Virus record (IMG/VR): IMGVR_UViG_3300042526_000595
Coordinates: 1 to 64,000 of that record
Reading direction: 5' to 3' (one strand)
Length of the DNA stretch: 64,000 nucleotides
From: an uncultured virus (IMG/VR IMGVR_UViG_3300042526_000595)
Lineage: Duplodnaviria; Heunggongvirae; Uroviricota; Caudoviricetes
Position numbers and translations under genes: made by a program
In this document: in pieces, positions 1 to 64,000 of the stretch
Layout: each line of letters begins with the position of its first letter
Position numbering within the stretch: position 1 is the first letter of the stretch
The notes under the pieces: generated by a model
What the model saw: only the letters and a program-made list of their open reading frames with translations
Databases searched by the model: none
Told to the model about the DNA's origin: nothing

Positions 1-1
1 A

Positions 2-1564
2 GACCCCTACTTCGCCAAAAAAATTGCCGATGAAAAACTATTGACAAATATTCCCGAACAAGTATGGGTGGAAAAGTTATTAGTTGAGAAAGAAAAATCG
101 TATCATATTTGGGGTAAAGTTCTATCCGGTGAAACTATTAACGAATTTTGGTTACCGAAGGGTGCTTTAATTAAAACACACACAATTAAAGATGTTGTGG
201 TTGATTATGAAAAATATTCTAATCGTCCCCCACTTGAACATCAAAAACTTGCAATTGAGAAACTTGCCGGTTCAAAAAGATTTATTTTAGCCGACGATAT
301 GGGACTAGGTAAGACAACTTCCACCATTATTGCCGCATTAGAAACGGGAGCGAAGAAAATACTAATTGTTTGTCCGGCATCCCTAAAGATTAACTGGCAA
401 AGAGAGATTGAGAACTATACCGATAGAAGTGTTTATATTTCTGAAGGTAAGAATTTCTCAATAGAACACGATTTTGTGATTGTGAATTACGATATCCTTA
501 AAAATTTTTACGACCTTAAAGGTAAAACAGAATCTTTAATCACTCAAGGAAATTTTGATTTAATTATTTTGGACGAAGCTCATTATGTGAGTAATGGACA
601 AGCGGCAAGAACTAAACTTGTTAATAGTTTTGCTAAAAATTGTGAAAGAGTGTGGTTGTTAACGGGGACACCTATGACAAATCGTCCGATGAATTACTTT
701 AACCTATTATCTCTTATTGAGAGTCCGGTTTCCCAAAATTGGATGGCTTACGCAATACGATATTGTCAAGGTTATCAATTTATGGCAGGAAAAAGAAAAA
801 TATGGAATGTTTCGGGAGCATCAAATTTGGAAGAATTAAGAGACAGAACATCAAGACAAGTTTTAAGAAGATTAAAAACCGAAGTTTTAGATTTACCTGA
901 AAAAATTATCACACCAATTTATTTAAGATTAAAATCAAAACTTTACGAAGGGTTGATGGGTGAATATTATGATTGGTATAATAAAAACCCTGATGAATCA
1001 ACATCACTTACCGTTCAGTTCAGTAAGTTAATGAAAGTTCGTCAAGTCATTGCGGAAGAAAAAATTAAAGACACAATAGAGTTGGCTGAAAACATTTTAG
1101 AACAGGATAAAAAAGTTATTATCTTCACCAATTTTACGGACACATTAAATCAGATTGCCGAACATTTTGGAAAAATTGCGGTTAAATTAGATGGTTCAAC
1201 ATCAAAACCTCAACGACAATACGCTGTTGACCAATTTCAAGATAATGAAAAGATTAAAGTGTTTGTTGGTAATGTGAAGGCAGCCGGAGTTGGTATAACT
1301 TTAACCGCCGCTGAAGCTGTAATCATCAATGACTTATCTTTTGTTCCTGGTGACCTAGCACAAGCTGAGGATAGAGCATATAGATATGGACAAAAAAATT
1401 CGGTATCAGTTTATTACCCAATATTCTATAATAGTATAGAAGGAATCATTTATGATATGGTGAATCATAAGAAACAAAATATTAATACCGTAATGGGCGA
1501 TAATATAGAAGAGAAGGGTGATTTCATCGGAGAACTTATGAATAAAATTAACAACCGAGGTTAA
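2..1564 (+). CDS. SNF2/SWI2-family (HARP-like) helicase, 5' truncated by window edge
   Basis: LADDMGLGKT (Walker A), IILDEAH, LTGTP, QAEDRAYRYGQ motif VI; frame is open from position 2, so the TTG at 41 is probably internal. Confidence 0.93.
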   Translation, partial: DPYFAKKIADEKLLTNIPEQVWVEKLLVEKEKSYHIWGKVLSGETINEFWLPKGALIKTHTIKDVVVDYEKYSNRPPLEHQKLAIEKLAGSKRFILADDMGLGKTTSTIIAALETGAKKILIVCPASLKINWQREIENYTDRSVYISEGKNFSIEHDFVIVNYDILKNFYDLKGKTESLITQGNFDLIILDEAHYVSNGQAARTKLVNSFAKNCERVWLLTGTPMTNRPMNYFNLLSLIESPVSQNWMAYAIRYCQGYQFMAGKRKIWNVSGASNLEELRDRTSRQVLRRLKTEVLDLPEKIITPIYLRLKSKLYEGLMGEYYDWYNKNPDESTSLTVQFSKLMKVRQVIAEEKIKDTIELAENILEQDKKVIIFTNFTDTLNQIAEHFGKIAVKLDGSTSKPQRQYAVDQFQDNEKIKVFVGNVKAAGVGITLTAAEAVIINDLSFVPGDLAQAEDRAYRYGQKNSVSVYYPIFYNSIEGIIYDMVNHKKQNINTVMGDNIEEKGDFIGELMNKINNRG

Positions 1565-1578
1565 TTCGGTTGTTAAGA

Positions 1579-1586
1579 TATTTATA
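1579..1586 (+). promoter_or_regulatory. Putative phage late promoter TATTTATA
   Basis: Motif recurs just upstream of at least 12 genes in this window; here 15 nt before ATG 1602. Confidence 0.7.
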
Positions 1587-1601
1587 TAACAAATAAGCCA
1601 A

Positions 1602-3140
1602 ATGAAAAAGATTGAAGAAAAAATCAATCTCATAACAGAAGAACTAAAAAAAGTTGAAACCTACGAAAATCAACAAATGTTCATTAATGAGATGAAAAAA
1701 ATAGGGATAGAGAAATTACCCTACGCCTATTCAGCATTAAAACAATTTATTGATGCTGAAACAATGAATTACCATTATAATAAACACTATAAAGGATATG
1801 TTGATAAATTAAATTCAGCCCTTAAAAAGAAAGATTATGGTGATTTAGAATTAGAAGAAATTATTAAATCAATAAGTAGATTTGATAAGACAATTAGGAA
1901 CAATGCCGGAGGAGCTTTTAACCACGCATTGTTTTGGAAAATGTTAACCCCAAAAAAACAAACACCAAATGGTGAAATTATTAGGCAAATTAAAAAAGAT
2001 TTCACTACCTTTGTCAAGTTTAAAAATAAGTTTGAGGAAATTGCTCAAGAAAAATTTGGTTCAGGTTGGGTTTGGTTAGTTTTAACAAAACGAAATACCC
2101 TAAAAATCGTAACCACAGAAAATCAAGACAACCCTCTTATGAATGTTATAGACGACGGAGGTTATCCAATATTAGGATTAGATTTATGGGAACACGCATA
2201 TTATTTAAAATATAGAAATAAAAAAAATGACTATATTAAGAATTTTTGGAAATGTGTTAATTGGGAATTTGTTAATAAACTATATACAATGAGAATTGAG
2301 ACTAAACTAAATGAATCATTAAATTTTAAATCTGTAATTTCTGAAGGTAAATCAGAAAGATGTAGTAGAGAAGAAAACGAAGCTATTCGTATGGTTTTTA
2401 ATATCAACCCGAAAATTAAACAAATTTTTATGGAAGGTATTAATCACATCCTTAAAGAAGTTTTTCCGGATAACTATTATGGATATGGTGAATACGCTAA
2501 AGGTGAAATGTCGGGGGTCTATGATTTAGAAAGAGATGGTCGTTCTGTCTTAAATAAATTAAACACAAACTATAGTTGTTTCTGTGTTCTTCTTAACGAC
2601 ACAAATCAAGTTTTAAAATCCGCAAATTTACCTGAAATTAAAATTGTTGGTTTAAAACCTGCTGAACAAATTGAGGAAACTAAAAAATTCCTTATTTTCT
2701 TACACGAATATAAATTTAGAATATTTAAACAAACTTCAGCAACATTTCAAAACATTATGAAAGTTTTAACCCAAACCGATACTTGGGGACAAGCTCGTGA
2801 AGATAAAACAGTTGAGATTTTAAAGAAAAAATTTGGGAAAGATAATGTTAACGCCATTGGTAAATTAGGGAGTAAAGCCGATATGATTGGTGGTGTAGAT
2901 TGTGAAGTCATCATTAACGGTAGAAAATTAAGTAGTCAAATAAAGCCATTTGGAAGTATTGAAGCTACCGGTGAAGAAATTACCGTTATTGGTTCAGGTG
3001 CCGTTAAAAAATACTACACAGATTGGTTAATTTTTACTAGAAATAATAAAGATGTTTTAATTTTCAGAAATAAAAATTCAAAAATCGTTAATGGACAATA
3101 TGTTTTTCCTAAAGGAGATTTAATTTATTCATTAAATTGA
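1602..3140 (+). CDS. sod: Mn/Fe superoxide dismutase fused to a C-terminal PD-(D/E)xK-like domain
   Basis: LPYAYSAL, HYNKH, NNAGGAFNHALFW, FGSGWVW, NQDNP, DLWEHAYY; about 270 extra residues containing E...GVD...QIK. Confidence 0.9.
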   Translation: MKKIEEKINLITEELKKVETYENQQMFINEMKKIGIEKLPYAYSALKQFIDAETMNYHYNKHYKGYVDKLNSALKKKDYGDLELEEIIKSISRFDKTIRNNAGGAFNHALFWKMLTPKKQTPNGEIIRQIKKDFTTFVKFKNKFEEIAQEKFGSGWVWLVLTKRNTLKIVTTENQDNPLMNVIDDGGYPILGLDLWEHAYYLKYRNKKNDYIKNFWKCVNWEFVNKLYTMRIETKLNESLNFKSVISEGKSERCSREENEAIRMVFNINPKIKQIFMEGINHILKEVFPDNYYGYGEYAKGEMSGVYDLERDGRSVLNKLNTNYSCFCVLLNDTNQVLKSANLPEIKIVGLKPAEQIEETKKFLIFLHEYKFRIFKQTSATFQNIMKVLTQTDTWGQAREDKTVEILKKKFGKDNVNAIGKLGSKADMIGGVDCEVIINGRKLSSQIKPFGSIEATGEEITVIGSGAVKKYYTDWLIFTRNNKDVLIFRNKNSKIVNGQYVFPKGDLIYSLN

Positions 3141-3148
3141 TATTTATA
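3141..3148 (+). promoter_or_regulatory. Putative late promoter TATTTATA
   Basis: Exact motif 13 nt before ATG 3162. Confidence 0.7.
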
Positions 3149-3161
3149 AATAAAAAGAACT

Positions 3162-4274
3162 ATGTCAATAATCCCAGAACCTCAAAGAACCGCGTTATAC
3201 ACGAGAATTAAACATTTACTTGGTGCACCACTTCGCTCAATAGAAATTGAGGACGAAATGATGGATAGTTTGTTAGAATTATCTATCGGTGATTATTCCC
3301 AATATGTCCAAGATTGGTTAATAGAATCCCAATGGACATCCTTATATAATCTTAATCTTGATACACAATCATTATCAAAAGCTTTTATAACAAAAAGTTT
3401 AGATTTTGAAACAAGATACACCTATGCGTATTCTAAAATTGTTGGATTACAGGCTGGTGGTGATTGGGAACTTAAAAAAGATTATATACAACTTGAACGG
3501 AATCAACAAATATATGAAATTCCTGCAAATAGAGAAATTAATGAGGTTTTATGGTTTACCCCCGCAGAACTTAATAATTTATTATTTGACCCTTGGACTT
3601 TCGGAGCTTTAGGTGCCGGTGGTTTAGGTGGACCTGGTGGTTTTTCACAAATGGGTATGTCAGGTTCGTTTTTTATGATGCCGGCCTTTGATATGTTATT
3701 GAGAATGCAAGAAATTAATATTCAAAGAAGAATAATCGCAGGTGAATTAACATATAGAATAACCGCACTTCCTGATGGTAAAAAAGCATTACACTTAATG
3801 AATACACCAGGTGGTAAATTTGACTTTGGTAATTCAACATTAACAAGAGGTAAGGTATGGTATTGGTACTACGATGTTGGTCCGGCGGATAGAGATAAAT
3901 GTTTAAAAGCAAATCCGGATATTATTACACTCCCTTCTGATGTTCCATTTGAAGAAATTTCTTGGGTTGATTTAAATAACCCTGCTCAACAATGGGTTAG
4001 AAGATGGTTTACTGCATATGTAAAACAAACATTGGCAAGAGTTAGAGGTAAATTTAGTGGGAATGTTAAAACACCGGATAGTGAATTAACTATGGATTAC
4101 GCATCATTAGCAACAGAAGGTGCAGACGAAAAATCAAAACTTGAAGAAGAATTAAAATTAAGGTTGGAGAGATTACGACCAGATAAAATGATGGAAAGAG
4201 AAGCTTTATTAGCAGAGAATTTAAATAAATCTTTGAAATTTAGAGCAATGCCAAGACAAATTTATGTGATTTAA
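3162..4274 (+). CDS. Neck/head-tail adaptor protein, T4 gp13-like
   Basis: N-terminal RIKHLLGAPLRSIEI and C-terminal WVRRWFTAYVKQTLARVRGKFSG resemble the conserved gp13 blocks. Confidence 0.75.
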   Translation: MSIIPEPQRTALYTRIKHLLGAPLRSIEIEDEMMDSLLELSIGDYSQYVQDWLIESQWTSLYNLNLDTQSLSKAFITKSLDFETRYTYAYSKIVGLQAGGDWELKKDYIQLERNQQIYEIPANREINEVLWFTPAELNNLLFDPWTFGALGAGGLGGPGGFSQMGMSGSFFMMPAFDMLLRMQEINIQRRIIAGELTYRITALPDGKKALHLMNTPGGKFDFGNSTLTRGKVWYWYYDVGPADRDKCLKANPDIITLPSDVPFEEISWVDLNNPAQQWVRRWFTAYVKQTLARVRGKFSGNVKTPDSELTMDYASLATEGADEKSKLEEELKLRLERLRPDKMMEREALLAENLNKSLKFRAMPRQIYVI

Positions 4275-4279
4275 AAAAT

Positions 4280-4639
4280 ATGTTAAATTTAAATAGACAA
4301 ACAGAAAAAAAAGTAGTTGGGGATAAAAGATTTTATAATGAAGTTTATGAAGTTAATGTCCAAGATATAAAAAAAGTTATCACGGACGAAGTTTATAATA
4401 CTAAAGGTGAGGTTTTAATATTGGCCAAAGGTGTTAATGAATGTAGGATAGTTTTAGATTCGGAGACTACAGAACATATAATCATCAAAGCATTAACAAA
4501 AGTTTATATCACCCCAAGCTCAAACAAAATTGATGAGTATTATGATGAAATTTTTATTGATAAAGGAGCTTGTGTCGAATTTTATTTAATAGAAAATAAT
4601 TGGTATATCGTCTCAAGTGATGGTTTAAAATTAGAATAA
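4280..4639 (+). CDS. Hypothetical protein
   Basis: 119-aa ORF tightly packed after the neck gene. Confidence 0.7.
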   Translation: MLNLNRQTEKKVVGDKRFYNEVYEVNVQDIKKVITDEVYNTKGEVLILAKGVNECRIVLDSETTEHIIIKALTKVYITPSSNKIDEYYDEIFIDKGACVEFYLIENNWYIVSSDGLKLE

Positions 4640-4640
4640 A

Positions 4641-4666
4641 AAAAGGTGTCGTATTCGACACCTTTT
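4641..4666. terminator. Bidirectional intrinsic terminator
   Basis: AAAAGGTGTCG-TATT-CGACACCTTTT between convergent genes. Confidence 0.85.
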
Positions 4667-4671
4667 CTGTT

Positions 4672-7461
4672 TTAACTAATATGTTCTTCCCATCCTGGTT
4701 CAGCTAAGTCATAAATGTATTCAGAACTAACACCAACTCTCTCCCAAAATTTTAATTCTAAATCGGTGATAGTTAATAAATCCTCAATCGTATCTTGGTC
4801 ACCCTCTTTATTCGGAACACCCCCAATTAATTCACATTGTGTTTTAGTAAAAAACCCTCTGTCTTCCGGATTGGTAATTAACAAACTTTCCCTCAATTCT
4901 TTATTAAAAACAATTAATAAAGGTTCAACCTTTTTATTAAATGTTGAGATTGCTCTCGGAACATTATAATCACCGGTTAAATCGGGATTATTCTCAATCT
5001 CGGTTTGGTCTAATAGATAACAATTAAGTTGTATTGTTGAGCTTGTTTTGTTTTCTGGTTCCATACCATTAACAGATGTAAATAAATCTAATTCTTTTTT
5101 AGTATAATTGTTTTTTGTTATTTTTTGAACGTCTCCGTGAGAAGCTTTAGTTCCGTTATTAACATAACTAATAACATCACCCAACGATACTTTTAAATCG
5201 TGTTTGATAACCAGTTCAAGGTGAGCCATTCTACTCATAAGCGAACCCGCTTTTGTTTTTTGAGTACATCGTTTTTTATAATCGTCAACTGACAATTTAA
5301 CCCTTGCTCTTTGAGCGATTTGTTTTAATGGAATTTGTTGGTCAAAGATTCTTTGGTGATATTCAAAATACCACTCAATAAATTCTTGTCCTTTCCCTTC
5401 CAATAACAATTTAACCCCTTTATCCAAAAATACTTCTATGTATAATGGTAATTTTTTAGATTTAATTGAGTTCCCCGTTAATTTAATTTTACCATTGGAT
5501 TCCATCGTGGCGTAATTCTTTCTACTTAAATTAATACAAGAATCCCAAGTTCCGTCACAATCTAATCCCATCTCACCTTTCATAAACAAATCATTATACT
5601 CGGCAGTGTCGGCATAATATCCTCTATATTCTTTACCCTCTTTAACCAACCAATTTAATCCTTTCCCGATATAAACTCTATCATCAACACCACCTTCAGG
5701 TAAACTAAAGTTAACACCATCGGTATCAAGTACCAAAGGAGTATAACCTCGTTTAACGAAGTATTTTACCATCTGACGAAGATATTGTCGTCCCGTACAA
5801 GTAATTCGTTCTCCACTATTCATTTCACCCCATTCGTAAACATGGGGAGCTGATAATCCACCGAACATTGAGTTAATAAAGATTTTTAAAGGTAATTGTT
5901 TTCTATCGTATGATAATGATTTTTTAGAATCAATTGATTTATATTCGGACGCTAAGTTTTTATACATAATACGAGCATTACGGAAATAAGTTAACATACC
6001 TTTCATTCCCCCCATTACATCACACTCGGGAAACACATCGTGTACCAACTGAATGGATGGGTATAATGAAGAGTAGTCAAGTTTTAATACATTGGTAGAG
6101 TATCCCACTTTAAGTAGTCTAGAAAGTCCTCCTACGAAATCCGTCTTCTCTTCTTTAGCGGGGATAGCCAATTTATTCTTATAAGACCAAGCCAACATAA
6201 TCATTCTCCATAGAGTTGCGGTTCCCATTGTGGAAACTCTTTCATATGTTGTTGGTACCATCGATGCGAGTAGAAACGTTCCTTGGTTGAATTCATCATC
6301 CACTGTCAACGTCTCCTCTAAATCGTCGTCAAGATATCTCTCCACAATATTATCACCTGTCACCTTTAAGTATTTACCGGGGAATCTTGTGTCTAAATTA
6401 TTGAAGTCCGGATTATCGGCTCTTTTATATTTTCCATTCTCAACATTTAACCAATATTCTTCTTTTTTGGCATACATCGGACCAATCTCTAAATGGTCAA
6501 TATAAACTCGGTCAGGCGCTTCGGCTTTAATATATTGAGTTATGTATTTAAGACCGGCTGACTTAATACTTGAATTGATTGCTTGTGCTCTACGAACAGA
6601 GTGGATAATATCTATCACATTATAACCCCATAATTGAGTTTGTGAGAATCTCTCTACCTCATTAGCAAGTTTTAACATACCATCTTTTTGTCCGATAGGT
6701 CTTGCAGGATTTAAAGATTTAGCAATCTTTTTGATATCTAAATGAAGAGCTTTACATCTCTCAAATATCCAAAACCAGTCAAAGTTTGCCGAATTGTATC
6801 CACCAATAATTGATGGTTTAAGTTCATCGATAATATTAAAGAATTCCACTAAACCTTTTCTTTCTTGGTCTTCATCGGCACACTCAATAACTTTTTGATA
6901 ACCTTTATTTGTTTTGATTCCAATCATAAATATACGACCATCTTTAGGTTCTAAAGCAGTCGTCTCCAAGTCAAATCCGAGTCGGGTGATGTCGTTGTAT
7001 TCCTCATACCCTTTGAATAACCTTTTCTCTCTTGAAATAAGGAATTGTTCTACCGGTGGAAGTACCGTTAATTTTCCTTTTGTTTTTTCACCCCACGGGT
7101 CAACACCACCATCCCTAAAGAATTGGATAAGAGAACGATAACCCTTCATTGATTTAACCATATATTTGAGACCTTTTTCTAATCTCTCATTACCTTTGGT
7201 TTCTAACTTCTCAATGATGATTCCGTGTTTTTTCATTGCGTCTCGTTGTTGGTCTTTGGACTTTGAATAAAAATTCAAATCTCTTAAATCACCAACCCAA
7301 GCAAATGCCGTAAATGTGTCTTTTTTGATTATTTTTCCCTGACCAGGGATTTCTTTAATTTTGTAGATTGAGTCCGATGCGTAATCATACTCAATAGCAA
7401 CGATGTGCTCTTCCGGGTCATTCCCTTCTAGGAACGCCTTAATCTCTTCTTGTGTAACCAT
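4672..7461 (-). CDS. DNA polymerase family B
   Basis: Exo I FDLETT, Exo II YNSANFD, motif A LDYSSLYPS, motif B KIFINSMFG, motif C LDTDG. Confidence 0.95.
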   Translation of the reverse strand: MVTQEEIKAFLEGNDPEEHIVAIEYDYASDSIYKIKEIPGQGKIIKKDTFTAFAWVGDLRDLNFYSKSKDQQRDAMKKHGIIIEKLETKGNERLEKGLKYMVKSMKGYRSLIQFFRDGGVDPWGEKTKGKLTVLPPVEQFLISREKRLFKGYEEYNDITRLGFDLETTALEPKDGRIFMIGIKTNKGYQKVIECADEDQERKGLVEFFNIIDELKPSIIGGYNSANFDWFWIFERCKALHLDIKKIAKSLNPARPIGQKDGMLKLANEVERFSQTQLWGYNVIDIIHSVRRAQAINSSIKSAGLKYITQYIKAEAPDRVYIDHLEIGPMYAKKEEYWLNVENGKYKRADNPDFNNLDTRFPGKYLKVTGDNIVERYLDDDLEETLTVDDEFNQGTFLLASMVPTTYERVSTMGTATLWRMIMLAWSYKNKLAIPAKEEKTDFVGGLSRLLKVGYSTNVLKLDYSSLYPSIQLVHDVFPECDVMGGMKGMLTYFRNARIMYKNLASEYKSIDSKKSLSYDRKQLPLKIFINSMFGGLSAPHVYEWGEMNSGERITCTGRQYLRQMVKYFVKRGYTPLVLDTDGVNFSLPEGGVDDRVYIGKGLNWLVKEGKEYRGYYADTAEYNDLFMKGEMGLDCDGTWDSCINLSRKNYATMESNGKIKLTGNSIKSKKLPLYIEVFLDKGVKLLLEGKGQEFIEWYFEYHQRIFDQQIPLKQIAQRARVKLSVDDYKKRCTQKTKAGSLMSRMAHLELVIKHDLKVSLGDVISYVNNGTKASHGDVQKITKNNYTKKELDLFTSVNGMEPENKTSSTIQLNCYLLDQTEIENNPDLTGDYNVPRAISTFNKKVEPLLIVFNKELRESLLITNPEDRGFFTKTQCELIGGVPNKEGDQDTIEDLLTITDLELKFWERVGVSSEYIYDLAEPGWEEHIS

Positions 7462-7519
7462 AAATATATTTTTTAGAATGACATATTAGCACTGATTAAT
7501 TTCAGGTTTGTCTTGTTTC

Positions 7520-7552
7520 TATAAATATAATTATTTAAAATAAAGAAGTCAA
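7520..7552 (-). promoter_or_regulatory. Promoter of DNA polymerase (TTGACT-N17-TATATTTATA)
   Basis: -35-like TTGACT and TATTTATA box on minus strand, about 60 nt upstream of the start codon. Confidence 0.6.
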
Positions 7553-8482
7553 TTAGGACCTAATTTCTGTGGCAAAACAAATCTCGCCTCGTTCTCTTAT
7601 TAATCTTTGCATGTCAGTAAATGAAATGTATGCGTGACCAGATTGTCCCCAAGATTGACCCCAACTATTTTTTATTCTGAAAAGTTTAGTCACCGTATTA
7701 ACACCATTAATAACATATGCGTGTCCACCAGCAATACGACCACTAATTTTAATTAAACCATTTCTATTAGGGTAAAACATTCCGTTATACCAATTAGTTC
7801 CAACAACAACAGGTCCCAAATTTAAAACGGAATTTATTAAGGTTGTTAAATTAAAACCCCAGTAATATGATGAAACTTTACCAACACTCTGCAAATATTT
7901 AACACCACCTCTAACTGAAGTACCATCATAATTCTCACCAGCCCATTCATCAACTCTTTGAGCATTTTCATAAATTACTTTAGGTGGTATTATTGGACCA
8001 ATCCCACTTTGAGGAACCGGACCATCTTCTAACCAATGAGCCCAAGCATATCCAACACATTGGGGTGTATTACCTTGATTACCCCACCATCCATTAGCGT
8101 CCCAATATTTATTGGTAATTCTAACAGGGGCAACACTTAAAAGGTTGTTGATTGGATATTTATTGTCTCTTTCATCAGGAACATATTGTCTACCTAATTG
8201 ATATGTTTGATTAATATTCTCATCTAAAACATTAGGTGTTGGTATTGGTCTTTTAAACATTTTCTCTGTTGCAATAGCAACAACATCAATAGATTCTAAT
8301 TCATTCGTATGACCTTTGTGTAGTTCTAAAAGAGCTGAAAGTCTCACTTTTTCTGCACCTTGGGCAGCATCTACTCTTTGTGTAATTTTAGCAATGTTTT
8401 CTGCATTCTTAACAAGTCTGCTAATTTTAGCTTCTTGTTGTTTAGTAATAAGTTCTTCTAATGTAAATTCTTTGTTTGTCAT
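7553..8482 (-). CDS. Papain-like (C1) cysteine peptidase with N-terminal helical extension
   Basis: QGNTPQCVGYAW (Gln/Cys), GGHAY (His), KNSWG (Asn). Confidence 0.88.
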   Translation of the reverse strand: MTNKEFTLEELITKQQEAKISRLVKNAENIAKITQRVDAAQGAEKVRLSALLELHKGHTNELESIDVVAIATEKMFKRPIPTPNVLDENINQTYQLGRQYVPDERDNKYPINNLLSVAPVRITNKYWDANGWWGNQGNTPQCVGYAWAHWLEDGPVPQSGIGPIIPPKVIYENAQRVDEWAGENYDGTSVRGGVKYLQSVGKVSSYYWGFNLTTLINSVLNLGPVVVGTNWYNGMFYPNRNGLIKISGRIAGGHAYVINGVNTVTKLFRIKNSWGQSWGQSGHAYISFTDMQRLIRERGEICFATEIRS

Positions 8483-8486
8483 AATT

Positions 8487-9968
8487 TTATATTGTTATTA
8501 TCGTTACTGTATTATTAACTTGTAGATATTGTATATCACCATCAGGGCTTCCGCTGTTGCAAGTCATAAGAGTTGATGGTACAGTTAGTGTGATTGTGTT
8601 AGCCATAATACTATTAAATACGTCATTATCTAAAACTGTTCCTCCTAGGTCAGTACAAGCTGGTAGGCTAATTGTTGTTAATGATGTGCAAGCATAGAAA
8701 CAATAATAACCTGCTGTTGTTAATAGTGGTAAATCTATTGTTGTTAGTGATGTACAATCGTAGAAACAATAATCACCTGCTGTTGTTAATAGTGGTAAAT
8801 CTATTGTTGTTAGTGATGTACAATCGTAGAAACAATAATAACCTGCTGTTGTTAATAGTGGTAAATCAACTGTTGTTAGTGATGTACAATATGCAAAACA
8901 ATAATCACCTGCTGTTGTTAATAATGGTAAATCTATTGCTGTTAGTGATGTACAATATGCAAAACAACTATAACCTGCTGTTGTTAGTAATGGTAAGTTT
9001 AAATTAATTAAATTTACACATTCGCCAAAAGCACCGTAATCATTTTGTGGACTATCCTGCCATCCATAAGCAATTGTACAAGCAGGTAAATCAACTGTTG
9101 TTAAACCATAGCAATAAGTAAAAGCATCACCACCAACTGATGTTATACAATTTGCTGTATCTACAACACTAATCAAAAAAGTATTATAGTTGTAATCATA
9201 CATTAAAGCTGGCTTCACTTTAATATTACTACCACCTATTAAACTAACTTCATTCCCAACCACTTCTACACTTGTAAATGGATTACCATATGTAGGCAAA
9301 TCAAAGAACGTATTCCAATCTTCTACACTACTAGAATCTCCTACTAATAAATCTGCATTTGCTATATCATCAAATGTTAGTCTTAATCCAAGAGTTGATG
9401 GTGGTGTAGGTGTAGGTGTCATTGTCGGTGTTTGAGTTGGCGTAGGCGTTGGAGTTTCAGTATTTGTCGGAGTAGGAGTAGGTGTTTCTGTATTTGTAGG
9501 CGTAGGAGTAGGTGTTTCTGTATTTGTAGGCGTAGGAGTAGGTGTTAATTCATTAACACAGCAAGGAAATTCTGAAACATAACAACTATCATAAGCTAAA
9601 TCGTCAGCAATGAAGGATTCCTGAATATTAATATTAAGTTTTTCTCTAATTGGTAAAATAAGAACACCATCAGAATTTCTTAACATAAATTCACCCTCAT
9701 ATCTACCAACACGATTGGTGTCTTTTGATGTGAATTGGTAATATATGTAATATTCTGGTTCGGCATTGGGGTCCATTGAGGTTTTCTCAACAAATCCGCC
9801 CGGTCTTGAAGTGATTTTTGGTATCCCCGTTTCAACATCCACCATTGAGAAGAAAATGGAAGATACCTCTATCATATCCATAAAATTATTATAATCGTTT
9901 CTTCCGTTTTTTACGACTTCTAATTTAATTACCGGTAATGTAGAATTTTTTTTGATATAGAAATTCAT
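8487..9968 (-). CDS. Putative virion protein: BppU-like N-terminal domain, Pro/Thr linker, BspA-type LRRs
   Basis: [12 protein letters not shown]...VGRYEGEF N-domain; ([10 protein letters not shown])n; [20 protein letters not shown] repeats. Confidence 0.75.
8665..9005 (-). repeat. Tandem 66-bp (22-aa) LRR-coding repeats, about 5 copies
   Basis: Near-identical units of acctgctgttgttaatagtggtaaatctattgttgttagtgatgtacaa at 66-bp spacing. Confidence 0.9.
9400..9546 (-). repeat. Pro/Thr linker repeat (30-bp units)
   Basis: gtaggcgtaggagtaggtgtttctgtattt repeated. Confidence 0.85.
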
Positions 9969-9981
9969 TTAAAGTTTTTAT

Positions 9982-9989
9982 TATAAATA
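9982..9989 (-). promoter_or_regulatory. Putative late promoter TATTTATA
   Basis: 13 nt upstream of the minus-strand start at 9968. Confidence 0.65.
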
Positions 9990-10013
9990 GTTGGGTTTTT
10001 AAAAATAAATGAT

Positions 10014-11690
10014 TTAACTCTCTTTTCTTAATGAACCATCGTAATGTTCAAATCTATCGTGTTCTGTTGGTGTTAGTAATAGTAATCCTGGTTTAACGTT
10101 ACCTTTAATTGTTTCTTGATAAGAGTACGACATAAGAGTTTGTTCGTGAGGATGAGCCCATTTTGTTTCCAAATAACATTTATAATTACCTTCTTTTGTT
10201 AATACAATCGGCCAATTCGATAAATGGGATTCACCTGTTATATATGGTAACCCTTTATGAATATGTATTTCATCAAATTTTGTTTTAGGTGAATTGGGGT
10301 CTAAACCTTGAACCGGTAATTTAGGGTTGTTTGGCCAATGTTTTTGTCTAAAATCTTGTGGGACGTTATACCAACTCCACTGCACACTATGGTCACCAAA
10401 AAACTCACTAAAATTTAACTTTAAAAAATCAAAATTCTCTTTTTGAATAATTCCTAAAGATTTTTGATATAAATTGTCGACAAATCTTGGGAATCCATTT
10501 CTACACACCTCACCTTTTTTAGGGTAAAACGCCATGTCATCTTCAAAAAAGTAATAAAAATCCAAATCAGTTTCATCGAAATGTTCAGCAACAAATACCC
10601 TACCACCAACAATTCCAATATTATCTTTTTTAATATGTTCAAAACCATATTGTTCACATAGTTCAATATATCTCGGTGTTGTGGTTAAATCAGTTGAATT
10701 ATCTAATAAGAATTTCTTTGGTTTCTCCACAAAATCTTTATCGTAGTCCAACATAGATTGGATAAGAACCTCTAATTGTTTTGGTGAGTTAAATGTGATT
10801 ACATAAAGAGCTACTTTTGAAGTGTCCAAATTATTCACAACAACATCTTTAGACACTTCCGATTTAACCTCAACCGTCATATCTTTTAAATCCTCAAAGA
10901 ATTTACCCATTAACCCATTACCCTCAATTTCCGAGTAAGTAATTAAGTTTGGGTATTTGTATGTCATAATTGTAAATAATGACTCTTCAGTACCCATTAA
11001 CCCATTTGAAAGTGTTTCATTCATTAATCCGTAATAAATGGTATTAATTTCCGATATAACATCTTTTTTTCCACCAAAGAAACCTGCTCTAGCAACCATA
11101 TTAACAGGTTTACCGGCTAAATCACATAATTCTTGATACTTGAATCCGTGAATTTCGTTATTGGTTTCATAAGGAAAACAAACAAAGTGAAAGTTCTTAA
11201 CTAACTGGGGTAATTTATCTAAAACTTTATCATGGGTAAAGTACCCAGGGTGGATTGTGTTGGTTAACCCAGCATCAATCCAAAACATATATTCTGACTC
11301 AAACTTATCTAAAATTTTTGCATCGTGTAATAAATAAACTTTTGACATAACCAAAGGGTTATACATTTCTAATTTGGCTTGTGTCGAATCTGTTAACCAA
11401 CCAACTTGGTTATACCAATCAGGGTTGGTTCTTATTTTTTGAATTTTATCGTAAAATTCACTATTTTTAAACCAAGATAAACTTCTACGAACAAATTGAG
11501 TGTTTTCGGAGCGTCTATTATCTAACACAAATTTTTCTAATTCTTCATCACCAAAAATTATCATATTTACATCAACTTGTAATAGTTGTTGGAATTTATC
11601 TAAATAATGTTGGAATGAGCGAGACCACCCTTCTTGAAGGTCACCTCTTCCAATATCCCATAATCCTGTTACTAATGTTACTTTATTCAT
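10014..11690 (-). CDS. WlaTC/HtrL-like glycosyltransferase with second GT-A-like domain
   Basis: VTLVTGLWDIGR, FWIDAG, GFFGG, GTEE; C-terminal YVITFNSP...FFEDD. Confidence 0.75.
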   Translation of the reverse strand: MNKVTLVTGLWDIGRGDLQEGWSRSFQHYLDKFQQLLQVDVNMIIFGDEELEKFVLDNRRSENTQFVRRSLSWFKNSEFYDKIQKIRTNPDWYNQVGWLTDSTQAKLEMYNPLVMSKVYLLHDAKILDKFESEYMFWIDAGLTNTIHPGYFTHDKVLDKLPQLVKNFHFVCFPYETNNEIHGFKYQELCDLAGKPVNMVARAGFFGGKKDVISEINTIYYGLMNETLSNGLMGTEESLFTIMTYKYPNLITYSEIEGNGLMGKFFEDLKDMTVEVKSEVSKDVVVNNLDTSKVALYVITFNSPKQLEVLIQSMLDYDKDFVEKPKKFLLDNSTDLTTTPRYIELCEQYGFEHIKKDNIGIVGGRVFVAEHFDETDLDFYYFFEDDMAFYPKKGEVCRNGFPRFVDNLYQKSLGIIQKENFDFLKLNFSEFFGDHSVQWSWYNVPQDFRQKHWPNNPKLPVQGLDPNSPKTKFDEIHIHKGLPYITGESHLSNWPIVLTKEGNYKCYLETKWAHPHEQTLMSYSYQETIKGNVKPGLLLLTPTEHDRFEHYDGSLRKES

Positions 11691-11695
11691 TGTTT

Positions 11696-12619
11696 TTATA
11701 TTTTAAAATTTTTTATATCATGCCACATCATATAGAAAGGTTTTAATGGATTTTTTTCTTTATCCCACATTTTATAGTGATAATCATCGTGTTCTCCGGA
11801 TGCAAATGTGTTAAAAATAAATGTAATTTTTTCGTCTTCACTGATTAAATCATAAGATGGTTTCATAATTACTTCTTCTGTACAAAGTATATTTTTTTCT
11901 AATATTTTTTCAGTAAATTCCCAAAATAAATTTATGTATTTTTTTAATATTTGAGTATCACCCCCAAACATACCACCGACCGGATAGGGTGATTCAAAAG
12001 GTTTGTCTAATATTCCGTGTTGTAAAAAAGGATAACTTATTTGAGGACCATATGAACAAACAAACATTATTTTATTTTCACATATTTTATTTAATTTATT
12101 ATATATTTCGCTATCAATTATTTTTGAAAAATTAAACACATCTAAATGAGCCCACCAATCTGTTGGTACGCCTAAATTTTCATAATCCGTATTATAAACT
12201 TTAGAGTACATCCAAGGGAATATTCCCGGGTGTTGCAAACCAACATCAACCCAATAAACTTTATCAAACCCATCAAGTTCTCTTTCCATAACATCAAATT
12301 TTCCCCACATTATTTCAGGACCTCTTCCATCTAAATCGGTATCAAAATTATTATTTCTAATTTTTTTAATTTCATTATGGTATTTTACATCAGATAGTTC
12401 TAATATTTTTAACTCTAAATTAGTTAAATCATATCTTACTTTAATATCGTTAAGTTCGTCGTAATTTTTACTATGAGTATAGCAGATAACCGGTAAACTA
12501 CTACCAATACAATGAGAAATTAATGACCCTTGATATCTTATTTTTCTAATTGGGGAGACTCCTTGATATGGATATCCTTCAACATCCATCCAATATGTGG
12601 TAACAATTTTAGTTTTCAT
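11696..12619 (-). CDS. HtrL-like glycosyltransferase
   Basis: KIVTTYW, YWVDVG, GGMFGG, CTEE match the motifs of the neighbouring gene. Confidence 0.65.
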   Translation of the reverse strand: MKTKIVTTYWMDVEGYPYQGVSPIRKIRYQGSLISHCIGSSLPVICYTHSKNYDELNDIKVRYDLTNLELKILELSDVKYHNEIKKIRNNNFDTDLDGRGPEIMWGKFDVMERELDGFDKVYWVDVGLQHPGIFPWMYSKVYNTDYENLGVPTDWWAHLDVFNFSKIIDSEIYNKLNKICENKIMFVCSYGPQISYPFLQHGILDKPFESPYPVGGMFGGDTQILKKYINLFWEFTEKILEKNILCTEEVIMKPSYDLISEDEKITFIFNTFASGEHDDYHYKMWDKEKNPLKPFYMMWHDIKNFKI

Positions 12620-12646
12620 AATTTTTTTTATTTATATTTTTTTATT

Positions 12647-13399
12647 TTAAAATCTAATATACAATTGTTCTGATTTATTGTAAAATTGGAAACATTGTTG
12701 TAGGAAATGATTAAAAGCGTTATCAAAATGCCATTTCATTCCGGCCTCTAAAGCTGATATACCAATTTCAAATCCTTCGGCATAATTTCTAATTTTATTT
12801 TCAATACTGTACCATAAAAATTGTTCCCATCTTTGGACAAAAAATCTAAATTTATATGAATTTTTAAATATCATAAATTGTTCATTAACACAATGAGCTT
12901 CATCCCATTTATCGTATTCTAACATATCATAATCTATTAATTTTTGCATAAAAAAACTACCTTCAGGATGGGCTCTACTATCACCAATTCTTGCTGGTCT
13001 CTCAAATACAAAATCATAATCGTTTTCTTTAGTCCAATTTAACATATTTAAAACTTTTTTTTCTGAAAAATGTTCAAACATTGTCCAATCACCATCTGAA
13101 AAAATTATAAATTCATATCCTTCAGAATTAGGGTTATTTTTTTCATACTCTAAAATATGTTTTAGAGATAATACTTTTAAATTATAATGAAAACTTGTTG
13201 TACCAACCGCTTCGTGATGTAATGATGGAGGGTTAATTACTTTAATTTTAAATCTATCACCTAAATCGGGGAAATTTTCATTTGTTGTTGTTATGAAAAA
13301 ATCGCAGTTAGATGTTCTTGACGCTAAATCAGAATAAAATTGAATTGTTTTCTTTTCGTATTCTTCACCAATCGATAATGTTGTAAAACAATATTTCAT
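12647..13399 (-). CDS. Putative glycosyltransferase (DxD)
   Basis: TLSIGEEY start, IIFSDGD motif, position in GT operon. Confidence 0.5.
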   Translation of the reverse strand: MKYCFTTLSIGEEYEKKTIQFYSDLASRTSNCDFFITTTNENFPDLGDRFKIKVINPPSLHHEAVGTTSFHYNLKVLSLKHILEYEKNNPNSEGYEFIIFSDGDWTMFEHFSEKKVLNMLNWTKENDYDFVFERPARIGDSRAHPEGSFFMQKLIDYDMLEYDKWDEAHCVNEQFMIFKNSYKFRFFVQRWEQFLWYSIENKIRNYAEGFEIGISALEAGMKWHFDNAFNHFLQQCFQFYNKSEQLYIRF

Positions 13400-13400
13400 A

Positions 13401-14081
13401 TTATAAGTTAAGGTCTTTTAAATAATTCAAAGCTTGTATTGCACTTGGAACTAATGGTTTATCATTCTCGTCAATTTGCATTCCTATAAAAAAATCTTTA
13501 TTATCTCTATGGATATAGTTTTCTTCACTATCATATCCACAATAGAAGATATTGTTTTTATCAATATTTTCCATATATAATTGTAGTATTGTTTGGTCGG
13601 AACCCCAAACTAATTCATTGTTTTTAATAAATTCATTGAAGTGTTCCTCAAATAAATTTATTTTACGTTTAATTCCAAATAGCCCACTTGGTACTGGTGA
13701 ATGCCAAGGATGGTCTCTTATTATAAAATAATCATTATCTGTTTTTAACCAACTATTAATATAACTAACTTCTCGATGACTAAATCTACTATCTAAATCT
13801 CTAACAATTGATGGAGTATCCTCTAAAAAACTCAAGAATCTCCAAAAATATGGGAAATGAATTGATTCTAACCCACCTATAGTTAAATCTTTAACATTAA
13901 TTAAGTTGGCACCTAATTCAGATAAAATTTTAATGTATTCTGTTAGGATAAAGTCACTATGATAATAAATTCTAATTTCCCAATCAGGTAATAAAGAATT
14001 AACCTCGACGGTATTTTTAACTGCACCAATATAATATTTCATATTGGTTCCAAATAATGTGAATGATACGATTGGTCTCAT
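13401..14081 (-). CDS. Putative glycosyltransferase-like protein
   Basis: SFTLFG...YYIGA, FWRFL, VRDLDSR, IRDHPWH, DQTIL. Confidence 0.55.
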   Translation of the reverse strand: MRPIVSFTLFGTNMKYYIGAVKNTVEVNSLLPDWEIRIYYHSDFILTEYIKILSELGANLINVKDLTIGGLESIHFPYFWRFLSFLEDTPSIVRDLDSRFSHREVSYINSWLKTDNDYFIIRDHPWHSPVPSGLFGIKRKINLFEEHFNEFIKNNELVWGSDQTILQLYMENIDKNNIFYCGYDSEENYIHRDNKDFFIGMQIDENDKPLVPSAIQALNYLKDLNL

Positions 14082-14929
14082 TTTTCATAAATATTTTTTA
14101 CGTTTATATTTGAATATCTTTCTTCGTCATCAACAATTAAATTAACGTAAGTGTTGTAAACAGGGTTATCTGAATTCATTCCCGAGTTTGGGCCGTCATT
14201 GGTTAAAGGCCAATATATTTTTTCAGCATTTGATAAAAAACAAGCCCAAAAAGAAAAAGTTCCTTGTGCCGCAATTATTTTATTAAAAGACGTGATTTCT
14301 GAAAAAACATCAAGTATATCACCATCAATTAATTTAGGGTTATATTTTTCTAATTTATTAATTAATGATTGATGTTTATTTATGTGGTCAAATGAAATAT
14401 ATAAATTATCAAAAGTTTCTTGAGATATTATATTAAGGTAATAACTATCCGGTAAAACAAAACTCCCATCGTGATTACTACTCCTTAACATAATCACTAA
14501 ATCATTACTACCCCTTTTATCTTTAACAATACTTTTAAAATATTCTTTAACTTTAATTTTATATGGTTTGATGTAATCATATTTTGAAAAATATGATTGG
14601 TTTATAAATCCGTGATTTGGGTAGGATTGTATTAAATTTTCAATACTACCTAATTGTATAATATCACCATCTTGAATAACTTTAATTGGGTTATCCACAA
14701 TATTTCCTTTAACACCTTTAAATGGAAACATAATTTCATTGTATTGTCCGTTTTTAGTGTCTTCTCTTCTTATTAAGGCATTTTCCGGAGATATTAACTC
14801 GTACCCTAGTAGTTCGCTAATTATTCTACAAGCGGAATATATAAACAATTTATTACCCAAATTTTTTCTTGGAGATGAAAAATAACCACCCTCTAAATAT
14901 GAATCGTATTCATCATAAATTTTAACCAT
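14078..14929 (-). CDS. GT11-like (alpha-1,2-fucosyltransferase-like) protein
   Basis: NLGNKLFIY, IMLRSS, GTFSFWACFLS. Confidence 0.65.
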   Translation of the reverse strand: MVKIYDEYDSYLEGGYFSSPRKNLGNKLFIYSACRIISELLGYELISPENALIRREDTKNGQYNEIMFPFKGVKGNIVDNPIKVIQDGDIIQLGSIENLIQSYPNHGFINQSYFSKYDYIKPYKIKVKEYFKSIVKDKRGSNDLVIMLRSSNHDGSFVLPDSYYLNIISQETFDNLYISFDHINKHQSLINKLEKYNPKLIDGDILDVFSEITSFNKIIAAQGTFSFWACFLSNAEKIYWPLTNDGPNSGMNSDNPVYNTYVNLIVDDEERYSNINVKNIYEK

Positions 14930-14932
14930 TTT

Positions 14933-16180
14933 TTATAAATTACCCGTTATTCTTTCACACCAACCTTTTGACGTACTAAACGGCCAAACAACCCAGTATT
15001 TTGGTTTATGAACTGTTTGAAATTCTCTCCAAACTTTACAATACCCATCAGGGTCTCTCATCATATTATTAATTTCATTAATGTCAGCGTCTCTTCTATT
15101 TAAAGTTTCATCATTCTCGTCGTGGAAAGCAACTACCCAAAACTCATAATCCTTCTCCGGTACTTGAGTAAATCCAATATCAATACAATGTTTGAAGATG
15201 CTAGCATAACTCGCCAACCATTCTTCTTCTGTTTCATAAATTGTTGGATTGGGGGCGTAATGTTTGTCTAATGTATATTGTTGAACCGCTCTATTTGAAA
15301 ATTTAAGACCTGAATAAATTTCATAATCCCTTAAAGTTCTTTCAGTTCCAAAACCATAATAACTAAAATCCATAGTGACCTCTTCACCATCCATACCAAA
15401 TAATTGACGATTTTTTAAATGAGATAATTCGTTTTTCTTACCCCACTCTTTATCATCATCCCATTGTTTGGTTCTACCCTTACGAGTATATTCGTGCCAA
15501 ATAACGGTTTTATGTGGGTGGAATAAATCATATCCGTGAGTATATGCTCTAACGGCAATTGATATTTCTTCACCGTGAAAATAGAACTCAGGGTCGTGTT
15601 GAACCTCGACACTAAATTGTCCTACTGTAAATGCCATATGGGCGGAGTAAAATCTTGAGGTAACGGGTTCTTTAAGGTTTTCCCACCCCGGAATTGTTTC
15701 AGGTAAGAAGAAGACGGCACCTTCTGGTATAAATCTATCAAACGACATTCTCCATGGGTCTCTAACTCTCCCTGCCGGGTCATTGTCAGGGTCAAATGAA
15801 GAAACATACCCTGTCAATAAAGGTTTCTTAAATCCTTTCTTTTGAAGTTGTTTAACCATTTTGATTAAGGTGTCATCCCAATCTTTCTCAAATCTCATGT
15901 GAGAGTCAATTTGTAGGGTATATTCTTCACCTTTATATAATTGTTGTACTTGGTTTCTTGCCCAACAAACACCTTTGGATTCGGTGTATAAAACGTCAAC
16001 AACTCTAAATCTTTTATCTTTTGCGTATTCAGATAAATCATCAAACCCGTCTTCCGGGTGATATTGACGACATATTCCAATTACCAAATTTTTAGGTTTT
16101 TTCGCATTCTCCAACATTGACTTAATTGTTGGAATAAGTTGGGGGTCACGATAGGACGCGATTTGTACAAAAATTTTCAT
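14933..16180 (-). CDS. GT60-family (Skp1/polypeptide GlcNAc-transferase-like) glycosyltransferase
   Basis: IFVQIASYRDP, SKGVCWARN, LQIDSHMRF, FHGEEI, RAYTHGYDL. Confidence 0.85.
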   Translation of the reverse strand: MKIFVQIASYRDPQLIPTIKSMLENAKKPKNLVIGICRQYHPEDGFDDLSEYAKDKRFRVVDVLYTESKGVCWARNQVQQLYKGEEYTLQIDSHMRFEKDWDDTLIKMVKQLQKKGFKKPLLTGYVSSFDPDNDPAGRVRDPWRMSFDRFIPEGAVFFLPETIPGWENLKEPVTSRFYSAHMAFTVGQFSVEVQHDPEFYFHGEEISIAVRAYTHGYDLFHPHKTVIWHEYTRKGRTKQWDDDKEWGKKNELSHLKNRQLFGMDGEEVTMDFSYYGFGTERTLRDYEIYSGLKFSNRAVQQYTLDKHYAPNPTIYETEEEWLASYASIFKHCIDIGFTQVPEKDYEFWVVAFHDENDETLNRRDADINEINNMMRDPDGYCKVWREFQTVHKPKYWVVWPFSTSKGWCERITGNL

Positions 16181-16255
16181 ATTTACCTTAATTTATTTAA
16201 AAAATAATATTTAAACGAAAAAGATAAATATGAAAATAATTTATTGTGGATTAAT

Positions 16256-18838
16256 TTATGGGTAAATCATAATTAGTTCTAAATAACCGGTAGATTGTTG
16301 TCCGTATAATTTATTACCAATTGCAAATATTAAATTATATTCCGTTGTAAATGATTGGAAGACCGTCCCATCGGAATTTAAAATTATCCAATTTAATGAT
16401 GGTGTACCATTATATGAAGTAAAAGTACCCCAAAGTAATAATTTATTTGTCCATATTATTGTACAGTAAGAACTAAGGTCTGCTGTTCCACCTGATAATC
16501 CGGTACCACTATTAAAACTAGGGTCAATAGTTCCATCAGACATTAATTTAAGAATTCTGTTGACAGGTGTTCCATTGTACATAGTAAATCCTCCACCATT
16601 GTAATTAGTACCAACAACATAAAAGGATGTTTCTCCGGATATTCGAAAAGTATTAATTGCTTCCTCTCCGTAACTATTAAACCCTGTACCATAATTAAAA
16701 CTATCGTCTTTATATCCATTAGATTGTAATTTAATAATATGGTTTGCAGAAATACCACTAAACGACGTGAAATACCCCGTAACATACATAGAATCATCAG
16801 GATTAACTAACACACCTTGAGGGATAGTAGGTGCTCCGGCAAATCCTGTTGTTGCTGAGAAAGTCATATCCATAGTACCACCACTACTTAGTTTTGCTAA
16901 ACCATAGATAGGGGTAGTAACTCCATTATATGTCGAAAAATATCCCGGAACTATAATATTACCCAATGAATCAATTCCCGGTACCGCCGTATAAAAACCG
17001 TTAAATCCTGAACCCATAACAAAAGTGTTATCAATACTACCATCAACATTTAATCTAACGATTCTATTTTTGGATACACCACTATATGATGTTAAAAATC
17101 CTGTCGCAATTATCTTACCGTCAGGTTGTTGTATGATTGATTCACCATTGTAAAAATAGTCATATGGACCAGCAAATCCTGTACCACCAGTAAATGAATA
17201 ATCAATTGTTAAATCTTGATTTAATTTTATTATACCTCCAGCAGGAACCACATTATTTTCACTATAACCTGTATATGCACCATAGAAATATCCGCTAGTG
17301 GAATTATCAATAAAATCAATTAAATAGGCTGAGTCGTTAGGTTCAAATCTATATTGAGGTGTTGGTGACGGTGTCATTGTTTGAGTTGGAGTTATTGTTG
17401 GTGTCAAAGTCGGAGTTTGTGTTGGTGTTTGACTCGGTATGGGTAACGAACCACTAATGTCAAAAGGACAAGTAAGATTAAAAGCCGATATAGTGTGAGG
17501 AGTATTTGCATAATAACTACTAATATATCCTTTATATCCGTCTTTAAACAGTATTCTAGGCCCACTACCCATATTAATACTTCCACTAAGGTTGAGTGTT
17601 TGAGTTGAGGTTATACCCGTTATATTATAAGGACTTGATAAAGTATATCTAATTAGATTATTACCACTATTAAACGTAAATAGATACAAACCGTTATTTT
17701 GAAAATTAAAATCAGAGACAAATCCGGTCGCAGAGGTAGAGGTTAACGTACCACCAATTATATCCCAAGCACTTGTTAATGTGTATTTCTTTAAACCTCC
17801 GGTCCCTAATAATACCATAGTTAACCCATCAGGAGTAAATTTAACAACACTTAAACTTGTGCCATATGTTGTAGCTGACGCACTAAGACTCATTGTGGTT
17901 ATATCCCAAGGAGTACTTACCGTAAATTTTCTTAAAACACCTGAACTAGCATTACAAACAAATATTTTTGTACCATCAGGTGAAAAACAGTGTCCTTGAG
18001 CACTACTTACAATAGTGTCGGTATTTATAGATACCGCTGCCGGTATTGCATATACTCCAGATGCAGCCGATTGAAAACCATTTGCAATTATAGTCGATAC
18101 ATCCCAAGGGGTACCTAAATTATACATTATAATTGGGTCATATCCTGTACTTGAACCTACTCCAGTATTATGTCGTGTGAAATATACTTTTGTACCATCC
18201 GGATAAAAAGATGAATAACTATTTTGCATCAAAACAGTATACTTTTCATTATTGTAAATTGTTTGTGGAATACATGCAGATACATCAGTCGGAGTTACCG
18301 TTGGTGTCAGAGTATTTGTTGGCGTAATTGTTGGTGTTTGAGTATTAGTCGGAGTTGGAGTTATTTCGGATGTTGGACAACTATTATCAACACAGACACC
18401 ATTAATTGAGATTATTACATTTTCATCTGCAAACGGTAATTTACCACAAACATAAAAAGTTGTTGATTGAGGGATAACACCTGTAAATATAGTTTCGTCA
18501 CATAGAATATAACCAAAATTTAAATTTCCGGTTCCAACATTAATAAAGGCGATGCAACTACAAGAAAGATTTGTTGGTGTTATTGTTGGTGTTGGTGTTA
18601 GTGTTGGGGTGGGTGTAGGTGTAAAACAGTTAATGTAATTTATTGTTTCACATCCTTTACTGTCGGTAATAACTACTAATAATTGGTTAACCCCATTTAG
18701 TTGTGTAGGTGGCGTTATTGTTATGGGTGCTGAAGTCACACCACTAATCGCAAAATAACAATAAGTATATGTAATATCACATATTGTGATACTAAATGGT
18801 GGATGCCCTACTAAACTAGTTATTTCTATTGATTGCAT
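16256..18838 (-). CDS. Putative virion surface protein with Pro/Thr linkers, PWDxT beta-propeller and delta-60-type repeats
   Basis: TPTPT linkers; FSPDGTK/PWDIT repeats; QPDGKII...RLNVDGSIDNTF. Confidence 0.7.
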   Translation of the reverse strand: MQSIEITSLVGHPPFSITICDITYTYCYFAISGVTSAPITITPPTQLNGVNQLLVVITDSKGCETINYINCFTPTPTPTLTPTPTITPTNLSCSCIAFINVGTGNLNFGYILCDETIFTGVIPQSTTFYVCGKLPFADENVIISINGVCVDNSCPTSEITPTPTNTQTPTITPTNTLTPTVTPTDVSACIPQTIYNNEKYTVLMQNSYSSFYPDGTKVYFTRHNTGVGSSTGYDPIIMYNLGTPWDVSTIIANGFQSAASGVYAIPAAVSINTDTIVSSAQGHCFSPDGTKIFVCNASSGVLRKFTVSTPWDITTMSLSASATTYGTSLSVVKFTPDGLTMVLLGTGGLKKYTLTSAWDIIGGTLTSTSATGFVSDFNFQNNGLYLFTFNSGNNLIRYTLSSPYNITGITSTQTLNLSGSINMGSGPRILFKDGYKGYISSYYANTPHTISAFNLTCPFDISGSLPIPSQTPTQTPTLTPTITPTQTMTPSPTPQYRFEPNDSAYLIDFIDNSTSGYFYGAYTGYSENNVVPAGGIIKLNQDLTIDYSFTGGTGFAGPYDYFYNGESIIQQPDGKIIATGFLTSYSGVSKNRIVRLNVDGSIDNTFVMGSGFNGFYTAVPGIDSLGNIIVPGYFSTYNGVTTPIYGLAKLSSGGTMDMTFSATTGFAGAPTIPQGVLVNPDDSMYVTGYFTSFSGISANHIIKLQSNGYKDDSFNYGTGFNSYGEEAINTFRISGETSFYVVGTNYNGGGFTMYNGTPVNRILKLMSDGTIDPSFNSGTGLSGGTADLSSYCTIIWTNKLLLWGTFTSYNGTPSLNWIILNSDGTVFQSFTTEYNLIFAIGNKLYGQQSTGYLELIMIYP

Positions 18839-18841
18839 ATT

Positions 18842-18849
18842 GATAAATA
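18842..18849 (-). promoter_or_regulatory. Putative late promoter TATTTATC
   Basis: 3 nt upstream of ATG 18838. Confidence 0.55.
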
Positions 18850-18882
18850 TAATTATAACCCATTTTAATTAAATTGTTTTTC

Positions 18883-18912
18883 TTGACAAACATATTCATT
18901 TTGTTATTTTTA
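18883..18912 (+). promoter_or_regulatory. Putative early/middle promoter TTGACA-N16-TATTTTTA
   Basis: Divergent intergenic region just before ATG 18918. Confidence 0.5.
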
Positions 18913-18917
18913 TATCT

Positions 18918-21635
18918 ATGAAAAAAGTTTTAATTATAACCCCCCATTTAAGTACTGGTGGAGCACCACAAGTAACACTTAATAAGATAAAGTTATTAAA
19001 GAACGATTATATTATTAAATGTGTTGAATATTCTTTGGTTGCGTGGAACTATGTGGTTCAACGAAATCAAATTGAAAATATGTTATTAGATAATTTCCAC
19101 CCATTAGGAGATAATAAATCTGAACTTATTAATATTTTAAAAGATTTTAATCCTGATGTTGTTAGTATGGAAGAATTCCCTGAATTCTTTATGGACGATG
19201 AAATAACAAAAGAAATATATAAGCAAGACCGTAGATACACTATTTTTGAAACTACCCACGATTCTAGCTTTCCTGTTACATCAAAAAGATTTTTTCCTGA
19301 TAAATTCATATTTGTAAGTGCGTTTAACGCCTTTAGATATTCTATCTTTGATATTCCATATGAAATAATAGAATATCCTGTAGATGTCAAAATAAAAAAC
19401 CAAAAAGAGAATCAAGAGAAATTAGATTTAAACCCTAATTGGAAACATGTGGTTAATGTTGGTTTATTTACCGCTAGAAAAAACCAAAAATATCTTTTTG
19501 AGATTGCCGAATACTTAAAGAATTATAAAATTAAATTTCATTTTATTGGGAATCAAGCGGACAACTTTAAAGATTATTGGGGACCATTGATAACTAACAA
19601 ACCAAAGAATGCCATTATATGGGGTGAAAGAAATGATGTGGGTAGTTTTATTCAAGCATCCGATGTATTTTTCTTTTCATCAAAAGGTGACCGAAATAAT
19701 AAGGAATTAAACCCTATCGCCATTAAAGAGGCTTTAGAGTATAAGATACCGATGATGATGTATAATTTGGAGGTTTATTGTGATAAATACAATGATAAAG
19801 AATCAATAATCTTTTTAACCGGAGATATAAAACAAGATTCCGAAAACTTATTAAACATATTAGGTCTTGAGATTGACAATAATTTAATCTCATCCATAAA
19901 TGATGATGAAGTAATTATTATCAGTACTTACCCCGACACCATTAAACGCAAAAATCTAACGATTGAGTGTATAGAAAGTTTCAAAAAATTAGGTAGAAAA
20001 ATTATATTAGTTTCTCATTATCCGGTACCAAATGAAATACAGGAGATGGCGGATTATTATATATTTGACTCAAATAATTTAATGATACCTCATTCATATT
20101 ATACTCACTTCTATAATAATACAGACCAATATAATACTCAAATAAACATCAATGGGTTATCAAATTCAAATCAATCTTTGGCGGTACACATGAATTTTAT
20201 GAATGGTGCTAAATTGGCTAAAGATATTGGTGCAACCAAATTTATGATAATCACTTATGATGTTATTCTAAATGATTTAGACATACCATTAATTGAAGAA
20301 TATTTTAATAAATTAACAACTTGGAACTGTTGTTTATCCTATATGGATAATGGTATTGAAACGACATCAATGGTGTTTAAAACCAGTTATTTTCTAAATA
20401 CTTTTTTAGATATTAATGATGAAGTTACCTTTAATAATCATTGTTTAGAATTAAAATGTCACAATTTTTTAGAAAATTACTATATGAAAATTTTAGAAGG
20501 TAAAGAAAATATTTGGATTGAATATAATAATAAAAAAACAATATTACCGAATTCAGGTTTGGGGGTATCATCTAATTCTGAATATTATTCAATTTTACCA
20601 GTTAATGATACTAAAAATAGGTGGGTGTTTTATTTTTATACATATAATATTGATAATCGTAGATTGGAATTATCAATTAATAAATCGGGTAAAAACATCT
20701 TTAATGATTCTATAATTATTTCCGAACATAAGTTAGATTTAGTAACCAATAGAGCAAAATATTTTAAACATATCGATTATGATGGAGAACCTATTGAAAT
20801 TATCATTTCATTTTATGATGGAAATAATTTACATAAAACAGAAACTTACGAATTAAATGATGTAACAATTCACGAATATCGTAATAACGGGTTCTTTAAA
20901 GAAATTAATATTAACCAATCTTTAAAATATAATGTTAAAGTATTACATTTACAAACAACCATAGACGACAGTAGAGAGCAACTATCAAGAGAATCTGTTA
21001 AAAGAGTTTGTGATTTTGGGTTTAATTATGTATTACATCAAAATGAGGTGTTTTCATCATTACCACCATCACATAATTGTTTAAGACCTCATAATGTTAG
21101 ATTAGAAAAATATACTAATATTAACGACCCTGAATACGGGAATGCTTTAACCCCAACTCATTATGGATGTTTTGAATCATTCAAATTGGGGATTATGTCT
21201 GAATTTGATAAAGATTTAGATTTTCTAATTGTGTGTGAAGGAGATTGTATAATTGAGGTCCCTATGGAGGAATTTGTAAATAAAGTCAATCAAGTTTGTG
21301 AAATCATTAATAATGAAGATATATCTTATTTCTCATTTGGAGATACTAAAACATTAGATTTTGGGTGGCATCAATCTGATGTGGTTAGAGAAATACCTAA
21401 TCAAGATTTACTTTTTATTACTGATAAAATAATTGGTTTGCAATGTATCATGTTTCCAATAAAAACTAAAGAATACCTTATCAATAAATTAAGAACCGAA
21501 AAATGGGATTGTATGGACACATTTTTTAATATAATTTTTTCAGGTAAAAATATGGGGATACTAAAAAATAGAATAACAACTCAATCAGACGGATATTCTT
21601 TAATTGATAAAGAATTAAAAACATTTATAAAATAA
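18918..21635 (+). CDS. Multidomain glycosyltransferase (GT4 plus GT-A-like domains)
   Basis: PHLSTGGAPQ, VGLFTARKNQ, ELNPIAIKEAL; C-terminal YGCFESF...CEGD. Confidence 0.8.
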   Translation: MKKVLIITPHLSTGGAPQVTLNKIKLLKNDYIIKCVEYSLVAWNYVVQRNQIENMLLDNFHPLGDNKSELINILKDFNPDVVSMEEFPEFFMDDEITKEIYKQDRRYTIFETTHDSSFPVTSKRFFPDKFIFVSAFNAFRYSIFDIPYEIIEYPVDVKIKNQKENQEKLDLNPNWKHVVNVGLFTARKNQKYLFEIAEYLKNYKIKFHFIGNQADNFKDYWGPLITNKPKNAIIWGERNDVGSFIQASDVFFFSSKGDRNNKELNPIAIKEALEYKIPMMMYNLEVYCDKYNDKESIIFLTGDIKQDSENLLNILGLEIDNNLISSINDDEVIIISTYPDTIKRKNLTIECIESFKKLGRKIILVSHYPVPNEIQEMADYYIFDSNNLMIPHSYYTHFYNNTDQYNTQININGLSNSNQSLAVHMNFMNGAKLAKDIGATKFMIITYDVILNDLDIPLIEEYFNKLTTWNCCLSYMDNGIETTSMVFKTSYFLNTFLDINDEVTFNNHCLELKCHNFLENYYMKILEGKENIWIEYNNKKTILPNSGLGVSSNSEYYSILPVNDTKNRWVFYFYTYNIDNRRLELSINKSGKNIFNDSIIISEHKLDLVTNRAKYFKHIDYDGEPIEIIISFYDGNNLHKTETYELNDVTIHEYRNNGFFKEININQSLKYNVKVLHLQTTIDDSREQLSRESVKRVCDFGFNYVLHQNEVFSSLPPSHNCLRPHNVRLEKYTNINDPEYGNALTPTHYGCFESFKLGIMSEFDKDLDFLIVCEGDCIIEVPMEEFVNKVNQVCEIINNEDISYFSFGDTKTLDFGWHQSDVVREIPNQDLLFITDKIIGLQCIMFPIKTKEYLINKLRTEKWDCMDTFFNIIFSGKNMGILKNRITTQSDGYSLIDKELKTFIK

Positions 21636-21639
21636 TAAA

Positions 21640-22803
21640 ATGGAAATAACTGGAAGTCATATTTATAAAAATTTAAAAATATCCCAACATGATTCAATAT
21701 CGGAAAGTTTTGAAGAACTAATCATTTCTCTCAAACCTAGTCAAATTTTAGAAATAGGTACTTTTGGGGGTGGATTAACTTTATTAATTAGAGATTTATT
21801 AGATAATAACGGATTAAAAAATACTAGATTAATAACCTACGATATTAACACACCTTCCCATCTTATGGATTATGTGAGAGAAGGTTCAAAGATAGATGTT
21901 AGAGTTAAAAATATTTTCAATTCCGATTATAATGGTTTAATTGATGAACAGGAGATAATAGATATTATACAATCAAATGGGACAACATTAGTTTTATGTG
22001 ATGGGGGTAATAAAATAAATGAATTTAAAATATTGTCAAATTATTTAAAAGTTGGTGATGTAATTATGGCACATGATTACTCCCCAAATGAAGAACATTT
22101 TCAAAAACATATTAATAATCAAATATGGAATTGGTTTGAAATACAAGATTCAGATATTATTGACTCTTGTATTAAAAATAGTTTAATCTCTTATATGGAA
22201 GAAAAATTTAGAAATGTTGTTTGGGTTTGTAAAATCAAATCACAAGTTTTGTTATCTATTTTAGTATGTTCTTTACTTGAGAGAAATAATACATTTTTAA
22301 ATAAATTAATTAATTCGGTTGAATCTCAAATCGGTGATAATCCGGTAGAATTTTTAGTATTTTCGGATAACGCGAAAAGGTCTATTGGTGCAAAAAGAAA
22401 TGATTTATTAAGATTATCAAAAGGAAAGTATGTTTCATTCATTGATGATGATGACCGAATTTCCGATACATACATTAAAGATATTCTTAACGAAATTGTT
22501 AATTGGTCACCAGATGTTATCGTTTTTGATGCGGAAATTTCATTTAATGGTTCTAACAATAAATTAGTTAAATATGGTAGGGAATACGATTATTGTGAAA
22601 AATCCGATGCGTATTATAGACACCCAAATCATTTAATGGTTCATAAAAAAGAAAATATTACCGAATTTTTTAACAACATTAATTTTGGTGAAGACGATGA
22701 ATGGGCGTCGAGAATGTTACCAAGAATCGTAACACAGTCAAGAATAAATAAAATTTTATATTTTTACGATTACAACACCTCAACTAAAAAAATAATTAAA
22801 TGA
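21640..22803 (+). CDS. SAM methyltransferase / GT2 fusion
   Basis: ILEIGTFGGG, CDGG, AHDY; then IGAKRN...FIDDDD...GEDDEW. Confidence 0.8.
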   Translation: MEITGSHIYKNLKISQHDSISESFEELIISLKPSQILEIGTFGGGLTLLIRDLLDNNGLKNTRLITYDINTPSHLMDYVREGSKIDVRVKNIFNSDYNGLIDEQEIIDIIQSNGTTLVLCDGGNKINEFKILSNYLKVGDVIMAHDYSPNEEHFQKHINNQIWNWFEIQDSDIIDSCIKNSLISYMEEKFRNVVWVCKIKSQVLLSILVCSLLERNNTFLNKLINSVESQIGDNPVEFLVFSDNAKRSIGAKRNDLLRLSKGKYVSFIDDDDRISDTYIKDILNEIVNWSPDVIVFDAEISFNGSNNKLVKYGREYDYCEKSDAYYRHPNHLMVHKKENITEFFNNINFGEDDEWASRMLPRIVTQSRINKILYFYDYNTSTKKIIK

Positions 22804-23429
22804 TGGAAAGATTTAATATTATAAATTACTTGATAGAAAACAATAATTATAAAAGTTTTTTGGAAATTGGGACTCAGGATCGTATCAATTTATCCAAAAT
22901 AATTATTGATAAAAAAATTAGTGTTGACCCAGACCCAAATGTTAATAGTGATTTTAATATATCTTCCGATGATTTTTTTAAACAAAATATGGATAAATTT
23001 GATATTATTTTTATAGATGGACTACATCATGCCGATTTTGCGTATAGAGATATAATAAATTCATTAAAAATATTAAATAAAGACGGTTGCATTGTTGTTC
23101 ACGATGTTATACCACATTCATATGAAAGCCAACTAATCCCGTTAGAAAAAACATTGTTAAACGGTACATCAATATGGAATGGTGATGTTTGGAAAACATG
23201 GATTAAATTAAGAACTGAAAGAAAAGATTTAATGATGAAAGTTGTGAATACCGACCACGGATGTGGTATCATACATTTAACAAACTATAATAACGGAGAT
23301 TTTTTAGAATCTTACAATAATGGCTATTATGAATATAATAAAGAACTTATATTATCATCATTAAATCTAATTTCTTCTGACAAATTTTTAACATTATTTA
23401 AAACCCCAATTTCTAAACAATATGATTAA
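22800..23429 (+). CDS. Class I SAM-dependent methyltransferase (Methyltransf_24-like)
   Basis: FLEIG, FDIIFIDGLH, VVHD, WNGDVWK. Confidence 0.85.
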   Translation: MMERFNIINYLIENNNYKSFLEIGTQDRINLSKIIIDKKISVDPDPNVNSDFNISSDDFFKQNMDKFDIIFIDGLHHADFAYRDIINSLKILNKDGCIVVHDVIPHSYESQLIPLEKTLLNGTSIWNGDVWKTWIKLRTERKDLMMKVVNTDHGCGIIHLTNYNNGDFLESYNNGYYEYNKELILSSLNLISSDKFLTLFKTPISKQYD

Positions 23430-26283
23430 TAATATTTTTAACATAGATAAAAATACCATATCTATTGATGTGATTTGTTTATCAAACACTAAAGATAAAA
23501 GTTTTTATAATTTAACAAAACAGACATTAGACACCCTTTTACTAACCAAAGGGGGGTATGTTTTTAACATAAAATTAATAGAATCTAATATTGAATCTAA
23601 ATTTATTTATGATTATCCGAATTTAAATGTTATCACACCAAATGAAAAATTTAATTATAATAAATTCTTAAATATTGGGTTGTCATATTGTGAAAGTGAA
23701 TGGATATTAATTATCAATAATGATTTAATATTTACTGAAGATTGGTTAAATAACATATTAATTGAATATTCTTTAAATCCTAACATAAAATCTTTTTCAC
23801 CCTTTGAACCTGAATGGGTTCAAAATTATTATAATGGTTCATTTAAAGAGGGTAATGTTTTTTTAGGTTATAATCCTTGTGTTGAGTTATACGGGTGGTG
23901 TATATTAGTTAAGAAAGAAGTAATAGATTTAATAGGCGGGTTTGATGAACAATTTGAATTTTATTATCAAGATAATGATTATGGTTTAACTTTACAAAAG
24001 CACAATATTCCACATGCTTTAATTAAAAATTCTATAGTTTATCATTTAGTATCTAAAAGCCATGAATTAATACCGAATGATAAACACAAGTCAAACACAA
24101 GAATAATGGAAAAATTATTTAGAAATAAATGGGAAAAATGGGAAAAAATAAATAACTATATGAGAATAACACAAGTAACTCCGGGAGTAATCCCAATACC
24201 CCCTAATGGATGGGGAGCCGTCGAAAAAATATTATGGTGCTACCATAACGAATTTAATTCTTTGGGTCACGAATGTACTATAAAATATTTAAATGAGGCG
24301 TCTACCGATAATTCGGATATTATACATATCCATATTGCCAATTTAGCATTAGATGCTGCGGAAAGAGGTGTCCCTTACATCTTTTCATTACACGACCATC
24401 ATGTTGTTCATTATGGAAAAGATTCATTTAACTATCGTCAAAATTTAGAAGCAATACAAAAATCCGTAATTTCATTTTGTCACGCAGAATATTTAGTTGA
24501 TTACTTTGAAGGGACTGATAAATTATTCTATCTATCTCATGGAGTGGAAGTTGATTATTTTAAAGTCGATAATTTATATAGAGAAGAACATAAATTACTT
24601 TGTATTGCTAATAATGGTATTGGAGGTGACTCCTCGTTTGATAGAAAAGGGTTTAGATACGCAATAGAATCTGCAAAAAAATTAAATCTTCCAATAACAA
24701 TTGCCGGACCGGAAAACAATAAATTATTTTTTCAACACCACCCTGACTTATTAGAATACGAAAAATTAACGCTATTATTAACCAATTTAAGTGAAGATGA
24801 AATTTTAGAGTTATATAAATCACACTCAATATTTTTACACCCATCCATATTGGAAGCTGGTCACCCAAATTTAACATTATTAGAGGCTGTCTCTTGTGGA
24901 CTTCCTGTTGTTGGAACTTACGAGGGGTCTCAAAAGATTGACGGTATGATTATATCCGAAAGAAATTCTGATTTAGTTGCGAATGCTATCTCGGAAATAA
25001 TAAATCAATATAAACATTATGTTGATTTAACCCAAAACAATAGAACTAAATTTGATTGGACAACTATTTGTAAAAGAATGGTTAAAATGTATGAGGTGGT
25101 TACCTCAATAAAAAAGGAATACTCATCTGAAGAAACCAAAAATTTATTTATAAAAAATTTTAACAATATAACGAAAACAATGGGATTAATAAACTCAAAT
25201 AACCAAAATGTAAAACCAGATGTAAAATATAATTTTCATTTTGTTAATCAACCTTTTTTTGAAATATTAGGTGATAGTGATAAAAAATTTAATGTTGAAT
25301 TTTATGATAGTAGTGGATTGCATCATCACACAGAATTATCGTCAAATATGTGGACTAAAGTAAGTCGAGAATACTTTACAAATTGGTATATCAAAGTTTC
25401 TTGTGATAATGATATTGTTTTTGAATATAACCTTGATTTAACAAATAGAAGAGTTTTCATTTCTTTTGAATCTAGTTCATTGGGAGATAGTATTGCTTGG
25501 ATACCTTATGTTTTAGAATTTAAAAAACAACATAATTGTATTGTAATTGTCTCAACTTTTTGGAATAAATTATTTAAAAAATCCTATCCTGAATTAGAGT
25601 TTATTGAACCGGGTTCAACGGTACATAATTTATTTGCCTTATACAGAATTGGGTGGTTTGAAAACGAAACAAAAGAACCGTTTTACCCTAATACAATACC
25701 ATTACAAAAAACAATCACAAATCTTTTAAAATTAGAACATTCCGAAATTAAAGCAACACTTGATTTTACACCTAAAGTAAAACCTATGGTTGAGAAGTAT
25801 ATAACAATTGCCGATGAATCAACCGCAGGATTAAAACTATGGAATAACCCAAAAGGGTGGCAAGAACTTATTGATTATTTAACTGGATTAGGTTATAAAA
25901 TTATTAATATATCTAAACACGGTGGAAATTATAAAAATGTTACAAAATTAAAAGACACATCAATAGAGAATACAATGAACTATATTCACCATAGTGAATT
26001 CTTTATTGGGTTATCAAGTGGATTGTCTTGGCTTTCATGGGCGTTAGGAAAACATGTTGTTATGATTTCTAATTTTACCGAATCTAACCATGAATTTACC
26101 ACAAACTGTACTAGAATTACAAATGATTCTGTATGTAATGGATGTTGGAATAAGTCAGAATTTAGATTTGACCGTGGTGATTGGAATTGGTGTCCCGAAA
26201 ATAAAGGAACACCTCGTCAGTTTGAGTGTCACAAATCAATAACCTCTGAAATGGTGATAAAACAGATACAACATTTATTATAA
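23422..26283 (+). CDS. Three-domain glycosyltransferase: GT2, GT4 and AAH/TibC-like autotransporter O-heptosyltransferase domain
   Basis: FNYNKFLN...NND; PPNGWGAVE...EAGHPNLTLLEA; SSSLGDSIAW...FFIGLSSGLSWLSWA...CNGCW...WCP...FEC. Confidence 0.82.
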   Translation: MINNIFNIDKNTISIDVICLSNTKDKSFYNLTKQTLDTLLLTKGGYVFNIKLIESNIESKFIYDYPNLNVITPNEKFNYNKFLNIGLSYCESEWILIINNDLIFTEDWLNNILIEYSLNPNIKSFSPFEPEWVQNYYNGSFKEGNVFLGYNPCVELYGWCILVKKEVIDLIGGFDEQFEFYYQDNDYGLTLQKHNIPHALIKNSIVYHLVSKSHELIPNDKHKSNTRIMEKLFRNKWEKWEKINNYMRITQVTPGVIPIPPNGWGAVEKILWCYHNEFNSLGHECTIKYLNEASTDNSDIIHIHIANLALDAAERGVPYIFSLHDHHVVHYGKDSFNYRQNLEAIQKSVISFCHAEYLVDYFEGTDKLFYLSHGVEVDYFKVDNLYREEHKLLCIANNGIGGDSSFDRKGFRYAIESAKKLNLPITIAGPENNKLFFQHHPDLLEYEKLTLLLTNLSEDEILELYKSHSIFLHPSILEAGHPNLTLLEAVSCGLPVVGTYEGSQKIDGMIISERNSDLVANAISEIINQYKHYVDLTQNNRTKFDWTTICKRMVKMYEVVTSIKKEYSSEETKNLFIKNFNNITKTMGLINSNNQNVKPDVKYNFHFVNQPFFEILGDSDKKFNVEFYDSSGLHHHTELSSNMWTKVSREYFTNWYIKVSCDNDIVFEYNLDLTNRRVFISFESSSLGDSIAWIPYVLEFKKQHNCIVIVSTFWNKLFKKSYPELEFIEPGSTVHNLFALYRIGWFENETKEPFYPNTIPLQKTITNLLKLEHSEIKATLDFTPKVKPMVEKYITIADESTAGLKLWNNPKGWQELIDYLTGLGYKIINISKHGGNYKNVTKLKDTSIENTMNYIHHSEFFIGLSSGLSWLSWALGKHVVMISNFTESNHEFTTNCTRITNDSVCNGCWNKSEFRFDRGDWNWCPENKGTPRQFECHKSITSEMVIKQIQHLL

Positions 26284-26284
26284 C

Positions 26285-26310
26285 AAAAAACCCCAATTAA
26301 GGGGTTTTTT
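26285..26310. terminator. Bidirectional intrinsic terminator
   Basis: AAAAAACCCC-AATTAA-GGGGTTTTTT between convergent genes. Confidence 0.85.
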
Positions 26311-27185
26311 TATTGTTTTCTAATTGAATCTATAATTTGATTTACATCAAAAATTTCATTTAAATCATTATACGGAATACTTGTCATATCTTGGAATAAT
26401 AAATATTTAGAATAATGACTATGGTCTAACATAATCTCTTTTGTTGGGGTATTTGCCGTTATATTTGTATTGGTGTGATATCCGAAAACATTGGGGTTAG
26501 TTCCAACCCAAGTAACAACCGATGGTAAATTTAATGCCATCGCAATGTGCATAACGCTTGAATCTATTAACAATCGTTTTTTAGATAAACTTAATAGAAT
26601 TGCTATACTCCTAAAATCGTCTAACGCTTGTAATGTATCTTCATAAACAAATTGGTCTTCCCTTTTAATGTGGAGAATTGCGTAATCATTTTTAAAATAT
26701 CTAATCACTTCCTCTATTGTTGGTTGAGGTATATCACGAGTCCAACTATATTTTAATGGTTGTCCAGCCGCTCCACCGTTTGGTTGGATAACCATAATTG
26801 GTTTATCCACTTTATAGAATTGCGTGAAGTATTGTTTTTCAGCTTCAGATATAAAAATTTCAGGTAATTCTCCTCTATATTCAACCTTGAACATTTCACA
26901 CCAAATTTGAATTAAATGTTTGGATTCTGTAATGTAATCTGATGTTTGATATGGTTCACCAACAAACACTTTAGATTCTTGGTTCATAATGTATTTAGCG
27001 TAAATACCCGATAATTGACCGTGATTTAATACCTTGTTCATATTTGGATTGTTAATAAAAATATCCGGAAAACCAGTTACTACAATTATATAATCGTCAG
27101 GGTATTGTCTTCTAATGGCTTTTAATACGGCGGTTCCCATTACACTTTTTCCGAGACCACCTTCTATTGAAAATATTATATTCAT
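26310..27185 (-). CDS. GT9-like glycosyltransferase
   Basis: EGGLGK, IDSSVMHIAMALNLPSVVTWVGT. Confidence 0.7.
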   Translation of the reverse strand: MNIIFSIEGGLGKSVMGTAVLKAIRRQYPDDYIIVVTGFPDIFINNPNMNKVLNHGQLSGIYAKYIMNQESKVFVGEPYQTSDYITESKHLIQIWCEMFKVEYRGELPEIFISEAEKQYFTQFYKVDKPIMVIQPNGGAAGQPLKYSWTRDIPQPTIEEVIRYFKNDYAILHIKREDQFVYEDTLQALDDFRSIAILLSLSKKRLLIDSSVMHIAMALNLPSVVTWVGTNPNVFGYHTNTNITANTPTKEIMLDHSHYSKYLLFQDMTSIPYNDLNEIFDVNQIIDSIRKQ

Positions 27186-27195
27186 CTTTGTTTTT

Positions 27196-27642
27196 TTAAT
27201 TGTTTAATATTTTTTTTATACATTCATTAACCCCAATGTTTGTGGTGTCAATATTAATAAAGTTTTCTGTAGGTGATTCATAATCATCAACAAACAAATT
27301 CTCTCTACCTCTAATTTCTGATGTGTGAACATAAATCTCTGTGATTTTTCTACCCATCTTTTTCTTAAATTCTTCTCTTTGGTCTTTATAAGGTGATACT
27401 AATGAAACAACGACATGAACACTTTTAGAATTAAGGTATTGAGACATTTGTTGAGCGAGTTGTATATTTTTTCTTCTACCCTCTTCAGAATAATCTTTAT
27501 TATCAAATAAATCTCTAATATCATCACCATCAATATGGAAACATAATTCTCTTTTAGAATCAACAATTGATGAACATAATTCTTTCGCCATTGTTGTTTT
27601 ACCGGCTCCCGGCTGACCTGTTATCCAAAATATATTAGACAT
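27196..27642 (-). CDS. cysC: Adenylyl-sulfate (APS) kinase
   Basis: WITGQPGAGKTT, IDGDDIR, DYSEEGRRKNI, SLVSPY, YESP; likely start is ATG 27642 rather than 27723. Confidence 0.88.
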   Translation of the reverse strand: MSNIFWITGQPGAGKTTMAKELCSSIVDSKRELCFHIDGDDIRDLFDNKDYSEEGRRKNIQLAQQMSQYLNSKSVHVVVSLVSPYKDQREEFKKKMGRKITEIYVHTSEIRGRENLFVDDYESPTENFINIDTTNIGVNECIKKILNN

Positions 27643-28456
27643 ACCCAAAATAATCATAAAACCATTTATAGTGATTCTTAATATTGGTGGATAATTCATA
27701 ACCCAATATATCCAAATAATCATCCGGTAATTTTCTAAATTCTTTTCTCAATACATGGTCACCATATATACCGTGAACAACATCATTTTCGTTTGTCACC
27801 TGTTCGATATATTCAAAATTGTGTCCTTGATACATTGGTTGTCCAACATAGTCGTAAAATCGTTTTAATTCTCTTTCAGGGTTATCCATTAAATCCTCAT
27901 ATCTAATAAATAAAATTTTAGTATGAAGTCCTTGTTGGAAGATATCTTGTAGTCGGTCTAATGTGACACCAACCGGTGGTCCACTAGCCCAAATATCAAT
28001 TCGTTTATTTACAGTTGTTCCAACCAATTCGTTTGGGTTCTGTACATGACTTTCTTTGTGGGGGTTTTTTCTAAAGTTCTTTTCCATTGAGGAATAGACA
28101 CATCTGATGTCTCTAACCATACAAACAATCTTTGGGTCTTCTTTGAATAAACTCAATAGATTGTAATTAATACCCCACCCTCGACTCTTATCTAACACAT
28201 AGGGTTTATCTGTTAATTCCTCAAAGAATCCTTGAATCCCTTTTCTACAAAAATTAATGAATGCTTTTTCCATTAATTTAGGGTCTTGTGCTCTAATTTC
28301 TTGAGAACCATTATAATGATTTTTTGCTCCTGACACCAACTCAATTAATCCTGATGTTGGGGTTACGTAAAATTGGGGGTTTTGTCCGATTAAATTTTGA
28401 AATAGGGTTGAACCTGCTCTAGGTAGAGAAGAGTTAAAAAAGATTATCTTATCCAT
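27635..28456 (-). CDS. Sulfotransferase
   Basis: PAPS-binding SLPRAGSTL, DKSRGW, MVRD...S, RYEDL. Confidence 0.88.
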   Translation of the reverse strand: MDKIIFFNSSLPRAGSTLFQNLIGQNPQFYVTPTSGLIELVSGAKNHYNGSQEIRAQDPKLMEKAFINFCRKGIQGFFEELTDKPYVLDKSRGWGINYNLLSLFKEDPKIVCMVRDIRCVYSSMEKNFRKNPHKESHVQNPNELVGTTVNKRIDIWASGPPVGVTLDRLQDIFQQGLHTKILFIRYEDLMDNPERELKRFYDYVGQPMYQGHNFEYIEQVTNENDVVHGIYGDHVLRKEFRKLPDDYLDILGYELSTNIKNHYKWFYDYFGYV

Positions 28457-28505
28457 AAATTATAACATATATTTGTGTTAATAATAAACGGATATTGAAT
28501 TGTTG

Positions 28506-28539
28506 TAAACCCTATTGAAGTAATTTTTAATAGGGTTTA
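28506..28539. terminator. Inverted repeat, probable terminator
   Basis: TAAACCCTATT-N12-AATAGGGTTTA. Confidence 0.6.
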
Positions 28540-28550
28540 TTCGAAAAAAT

Positions 28551-28599
28551 AAAGTGGTCTTGTCCTCTCCGACCAGCTAATTCCCGTAGCAACCACCTT
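28551..28599 (-). ncRNA. Candidate small structured RNA element (three-way junction)
   Basis: GC-rich island: AAGGUGGU/ACCACUUU closing stem enclosing GCUA-CGGGAAU-UAGC and GUC-GGAGAG-GAC hairpins. Confidence 0.35.
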
Positions 28600-28861
28600 A
28601 TAGCAATATCGTTCCGATGATAGCTCCTAAGGTTGTGAAGGCGATGTCATAGTAATCAAAAGGGGCTTCGTGATATTTTCCATGGTACCATTCCCAAACA
28701 AATCCTATTACATATCCAAATAGACCTGCCACTATAAGTTGACCTATTTTCCCTATATCAAAGGAGGGGTCAAATTTGATTAGTAGCCAAATAATCGGCG
28801 TTACTGTTAAAATACCACCAAGTATGTGTAAGTGATATCGTTGTTTAAAAAAATTATTCAT
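28598..28861 (-). CDS. Small membrane protein (three hydrophobic segments)
   Basis: HLHILGG...WEW...DYYDIAFTTLG; hydrophobic helices. Confidence 0.7.
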   Translation of the reverse strand: MNNFFKQRYHLHILGGILTVTPIIWLLIKFDPSFDIGKIGQLIVAGLFGYVIGFVWEWYHGKYHEAPFDYYDIAFTTLGAIIGTILL

Positions 28862-28865
28862 AATT

Positions 28866-29039
28866 TTAATTATTATTGTTTATATAAGGTTGTTCATTAT
28901 ACCAAGTCCATCCTTCAACGGGGTAGGTGTAAGTATCTTTTAATTCTTTTACTAATGTGAAATCGGGGGCGTATACAAAGTTAGGTGCGTATAGCCAATA
29001 ATTGTCTTCAAATTTATAAAATCCTGATGTATCTTCCAT
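28866..29039 (-). CDS. 57-aa protein absent from the ORF track; possible partner of the upstream LRR protein
   Basis: Manual translation MEDTSGFYKFEDNYWLYAPNFVYAPDFTLVKELKDTYTYPVEGWTWYNEQPYINNNN fills the gap between neighbours. Confidence 0.75.
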   Translation of the reverse strand: MEDTSGFYKFEDNYWLYAPNFVYAPDFTLVKELKDTYTYPVEGWTWYNEQPYINNNN

Positions 29040-29054
29040 ATTTTTTTATTTATT

Positions 29055-31229
29055 TTATCCTGTTACCGTCCAACCTTTTCCGGTTGCGATACTTCTTGTA
29101 CAAGTTGATGCTCCTGAACATCCTGTTATATTAATTGTTTTTGTTGTTACTGTTGTTAAATCACCAAATAAAGTGTTTAATGCTGCTGCAGATAAATCAG
29201 TGTACGATACGTTTATTTGTGGTGAAGTTCCTGTCCATTGTCCGGCACCTGTATTAAGAAGTCTTAAACCACTTAATTTACTAAAGTTTGTTGCACTGGA
29301 ACCATTAATCGCTAATGCCGAGAAGGGACAACTAAAACTTAACGATGGTAATTTGTTAGATTGAGTAATGGCTGTAGCACCTACTAACGGTGTCGCAGTT
29401 AGACTACCTAATTTATCTAAATTATTTATTGTTGTTAAATTAGGGCATTGGGCAAAAACCGATGTTAATACAGTTAATAGTGATGTTTGAGTTGTTGGTA
29501 ATGTCAATGTTTGTAAATTAACACATTGTAAGAATGCCGATGAAAAGGTTGTTAAAGATGTAGAAACTGTTACTGGCATTGTTATGGAAGTTAATAACCA
29601 ACAACCATTAAAGGTACTAGCAAAAGTTGTACAAGCGTTCATACTAGTTGGCATTGTAACTGAGGTTAGAGATTCACAAGTATTAAAGCAGTTAGTGGCG
29701 GTAGTTACCAAATTCATTGTTGATGGAAAAGTTACACCAGTGAGTGATAAACAATTCTGAAATGTTCCTGATAATGAAGTGGCTGCGGTCATACTAGTCG
29801 GTAGAGTTATTGATTCTAATTTAGTACATCCATTACACATTGATGTCATTAAAGTAATGCTGTTTTGAGTGTTATTTGGAAGAACTATCGTTTTTAAATT
29901 AACACAATCTACAAAAGCACTATTCAAACTAGTTATTGTCCATCCAGATGGTATTGTTATTGATTCAAGAGAAATACAACTATCAAACATTAACACCATT
30001 GTTATTGTTGCACCAACTGTTGTTGGTAAAGTAAGTGATGTTAATCTATAACAATTAACGAAACAACTGGTTAAAACAGTTAAATTCGGCATCGCCGATT
30101 GAAAAGTAACATTTGTTAATGAATAACACCCACTAAAGGCTGTTGACATTGTTGAAGCATTAAAACTTGTCGGAAAAGTTATGTTTTTTAAATTATTACA
30201 TCCCTGAAATGAGGTTGTTCCATTATATACCGCATTACCAGAACAAGTGGGTGGAAAATATACGTTTTGTAAACTGTAACTAGAAGCAAAACAGTTAGTA
30301 ATATCAACAGCTACACTACTCACTGGTGATGGTAATGCTGTGAATTTAACCCACTGCAGTGAGCGACAAGACTCAAATGCGCTCTCTAAACTTGTTAATA
30401 AGTTAATACTAGGTAAGGTAATATTTTTTAAACTATCACAGTTTTGAAATGCTGTTAGTAGGGTTGTACAACTATTCAATGTTGTTGGGAAGGATATTGT
30501 CCTAAGATTTTTACAATTATTAAATGTTAGAGTTAAGTTGGTTATGGTAGTGGCGTTTGATGGTAGTACTATATCTCGTAGATTAGTACAACCATTACAC
30601 ATGCTTGTTAAATTAGTTAATGAATTGGCGGATGTTGGCATCACAATTTTGTATAAACCACCACAATTCATAAACATAGCAGTCATTTGAGTTGTCCAAG
30701 CAACTGAAGAAGGAAGTTTTACATATTCCAATAATTCAAAAGTGGAAACTGAAGTTGTACCACCAGCAGAAGAAAAATAAGTACCGGTTAATTCTGTTGT
30801 ATTACAAGTGTTATCCCCAAAATACACCTCTAACAATCCAACATTATAGTAAACACCACCTCCGGTAACTGTAAAATTAGATAGATGTTTGGTATTAGTT
30901 ATGACACAGGTTGCGTCTCCATATATTCTTATTTTAAATGTGTTATACCCTCTAGAACAAGGTGTACCTCCGGTTGAATAGACATGTTCGGTTGTTACAG
31001 AAGTAGTGGTTGATATTGTATCTACAGTACCATCACCCCAATCTATATAAATATTTCCTGATGTTCTTGTGAATGTTGTTTGAATGGCGAACGCCTTTGC
31101 CCCTGTATCGGCAACTAAAAACTGAACCTCATTTGCGGTGTCAGTAATTGTTATCCAATCAGGTGGTCTTACCCAATCAGAAGGTGTGTCAATTGGTGCT
31201 ATTGAATTTATTGGTACGTTAAAAGCCAT
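29055..31229 (-). CDS. BspA-type LRR virion/adhesion protein with PKD-like N-domain
   Basis: WVRPPDW, IDWGDGT, many FxxCxxLxxITLP repeats, C-terminal IATGKGWTV. Confidence 0.75.
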   Translation of the reverse strand: MAFNVPINSIAPIDTPSDWVRPPDWITITDTANEVQFLVADTGAKAFAIQTTFTRTSGNIYIDWGDGTVDTISTTTSVTTEHVYSTGGTPCSRGYNTFKIRIYGDATCVITNTKHLSNFTVTGGGVYYNVGLLEVYFGDNTCNTTELTGTYFSSAGGTTSVSTFELLEYVKLPSSVAWTTQMTAMFMNCGGLYKIVMPTSANSLTNLTSMCNGCTNLRDIVLPSNATTITNLTLTFNNCKNLRTISFPTTLNSCTTLLTAFQNCDSLKNITLPSINLLTSLESAFESCRSLQWVKFTALPSPVSSVAVDITNCFASSYSLQNVYFPPTCSGNAVYNGTTSFQGCNNLKNITFPTSFNASTMSTAFSGCYSLTNVTFQSAMPNLTVLTSCFVNCYRLTSLTLPTTVGATITMVLMFDSCISLESITIPSGWTITSLNSAFVDCVNLKTIVLPNNTQNSITLMTSMCNGCTKLESITLPTSMTAATSLSGTFQNCLSLTGVTFPSTMNLVTTATNCFNTCESLTSVTMPTSMNACTTFASTFNGCWLLTSITMPVTVSTSLTTFSSAFLQCVNLQTLTLPTTQTSLLTVLTSVFAQCPNLTTINNLDKLGSLTATPLVGATAITQSNKLPSLSFSCPFSALAINGSSATNFSKLSGLRLLNTGAGQWTGTSPQINVSYTDLSAAALNTLFGDLTTVTTKTINITGCSGASTCTRSIATGKGWTVTG

Positions 31230-31306
31230 TTAATTACGTTGTTTGTGTTGTTAATGATTTGTCAGTTATTGTTAAATATTTTTTAATATAAATTATATCG
31301 TTTAAT

Positions 31307-34300
31307 TTAGTCACAAATAGTTAAAATGTTTCCTATAACTCCTAGATTATTAATTGGATAACCACTCGTAATACTTGTTCCGATATTAATGACGTTATTA
31401 CCAACGTCCAATGGGGTAGTTAACGTAATATCGGAGTAAACGGTAATTCCTGGTTCAAAAACTGATGAGAGTGAATAACCTGTATAGATGTTACCACCAC
31501 AATTTGATAAAATAAGTGTAGTTGCTCCCAAATTTGTTGATGTTATTACTATATCTACCGTCATATTCGCGTCAGGCGGAAATTGAGAATAAAATGTTGC
31601 CACTCCTGACGCTACTCCCACATATGGTAATACTTGTGCGTTATACGCTGTTAGATAACTTGCGTTTTGTGGTGTAACAGATACATCACAATTTGCGGTA
31701 ATATTTACATTACTAAATGAATATGTGTAATATCCTGACACTAATGTCCACGATGCTGCGGTTAATGTTTGACCTGTAAGTTTAATTGGTGTTGAACCTC
31801 CACCACCTGAACTTGTTCCGCTAGTACCTGCCATTCCTGATGTTCCGCTAGAACCAGAACCTCCTGCAGTTGTTGTAACTAGTAAACCATTTGAACCAAC
31901 ACAGATTGAACATCCTGATGAACTTGCGAAACTACATACAGATAAGTCATTAACAAATGTTGTGCAAGCTCTATTTGCTGTTATATTACTACCTATGATA
32001 TTGGTACATGTAAAACTTGATGATATAGTGTTATTTCTACCACCAAGTATTGATGAATAAAGTGAACAAGCACTATTACATAAACCACCAGCAATCGTTG
32101 AAGAACTCCCTTGATTAATATTACAATACCCTCCACCAATTGATGAAAAGAAACCTTGAGCATTATTTTTAGACCCCCCACCAATTGTTGAACAAGCACC
32201 TGTTGCGCAGTTTCTATATCCACCACCAATGGTTGATAATCTACCCGAATCACAGCAAACAATTGTTCCGGTTAATAAACCTCCTGTTGAGAATGTTCCT
32301 CCTGATGTGTTGTGTCCAATACCTCCACCAATTGTCACCCCTAAAGAACAATATTCATTTGTTGGTGATTGGATAATATTTCTATGTCCCCCACCTATAG
32401 ATGCCATTCTAGTATTTGTTATATTACAATAACCACCATTAACGCTAATAAACGAACCACATGTGCAGTTACATTTTCCTCCACTAATGACTGAATTACA
32501 ACTTACAGTAGAACCATACGCACCTCTTACTTTATTTTGACTACCACCACCAATAGTTCCAAATATGTTATTACCAAAACTACAATTCAGACATCCACCA
32601 CCAATGAATATATATGATGTTTGACCATAATTTAATTTTCCGCCTACAACAGATGTGTAACAACTAGAAACACAGTTTCTACATCCTCCACCAATAAATG
32701 AACGAGTTCCTGACGATATATTACATTGACCACCAACAATTGTTGAAAAACATGTTGATACGGTATTTCCGCTACCCGCTAATGCCGCTGAGAAACACGA
32801 TGTTGCAGTATTACTGACACCACATCTAATAGTTGAATTAACACCTGTTCCGGTAATGATTATACCACCCCCTCCTGCAGTTGTTGTAACTAGTAAACCA
32901 TTTGAACCAACACAGATTGAACATCCTGATGAACTTGCGAAACTACATACAGATAAATCATTAACAAATGTGGTACATGCTCTGTTTGCGGTTATATTAC
33001 TACCAATAATATTGGTATTTGTAAACGCTGATGATATAGTATTAAGACAACCACCAAGGATTGATGAACAACTACCATTAACGGTATTTCTTGTACCACC
33101 ACCGATAAACGATGTTGTTCCTGATGCTATATTACCTATACCACCACCAATGGTGCTACCACAACCACCGGCAGTATTTCTAATAACAGAAATTGAATAA
33201 GAATCACTTAATACACACATTCCACCTCCACCAATTGTCGAATAATTACCTTTGGCGTAATTTCCTTGACCCCCACCAATTGTTGAGTAAAGTCCACAAG
33301 CAACATTATTACATATTACATAAGAACCTATATTAACTGTGTCTTCTATAACTCGACTTTTACCACCACCAATTGTCGAGCCATTTCCTAACGCTTTATT
33401 TCCACCACCACCACCAATAGTTGAAAAATCCCCTATGGCTTCATTAGTCGTTCTTCTTGTGTATCCATAACCACTGTTAATCCTTATCTCACCACCCCCA
33501 CCAATAGTGCTTAAATATCCAATAGCTTTATTACATCTACCACCACCAATTGTAGATGTATGTCCTGATGCAAAATTTATAATACCACCACCGATTGTTG
33601 AATGATTACCTTTAGCGTAATTTCCACCACCACCACCTATAGTTGATAAACACCCTATGGTTTTATTATTACACATTGTTAAGGTATTTGGTTGATAATC
33701 GTCGACTTGCCAAACAAATACACCACCACCACCAATTGTTGATGTATGTCCTGATGCATAATTTCCTCCACCTCCACCTATGGTTGAGAACTGTCCTGAA
33801 GCTATATTATATTTAACTATATTAGAACAATAAGAGTTTCCTGAACAAGAAAATCTTCCACCACCACCAATTACAGAATAACAACTGGTTATAGTATTTA
33901 AATAACCACCACCAATTGTTGAGTAAGTCGCATTAACACAAAGTTTATTACCATAACCACCCGATATAGTTCCTAGTCCAGATAAAACACGATTACAATA
34001 ACCACCACCAATGAATGACCTACTACCTGAAATTATATTATCAACACCACCACCAATAAATGAGATACTTCCAAACTCACAAATTACATTACCTATACCA
34101 CCAACAATTGATGATGTACTTCCTGATACACTATTAAGAGTACCACCAACAATTGATGAGGCACCTCCTGATACGGTATTATTTTTACCCCCAACAATTG
34201 ATGAACAACTACCACTTAAAGTGATTGTATTTCCACTACCACCTAATGCTGCCGAAAAATTTCCTGATGCGGTATTTCCAACACCACATCTAATAGTTGA

Positions 34301-35929
34301 ATTAACACCTGTTCCTGTAATGATTATACCACCCCCACCTATTGGACTTGTTCCACTTGTTCCAGCAATTCCGTTTGCTCCTGAGGTTCCTGAAGAACCG
34401 CTAGAGCCATAAACAGCTCCAAGAGTTGTTACCACATAAGAATAATACTGTATCCCTTCCGTATACCAAGTAACTGGATGATTACCACTTGATTGGTCAA
34501 CCACATATATTTTAACAATCATTCTATCGGTAGGAAGAATATAAAATGATGTTGGTATTACTAAATCTACATATACTTCAACAGGTAGGACAGAACTAAT
34601 CCAAGGAATTAACACTTGATTAGTTTGTAATGGACTACCACTATATGGTGTTCCTGTAGAATCGGCTAATTGTATTGTACAGAATGTGTCTGTATTAAAT
34701 CCTTGACCTCCCTTTAAGAAATGTAAATGAAATCTTTGTAGTCCAGGTGGAATAACAGTAACATCCAATCCTGACGCATTGGTGATAAATTCTTGAACTA
34801 ATACAGGTGTTGCCCCATTAGTTGTTCTTGTTATTGTTTCTCCGGTTGATGATGTTGGTAATATATCAATCTGTTTATACGATAAAGGTGTTTGGGTTAC
34901 AGATTCATTAAAATAGAATATTTGACCTGATGAAACTCCACTAACACCTGAAGAACCACTAGTACCTGAAGAACCACTAGTGCCTGAAGAACCGCTAGTA
35001 CCTGATGTTCCGTCAATACCGCTAGTACCTGATGAGCCTGATGTTCCATCTATACCGCTAGTACCTGATGAGCCTGATGTTCCTGAAGAACCGCTAGTAC
35101 CTGATGAGCCTGATGTTCCATCTATACCGCTAGTACCTGATGAGCCTGATGTTCCGTCTATACCGCTAGTGCCTGAAGAGCCTGATGTTCCATCTATACC
35201 ATTGGTACCGGATGTCCCACTAGACCCTGAAGAACCACTGGTTCCATCAACTCCGCTAGTTCCTGATGTACCATCAATTCCGGTCGCTTCGATAGATACT
35301 GTCGCCCCATCATTCCTATATAAATCTAAAGTAGATGTTGCTGAAAAATAAGTTCCTCCCGTAACATATACATCTTGTATTGCTGTTGCAAACTTTCTCC
35401 ATCTAGCATTAATTCTAATAACTCCATCAACACCCTCAATTGTTGACCCCGTCCAAGTATCAATAAATAATTGACCTTCTGTTGAGTTATTTTTAACTGT
35501 TGTACCAAAATCAGAAACAACAACAGTGTTACCACCAGGTCCTGAAGCTCCTAAAGCGTCAGACCATAATGTATTATAATTATCTATCGAAAATTGATAT
35601 ACTTGGTCTGTTTCATATACATAAACCAACATACCCAATCTTCTTCTACCTGATGAGATATTATCAGAATTTAATGTTATTGTGTCAAATGAAAATGAAG
35701 AATTAATTCCTTTATAAAATTGAATTGGTATGGTATTACCAGAAAATTCAATATCACCATTATCACCAAAAGGTATTGTGTAAATTAAATCATTTAAGGT
35801 GTAAACCTCCATAAAACCACCCGTATTTAAAACACTAAATGTTGTTCCAAATGTGCTAGTTCTTAATGAAGATTGACTCCCTAAGGCTATTATTGGTGAT
35901 AACGGATTTTTATAATTTAAGTTAGACAT
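31307..35929 (-). CDS. Large tail-fibre-like protein with GTSGSS repeats and Cys-rich SxIGGG beta-helix repeats
   Basis: (GTSGSSGTSGID)n and dozens of SxIGGGxxN units. Confidence 0.75.
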   Translation of the reverse strand: MSNLNYKNPLSPIIALGSQSSLRTSTFGTTFSVLNTGGFMEVYTLNDLIYTIPFGDNGDIEFSGNTIPIQFYKGINSSFSFDTITLNSDNISSGRRRLGMLVYVYETDQVYQFSIDNYNTLWSDALGASGPGGNTVVVSDFGTTVKNNSTEGQLFIDTWTGSTIEGVDGVIRINARWRKFATAIQDVYVTGGTYFSATSTLDLYRNDGATVSIEATGIDGTSGTSGVDGTSGSSGSSGTSGTNGIDGTSGSSGTSGIDGTSGSSGTSGIDGTSGSSGTSGSSGTSGSSGTSGIDGTSGSSGTSGIDGTSGTSGSSGTSGSSGTSGSSGVSGVSSGQIFYFNESVTQTPLSYKQIDILPTSSTGETITRTTNGATPVLVQEFITNASGLDVTVIPPGLQRFHLHFLKGGQGFNTDTFCTIQLADSTGTPYSGSPLQTNQVLIPWISSVLPVEVYVDLVIPTSFYILPTDRMIVKIYVVDQSSGNHPVTWYTEGIQYYSYVVTTLGAVYGSSGSSGTSGANGIAGTSGTSPIGGGGIIITGTGVNSTIRCGVGNTASGNFSAALGGSGNTITLSGSCSSIVGGKNNTVSGGASSIVGGTLNSVSGSTSSIVGGIGNVICEFGSISFIGGGVDNIISGSRSFIGGGYCNRVLSGLGTISGGYGNKLCVNATYSTIGGGYLNTITSCYSVIGGGGRFSCSGNSYCSNIVKYNIASGQFSTIGGGGGNYASGHTSTIGGGGVFVWQVDDYQPNTLTMCNNKTIGCLSTIGGGGGNYAKGNHSTIGGGIINFASGHTSTIGGGRCNKAIGYLSTIGGGGEIRINSGYGYTRRTTNEAIGDFSTIGGGGGNKALGNGSTIGGGKSRVIEDTVNIGSYVICNNVACGLYSTIGGGQGNYAKGNYSTIGGGGMCVLSDSYSISVIRNTAGGCGSTIGGGIGNIASGTTSFIGGGTRNTVNGSCSSILGGCLNTISSAFTNTNIIGSNITANRACTTFVNDLSVCSFASSSGCSICVGSNGLLVTTTAGGGGIIITGTGVNSTIRCGVSNTATSCFSAALAGSGNTVSTCFSTIVGGQCNISSGTRSFIGGGCRNCVSSCYTSVVGGKLNYGQTSYIFIGGGCLNCSFGNNIFGTIGGGSQNKVRGAYGSTVSCNSVISGGKCNCTCGSFISVNGGYCNITNTRMASIGGGHRNIIQSPTNEYCSLGVTIGGGIGHNTSGGTFSTGGLLTGTIVCCDSGRLSTIGGGYRNCATGACSTIGGGSKNNAQGFFSSIGGGYCNINQGSSSTIAGGLCNSACSLYSSILGGRNNTISSSFTCTNIIGSNITANRACTTFVNDLSVCSFASSSGCSICVGSNGLLVTTTAGGSGSSGTSGMAGTSGTSSGGGGSTPIKLTGQTLTAASWTLVSGYYTYSFSNVNITANCDVSVTPQNASYLTAYNAQVLPYVGVASGVATFYSQFPPDANMTVDIVITSTNLGATTLILSNCGGNIYTGYSLSSVFEPGITVYSDITLTTPLDVGNNVINIGTSITSGYPINNLGVIGNILTICD
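31860..32956. repeat. Direct repeat, 86 bp identical (31860-31945 and 32871-32956)
   Basis: Both copies encode LSVCSFASSSGCSICVGSNGLLVTTTAGG. Confidence 0.85.
34940..35280 (-). repeat. Gly/Ser/Thr tandem repeat with 9/18/27-bp periodicity
   Basis: Recurrent ccgctagtacctgatgagcctgatgttcc units. Confidence 0.9.
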
Positions 35930-35946
35930 ATTTTGATAATTATTTG

Positions 35947-36948
35947 TTACGAAGAAACAGTATTTCCTCTGAAATAAATACTTTGGTTATTGTTTAATGC
36001 AAAGATTCTATTTGGAAAAGTTGTGTAAACTTTATATGTTGTTGGTGGAATTGTGCCACCACTATATGTGAAAGTATAAGTGTTAATTGCTCTTTCTGTA
36101 TTCACCGTAACTAATGAATTAGGGTCACCATCACTATTCACATCAATCGCCGTTTGTGTTTCATTATTTGTTAATGAAATTGGTATTATCCAAGTATACC
36201 AAGCCGATACCGGAATTGTCTGTTCAAATACTTCTGTTGTTAAGAAATTGTATCTAACAATTGGATTACCAAAAGTGTCGAATCCACCACTTTGTTGTGG
36301 AACTGATTGTCTAATAACTGACGGGAATAAACCGCTAGTCCAACCACTAAAATCAACATAACGATTCATATCAATGTTGAATTGTGTTTGGTTTTGATTT
36401 GGCTGACTATTATTTGTGAAACCAAAGAAATTAGAACCACCATCAAACATCCATTGACCTATATTAGTTGCTCCCGATATTGGCTCAATAAATAAATGAG
36501 CAAAATAAACAGGTGTTGGTGTTGGTGTTGGTGTTTGAGTCGGAGTTTGAGTTGGTGTTCTTGTTGGTGACGCTCCTGGCGTATGTGTAATTGTTGGTGT
36601 TGGTGTTCTTGTCGGTGTTTGAGATGGAACCGGACAAGGGTCGTAAGTTGGTGTAACCGTTGGTGTTGCTGTGGGTGTTGGAGTTTGAGTTTTTGTGGTT
36701 GTAGGTGTAGGTGTTACCGTAGGTGTTGGCATTGGAACATTTAAAATGTTTGGGCAATCACTATCCAATACTAATATAGTATAAGTTCCATATACACCTC
36801 TAGGTGGTGTTAATAATCCGGGAACAAATAAATAAGGTAACTCTTGATTACCCAAATTAATAACAACAATTTCGTTATAAGGTTTGAATAAAATATTTGC
36901 TACTTCTCCATCGTAATTAACACTTTTTATCGTTATTGATTGTGACAT
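35947..36948 (-). CDS. Putative virion protein with long Pro/Thr linker
   Basis: About 70-aa PTPT region between two globular domains. Confidence 0.7.
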   Translation of the reverse strand: MSQSITIKSVNYDGEVANILFKPYNEIVVINLGNQELPYLFVPGLLTPPRGVYGTYTILVLDSDCPNILNVPMPTPTVTPTPTTTKTQTPTPTATPTVTPTYDPCPVPSQTPTRTPTPTITHTPGASPTRTPTQTPTQTPTPTPTPVYFAHLFIEPISGATNIGQWMFDGGSNFFGFTNNSQPNQNQTQFNIDMNRYVDFSGWTSGLFPSVIRQSVPQQSGGFDTFGNPIVRYNFLTTEVFEQTIPVSAWYTWIIPISLTNNETQTAIDVNSDGDPNSLVTVNTERAINTYTFTYSGGTIPPTTYKVYTTFPNRIFALNNNQSIYFRGNTVSS

Positions 36949-36959
36949 TTATAATATGT

Positions 36960-37538
36960 TTACGAAATTGTACTGATTGTTATTGCAACTCCAGGTGTTA
37001 CGGGTCTATTATATGGGGATGTAATGGATGGAACAGATTTGATAAATACGGTATCATCTGATGATGCAAAAACAAATTCAACATATTGACCAGCAGTTAA
37101 AACATATGAGTATGGTATAAAGGGTAATTGTTCGTTATTGTTATTAAGTAAAACTAACTCACCAGTAGTTCTATCTGCATCAACACCATCAACTCTAGTC
37201 CAAAAATATACCGTTGCGTTTGCTGGAGATAATGTGTTTTTATCCAATTGGAATGACACCCCAAATAAGTATGTTCCATCCTGTAATGCCGTGAATTTTG
37301 AATTATCAACAAGGTCAAACCCCACTTGACCTTCTATGGTATCAACCAATATAACAGTTGGAGTATTTGAACCTGACACTGTTTGACTTATTGTTGATGT
37401 GTATGAAGCATTTGGTTTTGATAAAATTTGAGAGTAGTTAATATGGTAAGTTACACCACTTAATTCCACTGGAGCAACCATATTTGGATTTGGTGTTGAT
37501 AATAATGGTAATTCGCTAATTGTTTTTCCTGTTAACAT
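36960..37538 (-). CDS. Putative fibre-type virion protein (C1q/TNF-like beta sandwich)
   Basis: KTISELP start; DGTYLFGVSFQL; LTAGQYVEF. Confidence 0.55.
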   Translation of the reverse strand: MLTGKTISELPLLSTPNPNMVAPVELSGVTYHINYSQILSKPNASYTSTISQTVSGSNTPTVILVDTIEGQVGFDLVDNSKFTALQDGTYLFGVSFQLDKNTLSPANATVYFWTRVDGVDADRTTGELVLLNNNNEQLPFIPYSYVLTAGQYVEFVFASSDDTVFIKSVPSITSPYNRPVTPGVAITISTIS

Positions 37539-37552
37539 AATTTTGTTTTATT

Positions 37553-37560
37553 TATAAATA
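37553..37560 (-). promoter_or_regulatory. Putative late promoter TATTTATA
   Basis: 14 nt upstream of start 37538. Confidence 0.65.
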
Positions 37561-37569
37561 TTGTTATTT

Positions 37570-40500
37570 TTAATTAAATTTTAAATATTCCTGATTACCT
37601 ACCGATAAATATTCGTTATCGTTAATTAAAAGAACATCATTAATAATTTGTTCGGGGATTGTCGGTGTGGGAGTAGGTGTTTGAGTTATTGTTGGGGTAA
37701 GTGTGATTGTAGGTGTTATTGTAGGGGTTATTGTAGGAGTAGGTGTGGGAGTTGCGGTATATTCAGTGATTTCATATTCAAAATCATCAACTAAACAAAC
37801 ATTAGTATTACAATCCGGACAATCCGGATTAAACATTTTGAAAGTATCTTTTAATAATTTAAAGTTATGTTTTATTTCAGGTGCTGATAATGGTGAAACA
37901 TACATTCTAAATTGAGAGATTCCCCCATCAAAAGTTCCAGCAAAATTCTGTTCTATTAATATATTGGTATTTAAACCTGAAAATGTTGTTCCACTTAAAT
38001 CATTAATTGGAAGACATTCTGGGTCTTGAATATATGGGCCTAATGGAGATGTAGATGAAGAGAATGTTAAATTTTCTCTTAAACCTTGAGTACCTCCACC
38101 CCACGAAACATTAAAGGGAACACCAACTTGTTTTTCTTTATCTGTATTTAATCCCCTTGGGATAATCTCTTCAAAATCCTCAATAGTATAAAATAACTTA
38201 CCATTAATATAAATTTTTAATCTACCTTTTCTGTAGTCTTTATCTAATAACCATTTTTCGTTTAAATTAACTAATTCTATTTGTTCTGGCGTACGACCAT
38301 TTGTATGTGTGTAAGGTATTGTGATTAACGATACCGTATTATTGGCTAATGATTCTAAATATTTTCTTTCTGTAATATCACCAAGTCCCCCGCGATACCA
38401 TAAATCACAAGTGTCTAACCAAGTATATCTTTCCCAAACAGCATTTAACTGAAACCAATGTTCCTCTTCTAAATAAGCTGGATTAATTAATTCACAATCC
38501 GGATATATTCCACCAGGTGAACAATATTCGGTAATGGTATATCCTGTTGTATAAGTGATTCCGGTTGTTTCACAACTACCTGTTGTTTCACATCCTCCGG
38601 TGAATCGTAATACTTTTACACCAATTTGGGGATTCTTTGGGTCACCACAAAGTTTAAATGATAATGCGTTGGACATTGAATCATATAATGGGTCAACCTC
38701 ACAAGTATTTTCTATTGATGTAAATCCTGTGGTAGCACAAGTGTCGCAAGTATCACAAGTGGTACAATTACTACAAGTTGGAGTACATACTGGAGTTGAT
38801 AAACAATTAGATTGGGTGGATGTTAGTGTAGAAGTTGGTATTTCTATTATTACCGCATCATTATTAGCTTGTAAATACTGAATATCTCCATCTGGAGAGC
38901 CAACATCACAAGTCATAAGAGCCGCTGGTATTGTTAGTGTTATTATGTTTCCTGTAATATTATAAAACACAATATCATCTCCAACTGTTCCACCTAAATC
39001 TGTACAAGCAGGTAAACTTATTGTTGTTAAGGATGTACAATTATAGAAAAAACTATCACCCGCACTTATTAATTGAGGTAAATCTATTGTTGTTAGTGAA
39101 TAACAATTTGTAAAACAATAACTACCAGCGTTAATCAACTGAGGTAAATTAATTGTTGTTAATGATACGCAATTAGAAAAAGAATGGTTTCCGGCAGTGG
39201 TTAAATTAGGTAAATCAATTGTTGTGAGTGATGTACAATTACTAAAACATTGATTATCTATCGCAATTAACTTTGGAAAATACATTGATGTTAATGATAA
39301 TAATCCGTAAAAAGCTCCCCCATCAAAATAACCACCTCCTGTTATATCAAGACATTCAGGAAATGAAATTTCGGTAATATTTTCACAATAACTAAATGAA
39401 TCAGTATAGATTGAAGTTACACACCCTACTGAATCAATTACTTTTATAATATTATTATTGGATATAAAAGTATTCTCCTTTATAGTTATATCACTACCAC
39501 CAATTAATCTCACTTCATTCCCAACAATATCAACACTTGTAAATGGATTACCATAAGTAGGTAAATCAAAAAATGTATTCCAATCTATTACTGATGATGC
39601 ATCTCCTACAAGAGCATTAGCATTAGCTATATCATCAAATGTTAATTTTAATGATGATGGTAATTGTGTTGGGGTTGGTGTTGGTGTCGGTGTTTTTGTA
39701 GGTGTTGGTGTTGATGTTGGTATTTCTATTATTGTTACTGTATTGTTTGCTTGTAAGTATTGAATGTCTCCATCAGGTGAACCTACATTACAAGTCATAA
39801 GTGCGGCTGGTATTGTTAGTGTTATTGTCTTACCTATTATATTATAAAATACATTATTATTACCTGTTGTTAATCCTAGATTAGTACATGATGGTAAACT
39901 TACACTTGTTAATGAAGTACATAGAAAAAAACATGAATCCCCTATAGTAATTGCTGATGGTAGGTCAATATTTACTAATACTCCAGACTGTTTAAAACAC
40001 GCAACACCTATGTTTATAGATGATGGTAAATAAACTGTAGTTAATGAATTACAGTAAGAAAAACACCCATTTCCTTTAATACCTACTGTAATAAGATTAG
40101 GTAAACTAACACTAATTAAAGATGTACAAGCAAAAAAACATTCGTCTATAATATAGGCAATACATGAACCACTAAATGATAATATATTATTATTATTTAA
40201 AAATATATCTCTCACGGCAATGTTCTCACCACCTATTAATGTAACTTCATTAATGTTAACAACTACACTTGTAAATTGGGTTGACCAATTTGGTAAATTA
40301 AAAAATAAATTCCAATCCAAAACTGAACTTGAATCACCTACTAATAAATTAGCATTAGTTATATCATCAAAATCAATAACTAAATTACCTGAATATCCAA
40401 TAAATGGTTGATAAGGTGAATTATTAATAATTAAATCATTATCAAATGATAAACGAATAATATCATCATCTAATATAATAGATTCATCAATAGTTAATGT

Positions 40501-42366
40501 TATATTGTTTCCTACTATACCAACAAATACATAATCATATCCTATTGTTCCACCTAAATCTGTACAAACTGGAATATTTATTGTTGTTAATGAAGTACAA
40601 ACACCAAAACAACCACTTCCTGCAATAGTTAAGTTAGGTAAATTTATTGTTGTTAATGAATTACAATTATCGAAACAATAATCACCTGCAGTAGCTAATA
40701 AAGGCAATTCTAATATTGTTAATTCAGAATAACCATAAAAACAATAATTACCTGCCGTAGTTAAGTTAGGTAAAGATAAATTAGTTAATTGGCTAGCACC
40801 ATAACTACCTGTAGTATCATCACCAAAACACTGTACTCCAGCAGTTTCCAAAAGAGGTAAATTAAATAATGTGACTTTTGGTGTAATATCAAAACAATAG
40901 TCACCCGCAGTAACTAATGATGGTAAATTTACCGTTGTTAAATTTAATGCAAATACAAAAGTAAATCCTTCTAATGATATTATACTATTGGCATTATCAA
41001 TAATGCTTATTAAATTTATATTATCACTAAATAACCTATCTTTTATAGTTATATTACTACCACCAAATAATTGTACTTCGTTTCCAATAACTATAACTGA
41101 TGTAAATGGATTACCATAAGCAGGTAAATCAAAGAATGTATTCCAATCATTAACATCTGATGAATCTCCTACAAGAGCATTAGCATTAGCTATATCATCA
41201 AATGTTAATTTTAATGATGATGGTAATTGTGTTGGGGTTGGTGTTGGTGTCGGTGTTTGAGTGGGTGTTTTAGTAGGTGTTGGTGTAGGTGTTACATTAA
41301 TAATTGTTTCACAGATGTGGTTTTGACATTCCCACCCACAAGTTGCGCAAGAACTTTCATTACAACCACAACCACAACTAGTTTTAGTTTCGGGATTCCC
41401 CCCACATAAATCACAACCATAACTAACACGAGTATCGTGTTGATTATTAACGGACCTAGGTGGATAAACATATATACAACGACTATTAGTTATTGTATTA
41501 TCACAACAAGCGCAAGTTGTAACACCGGTTAATTCAGATGTTATTCTCGTATATCCTGTAAAACAATTTGGAGTACCATTTGCGTGATGATAAAATTTAT
41601 TTTCCGCCCTTGTACCTAAATAAAAGAATGTGTTCTTATTTTGGGGATATATCTCGTTAAGAGTTGTTTCACCTGAACTTGGTGTGTATTCATCAATTAA
41701 ACGAGGTTTTAAAACCATCTCAACGCTCCACCCTTTATTTACTCGTTCAGGGAAAATTTCATAATCATATCCAAATAATTTATAAAACCCTTGATAAAAT
41801 CCACCATATAATTCGTGGTATTTACCTTCCGATAATCCTTCTTTACTTACAACCTCATATAGTATGGTTTTATCAAACCCTGAAAATCTAACATTAGGTG
41901 ATTGGGTGTTACCAGTAACTTGGAACAATTTTAATCTTCTATCAAACGATAATCTATCAAATTTAATAAAATCTGAATATATTCCTTTTGTAAAATTAAT
42001 GGTTTCTCCACTCATTTTATCAACCAAACCATTATCAATCCCTGTTAATCCAATATCACAAGATGTTGATGATGAAAAACAAGAAAAATCTTCGTTATTT
42101 GGGTTATAATAATTTTGAGAAACAAAAATATTGTTAACATTATAATTTTTATAAGTTAATGTTTGGTCTTGAGCTGTGAGAGGATTATTTATGTCAAAAT
42201 AGAATGGTAATCTATTGCCATATGTTTGAGCAATCAAATATGGTGAGAAAATTACTTCCTCATTATAGTCTCGTTCATCGTTGGTTAACGACATATCTTG
42301 TGAGTCTAAACTCAACTTTAGAGACCAATTTGACTTATAATATTGATTTATATTTTGACTCGCCAT
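37570..42366 (-). CDS. Large virion protein: Cys-rich, LamG-like backbone interrupted by three LRR cassettes
   Basis: C-terminal LKIYINGKL...FDGGISQFRMY (LamG-like); three TFDDIANA...DWNxFFxLP cassettes with LRRs. Confidence 0.7.
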   Translation of the reverse strand: MASQNINQYYKSNWSLKLSLDSQDMSLTNDERDYNEEVIFSPYLIAQTYGNRLPFYFDINNPLTAQDQTLTYKNYNVNNIFVSQNYYNPNNEDFSCFSSSTSCDIGLTGIDNGLVDKMSGETINFTKGIYSDFIKFDRLSFDRRLKLFQVTGNTQSPNVRFSGFDKTILYEVVSKEGLSEGKYHELYGGFYQGFYKLFGYDYEIFPERVNKGWSVEMVLKPRLIDEYTPSSGETTLNEIYPQNKNTFFYLGTRAENKFYHHANGTPNCFTGYTRITSELTGVTTCACCDNTITNSRCIYVYPPRSVNNQHDTRVSYGCDLCGGNPETKTSCGCGCNESSCATCGWECQNHICETIINVTPTPTPTKTPTQTPTPTPTPTQLPSSLKLTFDDIANANALVGDSSDVNDWNTFFDLPAYGNPFTSVIVIGNEVQLFGGSNITIKDRLFSDNINLISIIDNANSIISLEGFTFVFALNLTTVNLPSLVTAGDYCFDITPKVTLFNLPLLETAGVQCFGDDTTGSYGASQLTNLSLPNLTTAGNYCFYGYSELTILELPLLATAGDYCFDNCNSLTTINLPNLTIAGSGCFGVCTSLTTINIPVCTDLGGTIGYDYVFVGIVGNNITLTIDESIILDDDIIRLSFDNDLIINNSPYQPFIGYSGNLVIDFDDITNANLLVGDSSSVLDWNLFFNLPNWSTQFTSVVVNINEVTLIGGENIAVRDIFLNNNNILSFSGSCIAYIIDECFFACTSLISVSLPNLITVGIKGNGCFSYCNSLTTVYLPSSINIGVACFKQSGVLVNIDLPSAITIGDSCFFLCTSLTSVSLPSCTNLGLTTGNNNVFYNIIGKTITLTIPAALMTCNVGSPDGDIQYLQANNTVTIIEIPTSTPTPTKTPTPTPTPTQLPSSLKLTFDDIANANALVGDASSVIDWNTFFDLPTYGNPFTSVDIVGNEVRLIGGSDITIKENTFISNNNIIKVIDSVGCVTSIYTDSFSYCENITEISFPECLDITGGGYFDGGAFYGLLSLTSMYFPKLIAIDNQCFSNCTSLTTIDLPNLTTAGNHSFSNCVSLTTINLPQLINAGSYCFTNCYSLTTIDLPQLISAGDSFFYNCTSLTTISLPACTDLGGTVGDDIVFYNITGNIITLTIPAALMTCDVGSPDGDIQYLQANNDAVIIEIPTSTLTSTQSNCLSTPVCTPTCSNCTTCDTCDTCATTGFTSIENTCEVDPLYDSMSNALSFKLCGDPKNPQIGVKVLRFTGGCETTGSCETTGITYTTGYTITEYCSPGGIYPDCELINPAYLEEEHWFQLNAVWERYTWLDTCDLWYRGGLGDITERKYLESLANNTVSLITIPYTHTNGRTPEQIELVNLNEKWLLDKDYRKGRLKIYINGKLFYTIEDFEEIIPRGLNTDKEKQVGVPFNVSWGGGTQGLRENLTFSSSTSPLGPYIQDPECLPINDLSGTTFSGLNTNILIEQNFAGTFDGGISQFRMYVSPLSAPEIKHNFKLLKDTFKMFNPDCPDCNTNVCLVDDFEYEITEYTATPTPTPTITPTITPTITLTPTITQTPTPTPTIPEQIINDVLLINDNEYLSVGNQEYLKFN
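39601..41258. repeat. Direct repeat, 95 bp identical (39601-39695 and 41164-41258)
   Basis: Both encode [31 protein letters not shown]. Confidence 0.88.
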
Positions 42367-42376
42367 CTTTTTTAAT

Positions 42377-42405
42377 GATAAATACTCTAAAACGAAGTAT
42401 TTATA
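42377..42405. promoter_or_regulatory. Back-to-back divergent late promoters
   Basis: ATAAATACT-N9-AGTATTTAT inverted pair gives TATTTAT on each strand, before starts 42366 (-) and 42418 (+). Confidence 0.7.
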
Positions 42406-42417
42406 TGAAAAAGTTAT

Positions 42418-43248
42418 ATGATAAATTTTAACACGGAGTACTTCAGTAATAATTATTACTTCTTTTTAAAAGATAGAGGAGATAAAATATCCCTATATTA
42501 TTCTGTTGCGGATACTTTAACCGAATCAAGAAAAAAAGATGACAAGATTGACTTTGATAAAAAAGATACAAAAAAAATTAAAGATGTTATGTCTAAAGTT
42601 TTAAAGTCAAAGAAAAAGGTGTCAAAAGACGATTTAACTAAAACTTTAAAAAATGTTAAATCCAAAACAGAAATAGAAGAATTTGTTGATGAGGATGGAA
42701 CAATGTTAACATCTAGAATACCATATATTAATACCGCCTTATCTCCACGAAAAACGATGGACCAGACCGTTCCTATGGCAAGAACAACTAACGACCCTGT
42801 TACTAGAGGTTATAGAGTTTATTATGGTGAGAGTGAAGAAAAGGGTGATGAGATGATAAATGAAGTTGATTATTCAGAAGCATTTGGATATGCTGAAACT
42901 GAAAATATGGATTACGATAATACGGTTAAAACTCTCGCTAAAATGGGTGTTGAGAATCCGGAAGAAAGAGCTCAAGAATTTGGAAAACTTCCAAAACAAA
43001 AAAAACACGACGGTAAGTTAAAACAAAGATTATCTGAAAAAGATACAATAGAAGAACAACAGAAACAACAAATGACCAAAATGGTTGAGGATATTTTAAC
43101 CAAAAAATCAAAAGACGATTCTGGTGTTATCAAAAATAATGGTATCAGTAAAATATTAATGAAAAATCTTCAATCTATTAAAAAAATTGCTGAAAAAGAA
43201 GGTATTAGTATTAATATGTTAATTAAATCACTAAAATCAAATGAATAA
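42418..43248 (+). CDS. Hypothetical protein (charged; possible internal head protein)
   Basis: 276-aa ORF behind late promoter; LTE, INE, LSE motifs. Confidence 0.7.
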   Translation: MINFNTEYFSNNYYFFLKDRGDKISLYYSVADTLTESRKKDDKIDFDKKDTKKIKDVMSKVLKSKKKVSKDDLTKTLKNVKSKTEIEEFVDEDGTMLTSRIPYINTALSPRKTMDQTVPMARTTNDPVTRGYRVYYGESEEKGDEMINEVDYSEAFGYAETENMDYDNTVKTLAKMGVENPEERAQEFGKLPKQKKHDGKLKQRLSEKDTIEEQQKQQMTKMVEDILTKKSKDDSGVIKNNGISKILMKNLQSIKKIAEKEGISINMLIKSLKSNE

Positions 43249-43711
43249 GGATTTATACGGAAAATCTTTTGCTATCCCCCAAGATGTCATTGAATATTTA
43301 CATCAATGCAATCAAGCTGTTGGTGAAGTGGATGAAACAACCGAAGGGTTTAAAAGAAATAAAGATTTAAGAGATAAGAAAGAAATTACATACCAACAAT
43401 TAAAACGAATGAAAAATTGGTTTGATAATTTTGATGGTCACGAAAATGATACCACACATATTTTAAATGGTGGACATTATGTGAAAAATTGGGTCAATGA
43501 CACATTAAATTCTATGAGAGATAATGTTGAGAATACTAAACAGAATAAGTCTGAAGTATTACCAAATCAATTCATCCAACCTCACGAAAAAAATGATATG
43601 ACAAAGATGAATAGACCAACTCAATCACATAAATCAGCCGTGAATAGATATGATTCAGCAATTGTTGAGAATTTACAAAGAATAAACGATTTAATAAAAA
43701 AAATAATTTAA
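43241..43711 (+). CDS. Hypothetical protein
   Basis: 156-aa overlapping ORF; LKRMKNWF...LNGG...WV. Confidence 0.7.
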   Translation: MNKDLYGKSFAIPQDVIEYLHQCNQAVGEVDETTEGFKRNKDLRDKKEITYQQLKRMKNWFDNFDGHENDTTHILNGGHYVKNWVNDTLNSMRDNVENTKQNKSEVLPNQFIQPHEKNDMTKMNRPTQSHKSAVNRYDSAIVENLQRINDLIKKII

Positions 43712-43714
43712 GTT

Positions 43715-44008
43715 ATGGCAAATTTAGACCCAATAGACTTGGCTCAACCAGAAAATAAGTTGTCGTCTATCGCGACAGCACAAAGAGCAATATTATTCCC
43801 AAAAAACGATTATAAAACAACTAACCAATATTCTTCGGTTAATCCTGACGCATTGGCGGATGGAGATACTAAAGGTAAAGGGACTGGTGGTGATTTAGAT
43901 GTTTATAATCAAGGTGCCGGAGCAATCCAAGACATTTTAGAAAGAAAATCTGAAATAGTTGTGAATACCTTTAAACCAAACGCACCTTACACCACACCAA
44001 GCGCTTAA
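43715..44008 (+). CDS. Hypothetical protein
   Basis: 97-aa ORF; NPDALADGDTKGKG; TAATG coupling to next gene. Confidence 0.7.
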   Translation: MANLDPIDLAQPENKLSSIATAQRAILFPKNDYKTTNQYSSVNPDALADGDTKGKGTGGDLDVYNQGAGAIQDILERKSEIVVNTFKPNAPYTTPSA

Positions 44009-44424
44009 TGAAACTTTACAATACATTTAAGTCCCTTATTTTAGAAGTAGCGTCAGTTGACTCAATAGTCAATGCTATAAAAAATAAAGACAAGATAATA
44101 ATTTACTACGATGGTGATGAACCTGGTGGTCGTGGATTAAGGGAGATAGAACCTGTATGTTTTGGATACAGTAAAGCCGATAACCCTGTTCTACGAGCTT
44201 GGGATACTCAAGGAGCGTCTCACACCGGTTATAAAGGAGAACAACCTCTACCAGGATGGAGACTTTTTAGAGCAGATAAAATTCTCTCTTTTAAACCATC
44301 CGGAGAAAAGTTTGACACACCAAAACCCGGCTATAATACAGCCGGAGATAAAAGTATGACAAGAGTTATCATAAATGCGGTTTTTAATGAGCAACCAACT
44401 CAAACAGAACCAACACAATATTAA
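44008..44424 (+). CDS. Stand-alone WYL-domain protein
   Basis: IYY...REIEPVCFG...LRAW...WRLFRADKI. Confidence 0.75.
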   Translation: MKLYNTFKSLILEVASVDSIVNAIKNKDKIIIYYDGDEPGGRGLREIEPVCFGYSKADNPVLRAWDTQGASHTGYKGEQPLPGWRLFRADKILSFKPSGEKFDTPKPGYNTAGDKSMTRVIINAVFNEQPTQTEPTQY

Positions 44425-44430
44425 AACATT

Positions 44431-45042
44431 ATGACAAACGAAAATAGTTTAATGGAAAAATTAATGGTGTCTAAAAAAATGATAGACATTCATAACCAAA
44501 CACCAAGAGGGGGATTACCTTCTATGAATTCATATAATTCACCTGAAGTAGAATCATACGATGCTCCACAAGCAAAGTATTCATTACCTCAAGAGTTTTT
44601 ACAAGAAAATTCAACAACAAATGAACCTTATTTATCGTCAATACCTAAAACACCAACGATGCCACAACCTCTTACAAGTGATAGAGTTATGTCATCTAAA
44701 TTACCTGACGAAATAAAACGATTAATGATAGAACACCCAATTAACCAACCAAGTTCTATGGGTGGTGGTTCAGTTTTATCTGATGAATTAGTTGAAAAAG
44801 CGTCAAAATTAATGAATTTAAAAGGTAATCAACAACCAACCCAAGTTGTTAAAGAACAATCATCTCAACCAAATTTTAATAACAAACAATTAAAGGAAAT
44901 GTTAAAAGAAGTTGTTGAGGAAGTTTTATTAGAAAATGGTGTGATTGCCGAATCAACACAAAAATCAAACGAACTCTTCTCTTTTAAAGTTGGAAAACAT
45001 GTTTTTGAAGGTAAGGTAACCAAGATTAAAAAATTATCTTAA
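44431..45042 (+). CDS. Hypothetical protein
   Basis: 203-aa ORF; SKLPDEIKRLMIEHPI; C-terminal FKVGKHVFEGKV. Confidence 0.7.
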   Translation: MTNENSLMEKLMVSKKMIDIHNQTPRGGLPSMNSYNSPEVESYDAPQAKYSLPQEFLQENSTTNEPYLSSIPKTPTMPQPLTSDRVMSSKLPDEIKRLMIEHPINQPSSMGGGSVLSDELVEKASKLMNLKGNQQPTQVVKEQSSQPNFNNKQLKEMLKEVVEEVLLENGVIAESTQKSNELFSFKVGKHVFEGKVTKIKKLS

Positions 45043-45062
45043 CTTTATTTACTCTCAAGATT

Positions 45063-45093
45063 AACCCTCATCTACCAAGTTGGGGGTTTTTTT
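45063..45093 (+). terminator. Intrinsic terminator
   Basis: AACCCTCA...TGGGGGTT stem followed by T-run. Confidence 0.65.
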
Positions 45094-45126
45094 ATTTAAA
45101 AAACTTTCCTTTTGATTAAACCGGTA

Positions 45127-45134
45127 TATTTATA
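45127..45134 (+). promoter_or_regulatory. Putative late promoter of the homing endonuclease
   Basis: TATTTATA 16 nt before ATG 45151. Confidence 0.65.
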
Positions 45135-45150
45135 TAATAAAGATAAAGTT

Positions 45151-46065
45151 ATGGATATTAAAACTGAAAAAAAAATTATCTCCGAATATAAAAAGGGGAA
45201 AAGTAGTTTAGAAATTGTTAAAATTGTTGGATTATCAAAACCAACAATTCTTAAAGTACTACACAAACATAATTTAGTTAGAAAAAGAGATAGATGTTCT
45301 TCTTTAAATATTAAAAAAGATGGGGAAAAATACTATATTATTCGTAAATGTCCAAAATGTGGTCAAGACATAAAAACTACATCAAAAGATAGAACAATTG
45401 CTTGTCGGAATTATTTTAATTCCATAAATAAAAATAGTAATTGTGTTAAATGTATGTCAGAATCTTTTATTGGTGAGGGAAATCATTTTTTTGGTAAAAC
45501 TCACAAAAAAGAAAGTTTAGAAAAAATATCCAAAAGTAAAAAAGGTCAAAATTCAGGGGATAAAAATCATATGAAACAAGAAAAATATCGTCAAATGAGT
45601 AGAGATATTATGAGGTCAAATTGGGATAACGGTATATTAGATAGGGGTGTAATTTCTGAGCAAATGAAACAAACTCAACGAAGTGGTAAAATTAAATCAA
45701 CTATTGTTTCAAAAAAAGAAAAAGAGATTGTTAAAGAATTGAGAAAATTAGGTTATAAAATAATTCATTCATATCGGGTTGATAGTAAAGTGTGTGATGT
45801 ATATATCCCATCATTAAATTTAATTATAGAGTATTTTGGAGATTATTGGCATTGTAATCCAAAAAAATATGAACCAAATTATTTTAATCAGAAAAAAAAT
45901 AAATTTGCTTGGGAATTATGGGATTATGATAAAAAGAAACTTGAATTAATTAAAAGTTATGGTTATAATTTAGAAGTTGTGTGGGAGGGAGACCTAAAAC
46001 TCAACAATAAATTAATAGAAATCATAATAGAATCCTATGTCACAAAACTCACTTCAACGCCCTAA
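45151..46065 (+). mobile_element. Free-standing homing endonuclease (HTH, zinc ribbon, NUMOD3, Vsr/DUF559-like nuclease)
   Basis: N-terminal HTH; CPKC...CVKC; GNHFFGKTHKKESLEKIS; CDVYIP...IEYFGDYWH...YNLEVVWE; likely start ATG 45151. Confidence 0.85.
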
Positions 46066-47296
46066 CGGTCAAGAAAAGATTAGCGTACTCGTACTGCCAT
46101 CTGACCGCTCGGGCGTTGGTTAACAAAACGGTAAATTTCGCTCAGTCGACCCCCATGTATTCCTACAAAATCAATATCCCGATGATTTTCATGTGGATAT
46201 TGATTACGACCCAAAGATAGATGATATTAATTATTGGAAAAAATATCAGATAATTCACGCACATAGAACTATTGGTAATAACTACGATGTGTCGGCACAA
46301 ATAATTAAAGGGTTAAAAGAATTAGGGATTATTGTTATTGTTGATATTGATGATTATTGGTTACCAACAGTAGACCACCCAATCCATAGTATTATTGTAA
46401 AACATAAAATCCACGAAAAAATAGTTGCAAATTTAAAAGAAGCCAGTTATGTTACAACAACAACTGATTTATTTGCAAACGAAATTCGTAAGCTTAATAA
46501 AAATGTACTAGTTTTACCAAACGCTATAAATCCAAAAGAGGGTCAATTTAATCAACCAACACCACCATCAGAAAAAATTAGAGTCGGATGGCTTGGAGGT
46601 AGTTCTCACATTGAGGATTTAAATTTGTTGGGGAATTTTGTTCAAAAAAATCAAGACATAAATGATAAATTACAATATGTTATTTGTGGTTTTGATATTA
46701 GAGGTACCGTAACGGAAATGAATCCACAAACAGGTGAAGAAAGAAAAAGAGATATATTACCTCACGAAACTGTTTGGACTAAATATGAAGATATTTTCAC
46801 TAACAAGTATAAAACCATAGATGAGAACTATAAAAAACATTTATTAGAGTTCAAAGAAAGAGAATTTTTATCAACAAGTGATTTACCATATGTTAGAGTT
46901 TGGACAAAACCTGTTACAACTTACGCTATGAATTATTCAAAATTTGATATATCTTTGGCACCAATTAAAAATCATATATTCAATAGGATGAAATCTCAAT
47001 TAAAGGTGATTGAGGCTGGGTTTTATAAAAAAGCGTTAATTGCTTCAGAAATCGGACCTTACACCATTGATTTAAAACATTGTTTGAAAAATGGTAATTT
47101 TACAGATGGTAACGCAATTTTAATACCCGAGAATAGAAATCATAGTGATTGGTCTAAATCAATTAAAAAATTGGTTCAAAACCCTGAAATGATTACTGAA
47201 TTAGGCGAGAGATTATTTGAAACTGTTAAAGACAAATATGATTTAAAAAATGTGACCGTTACAAGAGCAGAATTTTACAAATCTTTAATTAAATAA
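46037..47296 (+). CDS. GT4-like glycosyltransferase with an internal in-frame TAA at 46121-46123 (candidate translational bypass; 415 aa if bypassed)
   Basis: Frame from ATG 46037 reads MSQNSLQRPNGQEKISVLVLPSDRSGVG*QNGKFRSVDPHVFLQNQYPDDFHV and continues into the 46193 ORF; VDIDDYW, RVGWLGGSSH, FNRMKSQLKVIEAG. Confidence 0.75.
46054..46119 (+). other. Long GC-rich RNA hairpin ending in the putative take-off codon
   Basis: TCAACGCCC (46054-62)/GGGCGTTGG (46111-19); CGGTCA (46066-71)/TGACCG (46102-07); inner GAT/ATC and GCGTA/TACTGC. Confidence 0.75.
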
Positions 47297-47299
47297 AAA

Positions 47300-48001
47300 A
47301 TGATAAACATACCTTTAACCAAAATATTGTTTCTTGATATTGAAACAGTTGGTGGATGTAAAAACTATACCGAGTGTAAAGTTAACAATCCTAATGTGGC
47401 AAAACAATTTGAAAAATATTTTGATTGGTTTCAAAAAAGATTTCCGGAAGATGTTGGTCGGTCATTTGACTATGTCTTTGAAAAACGAGCGGCATTAGTT
47501 CCCGAGTTTGCAAAAATTGTTTGTGTTAGTGTTGCTTTCGTTATGGATAATGGAGATATTAAAAAACAATCATTCTCCGGAGATGATGAAAAAAAATTAC
47601 TAAAAGATTGCCAAACATTACTTAATCGTTGTGGTAAATTAGATTTTTATCTATGTGGACATAATCTTAAAAATTTTGACATCCCAATGTTGGCAAAAAG
47701 AATGATAATTAACGGATTAAAACCATCCTCAATACTACCGTCTTACAATACAAAACCGTGGGAGATTAAAGCCATTGACACCAAAGAAATTTGGCAATAC
47801 GGAGCTTACACCGCAATTGGTTCATTGGACTTAATGTGTTCTTGTATGGATGTTCCATCACCAAAGGAAGGTGATGTTACTGGAGATAAAGTTCACGACG
47901 CGTATTGGAATAAAAATATGTTATCAGAAATCACTGCTTATTGTGAGCGTGATGTGTTAGTATTAATTGATGTAATAAAAAAATTAAAAGAATTAGAATA
48001 A
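47300..48001 (+). CDS. DEDDy 3'-5' exonuclease (PolB-exo-like)
   Basis: FLDIET, GHNLKNFDIP, YCERDV. Confidence 0.85.
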   Translation: MINIPLTKILFLDIETVGGCKNYTECKVNNPNVAKQFEKYFDWFQKRFPEDVGRSFDYVFEKRAALVPEFAKIVCVSVAFVMDNGDIKKQSFSGDDEKKLLKDCQTLLNRCGKLDFYLCGHNLKNFDIPMLAKRMIINGLKPSSILPSYNTKPWEIKAIDTKEIWQYGAYTAIGSLDLMCSCMDVPSPKEGDVTGDKVHDAYWNKNMLSEITAYCERDVLVLIDVIKKLKELE

Positions 48002-48597
48002 TGGAATATAATAATTTAGATTTTTTAGAGGAAAAGGCTAAAGAATTAAGACAAAGATTAGAGGGTGATTTTGAAGATTTAGATATGACCGAAATGATGA
48101 ATGAATTGGGTGTTGATATTAAAGATTTAGAGGATAAAATGTTAAATCATAGAACTAAATTACCTTTACAATTTAATAAATTACATCCCGATGCCGTAAC
48201 ACCTAAATACAATTACGAAGGTGATTCGGGATTTGATTTACATTCTATTGATGAGATAATTATACCCCCATTTGGAAGAGCTTTAGTCCCAACAGGATTA
48301 TCCTTTGACATTAAAGATGGTTATGAAATTCAAGTTAGAACCAAAAGTGGGTTAGCCATTAATCAGGGTCTTATGATATTAAATTCTCCCGGAACAGTAG
48401 ATTCCTCATACACAGGAGAAATAAAAGGAATTATTTTTAACACTAACCCTTTTGAGTTTACAATACCTAAAGGTATGAAAATAGGACAAGCTGTTCTATG
48501 TCCTGTTGTAAATGGGGGGTGGGTTGACTTAATTGAGGTTAACAAAATAAACGAAAAAGATAGAGGTGAGAATGGATTTGGAAGTACAGGAATATAA
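48001..48597 (+). CDS. dut: dUTPase (trimeric)
   Basis: DSGFDL, RTKSG, GTVDSSYTGEI, IGQAV, RGENGFGSTG. Confidence 0.95.
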   Translation: MEYNNLDFLEEKAKELRQRLEGDFEDLDMTEMMNELGVDIKDLEDKMLNHRTKLPLQFNKLHPDAVTPKYNYEGDSGFDLHSIDEIIIPPFGRALVPTGLSFDIKDGYEIQVRTKSGLAINQGLMILNSPGTVDSSYTGEIKGIIFNTNPFEFTIPKGMKIGQAVLCPVVNGGWVDLIEVNKINEKDRGENGFGSTGI

Positions 48598-49147
48598 CTC
48601 AACAAATTTAAAAGTGGTCATGAGACCTTATGAATCAGAACACGAATTAAGATTGTTTTGTCAAGAATTAAGAGAAACTTTAGGAGATTCTCCTACAATT
48701 GTTGAGCTTGGTTCATACATGGGAGAAAGTAGTTTAATTTTTTCACAAGAATTTCCGAATGGAAAAATTATATGTATTGACTCGTGGGAAGGAGGTTTTG
48801 ATGATTCTGATTCTGCTAGCCACGCTGATTATATTGATGTTGAAGAACAATTTGATTTAAGATTATCGTCTGTAAATAACATTACAAAATTAAAAGGGTA
48901 TTCAACAGACTTTACAATAGAATGTGATATGGTTTATATTGACGCTTGTCATAAATATGAGTGTGTTATGAACGATATTAAACATTGGAACCCATTGACT
49001 AAAAAAGTTATCTCTGGTCATGATTATAATACAGATGAATTTATTGTGGTTCATTCACATATAGCCGGAGTTAAAGTGGCAATAAACGAATCATTAGGAG
49101 TTCCGGATAAAACATTCGGAGATGGCTCTTGGTTTAAATTAAAATAA
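48572..49147 (+). CDS. Class I SAM methyltransferase (Methyltransf_24-like)
   Basis: VELGSYMGES, CIDSW, VYIDACH, SGHDY; start uncertain (48566, 48572 or 48620). Confidence 0.85.
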   Translation: MDLEVQEYNSTNLKVVMRPYESEHELRLFCQELRETLGDSPTIVELGSYMGESSLIFSQEFPNGKIICIDSWEGGFDDSDSASHADYIDVEEQFDLRLSSVNNITKLKGYSTDFTIECDMVYIDACHKYECVMNDIKHWNPLTKKVISGHDYNTDEFIVVHSHIAGVKVAINESLGVPDKTFGDGSWFKLK

Positions 49148-49148
49148 T

Positions 49149-49697
49149 ATGAAACATTTTTATATAGAGATTGATGGGTTTGCCGCGGATGAGGAACAAG
49201 GAGAATTACTTAGAACGATATTAACTAAAATTGATACCAAAACAAGTATAAATATTGCTGAAATTGGTGTTTATAAAGGAAGAGGAACCTCATTATGGAA
49301 TATAGAATTAATGAACCATAATGTTGAATACACTTATTACGCGATAGACCATTTCATGGGGTCTAATGAACATGATAAATCGGTAGATTATTATAATATA
49401 ACATTAAATAATTTACGACCAATACTTAATAAAATACATTTAATAAAAAATGATTCAGTTTCTGAATCGCAAAATTACCCTGATAATTTTTTTGATATTG
49501 TCTATATTGATGCGTCTCATGAATATGAATATGTCCTTGAAGATATTAAAAAATGGTTACCAAAAGTTAAAGATGGTGGTATAATTTGCGGAGATGATTA
49601 CATTAGTGGATGGGACGGGGTAATAATAGGGGTAAATGAAGTATTCCAAGATAAAGTGAATATTGTTGGGAAACAACAATGGTGGGTTAAAAAATAA
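49149..49697 (+). CDS. Class I SAM methyltransferase (Methyltransf_24-like)
   Basis: AEIGVYKG, FDIVYIDASH, GGIICGDDY. Confidence 0.88.
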   Translation: MKHFYIEIDGFAADEEQGELLRTILTKIDTKTSINIAEIGVYKGRGTSLWNIELMNHNVEYTYYAIDHFMGSNEHDKSVDYYNITLNNLRPILNKIHLIKNDSVSESQNYPDNFFDIVYIDASHEYEYVLEDIKKWLPKVKDGGIICGDDYISGWDGVIIGVNEVFQDKVNIVGKQQWWVKK

Positions 49698-49701
49698 TAA
49701 T

Positions 49702-50433
49702 ATGAGAGTAGCATTAGTTTGTATTGCAAAAAATGAAGATAATTACATCCAAGAATGGGTTGATTATAATAAAAAATTGGGGTTTGACGACATTTTTATT
49801 TATCAAAACAATTGGAGATGTTCTATTGATGAACCAAATGTAATTAAAATAGAATACGATGGGACAACAAGACAAGTACCCTGTTATAATGAATTTATTA
49901 AAAATTATAAAAAAGATTATGATTGGGCAGCATTTTTTGATGTTGATGAGTTTTTGGTCTTAAAAAAACATAAGAATATTAAAGAATTCATTTATGACTA
50001 TAAAGACCATAATGGTATTGGTGTTAATTGGGTTCTGTTCGGGGATAATGGTTTATCTGAAATTAACAACGAATATAGTATGGTTAAAAGATTCACAAAA
50101 TGTCAATCAAAACCAAATGAACACATTAAAACAATTCTTAATTTAAAAGAACCTAATTTTATGAATGTTCACTCTCCAGACAGAGAAATTGTTGACACTA
50201 ATCATGTAAAATTTAGAGGACCCTTTAACTATAAAGGGTTAACAGACATTGCACAACTCAATCATTACTTTTGTAAAACGAAAGAAGAGTTCATTCTTAA
50301 ATGTAGTAGGGGGAGAGCAGATTACACTATTAGTAGGTCAATTAAAGAGTTTGATTCACATAATTTTAATGAAATTACAGATTTAACAGCATACAATTTT
50401 TTCTATGGTAACAATAATATACTCAACACATAA
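49702..50433 (+). CDS. GT92/GT2-like glycosyltransferase
   Basis: VCIAKNEDNYIQEW, AFFDVDEF, LNHYFCKT; likely start ATG 49702. Confidence 0.82.
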   Translation: MRVALVCIAKNEDNYIQEWVDYNKKLGFDDIFIYQNNWRCSIDEPNVIKIEYDGTTRQVPCYNEFIKNYKKDYDWAAFFDVDEFLVLKKHKNIKEFIYDYKDHNGIGVNWVLFGDNGLSEINNEYSMVKRFTKCQSKPNEHIKTILNLKEPNFMNVHSPDREIVDTNHVKFRGPFNYKGLTDIAQLNHYFCKTKEEFILKCSRGRADYTISRSIKEFDSHNFNEITDLTAYNFFYGNNNILNT

Positions 50434-51928
50434 AGACGAAACATGCAATAACAAATTTAGACAACATTTGTTACAAAGTTCAGGTTTAAAAGATATTCAA
50501 ATATTAGAATATATTAACCACAATCAATATAGTTTATCCGAATTATACAATAGAGGTATTTCTGAATCAGAGAATGATATTATTGTATGTTGTCATAACG
50601 ATATTAAACTTGAAAATGGTTGGGGTAAGAAATTATTAAAAGATTTTGACGAAAACCCTGATTATGGTATTATAGGTAAAGCAGGTTCTTGTTATTTTCC
50701 GGAATCAGGGGTTTACTGGGAAAAAATGAATGAAACAATGGTTGGGCAAGTTTATCACCACCCTAAAGGACAGAATAAGTGGTTAAGTACTTATTCATCA
50801 AAATTACCTTATTTAATACCTGTCGTGACTATTGACGGGTTATTCATATCATTTAATAAGTTAAAAGTTAAACATCAATTTGATGAGACAATAGGTAAAT
50901 TTCATTTTTATGACCATTTATTTTGTGTCCCAAATTACTTAGATGGTATTAAAATTGGTGTTACCTCATCTTTTGAAATTACTCACGAATCCGTTGGTAA
51001 ACCTAATATAGAATTTTATCAATCAAAAGATATGTTCATTAAAAAATGGGGTAATAAATTACCTTTGGATTTAAAACCTTTGGAGGTTCATATACCAATT
51101 ATAAAAGAAAAACAATTAAAAAATATTGGTAGAGTCGCTGTAATTATACCAACAAAAGGTAAGACAGACTTATTATTTTCCTGTGTAAACTCTTTTATAA
51201 AAAATTGTAATCCCCAATTATTTGATGTATTTATTGCCGACACTGGGTCGTCAGATTTTGAAAAAAAAGAAATTAAAGAATTTATATTAGATAACCAAAC
51301 TAATATTAGGATAACCTTAATTGAGTATGATTATTATAATTTTGCAAAAATTAATAATGATGTGGTTAAAAATCATATAACCGATGAATACGAATTTTTA
51401 TTATTTTGCAATAACGATATTAAAATCCTTAACAACGTTATTTACGGGATGTTAAAACATTTTAAAGAAAATCCAAAAATTGGGACTGTTGGATGTAGAT
51501 TACATTACGGAAATAACACAATACAACATAATGGTATTGTCGCCAATTTTGATTCTGTTGGTAATTTTGGAGTAGGTCATATAGACTTAAATAAATACTA
51601 TTCTAAAACATATAAAGTTAATGATGTTATCGGTTCAACGGGTGGACTACTGATGATTAAAAAAATTATTTTTGAAAAATTAGGTTATTTTAACGAAAAT
51701 TACATTTCTTGTTTCGAGGATGTTGAATTAAATTTAAAATCCACTTTATTATGTTATCGGAATATTTGCGACACTAGCTTAGTGGCGTATCATTTTGAAA
51801 GTCAAACTCGAAATGATGACCCTGAAAATTTAAAAAAATTACAACTTGATTTTAAGAACACTTTATTCCCATTTGTTTCTAATAATATAGAAAGACTACA
51901 CAAACATATTTTAATGATTAAAACATAG
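50405..51928 (+). CDS. Two-domain GT2 glycosyltransferase
   Basis: YNRG...CHND...IDG...FHFYD; VIIPTK...CNND...FEDVE...HFESQTR. Confidence 0.85.
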   Translation: MVTIIYSTHKDETCNNKFRQHLLQSSGLKDIQILEYINHNQYSLSELYNRGISESENDIIVCCHNDIKLENGWGKKLLKDFDENPDYGIIGKAGSCYFPESGVYWEKMNETMVGQVYHHPKGQNKWLSTYSSKLPYLIPVVTIDGLFISFNKLKVKHQFDETIGKFHFYDHLFCVPNYLDGIKIGVTSSFEITHESVGKPNIEFYQSKDMFIKKWGNKLPLDLKPLEVHIPIIKEKQLKNIGRVAVIIPTKGKTDLLFSCVNSFIKNCNPQLFDVFIADTGSSDFEKKEIKEFILDNQTNIRITLIEYDYYNFAKINNDVVKNHITDEYEFLLFCNNDIKILNNVIYGMLKHFKENPKIGTVGCRLHYGNNTIQHNGIVANFDSVGNFGVGHIDLNKYYSKTYKVNDVIGSTGGLLMIKKIIFEKLGYFNENYISCFEDVELNLKSTLLCYRNICDTSLVAYHFESQTRNDDPENLKKLQLDFKNTLFPFVSNNIERLHKHILMIKT

Positions 51929-51974
51929 ACATTTAAATTAAAAGAAGTATTCTTATAAAATAAAAAACAATCAT

Positions 51975-52718
51975 ATGATGGCTGAACAACGAAAAAAAAA
52001 ACCAACCACCACCCCTATCCCTGAACCAACAGGTAAACCGGTAAGTAAAAAAGAGTTAATTGGGCAAATAATTAAGAGAAAAACTAAAGAAAAGTTTTTA
52101 ACTTTAAATCAAAAAAAGTATTACGACACCTTAATTGAAAGTGAGATTACTGTTTGTTCCGGTCCCGCCGGAACAGGCAAAAGTTACATCTCAATGAAAG
52201 CCGCTATTGATTTATTATCCGACCCCGAAACACCATATGAAAAGATTATGATTGTTCGTCCTGCGGTTGAAAGTAGTTCATCTACGTTAGGGAGTCTTCC
52301 CGGTGATTTACGAGAAAAAATGGGACCATATGTTTATTCATCACTATCGTTATTACATAAAATAATCGGTAAAGAAACTACAGAGAAATTGGAACAGTCG
52401 GGTGTTTTGGAAATAATGTCTTTATCATTTCTTAGAGGGTTTAACGCCGACAATATGATTTTAATTTTAGAAGAAAGTCAAAATTCTACACCGTCTGAAA
52501 TGAAAATGTTGTTAACAAGGATTGGGTTTAACGCTAAATTTTTCATAAGTGGAGATATTGAACAATCAGACAAATTTAAAAAAAAGGAGTTATCGGGTTT
52601 ATACGACGCAATCAAAAGATTATCCGATGTTAAAAATATTGGGATATTTGAATTTAATAATGATGATGTCGTTAGAAACCCTATTATTAAAATAATCTTA
52701 CAAAGATATGAGGATTAA
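51975..52718 (+). CDS. phoH: PhoH-family ATPase
   Basis: GPAGTGKS, RPAVE, LGSLPG, FLRG, EESQN, LLTRIG, GDIEQSD, VVRNP. Confidence 0.93.
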   Translation: MMAEQRKKKPTTTPIPEPTGKPVSKKELIGQIIKRKTKEKFLTLNQKKYYDTLIESEITVCSGPAGTGKSYISMKAAIDLLSDPETPYEKIMIVRPAVESSSSTLGSLPGDLREKMGPYVYSSLSLLHKIIGKETTEKLEQSGVLEIMSLSFLRGFNADNMILILEESQNSTPSEMKMLLTRIGFNAKFFISGDIEQSDKFKKKELSGLYDAIKRLSDVKNIGIFEFNNDDVVRNPIIKIILQRYED

Positions 52719-53713
52719 TTTTTAATTCTTTGTAAATTAACCAATAGATGGTTTAGTTTATTTTTTTTAACATAAGAATAAGTACCAAAATCATTAGTGA
52801 TTAATTCATTAAGGTATTGGTACTTATTTATTTTTTCAATAACTTCACCCAATTCTCGTTTTTTTCTTCTACAACACATATGTTTAGTTAATTCATCAAT
52901 TAAACCTAATTTTGATATTTTAACATAAATTGGACGCTCATTTTTATAAAACTCAGCAAATGAATTATATGTGTTAGTAATCTTAATTAAATCGTCAATA
53001 TCATATACTTCAGAATAAGGGTTACCAATAATAACATTATTAATTTCATTAACCGATATGTTAATTTTTAAATCTTCAAGTTTTAATATTAATTGATTTT
53101 TTATATCTGTTTCATAATCTCTATTATTTTCGTTAAGAGTTATTAATGTGATGTTTTTTAATAATGATAAATTATTTTTTAACTTATCCCGTTCGTTATC
53201 AATATGCCATCCCTTACCGTTATATTCAAACCCAAGATTATAGTCTGGTAAATATACATCAATTTCATATGGTTTTAATGTTCTTCTATCATTATAGACT
53301 ATATTATCAGTGTTATATAATTTAGAAATAATATCTTTAAGAATTAATTGTGGAATACTAAACGACTTTGAAATCATATGGGAACAGATATCATTTAAAA
53401 CACCATTTCGTCTTGAAGAAGAGTATGCTGACGGGTCATTCTTTTGAAATTCCGATTTTGTTTTATATTTTTTTGCAATTAATGATAATGTTTCGTAATT
53501 CAAATCCCTACCAACCATTTTATTTCTTTTAGAGATACATTTTGATTTATGAGAGTTTGATTTATGTAACCCTAATTTATTTGCTTTAACATAAATAGAT
53601 AGTTTAGTTCTATCCAGAATTTTACACAATTCAGAATTAAACATATTTGAATAATTTTTCACTAAATAATTAATTTCGTCTTCCGACCAAACTTTTCTTT
53701 TATTTTCTTCCAT
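52715..53713 (-). mobile_element. Putative free-standing homing endonuclease (repeated DNA-binding modules plus PD-(D/E)xK-type nuclease)
   Basis: WSEDEINYL; KYKTKSEF...AY...ICSHM-type repeats; EIDVYLP...FEYNGKGWH; lies opposite to its neighbours with its own promoter. Confidence 0.72.
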
Positions 53714-53719
53714 ATATTA

Positions 53720-53750
53720 TATAAATACCCTAATTTTTCTTAAAAGTCAA
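53720..53750 (-). promoter_or_regulatory. Promoter of the endonuclease gene (TTGACT...TATTTATA)
   Basis: TATTTATA 6 nt upstream of start 53713, with TTGACT further upstream. Confidence 0.6.
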
Positions 53751-53797
53751 ATATTTACAAAAAAAAATATATAATTATTTTAATATAAAACAAATAA

Positions 53798-54400
53798 ATG
53801 AGAATAGCAATTGAGATTAATGGAGTATTAAGAAATACGATAGATAAAATAGTACAGACATATCAAAAATATATGATAGATAAGACGGAGGGTTTAGAGG
53901 ATGAAGAATCTTTTAAATATGAGATATCATTACCGGTTGATAGTTTAAACCTTAGAAACCATTTTAAATTTCAAAATGATGATGAATTATTTTCATTTTT
54001 ATATGAAGAATTTCCAATGGAAATATTTGGTCATTCACAATCTTCGGAATATTCAACTTTCACCGATTTAAATGAAGTGTATGTAAATTTGAGAGACAAC
54101 CACGAATTATTAATTGTGTCTGACGAAATTGGTAGGTCTAAACCAGCATCATTATTTTTCTTATCAAAATTTGGTTGTTTATTAGAAAAAGTGAAATTTT
54201 ATAGTAATTCCACAATAAATTCTATGTGGAACGAAATTGATGTTTTACTTACATCAAATCCTACCTTATTATTAGAACATCCTTCAGATAAAATATTAAT
54301 AAAATTTGAGACGGAGTACAATAAAGAGATTAACACAATCCATTCAATAACATCAATTAAAGAATTGGACGATAAATTAAAAAAAATTATAGAATGTTAA
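53798..54400 (+). CDS. HAD-fold 5'(3')-nucleotidase-like protein with degenerate motif I
   Basis: MRIAIEINGVLRN in place of DxDGVL. Confidence 0.6.
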   Translation: MRIAIEINGVLRNTIDKIVQTYQKYMIDKTEGLEDEESFKYEISLPVDSLNLRNHFKFQNDDELFSFLYEEFPMEIFGHSQSSEYSTFTDLNEVYVNLRDNHELLIVSDEIGRSKPASLFFLSKFGCLLEKVKFYSNSTINSMWNEIDVLLTSNPTLLLEHPSDKILIKFETEYNKEINTIHSITSIKELDDKLKKIIEC

Positions 54401-54669
54401 AAGTATTAGGTGAAAATTATTATTTGGATTTAGATAAAATTGATGCTTATGTTCAAATAGAAGAGAAAGTATCGTCATCCGGAGAAACAGAGGGCACGGC
54501 AATTAGTATTATAAAATACGAAACAATTAAATTAATGTTAGAAATTATAATGGACGAGCAGGAAGAAATTGATGATAAATTAGGTATTAAAGGTATTAGT
54601 CAATTATCAATTCCGTTTAAATTAGCCTTTAACACTTTATTATATAAAAATTTACTAAATAAATTATAA
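54394..54669 (+). CDS. Hypothetical protein
   Basis: 91-aa overlapping ORF. Confidence 0.7.
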   Translation: MLKVLGENYYLDLDKIDAYVQIEEKVSSSGETEGTAISIIKYETIKLMLEIIMDEQEEIDDKLGIKGISQLSIPFKLAFNTLLYKNLLNKL

Positions 54670-54673
54670 CACA

Positions 54674-55735
54674 ATGACACAAGAACAAATTTCAAAAATA
54701 GAGAAATCTATAGAGAACATGAAAGATAAGAAATCAAGAATTTATCTTTTGGTTCAAGACACTAAAGGTAATGCAAAAGCTTCCTTATCTTATATCTATA
54801 ATTTAGGTATATCATTATTAAACGAAGGTTATAATGTAATTATGTTACACGAAAAATCTGACTACACAGGAGTTCAAAGTTGGTTAGGTCAAGAGTACAT
54901 GGATTTATTACCTCATAAACCAATTGAAGGTGAAAATTTAGAAGTTTCTCCTGAAGACTTTATTATTTTACCAGAACTTTACGGATTTGTAATGAGTCAA
55001 ATCTCCAAGTTACCTTGTGGTAAAATAGTATTATGTCAAGCATATGACCACATATTAGAAACTTTACAACCAGGTCAAACTTGGTCACAATTAGGGTTTT
55101 TTAAATGTATAACAACATCAGAGATTCAAAAAGAATATTTAGAAAATATTATGAGAAATGTATCATTTGATATATTAAAACCTTTTATCTCCGATGAATT
55201 TACTCCAAACACATTACCATCAAAACCAATAATTGCAATACATGCGAGAGACCAAAGAGATTCCACTAACATAATAAAATCTTTTTATATTAAATTCCCC
55301 CAATATAGATGGGTAACATTTAGAGATATGAGAGGGTTATCAGAAACTGAATTTGCTAAAGCATTAAAAGAATGTTTCCTTTCTGTGTGGATTGATGAAA
55401 CAAGTTCATACGGTACTTTCCCTTTAGAATCTATGAAATGTAATGTTCCGGTTTTAGGGTTAGCACCTAATTTAGTACCTGAATGGATGAATGAAGATAA
55501 TGGTGTTTGGATTAATAATAAAATACAAATTGTTGATTATATTTCTGACTTTTTACAAAATTGGTTAGAAGATAGTATTAACGAAAATTTAGAAGGTGAA
55601 ATGTTAAAAACCGTTGGAACTCTATCTACCAAAGAAACTTTCAACTCTGAAGTTATAAACCTTTTTGAAAGATACTTGTCTGTTAGATTAGAATCATTTG
55701 AAGAACAATTATCTAAACTAGAAACAATAGAATAA
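54674..55735 (+). CDS. GT-B (GT4-like) glycosyltransferase
   Basis: DFIILPE, SSYGTFPLESMKCNVPV. Confidence 0.65.
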   Translation: MTQEQISKIEKSIENMKDKKSRIYLLVQDTKGNAKASLSYIYNLGISLLNEGYNVIMLHEKSDYTGVQSWLGQEYMDLLPHKPIEGENLEVSPEDFIILPELYGFVMSQISKLPCGKIVLCQAYDHILETLQPGQTWSQLGFFKCITTSEIQKEYLENIMRNVSFDILKPFISDEFTPNTLPSKPIIAIHARDQRDSTNIIKSFYIKFPQYRWVTFRDMRGLSETEFAKALKECFLSVWIDETSSYGTFPLESMKCNVPVLGLAPNLVPEWMNEDNGVWINNKIQIVDYISDFLQNWLEDSINENLEGEMLKTVGTLSTKETFNSEVINLFERYLSVRLESFEEQLSKLETIE

Positions 55736-55736
55736 T

Positions 55737-56549
55737 ATGGAAGAAACTAAAACATTTGATGTATCCGTAATATTACCAATAAAATCAGGTAAAACATTAG
55801 GATTTGCAGAGTATTTTGAAAAATGTATACTATCATTACAAAATCAAAAAGTAGAAATAAATGAACTAATAATTGTTCATACTAACGAAAGTTATTTGAC
55901 CGATTATTTAAATGAGTTTGACTTTGGAAGTTTAACGGTTAAAAAATATGAATGGACTAAAGACCCTAACTACGCCGACCAAATAAACTATGGTGTTAGA
56001 AATTCAAATTCAGAATGGGTCTCATTGTTTGAATTTGATGATGAGTATTCCAGTATTTGGTTTAAAAATGTTAACCTTTACAGTGAGGTGTATCCCGATG
56101 TAAATGCGTTTTTACCAATCGTTGTAGATACTGACGAATCAGGTAAATTTGCCGGATTCACAAATGAAGCAACTTTTGCGGCCAATTTTACTGAAGAAAT
56201 GGGTGTATTAACTAATGAAACATTACTTGACTATCAAAATTTCCAAACATCAGGTATGGTGATTAAAAAATCATCATTTATTGATTTTGGATTAATTAAG
56301 TCATCATTTAAATTAACCTTTGGTTATGAATTCTTTTTAAGAATGACACATAACTCGGTAAAAATTATATCAATCCCAAAAATAGGTTATAAACATACAA
56401 ATTTAAGACAAGGGTCTATTTTTTGGAATTATAAAAATGGTGAAAATGTGTTAACCGATGATGAGATTAAGTTTTGGATTGATTCAGCAAAAAAAGAATA
56501 TTTCTTTATTAATGATAGAAACATAAAATACGAACCTCAAGAAGTTTAA
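55737..56549 (+). CDS. GT2-like glycosyltransferase
   Basis: VSVILPI, INYGV...WVSLFEFDD, FFLRM. Confidence 0.7.
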   Translation: MEETKTFDVSVILPIKSGKTLGFAEYFEKCILSLQNQKVEINELIIVHTNESYLTDYLNEFDFGSLTVKKYEWTKDPNYADQINYGVRNSNSEWVSLFEFDDEYSSIWFKNVNLYSEVYPDVNAFLPIVVDTDESGKFAGFTNEATFAANFTEEMGVLTNETLLDYQNFQTSGMVIKKSSFIDFGLIKSSFKLTFGYEFFLRMTHNSVKIISIPKIGYKHTNLRQGSIFWNYKNGENVLTDDEIKFWIDSAKKEYFFINDRNIKYEPQEV

Positions 56550-57298
56550 TGAGTGAAATAGTTAATTTAACAGGAGATACCGTTGTTGAGTTAAAAAAGA
56601 AAGGTAGAAAACCAACTCAATTAAATTACTTTGATGTTCGGGAAGAATTAGCGGTTGTTAGATTTCTAGCAACCGATAATTATGAAGAAAGAAATAAAAT
56701 TTATAATGAGTTTTTAAAACAACCTTTAGATAAGATGATATCCTCGATTATTCGTAGATATAAATTATATAGAAAAGATATGGATTTCACAGAAATTCAT
56801 GTAGATACTCATTCATTTTTAATGACCAAGATTGAAAAATTTAAACCTTCCAGAGAAAAGAAGGCGTATTCTTATTTTGGTACCATATGTAAAAATTATT
56901 TAATGGGTCAAATCATTAAAGACCAAAAAGAAACAAATAGAAAAATATCATACGAGGATATTTCAACAAGTATTGAAAATAATGAAATGTTTTCATATAG
57001 CATAGAAAACGATGGATTAGACCCCGAAAGAATTATCAGACATTTTTTGTTAGATTTAGAAAAATTTATTAAAGATGGTAACCTGTCAGAAAATGAAGTT
57101 AAACTAGGTCATGCATTATACGAAATATTTGAGAATTACGATAAAATTTTTGTAGGAAATGATAATAATAAATTTAACAAAAACATTATTTTATTATCGT
57201 TGAGAGAGATGACAAACTTAACAACAAAAGAAATTAGAGGGTCTATGAAAAAATTTAAAAATATGTATTTGGTGTTAATTCAAAATATGGTTAAATAA
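56549..57298 (+). CDS. Phage late-transcription sigma factor, T4 gp55-like
   Basis: KIEKFKPSREKKAYSYFGTICKNYL resembles sigma region 2 of gp55-type proteins. Confidence 0.65.
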   Translation: MSEIVNLTGDTVVELKKKGRKPTQLNYFDVREELAVVRFLATDNYEERNKIYNEFLKQPLDKMISSIIRRYKLYRKDMDFTEIHVDTHSFLMTKIEKFKPSREKKAYSYFGTICKNYLMGQIIKDQKETNRKISYEDISTSIENNEMFSYSIENDGLDPERIIRHFLLDLEKFIKDGNLSENEVKLGHALYEIFENYDKIFVGNDNNKFNKNIILLSLREMTNLTTKEIRGSMKKFKNMYLVLIQNMVK

Positions 57299-57312
57299 AT
57301 TACACACCTAAA

Positions 57313-57320
57313 TATTTATC
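57313..57320 (+). promoter_or_regulatory. Putative late promoter TATTTATC
   Basis: 3 nt before ATG 57324. Confidence 0.55.
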
Positions 57321-57323
57321 ATT

Positions 57324-57704
57324 ATGGGAAGACCGAAAAAAAACGAAATTAATTTATCAAAAGAATCAATGTTATCATTGATGCAAGAAATCTATAATGA
57401 ATTAGTTGAACAGAGAAATACCGCAATTAGAATTCAAAATAAAATGTTAACAATGATGAAGGAACCGGAAGATATGACTATCATAGGGCCTGTGATTGAG
57501 AAACAACAAAAAATAATTAATGATTGTGTTGAGAAAAAATTAACTCTTTCTAAACTCCAATCCGGTATGTGGGAAAAATCTAATAACAATAATAATAACG
57601 AAAGTTTTTCTATTACTGATTTAGGTGATGACGACGATTTATTAAAAACCTTAATTGAAAAAGACATATCCAAAAGTTCTGATTCTTATAAAATGAAAAA
57701 ATAA
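57324..57704 (+). CDS. Hypothetical coiled-coil protein
   Basis: 126-aa ORF. Confidence 0.7.
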   Translation: MGRPKKNEINLSKESMLSLMQEIYNELVEQRNTAIRIQNKMLTMMKEPEDMTIIGPVIEKQQKIINDCVEKKLTLSKLQSGMWEKSNNNNNNESFSITDLGDDDDLLKTLIEKDISKSSDSYKMKK

Positions 57705-57710
57705 TTTAAA

Positions 57711-59633
57711 ATGGGATTAGATTTAAACTTTGACTATAATTCTGTTCAAAATAAAATAAATGCAACAAAATCATATACCGATTTAAAAGGTCAGTATGAT
57801 GATACTACTAAAAAAGCGGGTGAATCATTTGAGAAAGCAAAATCAGACGTTACCGGTCAAATCCAAAATTTAAAAAATCAATCTAAAAGATATCAAAAAG
57901 AGATTAAAACTCAACTTGAACAACTATTAGATATTAACAAAATCACTGGTGGTAAGGGAGGGAATTCAACTAAATATGTTAAAAGATTATTTTTAACAGC
58001 CCTTAAAAATATTGAACCTAAAATCGCTAAAATTTTATCTGAAGAGGCTTTAAATGCTGTTGGATGTGACCAACAGCAATCTTTTAGTGCTCAAACTATC
58101 TATATTAAAGTTAAGTCCATTGATTTAATCAATCTTTTAAAATTATCACCAACTGAAGATGATGGAAAACCATTGTACGAAAAACAACCAATATCTGTAC
58201 AAAATTATCCATTTGCAATGAATAAAGAATTATACGAATTAATTCAAAATGGTAATCCATATTCAACTACTAATGGTCAATTATATAAAGGACAATCGGG
58301 TAAAGATTTATTTGATATTCAATATGTTGAACAAAACAATTTAGGTCTTACTGGACCTTGGTACAAAGTAACTTTAAAAGACCGTATTGGGATTGGGGGC
58401 GGAACACCAAATAAAGTCGGTGAATTTATGGTAGATTATTTCAAAACAATTAGAGTTGTTGATACCACAAATATAATGGCAAATATTATGGAAGCCTTAT
58501 CAGGGGCGGTTTCAATAAAAGCCAACGCTGGTATTGGTCAAATTGGTGACCAAACTAAATTTGGAGCAATTGTTCAAAGAATATTAGGGTTATGTTTTGA
58601 TAATAGAAAAGAAATTGATGTTAGTGGAATTGCCAAATTAGCCGATTTAGATGGTGTTGATGAATCATTTTTTGAATTTAATGAAATTGATTTAAGAAAA
58701 ATAGAACAGACAATCACAAATATAAAAAATGGGGTTATAGAATTTGAAGGATGTGATAACATTAAAGTTCCTGTGAATGCAAATGCAATTTTTGAAGATT
58801 TAAATAATTTAAATTTTGTATCCGATAATGATTTGGTTGATGCGATGGATAATTTAACCAATTCGTTAATTAATGACCCTGTTTGGGGTTTATCACCTCA
58901 AATAGATGTGCAAGCGGCGGTTGATTTTAATTTTATAAAATTAATGTGTCAAGGAATTGCGTCATCATTATTATCTCCAAAAATATTATTGCCAATTTAC
59001 ATTATGTTAAAATCTTTAGGTCAATCAGCGGTTGATTTAATTAATTCTTTTATGACTTTTATTAAAGAATTTAAAAAATTTGCAATTAATGTTATCTCAA
59101 AAGTTGGTGCGATTTTTATTGAAGAATTATTTGAATTGATTAAAAGAGACATTATGGTATTAATTCAGAAAGTAGTTACTGATTTAATAAAAGAAAAAAT
59201 TAATAAAAGATTAACGATGATTTTAAAATTAGTACAATTATTATTAATTGTGTCAAGTTTTATTAGTGATTGGAGACGATGTAAAAGCGTTGTTGATGAA
59301 ATATTATCAATGTTATCGTTAATAACATCATCAATACCTGGTCTTGGTGGTGGAATACCATTACCATTATTATTCGCCTCACAATTATTGGACGGGTATT
59401 CAGCATCAAGAGCTTTTATTGGTTCTATTGAGGAATTCCAAAAAATTGGGGTCCCAACAGGTGCATTACCAGATGGGAGTCCAAATTTAGACATATTATC
59501 AAAATTTGGACAAATGAAAGCTATGGCAAATGAAGAAGATTCAAATGGTAAATTAGAGATAGCTATAGGACCATTAACAATGACACCAGCAGGTTTAACT
59601 ATCCCATCTAAAGCCTCCGGAAAAAAAATATAA
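57711..59633 (+). CDS. Hypothetical, probably structural protein
   Basis: 640-aa ORF in late operon upstream of the spike gene. Confidence 0.6.
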   Translation: MGLDLNFDYNSVQNKINATKSYTDLKGQYDDTTKKAGESFEKAKSDVTGQIQNLKNQSKRYQKEIKTQLEQLLDINKITGGKGGNSTKYVKRLFLTALKNIEPKIAKILSEEALNAVGCDQQQSFSAQTIYIKVKSIDLINLLKLSPTEDDGKPLYEKQPISVQNYPFAMNKELYELIQNGNPYSTTNGQLYKGQSGKDLFDIQYVEQNNLGLTGPWYKVTLKDRIGIGGGTPNKVGEFMVDYFKTIRVVDTTNIMANIMEALSGAVSIKANAGIGQIGDQTKFGAIVQRILGLCFDNRKEIDVSGIAKLADLDGVDESFFEFNEIDLRKIEQTITNIKNGVIEFEGCDNIKVPVNANAIFEDLNNLNFVSDNDLVDAMDNLTNSLINDPVWGLSPQIDVQAAVDFNFIKLMCQGIASSLLSPKILLPIYIMLKSLGQSAVDLINSFMTFIKEFKKFAINVISKVGAIFIEELFELIKRDIMVLIQKVVTDLIKEKINKRLTMILKLVQLLLIVSSFISDWRRCKSVVDEILSMLSLITSSIPGLGGGIPLPLLFASQLLDGYSASRAFIGSIEEFQKIGVPTGALPDGSPNLDILSKFGQMKAMANEEDSNGKLEIAIGPLTMTPAGLTIPSKASGKKI

Positions 59634-59635
59634 TT

Positions 59636-59851
59636 ATGACAAAAATAGAAGAATCAGAAAAGGCGTTAGATATTATAAAAAATTATAAATCTTCATCAAA
59701 CAAAGATTTAATTTTTGTTATGGATTTTATCCAAGAAGATTTTAAATTAACAAAAGAAACTATTATCAAATTAACAGAACATTTAGATAAGGTTGAGGTT
59801 ACCTATAACACAATTTTAAAAGAATATCAAAAAAGAACAAATACTAAATAA
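59636..59851 (+). CDS. Hypothetical protein
   Basis: 71-aa ORF; TAATG coupling to next gene. Confidence 0.65.
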   Translation: MTKIEESEKALDIIKNYKSSSNKDLIFVMDFIQEDFKLTKETIIKLTEHLDKVEVTYNTILKEYQKRTNTK

Positions 59852-61425
59852 TGCAAATAGATAGTCAAAATAAGTATCAAATATTATTTGCCGGTAGAGT
59901 ATATGATAACCAAGACCCCACTATGCTTGGTCGTTTACGTGTTTTACCTGAAAGTAAAGATTATTCGGCCATAATAGGAGCTGTCCCAAATTGGTCTGAA
60001 GAGACTGATAAATGGACAAGTAAAGACCCAATTGTTTTTATACCATTATTACCTTTCTACATTAGTCAAACACCTAAAATTGATGAATATGTTCATATCA
60101 TTTATATGAACAAACAATTCCCAAATCAAAATCAATTTTACATTCAAGGACCATTTTCTTCGCCAACAAAAACATCATTTGAGCAATTTAATGGTGCTCA
60201 AAAATTTTTAGCGTCAGGTGATAAAATAAAAGAGGGGATATCAATTAAAAATCAAAATGGTGAATATAGAAACCCAACTTTAAATAAGGGTATTTATCCT
60301 GAACCAGGAGATAACGCTTTATTGGGTAGAGGTTCAGCTGATGTCGTTGTAAAACAAAATGAGGTGTTAATTCGCGCTGGTAAATCAAAACCTCTTACCG
60401 GAGCATTACCTGAAGTTAACACAAAAAGAGGGTTTTTACAATTATCTAATTTCTCAACACAAGAAATTCCTGGTACACCAACAATGGACACTAGGTTTGA
60501 GGAAGTTGTTGATATGGTTAAAAAAATGATAATATGGGATGTGTCATCAACATTAGAAAGTAATTCTAATTTTACTGGAACCGTTAGTTTACATAATGTA
60601 ATACCAAGTATTTCTGTTAATACTAAAAATTTTAAACCGGAAAGTATTACATCTTTAAGTGTTGGTACTAACTATACAAATGCCGTTGAGAGTTATTCTT
60701 TTGTTGGTGATGACTTTGATACTTGTATCAATAAAATTAATAAATTTATTTCTTCCGTTTTTGATGGTCATATTGATATTCCGGGATATGCGGTTAAAAA
60801 CCCCCAAAATTTTGTAAAGGGGGCTAATTTACCTTTAATTGTTACTCCATCAAAATTATCCTATGAAATAGGTAATAACACTAACCCAAACACTACAAAT
60901 ATAACCGCTATCACAAATTACATTAAATTTTACTCTAAAATTAAATGTAATTCAACTCAAACAAAAACCGGTTTTTTCCTAATATCCACAACAAATTCAA
61001 AAGGAGCACCATTTATTGGTCCACAATTTGATAAAAAAGAAGAGATTTCAATATTAAATGATTTCAATAATTCTGATATAACTTATGGAATATTGGGTAG
61101 TCAAAGAGTTTATTTATTGTCTCACGATTCAACAGGACCAAAAGGTTTAATTGATTTATCTGACACTCTTTATGGTATTCCCCAAGATAGATTTGTTAGA
61201 GGTGAGGGAAGTATTCTTAATAAAACTTACCCTGTTGTTAGAGGAGACCAATTGATGATATTACTCCGAAAAATGTTTGCTTTTGTTACGGGTCACGTAC
61301 ACCCAACGGCGACAATGGCTCCGGTTCCGGTGGCATCTGGTAATGGACAAACTAGTTTTGAGGTAGAAAGTATTTTAGCCAATGCGGAAAATGACATACT
61401 AAATCAAAATATTCGAATTAATTGA
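59851..61425 (+). CDS. Baseplate hub/central spike protein, gp5/gpV-like
   Basis: GRVYDNQDPTMLGRLRV OB-fold start, PKIDEYV, C-terminal VRGDQL...GHVHP. Confidence 0.72.
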   Translation: MQIDSQNKYQILFAGRVYDNQDPTMLGRLRVLPESKDYSAIIGAVPNWSEETDKWTSKDPIVFIPLLPFYISQTPKIDEYVHIIYMNKQFPNQNQFYIQGPFSSPTKTSFEQFNGAQKFLASGDKIKEGISIKNQNGEYRNPTLNKGIYPEPGDNALLGRGSADVVVKQNEVLIRAGKSKPLTGALPEVNTKRGFLQLSNFSTQEIPGTPTMDTRFEEVVDMVKKMIIWDVSSTLESNSNFTGTVSLHNVIPSISVNTKNFKPESITSLSVGTNYTNAVESYSFVGDDFDTCINKINKFISSVFDGHIDIPGYAVKNPQNFVKGANLPLIVTPSKLSYEIGNNTNPNTTNITAITNYIKFYSKIKCNSTQTKTGFFLISTTNSKGAPFIGPQFDKKEEISILNDFNNSDITYGILGSQRVYLLSHDSTGPKGLIDLSDTLYGIPQDRFVRGEGSILNKTYPVVRGDQLMILLRKMFAFVTGHVHPTATMAPVPVASGNGQTSFEVESILANAENDILNQNIRIN

Positions 61426-61433
61426 TATTTATA
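61426..61433 (+). promoter_or_regulatory. Putative late promoter TATTTATA
   Basis: 14 nt before ATG 61448. Confidence 0.7.
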
Positions 61434-61447
61434 AGTAAAACACTTAA

Positions 61448-62923
61448 ATGTCAATTAATAACTCATATTTTAGCAAGAACAATACCCTTACTTCAAATAG
61501 CTTTGTAAATACTGGAAGAAATCCGGTTACCGAGCTTTTTTATGGTTCAGTTATTAGTTCTCAATACCCAAACGGGTATAGTAGATTTATCTTTGATTTA
61601 GATTTAACCTTATTAACTCAAAAAGTTTCTGATGGTACAATAAGTTTAAATTGTGGTGAACTTCCAACACATACTTTAAGAATGGTGAATACCTCATCAT
61701 TTAATGAAGAACTATTAAATACTACCACATCTCAAGGTAGAATGAGAGCCACTTCATTTGATTTAATTTTATTTAGAATACCATATATTGATAATGACCC
61801 TGACCAACCCCAAGTTTGGGATGAAGGTGTTGGGTATGATTTTGCCGATTTAATTTACGATTATAGTCCATCAGATAAAAACTTTTCTGATAGAGCATCA
61901 AATTGGTTTCAAACAACCACTATTGGTACTTGGGAAGAAGAAGGTATATATAATAATCAAAACATTGGTAATGTTCCTTATAGTGGGTTAACCATTGTTG
62001 ATACCCAACATTTTGAATTTGGTAATGAAAATGTTAGTTTTAATATGTCGGACGAAATTAATGCTATATTAACCGGTCAATTAACTAATGTTTCAGGATG
62101 GGGAATTGCTTACAAACCACAAGTTGAGAACATAACAGGTATTACCGATAACTACGAAGTTCAATTTTTTACTCGTCATACACAAACATTTTACGAACCA
62201 TTTTTAGAAACATCTTACGATGATTTAATTCAAGATGATAGAAATTTATTTAGTTTGGGAAAAGTAAATAAATTATACCTATATCTTTTTGATAATGGTA
62301 ATCCGATTAATTTAGATAATAATCCAATGGTGGATATTTTAGATTCGACAGGTACTGAAATATCTGGTCTAATTGGTCTTAGTACTTGTCAAAAAACTAA
62401 AGGTGTGTATGAAGTTATTATCCCTCCTCTTTTAGGTTATAAAACACCTTGCACATTTTCTGATAGATGGTATAATTTAAATTTAAACGGATTTGGATTA
62501 CCTCAAATGACTAACGATTTTGTTATATACCCATTAAAAAATTCAATTCAAATGGGGGTTGTTTCATCTGAACCTAAATTATATGGTTTTGACTTTTATG
62601 GTTTAAAACAAGATGAAAAAATATATAATACCGACATGAGAAAAGTTGGTGTGGTTATTAAACAAGCATATTCTACACAAAAATTATTGCAAAATGTTAG
62701 TGCGTATTATAGAATTTATGTTAGAGAAGGTCAAACAGAAGTTCAAGTACAAGATTGGACAAAAATTAATCGAACACCAAATGAATATTATTTTATGTTC
62801 GACACAAGAGATAAAATACCAAATGAATATTACATAGATATAAAAGTCGAAAGTAGTGGGGAAATAAACACTTACAAAAAACAAATCAAATTTCAGATTG
62901 TTAATGTAAAATATTCAGAATAA
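61448..62923 (+). CDS. Putative structural protein
   Basis: 491-aa beta-rich ORF behind late promoter; SRFIFDLDL, WDEGVGYD. Confidence 0.6.
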   Translation: MSINNSYFSKNNTLTSNSFVNTGRNPVTELFYGSVISSQYPNGYSRFIFDLDLTLLTQKVSDGTISLNCGELPTHTLRMVNTSSFNEELLNTTTSQGRMRATSFDLILFRIPYIDNDPDQPQVWDEGVGYDFADLIYDYSPSDKNFSDRASNWFQTTTIGTWEEEGIYNNQNIGNVPYSGLTIVDTQHFEFGNENVSFNMSDEINAILTGQLTNVSGWGIAYKPQVENITGITDNYEVQFFTRHTQTFYEPFLETSYDDLIQDDRNLFSLGKVNKLYLYLFDNGNPINLDNNPMVDILDSTGTEISGLIGLSTCQKTKGVYEVIIPPLLGYKTPCTFSDRWYNLNLNGFGLPQMTNDFVIYPLKNSIQMGVVSSEPKLYGFDFYGLKQDEKIYNTDMRKVGVVIKQAYSTQKLLQNVSAYYRIYVREGQTEVQVQDWTKINRTPNEYYFMFDTRDKIPNEYYIDIKVESSGEINTYKKQIKFQIVNVKYSE

Positions 62924-62928
62924 ATGGA

Positions 62929-62936
62929 TATTTATA
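62929..62936 (+). promoter_or_regulatory. Putative late promoter TATTTATA
   Basis: 11 nt before ATG 62948. Confidence 0.7.
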
Positions 62937-62947
62937 AATAAAAAATT

Positions 62948-63313
62948 ATGGCAAATATATATTACTCAGGGACATCTTGTATTGATGATTCACCAATTGA
63001 ACTTATTTCGGTTGAGGGTCTTTTAACCGGAAAAACATATCAAGATACTAATTTAAATTGTATTTCATTGGATTTTAGCGCGTCTACAACCGGAGAAACT
63101 AATACAACATTCGTATATGGTCCGTTCGACGATTGTACCGAGTGTAATGCTCCACTATCAGCAGGAACTGAATATAATGTATGTGTATTAGATTGTAGTG
63201 GTAACACTATATCTATAATACCCCCTCATCCGACTTATACAAATGGATTAGGTAAAGCGGTAGTTCAATTAAACGCAATTGCGTTAGGAGGAATAAACGG
63301 ATTAAACAATTAA
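62948..63313 (+). CDS. Small Cys-rich putative virion protein
   Basis: FDDCTEC; C-terminal PHPTYTN...VQLNAIALGGINGLN. Confidence 0.65.
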   Translation: MANIYYSGTSCIDDSPIELISVEGLLTGKTYQDTNLNCISLDFSASTTGETNTTFVYGPFDDCTECNAPLSAGTEYNVCVLDCSGNTISIIPPHPTYTNGLGKAVVQLNAIALGGINGLNN

Positions 63314-63328
63314 AAATAAATAAAAATT

Positions 63329-63670
63329 ATGTTATACGCACAAATTACACCGGCAGCTGAAAAAACAACACAAGTAACCCCTTTCTCAGCAATTACTGAA
63401 TCCGCAGACTTAATGTTTGCTGTGGCAAGACCATACACATTAGGAGCTTCAAGAGTTAACTTCCAAGTAACTTTCGGAAATGGAACTATCGCCGACGGTT
63501 TAGTTTCTAACTTTCAAGAATTATTATCGTCAAATGTTACTCTAACGAGTGATGAACTTTCAAATTGGGGTACTGATGATTCCGTTGTATTAGGAACTAT
63601 CGCAACCAAATTAGGAACAACATCTTTAGGTGTTTATACCTCAGCTCCACAACAAGGAAACAATTTTTAA
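63329..63670 (+). CDS. Hypothetical protein
   Basis: 113-aa ORF; WGTDDS. Confidence 0.7.
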   Translation: MLYAQITPAAEKTTQVTPFSAITESADLMFAVARPYTLGASRVNFQVTFGNGTIADGLVSNFQELLSSNVTLTSDELSNWGTDDSVVLGTIATKLGTTSLGVYTSAPQQGNNF

Positions 63671-63710
63671 TTAAAAGTTTAATTTTTCTTTTTTATATCA
63701 TTTTTATTAT

Positions 63711-63718
63711 TATCTTTG
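63711..63718 (+). promoter_or_regulatory. Bacteroidota-type -7 promoter box TATCTTTG
   Basis: Matches TAnnTTTG consensus, 21 nt before ATG 63740. Confidence 0.55.
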
Positions 63719-63739
63719 TAGAATAATCTAAAAATAAAA

Positions 63740-64000
63740 ATGATGAAAATTTTAAGGAGATTAAGGAAAAAAATTAATTATAAGATTGTTAAATTCTTCA
63801 GAAATCTAACAAGTAATGATAGACCAATACTTGAGGATAATGAAAGAATATGTACATCTGTATGTAGAAAATTAATTAATCACCCAAATTCTAAATTTTT
63901 AATCGCCCCCCTTTCAATGAAGAGGTACATTAAGAATAGCGAATTAGAATTATTTATTGTTTTACAAGATAGACAAATTAGTATCACTAACCATGTATAT
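63740..64000 (+). CDS. Hypothetical protein, 3' truncated by window edge
   Basis: Open frame MMKILRRLRKKINY...ISITNHVY to the end of the window. Confidence 0.7.
   Translation, partial: MMKILRRLRKKINYKIVKFFRNLTSNDRPILEDNERICTSVCRKLINHPNSKFLIAPLSMKRYIKNSELELFIVLQDRQISITNHVY

Follow-up and report, generated by a model that had tools for sequence, protein, structure and literature searches.

Putative hairpin-assisted bypass of a short coding gap carried with a homing endonuclease in a phage glycosyltransferase gene

The window analyzed here (the whole 64,000-nt stretch of DNA from an uncultured virus of Caudoviricetes, IMG/VR IMGVR_UViG_3300042526_000595) carries a GT-B glycosyltransferase (GT) gene that is interrupted after codon 28 by a short gap, downstream of an endonuclease gene. 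The comparisons described below indicate that the GT gap would be a miniature and independently evolved counterpart of the bypass in gene 60 of phage T4, residing in a lake phage. The endonuclease and the gap quite probably constitute a mobile cassette, the gap of which is skipped by a hairpin-assisted hop of the peptidyl-tRNA. Comparison among relatives shows that the block has fixed edges and occurs in many GT lineages, and that both GT segments appear to be under selection.

Organization of the locus

The layout of the locus had been proposed from the letters alone in an earlier note on this DNA, and the endonuclease ORF, its overlap with the GT gene, the spacing of about 55 nt and the placement of the 5' hairpin arm in the last endonuclease codons were all confirmed. 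The GT gene starts with the ATG at 46037 and overlaps the endonuclease ORF by 29 nt (46037-46065). The GT frame reads MSQNSLQRPNGQEKISVLVLPSDRSGVG, TAA (46121-46123), QN and then GKFRSVDPH, all in one frame, and the 12 extra nucleotides (46121-46132) begin 55 nt past the stop codon of the endonuclease. The features are as follows.

45096-46132, plus strand: putative mobile cassette comprising the upstream motif, the endonuclease gene, the recoded first GT segment with the hairpin, and the coding gap (from the near-isogenic pairs window/L001 and L023/L026)
45108-45134, plus strand: element CCTTTTGATTAAAC ... TATTTATA, conserved 5' of the endonuclease gene and possibly a promoter or other regulatory site (12 endonuclease copies)
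45151-46065, plus strand: endonuclease gene, 304 codons (ORF confirmed in the window)
46037-46120, plus strand: GT segment 1, 28 codons, strand beta1 and Gly-rich loop (translation, pN/pS, GT model)
46054-46119, plus strand: long hairpin, the 3' arm of which ends on the take-off codon (MFE in the window; gap versus gapless alleles; compensatory changes)
46118-46120, plus strand: putative take-off codon GGT (Gly28)
46121-46132, plus strand: 12-nt coding gap, consisting of the TAA stop, CAAAAC and the putative landing codon GGT (46130-46132); absent from 39 gapless junction versions
46130-46606, plus strand: tract on the right side of the gap, probably co-converted (mismatches to L001)
46133-47296, plus strand: GT segment 2, KFRSVDPH... 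to the stop, GT-B/GT4-like body (PHROG 7162, structure model, pN/pS)

The gap is not an assembly artefact, since a contig from a DNA run other than the one flagged as source was identical to the window over 44900-46260 and gaps at the same GT codon were found in 55 other viral contigs. A megablast search of 44000-48000 against deposited phages yielded no match, and the protein search of the same region detected only distant GT relatives with 35% identity or less.

Endonuclease and upstream element

The free-standing endonuclease comprises a helix-turn-helix, a zinc ribbon, NUMOD3 repeats (Pfam E-value of 6.8e-6; 26.3 bits, the cut-off being 20.4) and a C-terminal Vsr-like nuclease. The stretch from the zinc ribbon through NUMOD3 resembled the DNA-binding domain of I-TevI (1i3j; profile match with an E-value of 0.004). 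In the structure model, the nuclease domain superposed on I-Bth0305I (3r3p; target TM of 0.79) and on Vsr (1cw0/1vsr), so that the Vsr-type nuclease suggested earlier is borne out at the level of the modeled fold; the match of the sequence to TIGR00632 (Vsr) was marginal, with an E-value of 0.005 and far below the cut-off of that family. The domain order and an extra repeat module of approximately 60 residues are peculiar to the present endonuclease lineage when compared with I-Bth0305I, Vsr and I-TevI. Among 458 endonuclease relatives, 77 of the best 79 loci lay beside the GT family. Altogether, the model is consistent with a homing endonuclease that combines a Vsr/I-Bth0305I-like nuclease with I-TevI-like DNA-binding modules and is predicted to cleave DNA.

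The motif TATTTATA is present at 45127-45134, where the earlier note had placed a promoter of the endonuclease's own. The motif itself is real: the upstream element occurs in both endonuclease lineages, with TATTTAT kept 5' of all 12 endonuclease copies inspected and no second copy of the motif within the window. It is a possible promoter at best, since the sigma-70 scan passed over it and promoter-like sites were not in excess in that scan (11, with 9.1 expected). Neither an excess of terminator-like sites nor the promoter pattern of the gapless type was found in the window.

Mobility of the cassette

The nearest relative, L001, lacks exactly positions 45096-46129 of the window, and the two sequences are 97.5% identical over 43193-45095 and 46130-48597; the 1034 nt of the window stand in place of 110 nt of L001. 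The independent pair L023/L026 displayed the same edges, with 1033 nt in place of 109 nt. In both near-isogenic pairs, a single inserted block comprised the endonuclease, the first GT segment in its recoded form and the gap, and this block ends at the landing codon. The mismatches of the window to L001 numbered 12, 7, 9, 3 and 6 per successive 100 nt from the landing codon, followed by none in the next ~690 nt, and such a gradient was not clear in the pair L023/L026. We considered that the right flank of the window might be closer to other cassette carriers, and rejected this idea as the flank grouped with the L001 clade in every segment. Presence or absence of the block at a single fixed position flanked by conserved genes, along with probable co-conversion of the flank, fits a homing endonuclease. 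Furthermore, one RNA-library run contained the cassette form together with a contig skipping 45092-46232. GT bodies were mosaic among the relatives, and recombination between gap-bearing and gapless phages could inflate apparent selection.

Co-occurrence of the endonuclease and the gap across related genomes, which the earlier note had put forward as the check, was found in a sample collected by words of the GT body only (71 loci, 68 of which had a readable junction). Eight of the 10 gap loci in this sample possessed a full endonuclease, one a remnant and one none, versus four of the 58 gapless loci, all four carrying the shorter endonuclease lineage. On the trees of GT bodies, the gap state changed at least 9 times in one analysis or 16 times in another, and the median p of an independent-pairs sign test for the link was only 0.03. 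An intact endonuclease was missing from six of the 39 distinct gap junctions, and an endonuclease was found upstream of 18 of the 39 gapless junctions, three with the long module, in a sample that was partly ascertained by the endonuclease. The second endonuclease lineage occupies the same site and is gapless. Thus, the interlocked cassette envisaged initially holds for the insertion as one block, seen in two pairs, but not for strict linkage, as the gap outlives the loss of the endonuclease and the second lineage is gapless.

A group I intron or an intein was ruled out: a stop codon of its own closes the upstream gene (45040-45042), and no more than 5-13 nt have been inserted into the GT.

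Gap alleles and hairpin

The window and the 55 viral contigs gave 39 distinct gap versions. The 12-nt insert emphasized previously is correct for the window and is not general, being one of nine gap lengths from 5 to 13 nt: 5 nt (4 versions), 6 nt (23), 7, 8, 9 and 10 nt (one each), 11 nt (5), 12 nt (2) and 13 nt (1). A stop codon directly follows the take-off codon in all of the 39 versions (TGA in 21, TAA in 16 and TAG in 2). In 38 of 39, the putative landing codon is the first site downstream with the same two initial letters as the take-off codon; the two codons can be read by a single tRNA in 33 of 39, and 13 of 39 gaps are out of frame while the remaining 26 are multiples of three. These four features lead us to favor a hop over stop-codon readthrough. 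Landing would be from Gly to Gly or from Ser to Ser, the five Ser pairs occurring in GT clades whose protein carries Ser at this position. GGA follows GGT or GGC in five versions and GGC follows AGT in one, and such pairs would need wobble or two-of-three pairing. The gap splits the invariant motif SDxxGxG|xxR at the start of helix 1.

The gaps are A-rich and unstructured, and no Shine-Dalgarno-like or G-rich element was found in any of the 39. No slippery heptamer was found at the site, no start codon between the landing codon and 46193, and no tRNA in the window by the tRNA scan. Reassignment of stop codons was ruled out on two grounds: TAA terminates other ORFs, and 13 of the gap versions change the frame. 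The gap was retained in contigs from RNA libraries, which may themselves derive from DNA: X18 spans 45081-46291 without an indel and X20 bears the 11-nt variant, X19 and X20 covering only small parts of the stretch. No gap-less joint at the site was reported in the RNA-library tables.

The 5' arm of the hairpin (46054-46062) falls within the final codons of the endonuclease gene; its partner, the 3' arm at 46111-46119, takes in the GG of the take-off GGT. In the window alone, the hairpin was not significant (z of -1.74; 11 of 200 shuffles folded as well), and its support is therefore comparative. A long 5' stem-loop, as in gene 60-type bypass albeit in a geometry unlike that of gene 60, was found to end at the take-off codon in 39 of 39 gap alleles with a mean of -29.5 kcal/mol, whereas 39 gapless alleles had a mean of -7.0 kcal/mol and no comparable structure (Mann-Whitney p of 3e-14). 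Compensatory changes are present in the arms. The covariation score was 0.203 against 0.135 in shuffles, none of 500 of which reached it; the number of pairs changed on both sides (7 against 5.9) was not above shuffles, 148 of 500 being as high. The N-terminal extension of the GT is conserved mainly where it encodes the 5' arm. A take-off stem-loop of the gene 60 type, the 5' side of which includes the take-off codon and which forms in the A site, was not found 3' of the gap, where only a weak and poorly conserved stem was predicted. An Rfam search over 44900-46400 returned four sub-threshold matches, none of which fell on the hairpin or the gap.

Fold of the glycosyltransferase and selection

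The GT body matched the glycosyltransferase family PHROG 7162 with an E-value of 1e-45. The model of an uninterrupted homologue (pLDDT of 86.7) was matched by Foldseek to MshA, GlgM, BshA, PimA and PglA (E-values from 4e-12 to 1e-9); it displays the two-Rossmann GT-B arrangement with an N-terminal beta1/Gly-rich loop/helix 1 unit, in which beta1 occupies residues 5-10 and helix 1 begins at residue 17. Sequence searches were less informative: Glyco_trans_1_4 in Pfam was hit with an E-value of only 0.026, below its cut-off, Pfam returned nothing useful for the truncated GT and the 28-residue peptide, and a PDB sequence search with the full GT gave 0 hits.

Among 13 distinct gap alleles, the pN/pS of segment 1 was 0.23 versus 1.5-2.8 in the two other frames, and that of the 22 codons after landing was 0.19. 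For the whole GT body, pN/pS ranged from 0.09 to 0.36 in gap alleles versus 0.18 to 0.26 in gapless alleles. Three endonuclease-less alleles, which share one 11-nt gap and form their own GT clade, had a pN/pS of 0.12-0.23 at a pS of 0.52-0.69. The ORF after landing was intact in all 38 alleles examined, and the hairpin, the stop and the matched codons were kept over GT identities from 82% down to 43%. Judged from these ratios, both GT segments are under purifying selection, also in lineages without the endonuclease.

Proposed mechanism and alternative explanations

We propose that insertion of the endonuclease separated the start of a phage gene for a GT-B glycosyltransferase from the promoter region, and that a rewritten, N-terminally extended version of the first 28 GT codons, an mRNA hairpin formed from the rewritten stretch and a short untranslated gap would travel with the endonuclease. 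On reaching the Gly take-off codon, a ribosome would have a stop in its A site, the peptidyl-tRNA-Gly would unpair, and the mRNA would slide by 5-13 nt. The 3' arm of the hairpin would have to melt inside the ribosome at take-off, and its re-zipping behind the ribosome probably aids the slide. The tRNA would then re-pair at the first cognate codon and translation would resume at AAA, yielding the normal ...GVGKFR... protein. We further infer that this endonuclease lineage recognizes or cuts gapless alleles at or beside the GVG/KFR codons, that the gap, perhaps with the recoded flank, shields the allele carrying it from cleavage, and that double-strand-break repair would copy the whole block into naive phages.

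A mixture of conventional recoding events seems unlikely to account for the same data. The in-frame gaps (6, 9 and 12 nt) would be passed by readthrough and the out-of-frame ones (5, 7, 8, 10, 11 and 13 nt) by -1/+1 frameshifting at the stop, with stimulation by the hairpin and the addition of 1-4 residues. Such an explanation accords with the majority of gaps being multiples of three (26 of 39), with the pause that a stop after the shift site would give, and with the -1 frame being open for eight codons before the landing codon in L011 and L020, but it would have to invoke two or three separate mechanisms where the architecture is one and conserved, and it would place variable residues in an invariant motif just where helix 1 starts. 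Moreover, it predicts neither an invariant landing codon of the cognate kind (38 of 39) nor the Ser-to-Ser switch, there is no slippery heptamer, and the hairpin lies 5' of the site while known stimulators of frameshifting sit 3' of the shift site. It is quite unlikely, in our judgment, that the gap simply inactivates a dispensable GT and that a selfish cassette spreads by homing despite its cost, the apparent constraint stemming from recombination, recent or repeated, with alleles that are intact. In favor of inactivation, a free-standing endonuclease can impose a cost, the GT bodies are mosaic and the cassette looks recent in the window (97.5% identity to L001). Against inactivation, the ORF after landing was intact in 38 of 38 alleles, the endonuclease-less clade with one shared gap retains the low pN/pS given above at high pS, segment 1 itself is under protein-level selection, and the hairpin, stop and matched codons persist across divergent GTs.

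We regard as very unlikely a split protein, in which the 28-residue N-peptide and an N-terminally truncated GT, made by reinitiation at, for instance, the GTG at 46193, are produced separately and may assemble. A GTG-started ORF does exist at 46193-47296, and split genes with added tails have been described at other endonuclease insertions, gene 39/60 and nrdA (10.1101/2022.08.31.505936). Nevertheless, the break falls inside the beta1-loop-helix 1 unit, the matched codons are left unexplained, and the 21 codons lying between the landing codon and 46193 contain no start and are still under purifying selection (pN/pS of 0.19 for 22 codons). Removal of the gap from RNA, through hairpin-guided cleavage and ligation or editing, or its skipping by RNA polymerase, appears highly improbable even with a large conserved hairpin abutting the gap. 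The 12-nt and 11-nt gaps were kept in contigs of two RNA libraries with no gap-less joint reported, and no known RNA family matched the stretch; we know of no mechanism that excises 5-13 nt beside, rather than inside, a hairpin.

Comparison with known bypass systems

The closest parallel to the proposed hop is the gene 39/mobA/gene 60 element of T4 with its 50-nt translational bypass and its homologues, as outlined by Manning & Atkins (bioRxiv 10.1101/2022.08.31.505936). Set against that outline, and comparing features rather than alignments, both systems unite an endonuclease and a coding gap in one mobile unit, have a Gly take-off codon with a stop directly after it and a matched landing codon, have an added N-terminal extension and a 5' stem-loop thought to drive forward movement, and keep the gap in lineages without the endonuclease. 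On the other hand, the host gene encodes a topoisomerase in T4 and a GT-B glycosyltransferase here, the gap is 50 nt versus 5-13 nt, and the nuclease is the HNH MobA versus a Vsr-like enzyme. Neither the take-off stem-loop on the 3' side nor the Shine-Dalgarno-like landing aid described for gene 60 was found in the GT system, the hairpin of which has its 3' arm ending on the take-off codon; the GT is not divided into two ORFs by the endonuclease, and Ser take-off variants occur. In some metagenomic sequences, VSR or GIY-YIG replacements were noted to adjoin the gene 60 cassette (10.1101/2022.08.31.505936).

Synthetic "stop-hops" in E. coli, as described by Atkins et al. (2016; PMC5009743), are low-efficiency laboratory constructs in which a stop stands between matching codons and 9 nt specify one amino acid. 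The likeness lies in a peptidyl-tRNA re-pairing, putatively in our case, at a matched codon a few bases past the stop, whatever the frame; the GT arrangement differs in being natural and conserved, with a dedicated hairpin and a gene under selection. According to the same account, no natural in-frame stop hop was known as of 2016, and shorter natural counterparts had long been presumed. The "byp" elements of Magnusiomyces capitatus mitochondria are likewise short and mobile, sit within coding genes and are passed over in translation (10.1101/2022.08.31.505936). As summarized there, they differ in being 27-55 nt long and GC-cluster-like with no linked endonuclease, and in depending on an unused sense codon in the A site under special mitochondrial decoding. 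Our literature search found no published counterpart outside the homologues of gene 60.

Significance

Endonucleases of large aquatic phages may well carry a dedicated, hairpin-driven "stop-hop" signal, in which the helix re-zipping behind the ribosome would pull the mRNA by 5-13 nt and bring peptidyl-tRNA-Gly or -Ser to the cognate codon that comes next. Programmed bypass would then have evolved a second time, independently and in a far simpler form. To our knowledge, the examples of programmed bypassing have so far been T4 gene 60 with its homologues, as the single case from phages, and one yeast mitochondrial system. If the proposal is correct, the GT gaps would provide a non-homologous case of bypass in which the gaps are very short and one RNA signal dominates, and gene callers would wrongly split or truncate such genes. 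The natural variants would make it directly testable whether forward sliding is driven by pairing of the mRNA at the exit of the ribosome. With nine lengths of the gap, two species of tRNA and compensated hairpins by the dozen, they would form a natural allelic series sufficient to dissect mRNA refolding in ribosome sliding. The gene 60 cassette has been termed "unique" (10.1101/2022.08.31.505936); if the proposal is correct, the coupling of an endonuclease with a coding gap would be a recurrent evolutionary solution.

Organization of the locus and the host phage

The locus comprises an endonuclease gene that overlaps the start of a glycosyltransferase (GT) gene interrupted by 12 nt; gap lengths count every nucleotide after the take-off codon, up to and including the landing codon. 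The features are as follows:

45096-46132, cassette
45151-46065 (+), endonuclease gene, encoding a 304-residue protein
46037-46120 (+), GT gene, segment 1
46054-46119, hairpin, with its 3' arm ending at the take-off codon
46118-46120, take-off codon GGT
46121-46132, gap (12 nt)
46130-46132, landing codon GGT
46133-47296 (+), GT gene, segment 2

The GT frame opens with an ATG at 46037, 29 nt ahead of the endonuclease stop, reads MSQNSLQRPNGQEKISVLVLPSDRSGVG and is closed by TAA at 46121-46123. Past CAAAAC, the frame resumes unchanged with GGT AAA TTT CGC (GKFRSVDPH...), and the GT after the gap amounts to 388 codons including the landing Gly, ending at 47296. The 29-nt overlap, the start of the insert 55 nt beyond the endonuclease stop, and the 5' arm of the hairpin within the last endonuclease codons had all been described in an earlier note and are confirmed here.

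The gene that follows the endonuclease encodes a GT-B, GT4-like glycosyltransferase: it matched PHROG 7162 (E = 1e-45), and the model of an uninterrupted homologue (pLDDT 86.7) matched MshA, GlgM, BshA, PimA, and PglA with E-values of 4e-12 to 1e-9. Strand beta1 spans residues 5-10 and helix 1 starts from residue 17 in this model, the numbering of which places the break after G18 and before K19 in the motif SDxxGxGxxR. The Ser, Asp, Arg, and two Gly of this motif were invariant in 24 uninterrupted homologues.

The host is a large tailed phage, with PHROG matches to DNA polymerase, helicase, head-tail adaptor, and tail fibre, among others. Relatives in IMG/VR are contigs of up to 322 kb, and the sequencing runs holding the stretch are mostly lake or freshwater metagenomes. 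Three more glycosyltransferase genes were detected by PHROG (14933-16180, 21640-22803, and 23422-26283), an unusually large glycosylation gene set. Directly past the GT, 47300-48001 encodes a stand-alone PolB-type 3'-5' exonuclease-like protein (PF10108, E = 7e-14). A 1598-aa protein (37570-42366, minus strand), in which linkers rich in Pro/Thr and stretches rich in Cys set apart three repeated modules of leucine-rich type, adjoins a 1540-aa collagen-like tail-fibre protein (31307-35929).

The cassette as a mobile block

L001, the nearest (and gapless) relative of the window, shared 97.5% identity with it across 43193-45095 and 46130-48597 but carried 110 nt in place of 45096-46129. The edges were alike in L023 and L026, an independent pair of a different GT lineage, in which 109 nt were replaced by 1033 nt and homology picks up again at the landing codon. 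Judging from the edges in both pairs, the block holds an upstream motif, the endonuclease gene, a rewritten and longer GT start, and the gap, which together form one unit. The upstream motif was conserved ahead of the endonuclease in 12 of 12 copies inspected; a promoter scan lent no support to its earlier reading as a promoter. Rightward from the gap of the window, the mismatches to L001 per 100 nt were 12, 7, 9, 3, and 6, followed by 0 for approximately 690 nt. This gradient looks like a co-conversion tract; no gradient was found to the right of the gap in L023/L026. The endonuclease may cut gapless alleles at or near the GVG/KFR codons, and the gap, perhaps together with the recoded flank, may protect the allele that carries it.

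The enzyme was proposed to be a Vsr-type nuclease, and a Vsr-type homing endonuclease is supported by the modelled fold and, weakly, by the sequence. A NUMOD3 motif exceeded the Pfam cut-off, and the zinc-ribbon-plus-NUMOD3 stretch resembled the DNA-binding domain of I-TevI (1i3j, E = 0.004). In the AlphaFold model (mean pLDDT 72; 80-90 across the nuclease domain), the C-terminal domain superposes on the catalytic domain of I-Bth0305I (3r3p, target TM 0.79) and on Vsr.

Association of the gap with the endonuclease

We sampled GT relatives by words of the GT body only, yielding 71 loci, 68 of which had a readable junction (L022, L057, and L070 were cut and left out). A gap at this codon was found in 10 of the 68: eight with a full endonuclease, one with a 758-nt internal deletion (L020), and one without endonuclease (L067). 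Among the 58 gapless loci, 54 had no endonuclease and four had a shorter relative of it. Thus, the anticipated co-occurrence held up in this sample (8/10 gap loci with the full enzyme versus 4/58 gapless loci with the shorter one).

Scanning for the pattern of the recoded segment brought in eight more contigs, and an endonuclease profile scan yielded 458 relatives. This GT family was the neighbour in 77 of the 79 best loci, with GT identity down to 36%. Altogether, the 162 loci, among which some contigs recur, comprised 78 distinct junctions, half of them gapless and half gap-bearing (39 each), the latter representing the window and 55 contigs as counted from the search tables. An endonuclease homologue lay directly upstream in 33 of the 39 gap junctions (apparently N-terminally truncated in L143, L151, and L155); of the other six, one had a remnant and five had none. 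An extra module of ~60 residues, opposite residues 128-186 of the window enzyme, was present in all 33. In the 18 gapless junctions with an endonuclease, the module was absent in 11, partial in two, present in three (L150, L158, and L159), and cut by the contig end in two. The gap is therefore associated with one endonuclease lineage, though not perfectly. The gap state changed at least 9 or at least 16 times on two GT-body trees, and in phylogenetically independent pairs the endonuclease differed in the same direction in ~6.7, in the opposite direction in 0.5, and not at all in 7.8 (median p = 0.03).

A second, shorter endonuclease lineage (~252 aa, without the module) is likewise inserted here and runs into the start of the GT (L027, L051, L052, L040, L125-L139, L146, L149, L160, and L163). 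Its alleles lack the gap, the N-terminal extension, and the hairpin, and in some of them GVS or GCG replaces GVG at the target motif. L150, L158, L159, and L164 belong to distant GT clades (identity 36-40%, motif GVGH[FW]R..W) and are gapless with an endonuclease relative upstream; as three of these enzymes have the long module, it is by itself no predictor of the gap. Comparison of L020:2742 with L011:1984-2741 shows that the 758-nt deletion left the last 43 endonuclease codons, with the hairpin, an 11-nt gap, and the GT all intact despite the loss; L020 is a decay stage resembling that described for mobA. L086, L089, and L090 have a 5-nt gap and no endonuclease; upstream is a 260-aa protein on the opposite strand (oriented 397-1179, minus) with about ten tandem leucine-rich-type 'GTPIQSLPDNL' repeats. 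In L147, the frame matching the endonuclease runs for 758 aa counted from its first Met, suggesting a fusion with an upstream gene or a missing stop.

A hairpin ending at the take-off codon

Each of the 39 gap alleles folds into one long three-tier hairpin over the 75-nt stretch that finishes on the take-off codon. The mean energy was -29.5 kcal/mol (sd 2.5), and the last 21 nt contained 12-17 long-range pairs. For the corresponding stretch, the 39 gapless alleles gave -7.0 kcal/mol (sd 2.2), and only three had at least eight long-range pairs. The arms covary (for example, CAACGCCC/GGGCGUUG, AACCCCGG/CCGGGGUU, CUCACCCCAGUU/AACUGGGGUGAG versus CUGACCCCAGUU/AACUGGGGUCAG, and ACUCCGG/CCGGAGU). 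The fixed-column covariation score, from a MAFFT alignment that mis-registers some clades, was 0.203 versus 0.135 in shuffles (0 of 500 reached 0.203), and 74.8% of cells in the fixed-column structure were paired versus 32-50% with the partner slid. Pairs changed on both sides numbered 7 versus 5.9 in shuffles, which was not significant. Codons of the 3' arm specify the conserved ...D(R)xGV, and the 5' arm is part of the N-terminal extension, a stretch that is absent from gapless alleles and seems to exist to provide this arm. When the take-off codon occupies the P site, the 3' arm would be inside the ribosome and necessarily unpaired, and re-zipping of the hairpin may pull the mRNA out at the exit side. 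An mRNA-pulling role has been proposed for the 5' stem-loop of gene 60, as outlined in Manning & Atkins (bioRxiv 10.1101/2022.08.31.505936) and Wills et al. (2024).

The case for a proposed ribosomal hop

The 39 distinct gaps were 5 (n = 4), 6 (23), 7, 8, 9, and 10 (one each), 11 (5), 12 (2), and 13 nt (1), and 13 of them are out of frame. A stop codon immediately follows the take-off codon in every gap allele, and the landing codon is the first downstream repeat of its first two letters in 38 of 39. A hop is predicted to give back ...GVG/KFR... with zero inserted residues in every allele. The take-off-landing pairs were GGT-GGT (13), GGC-GGT (13), GGT-GGC (2), AGC-AGC (4), AGT-AGC (1), GGY-GGA (5), and AGT-GGC (1). 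The five Ser-to-Ser alleles belong to GT clades with Ser at that residue of the protein (GVS-), so that take-off and landing codons covary, which neither readthrough nor frameshifting predicts. The sole allele with unmatched codons, L142 (AGT for Ser, TAA, then GGC for Gly), could involve a first-position G-U pair or be a case of readthrough.

A separate start past the gap fits poorly: no in-frame ATG, GTG, or TTG was found from the landing codon to 46193 in the window, yet pN/pS was 0.19 over the 22 codons past landing, which points to the hop. The value was 0.23 over the last 18 codons before take-off and 1.5-2.8 in other frames. Over the whole GT body, gap alleles (0.09-0.36) equalled gapless ones (0.18-0.26), three endonuclease-less alleles with a common 11-nt gap gave 0.12-0.23 at pS of 0.52-0.69, and the ORF past landing was intact or ran off the locus in all 38 alleles examined. 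An unlikely alternative is removal of the gap from the RNA. X18, an RNA-library run, held a 1226-nt contig over 45081-46291 that differs by 13 substitutions and lacks indels, and loose letters at a contig end in X20, another such run, spell an 11-nt gap variant; the retained gap argues weakly against removal, as RNA libraries may include DNA. X18 also has a contig joining 45092 to 46232, showing that both allele forms coexist in this run. A contig identical across 44900-46260 came from a DNA run that carries no source flag.

Comparison with mobA and gene 60

As in mobA/gene 60, the endonuclease and the gap form one element, a Gly take-off codon is followed by a stop and a matching landing codon, the protein has gained an N-terminal extension, and loss of the endonuclease leaves the gap in place. 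Unlike gene 60, the host gene here is a GT, the gap is 5-13 nt instead of 50 nt, there is neither a take-off stem-loop nor an SD aid, and the hairpin geometry differs; the Ser take-off/landing variants are a further feature of the GT system. Manning & Atkins (bioRxiv 10.1101/2022.08.31.505936) regard similar bypassing as unreported in other phages and call the cassette unique, and the Atkins 2016 review (PMC5009743) states that shorter counterparts had long been presumed and that natural stop hops were not known. No published description of the GT gap system was found in searches of the openly accessible literature. The observation made at the locus in the earlier note is confirmed, and its interpretation is supported wherever it was testable. 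Altogether, it is well supported from the sequences that the GT cassette represents a new endonuclease-plus-bypass cassette, probably non-homologous to that of gene 60, in which the bypass is predicted.
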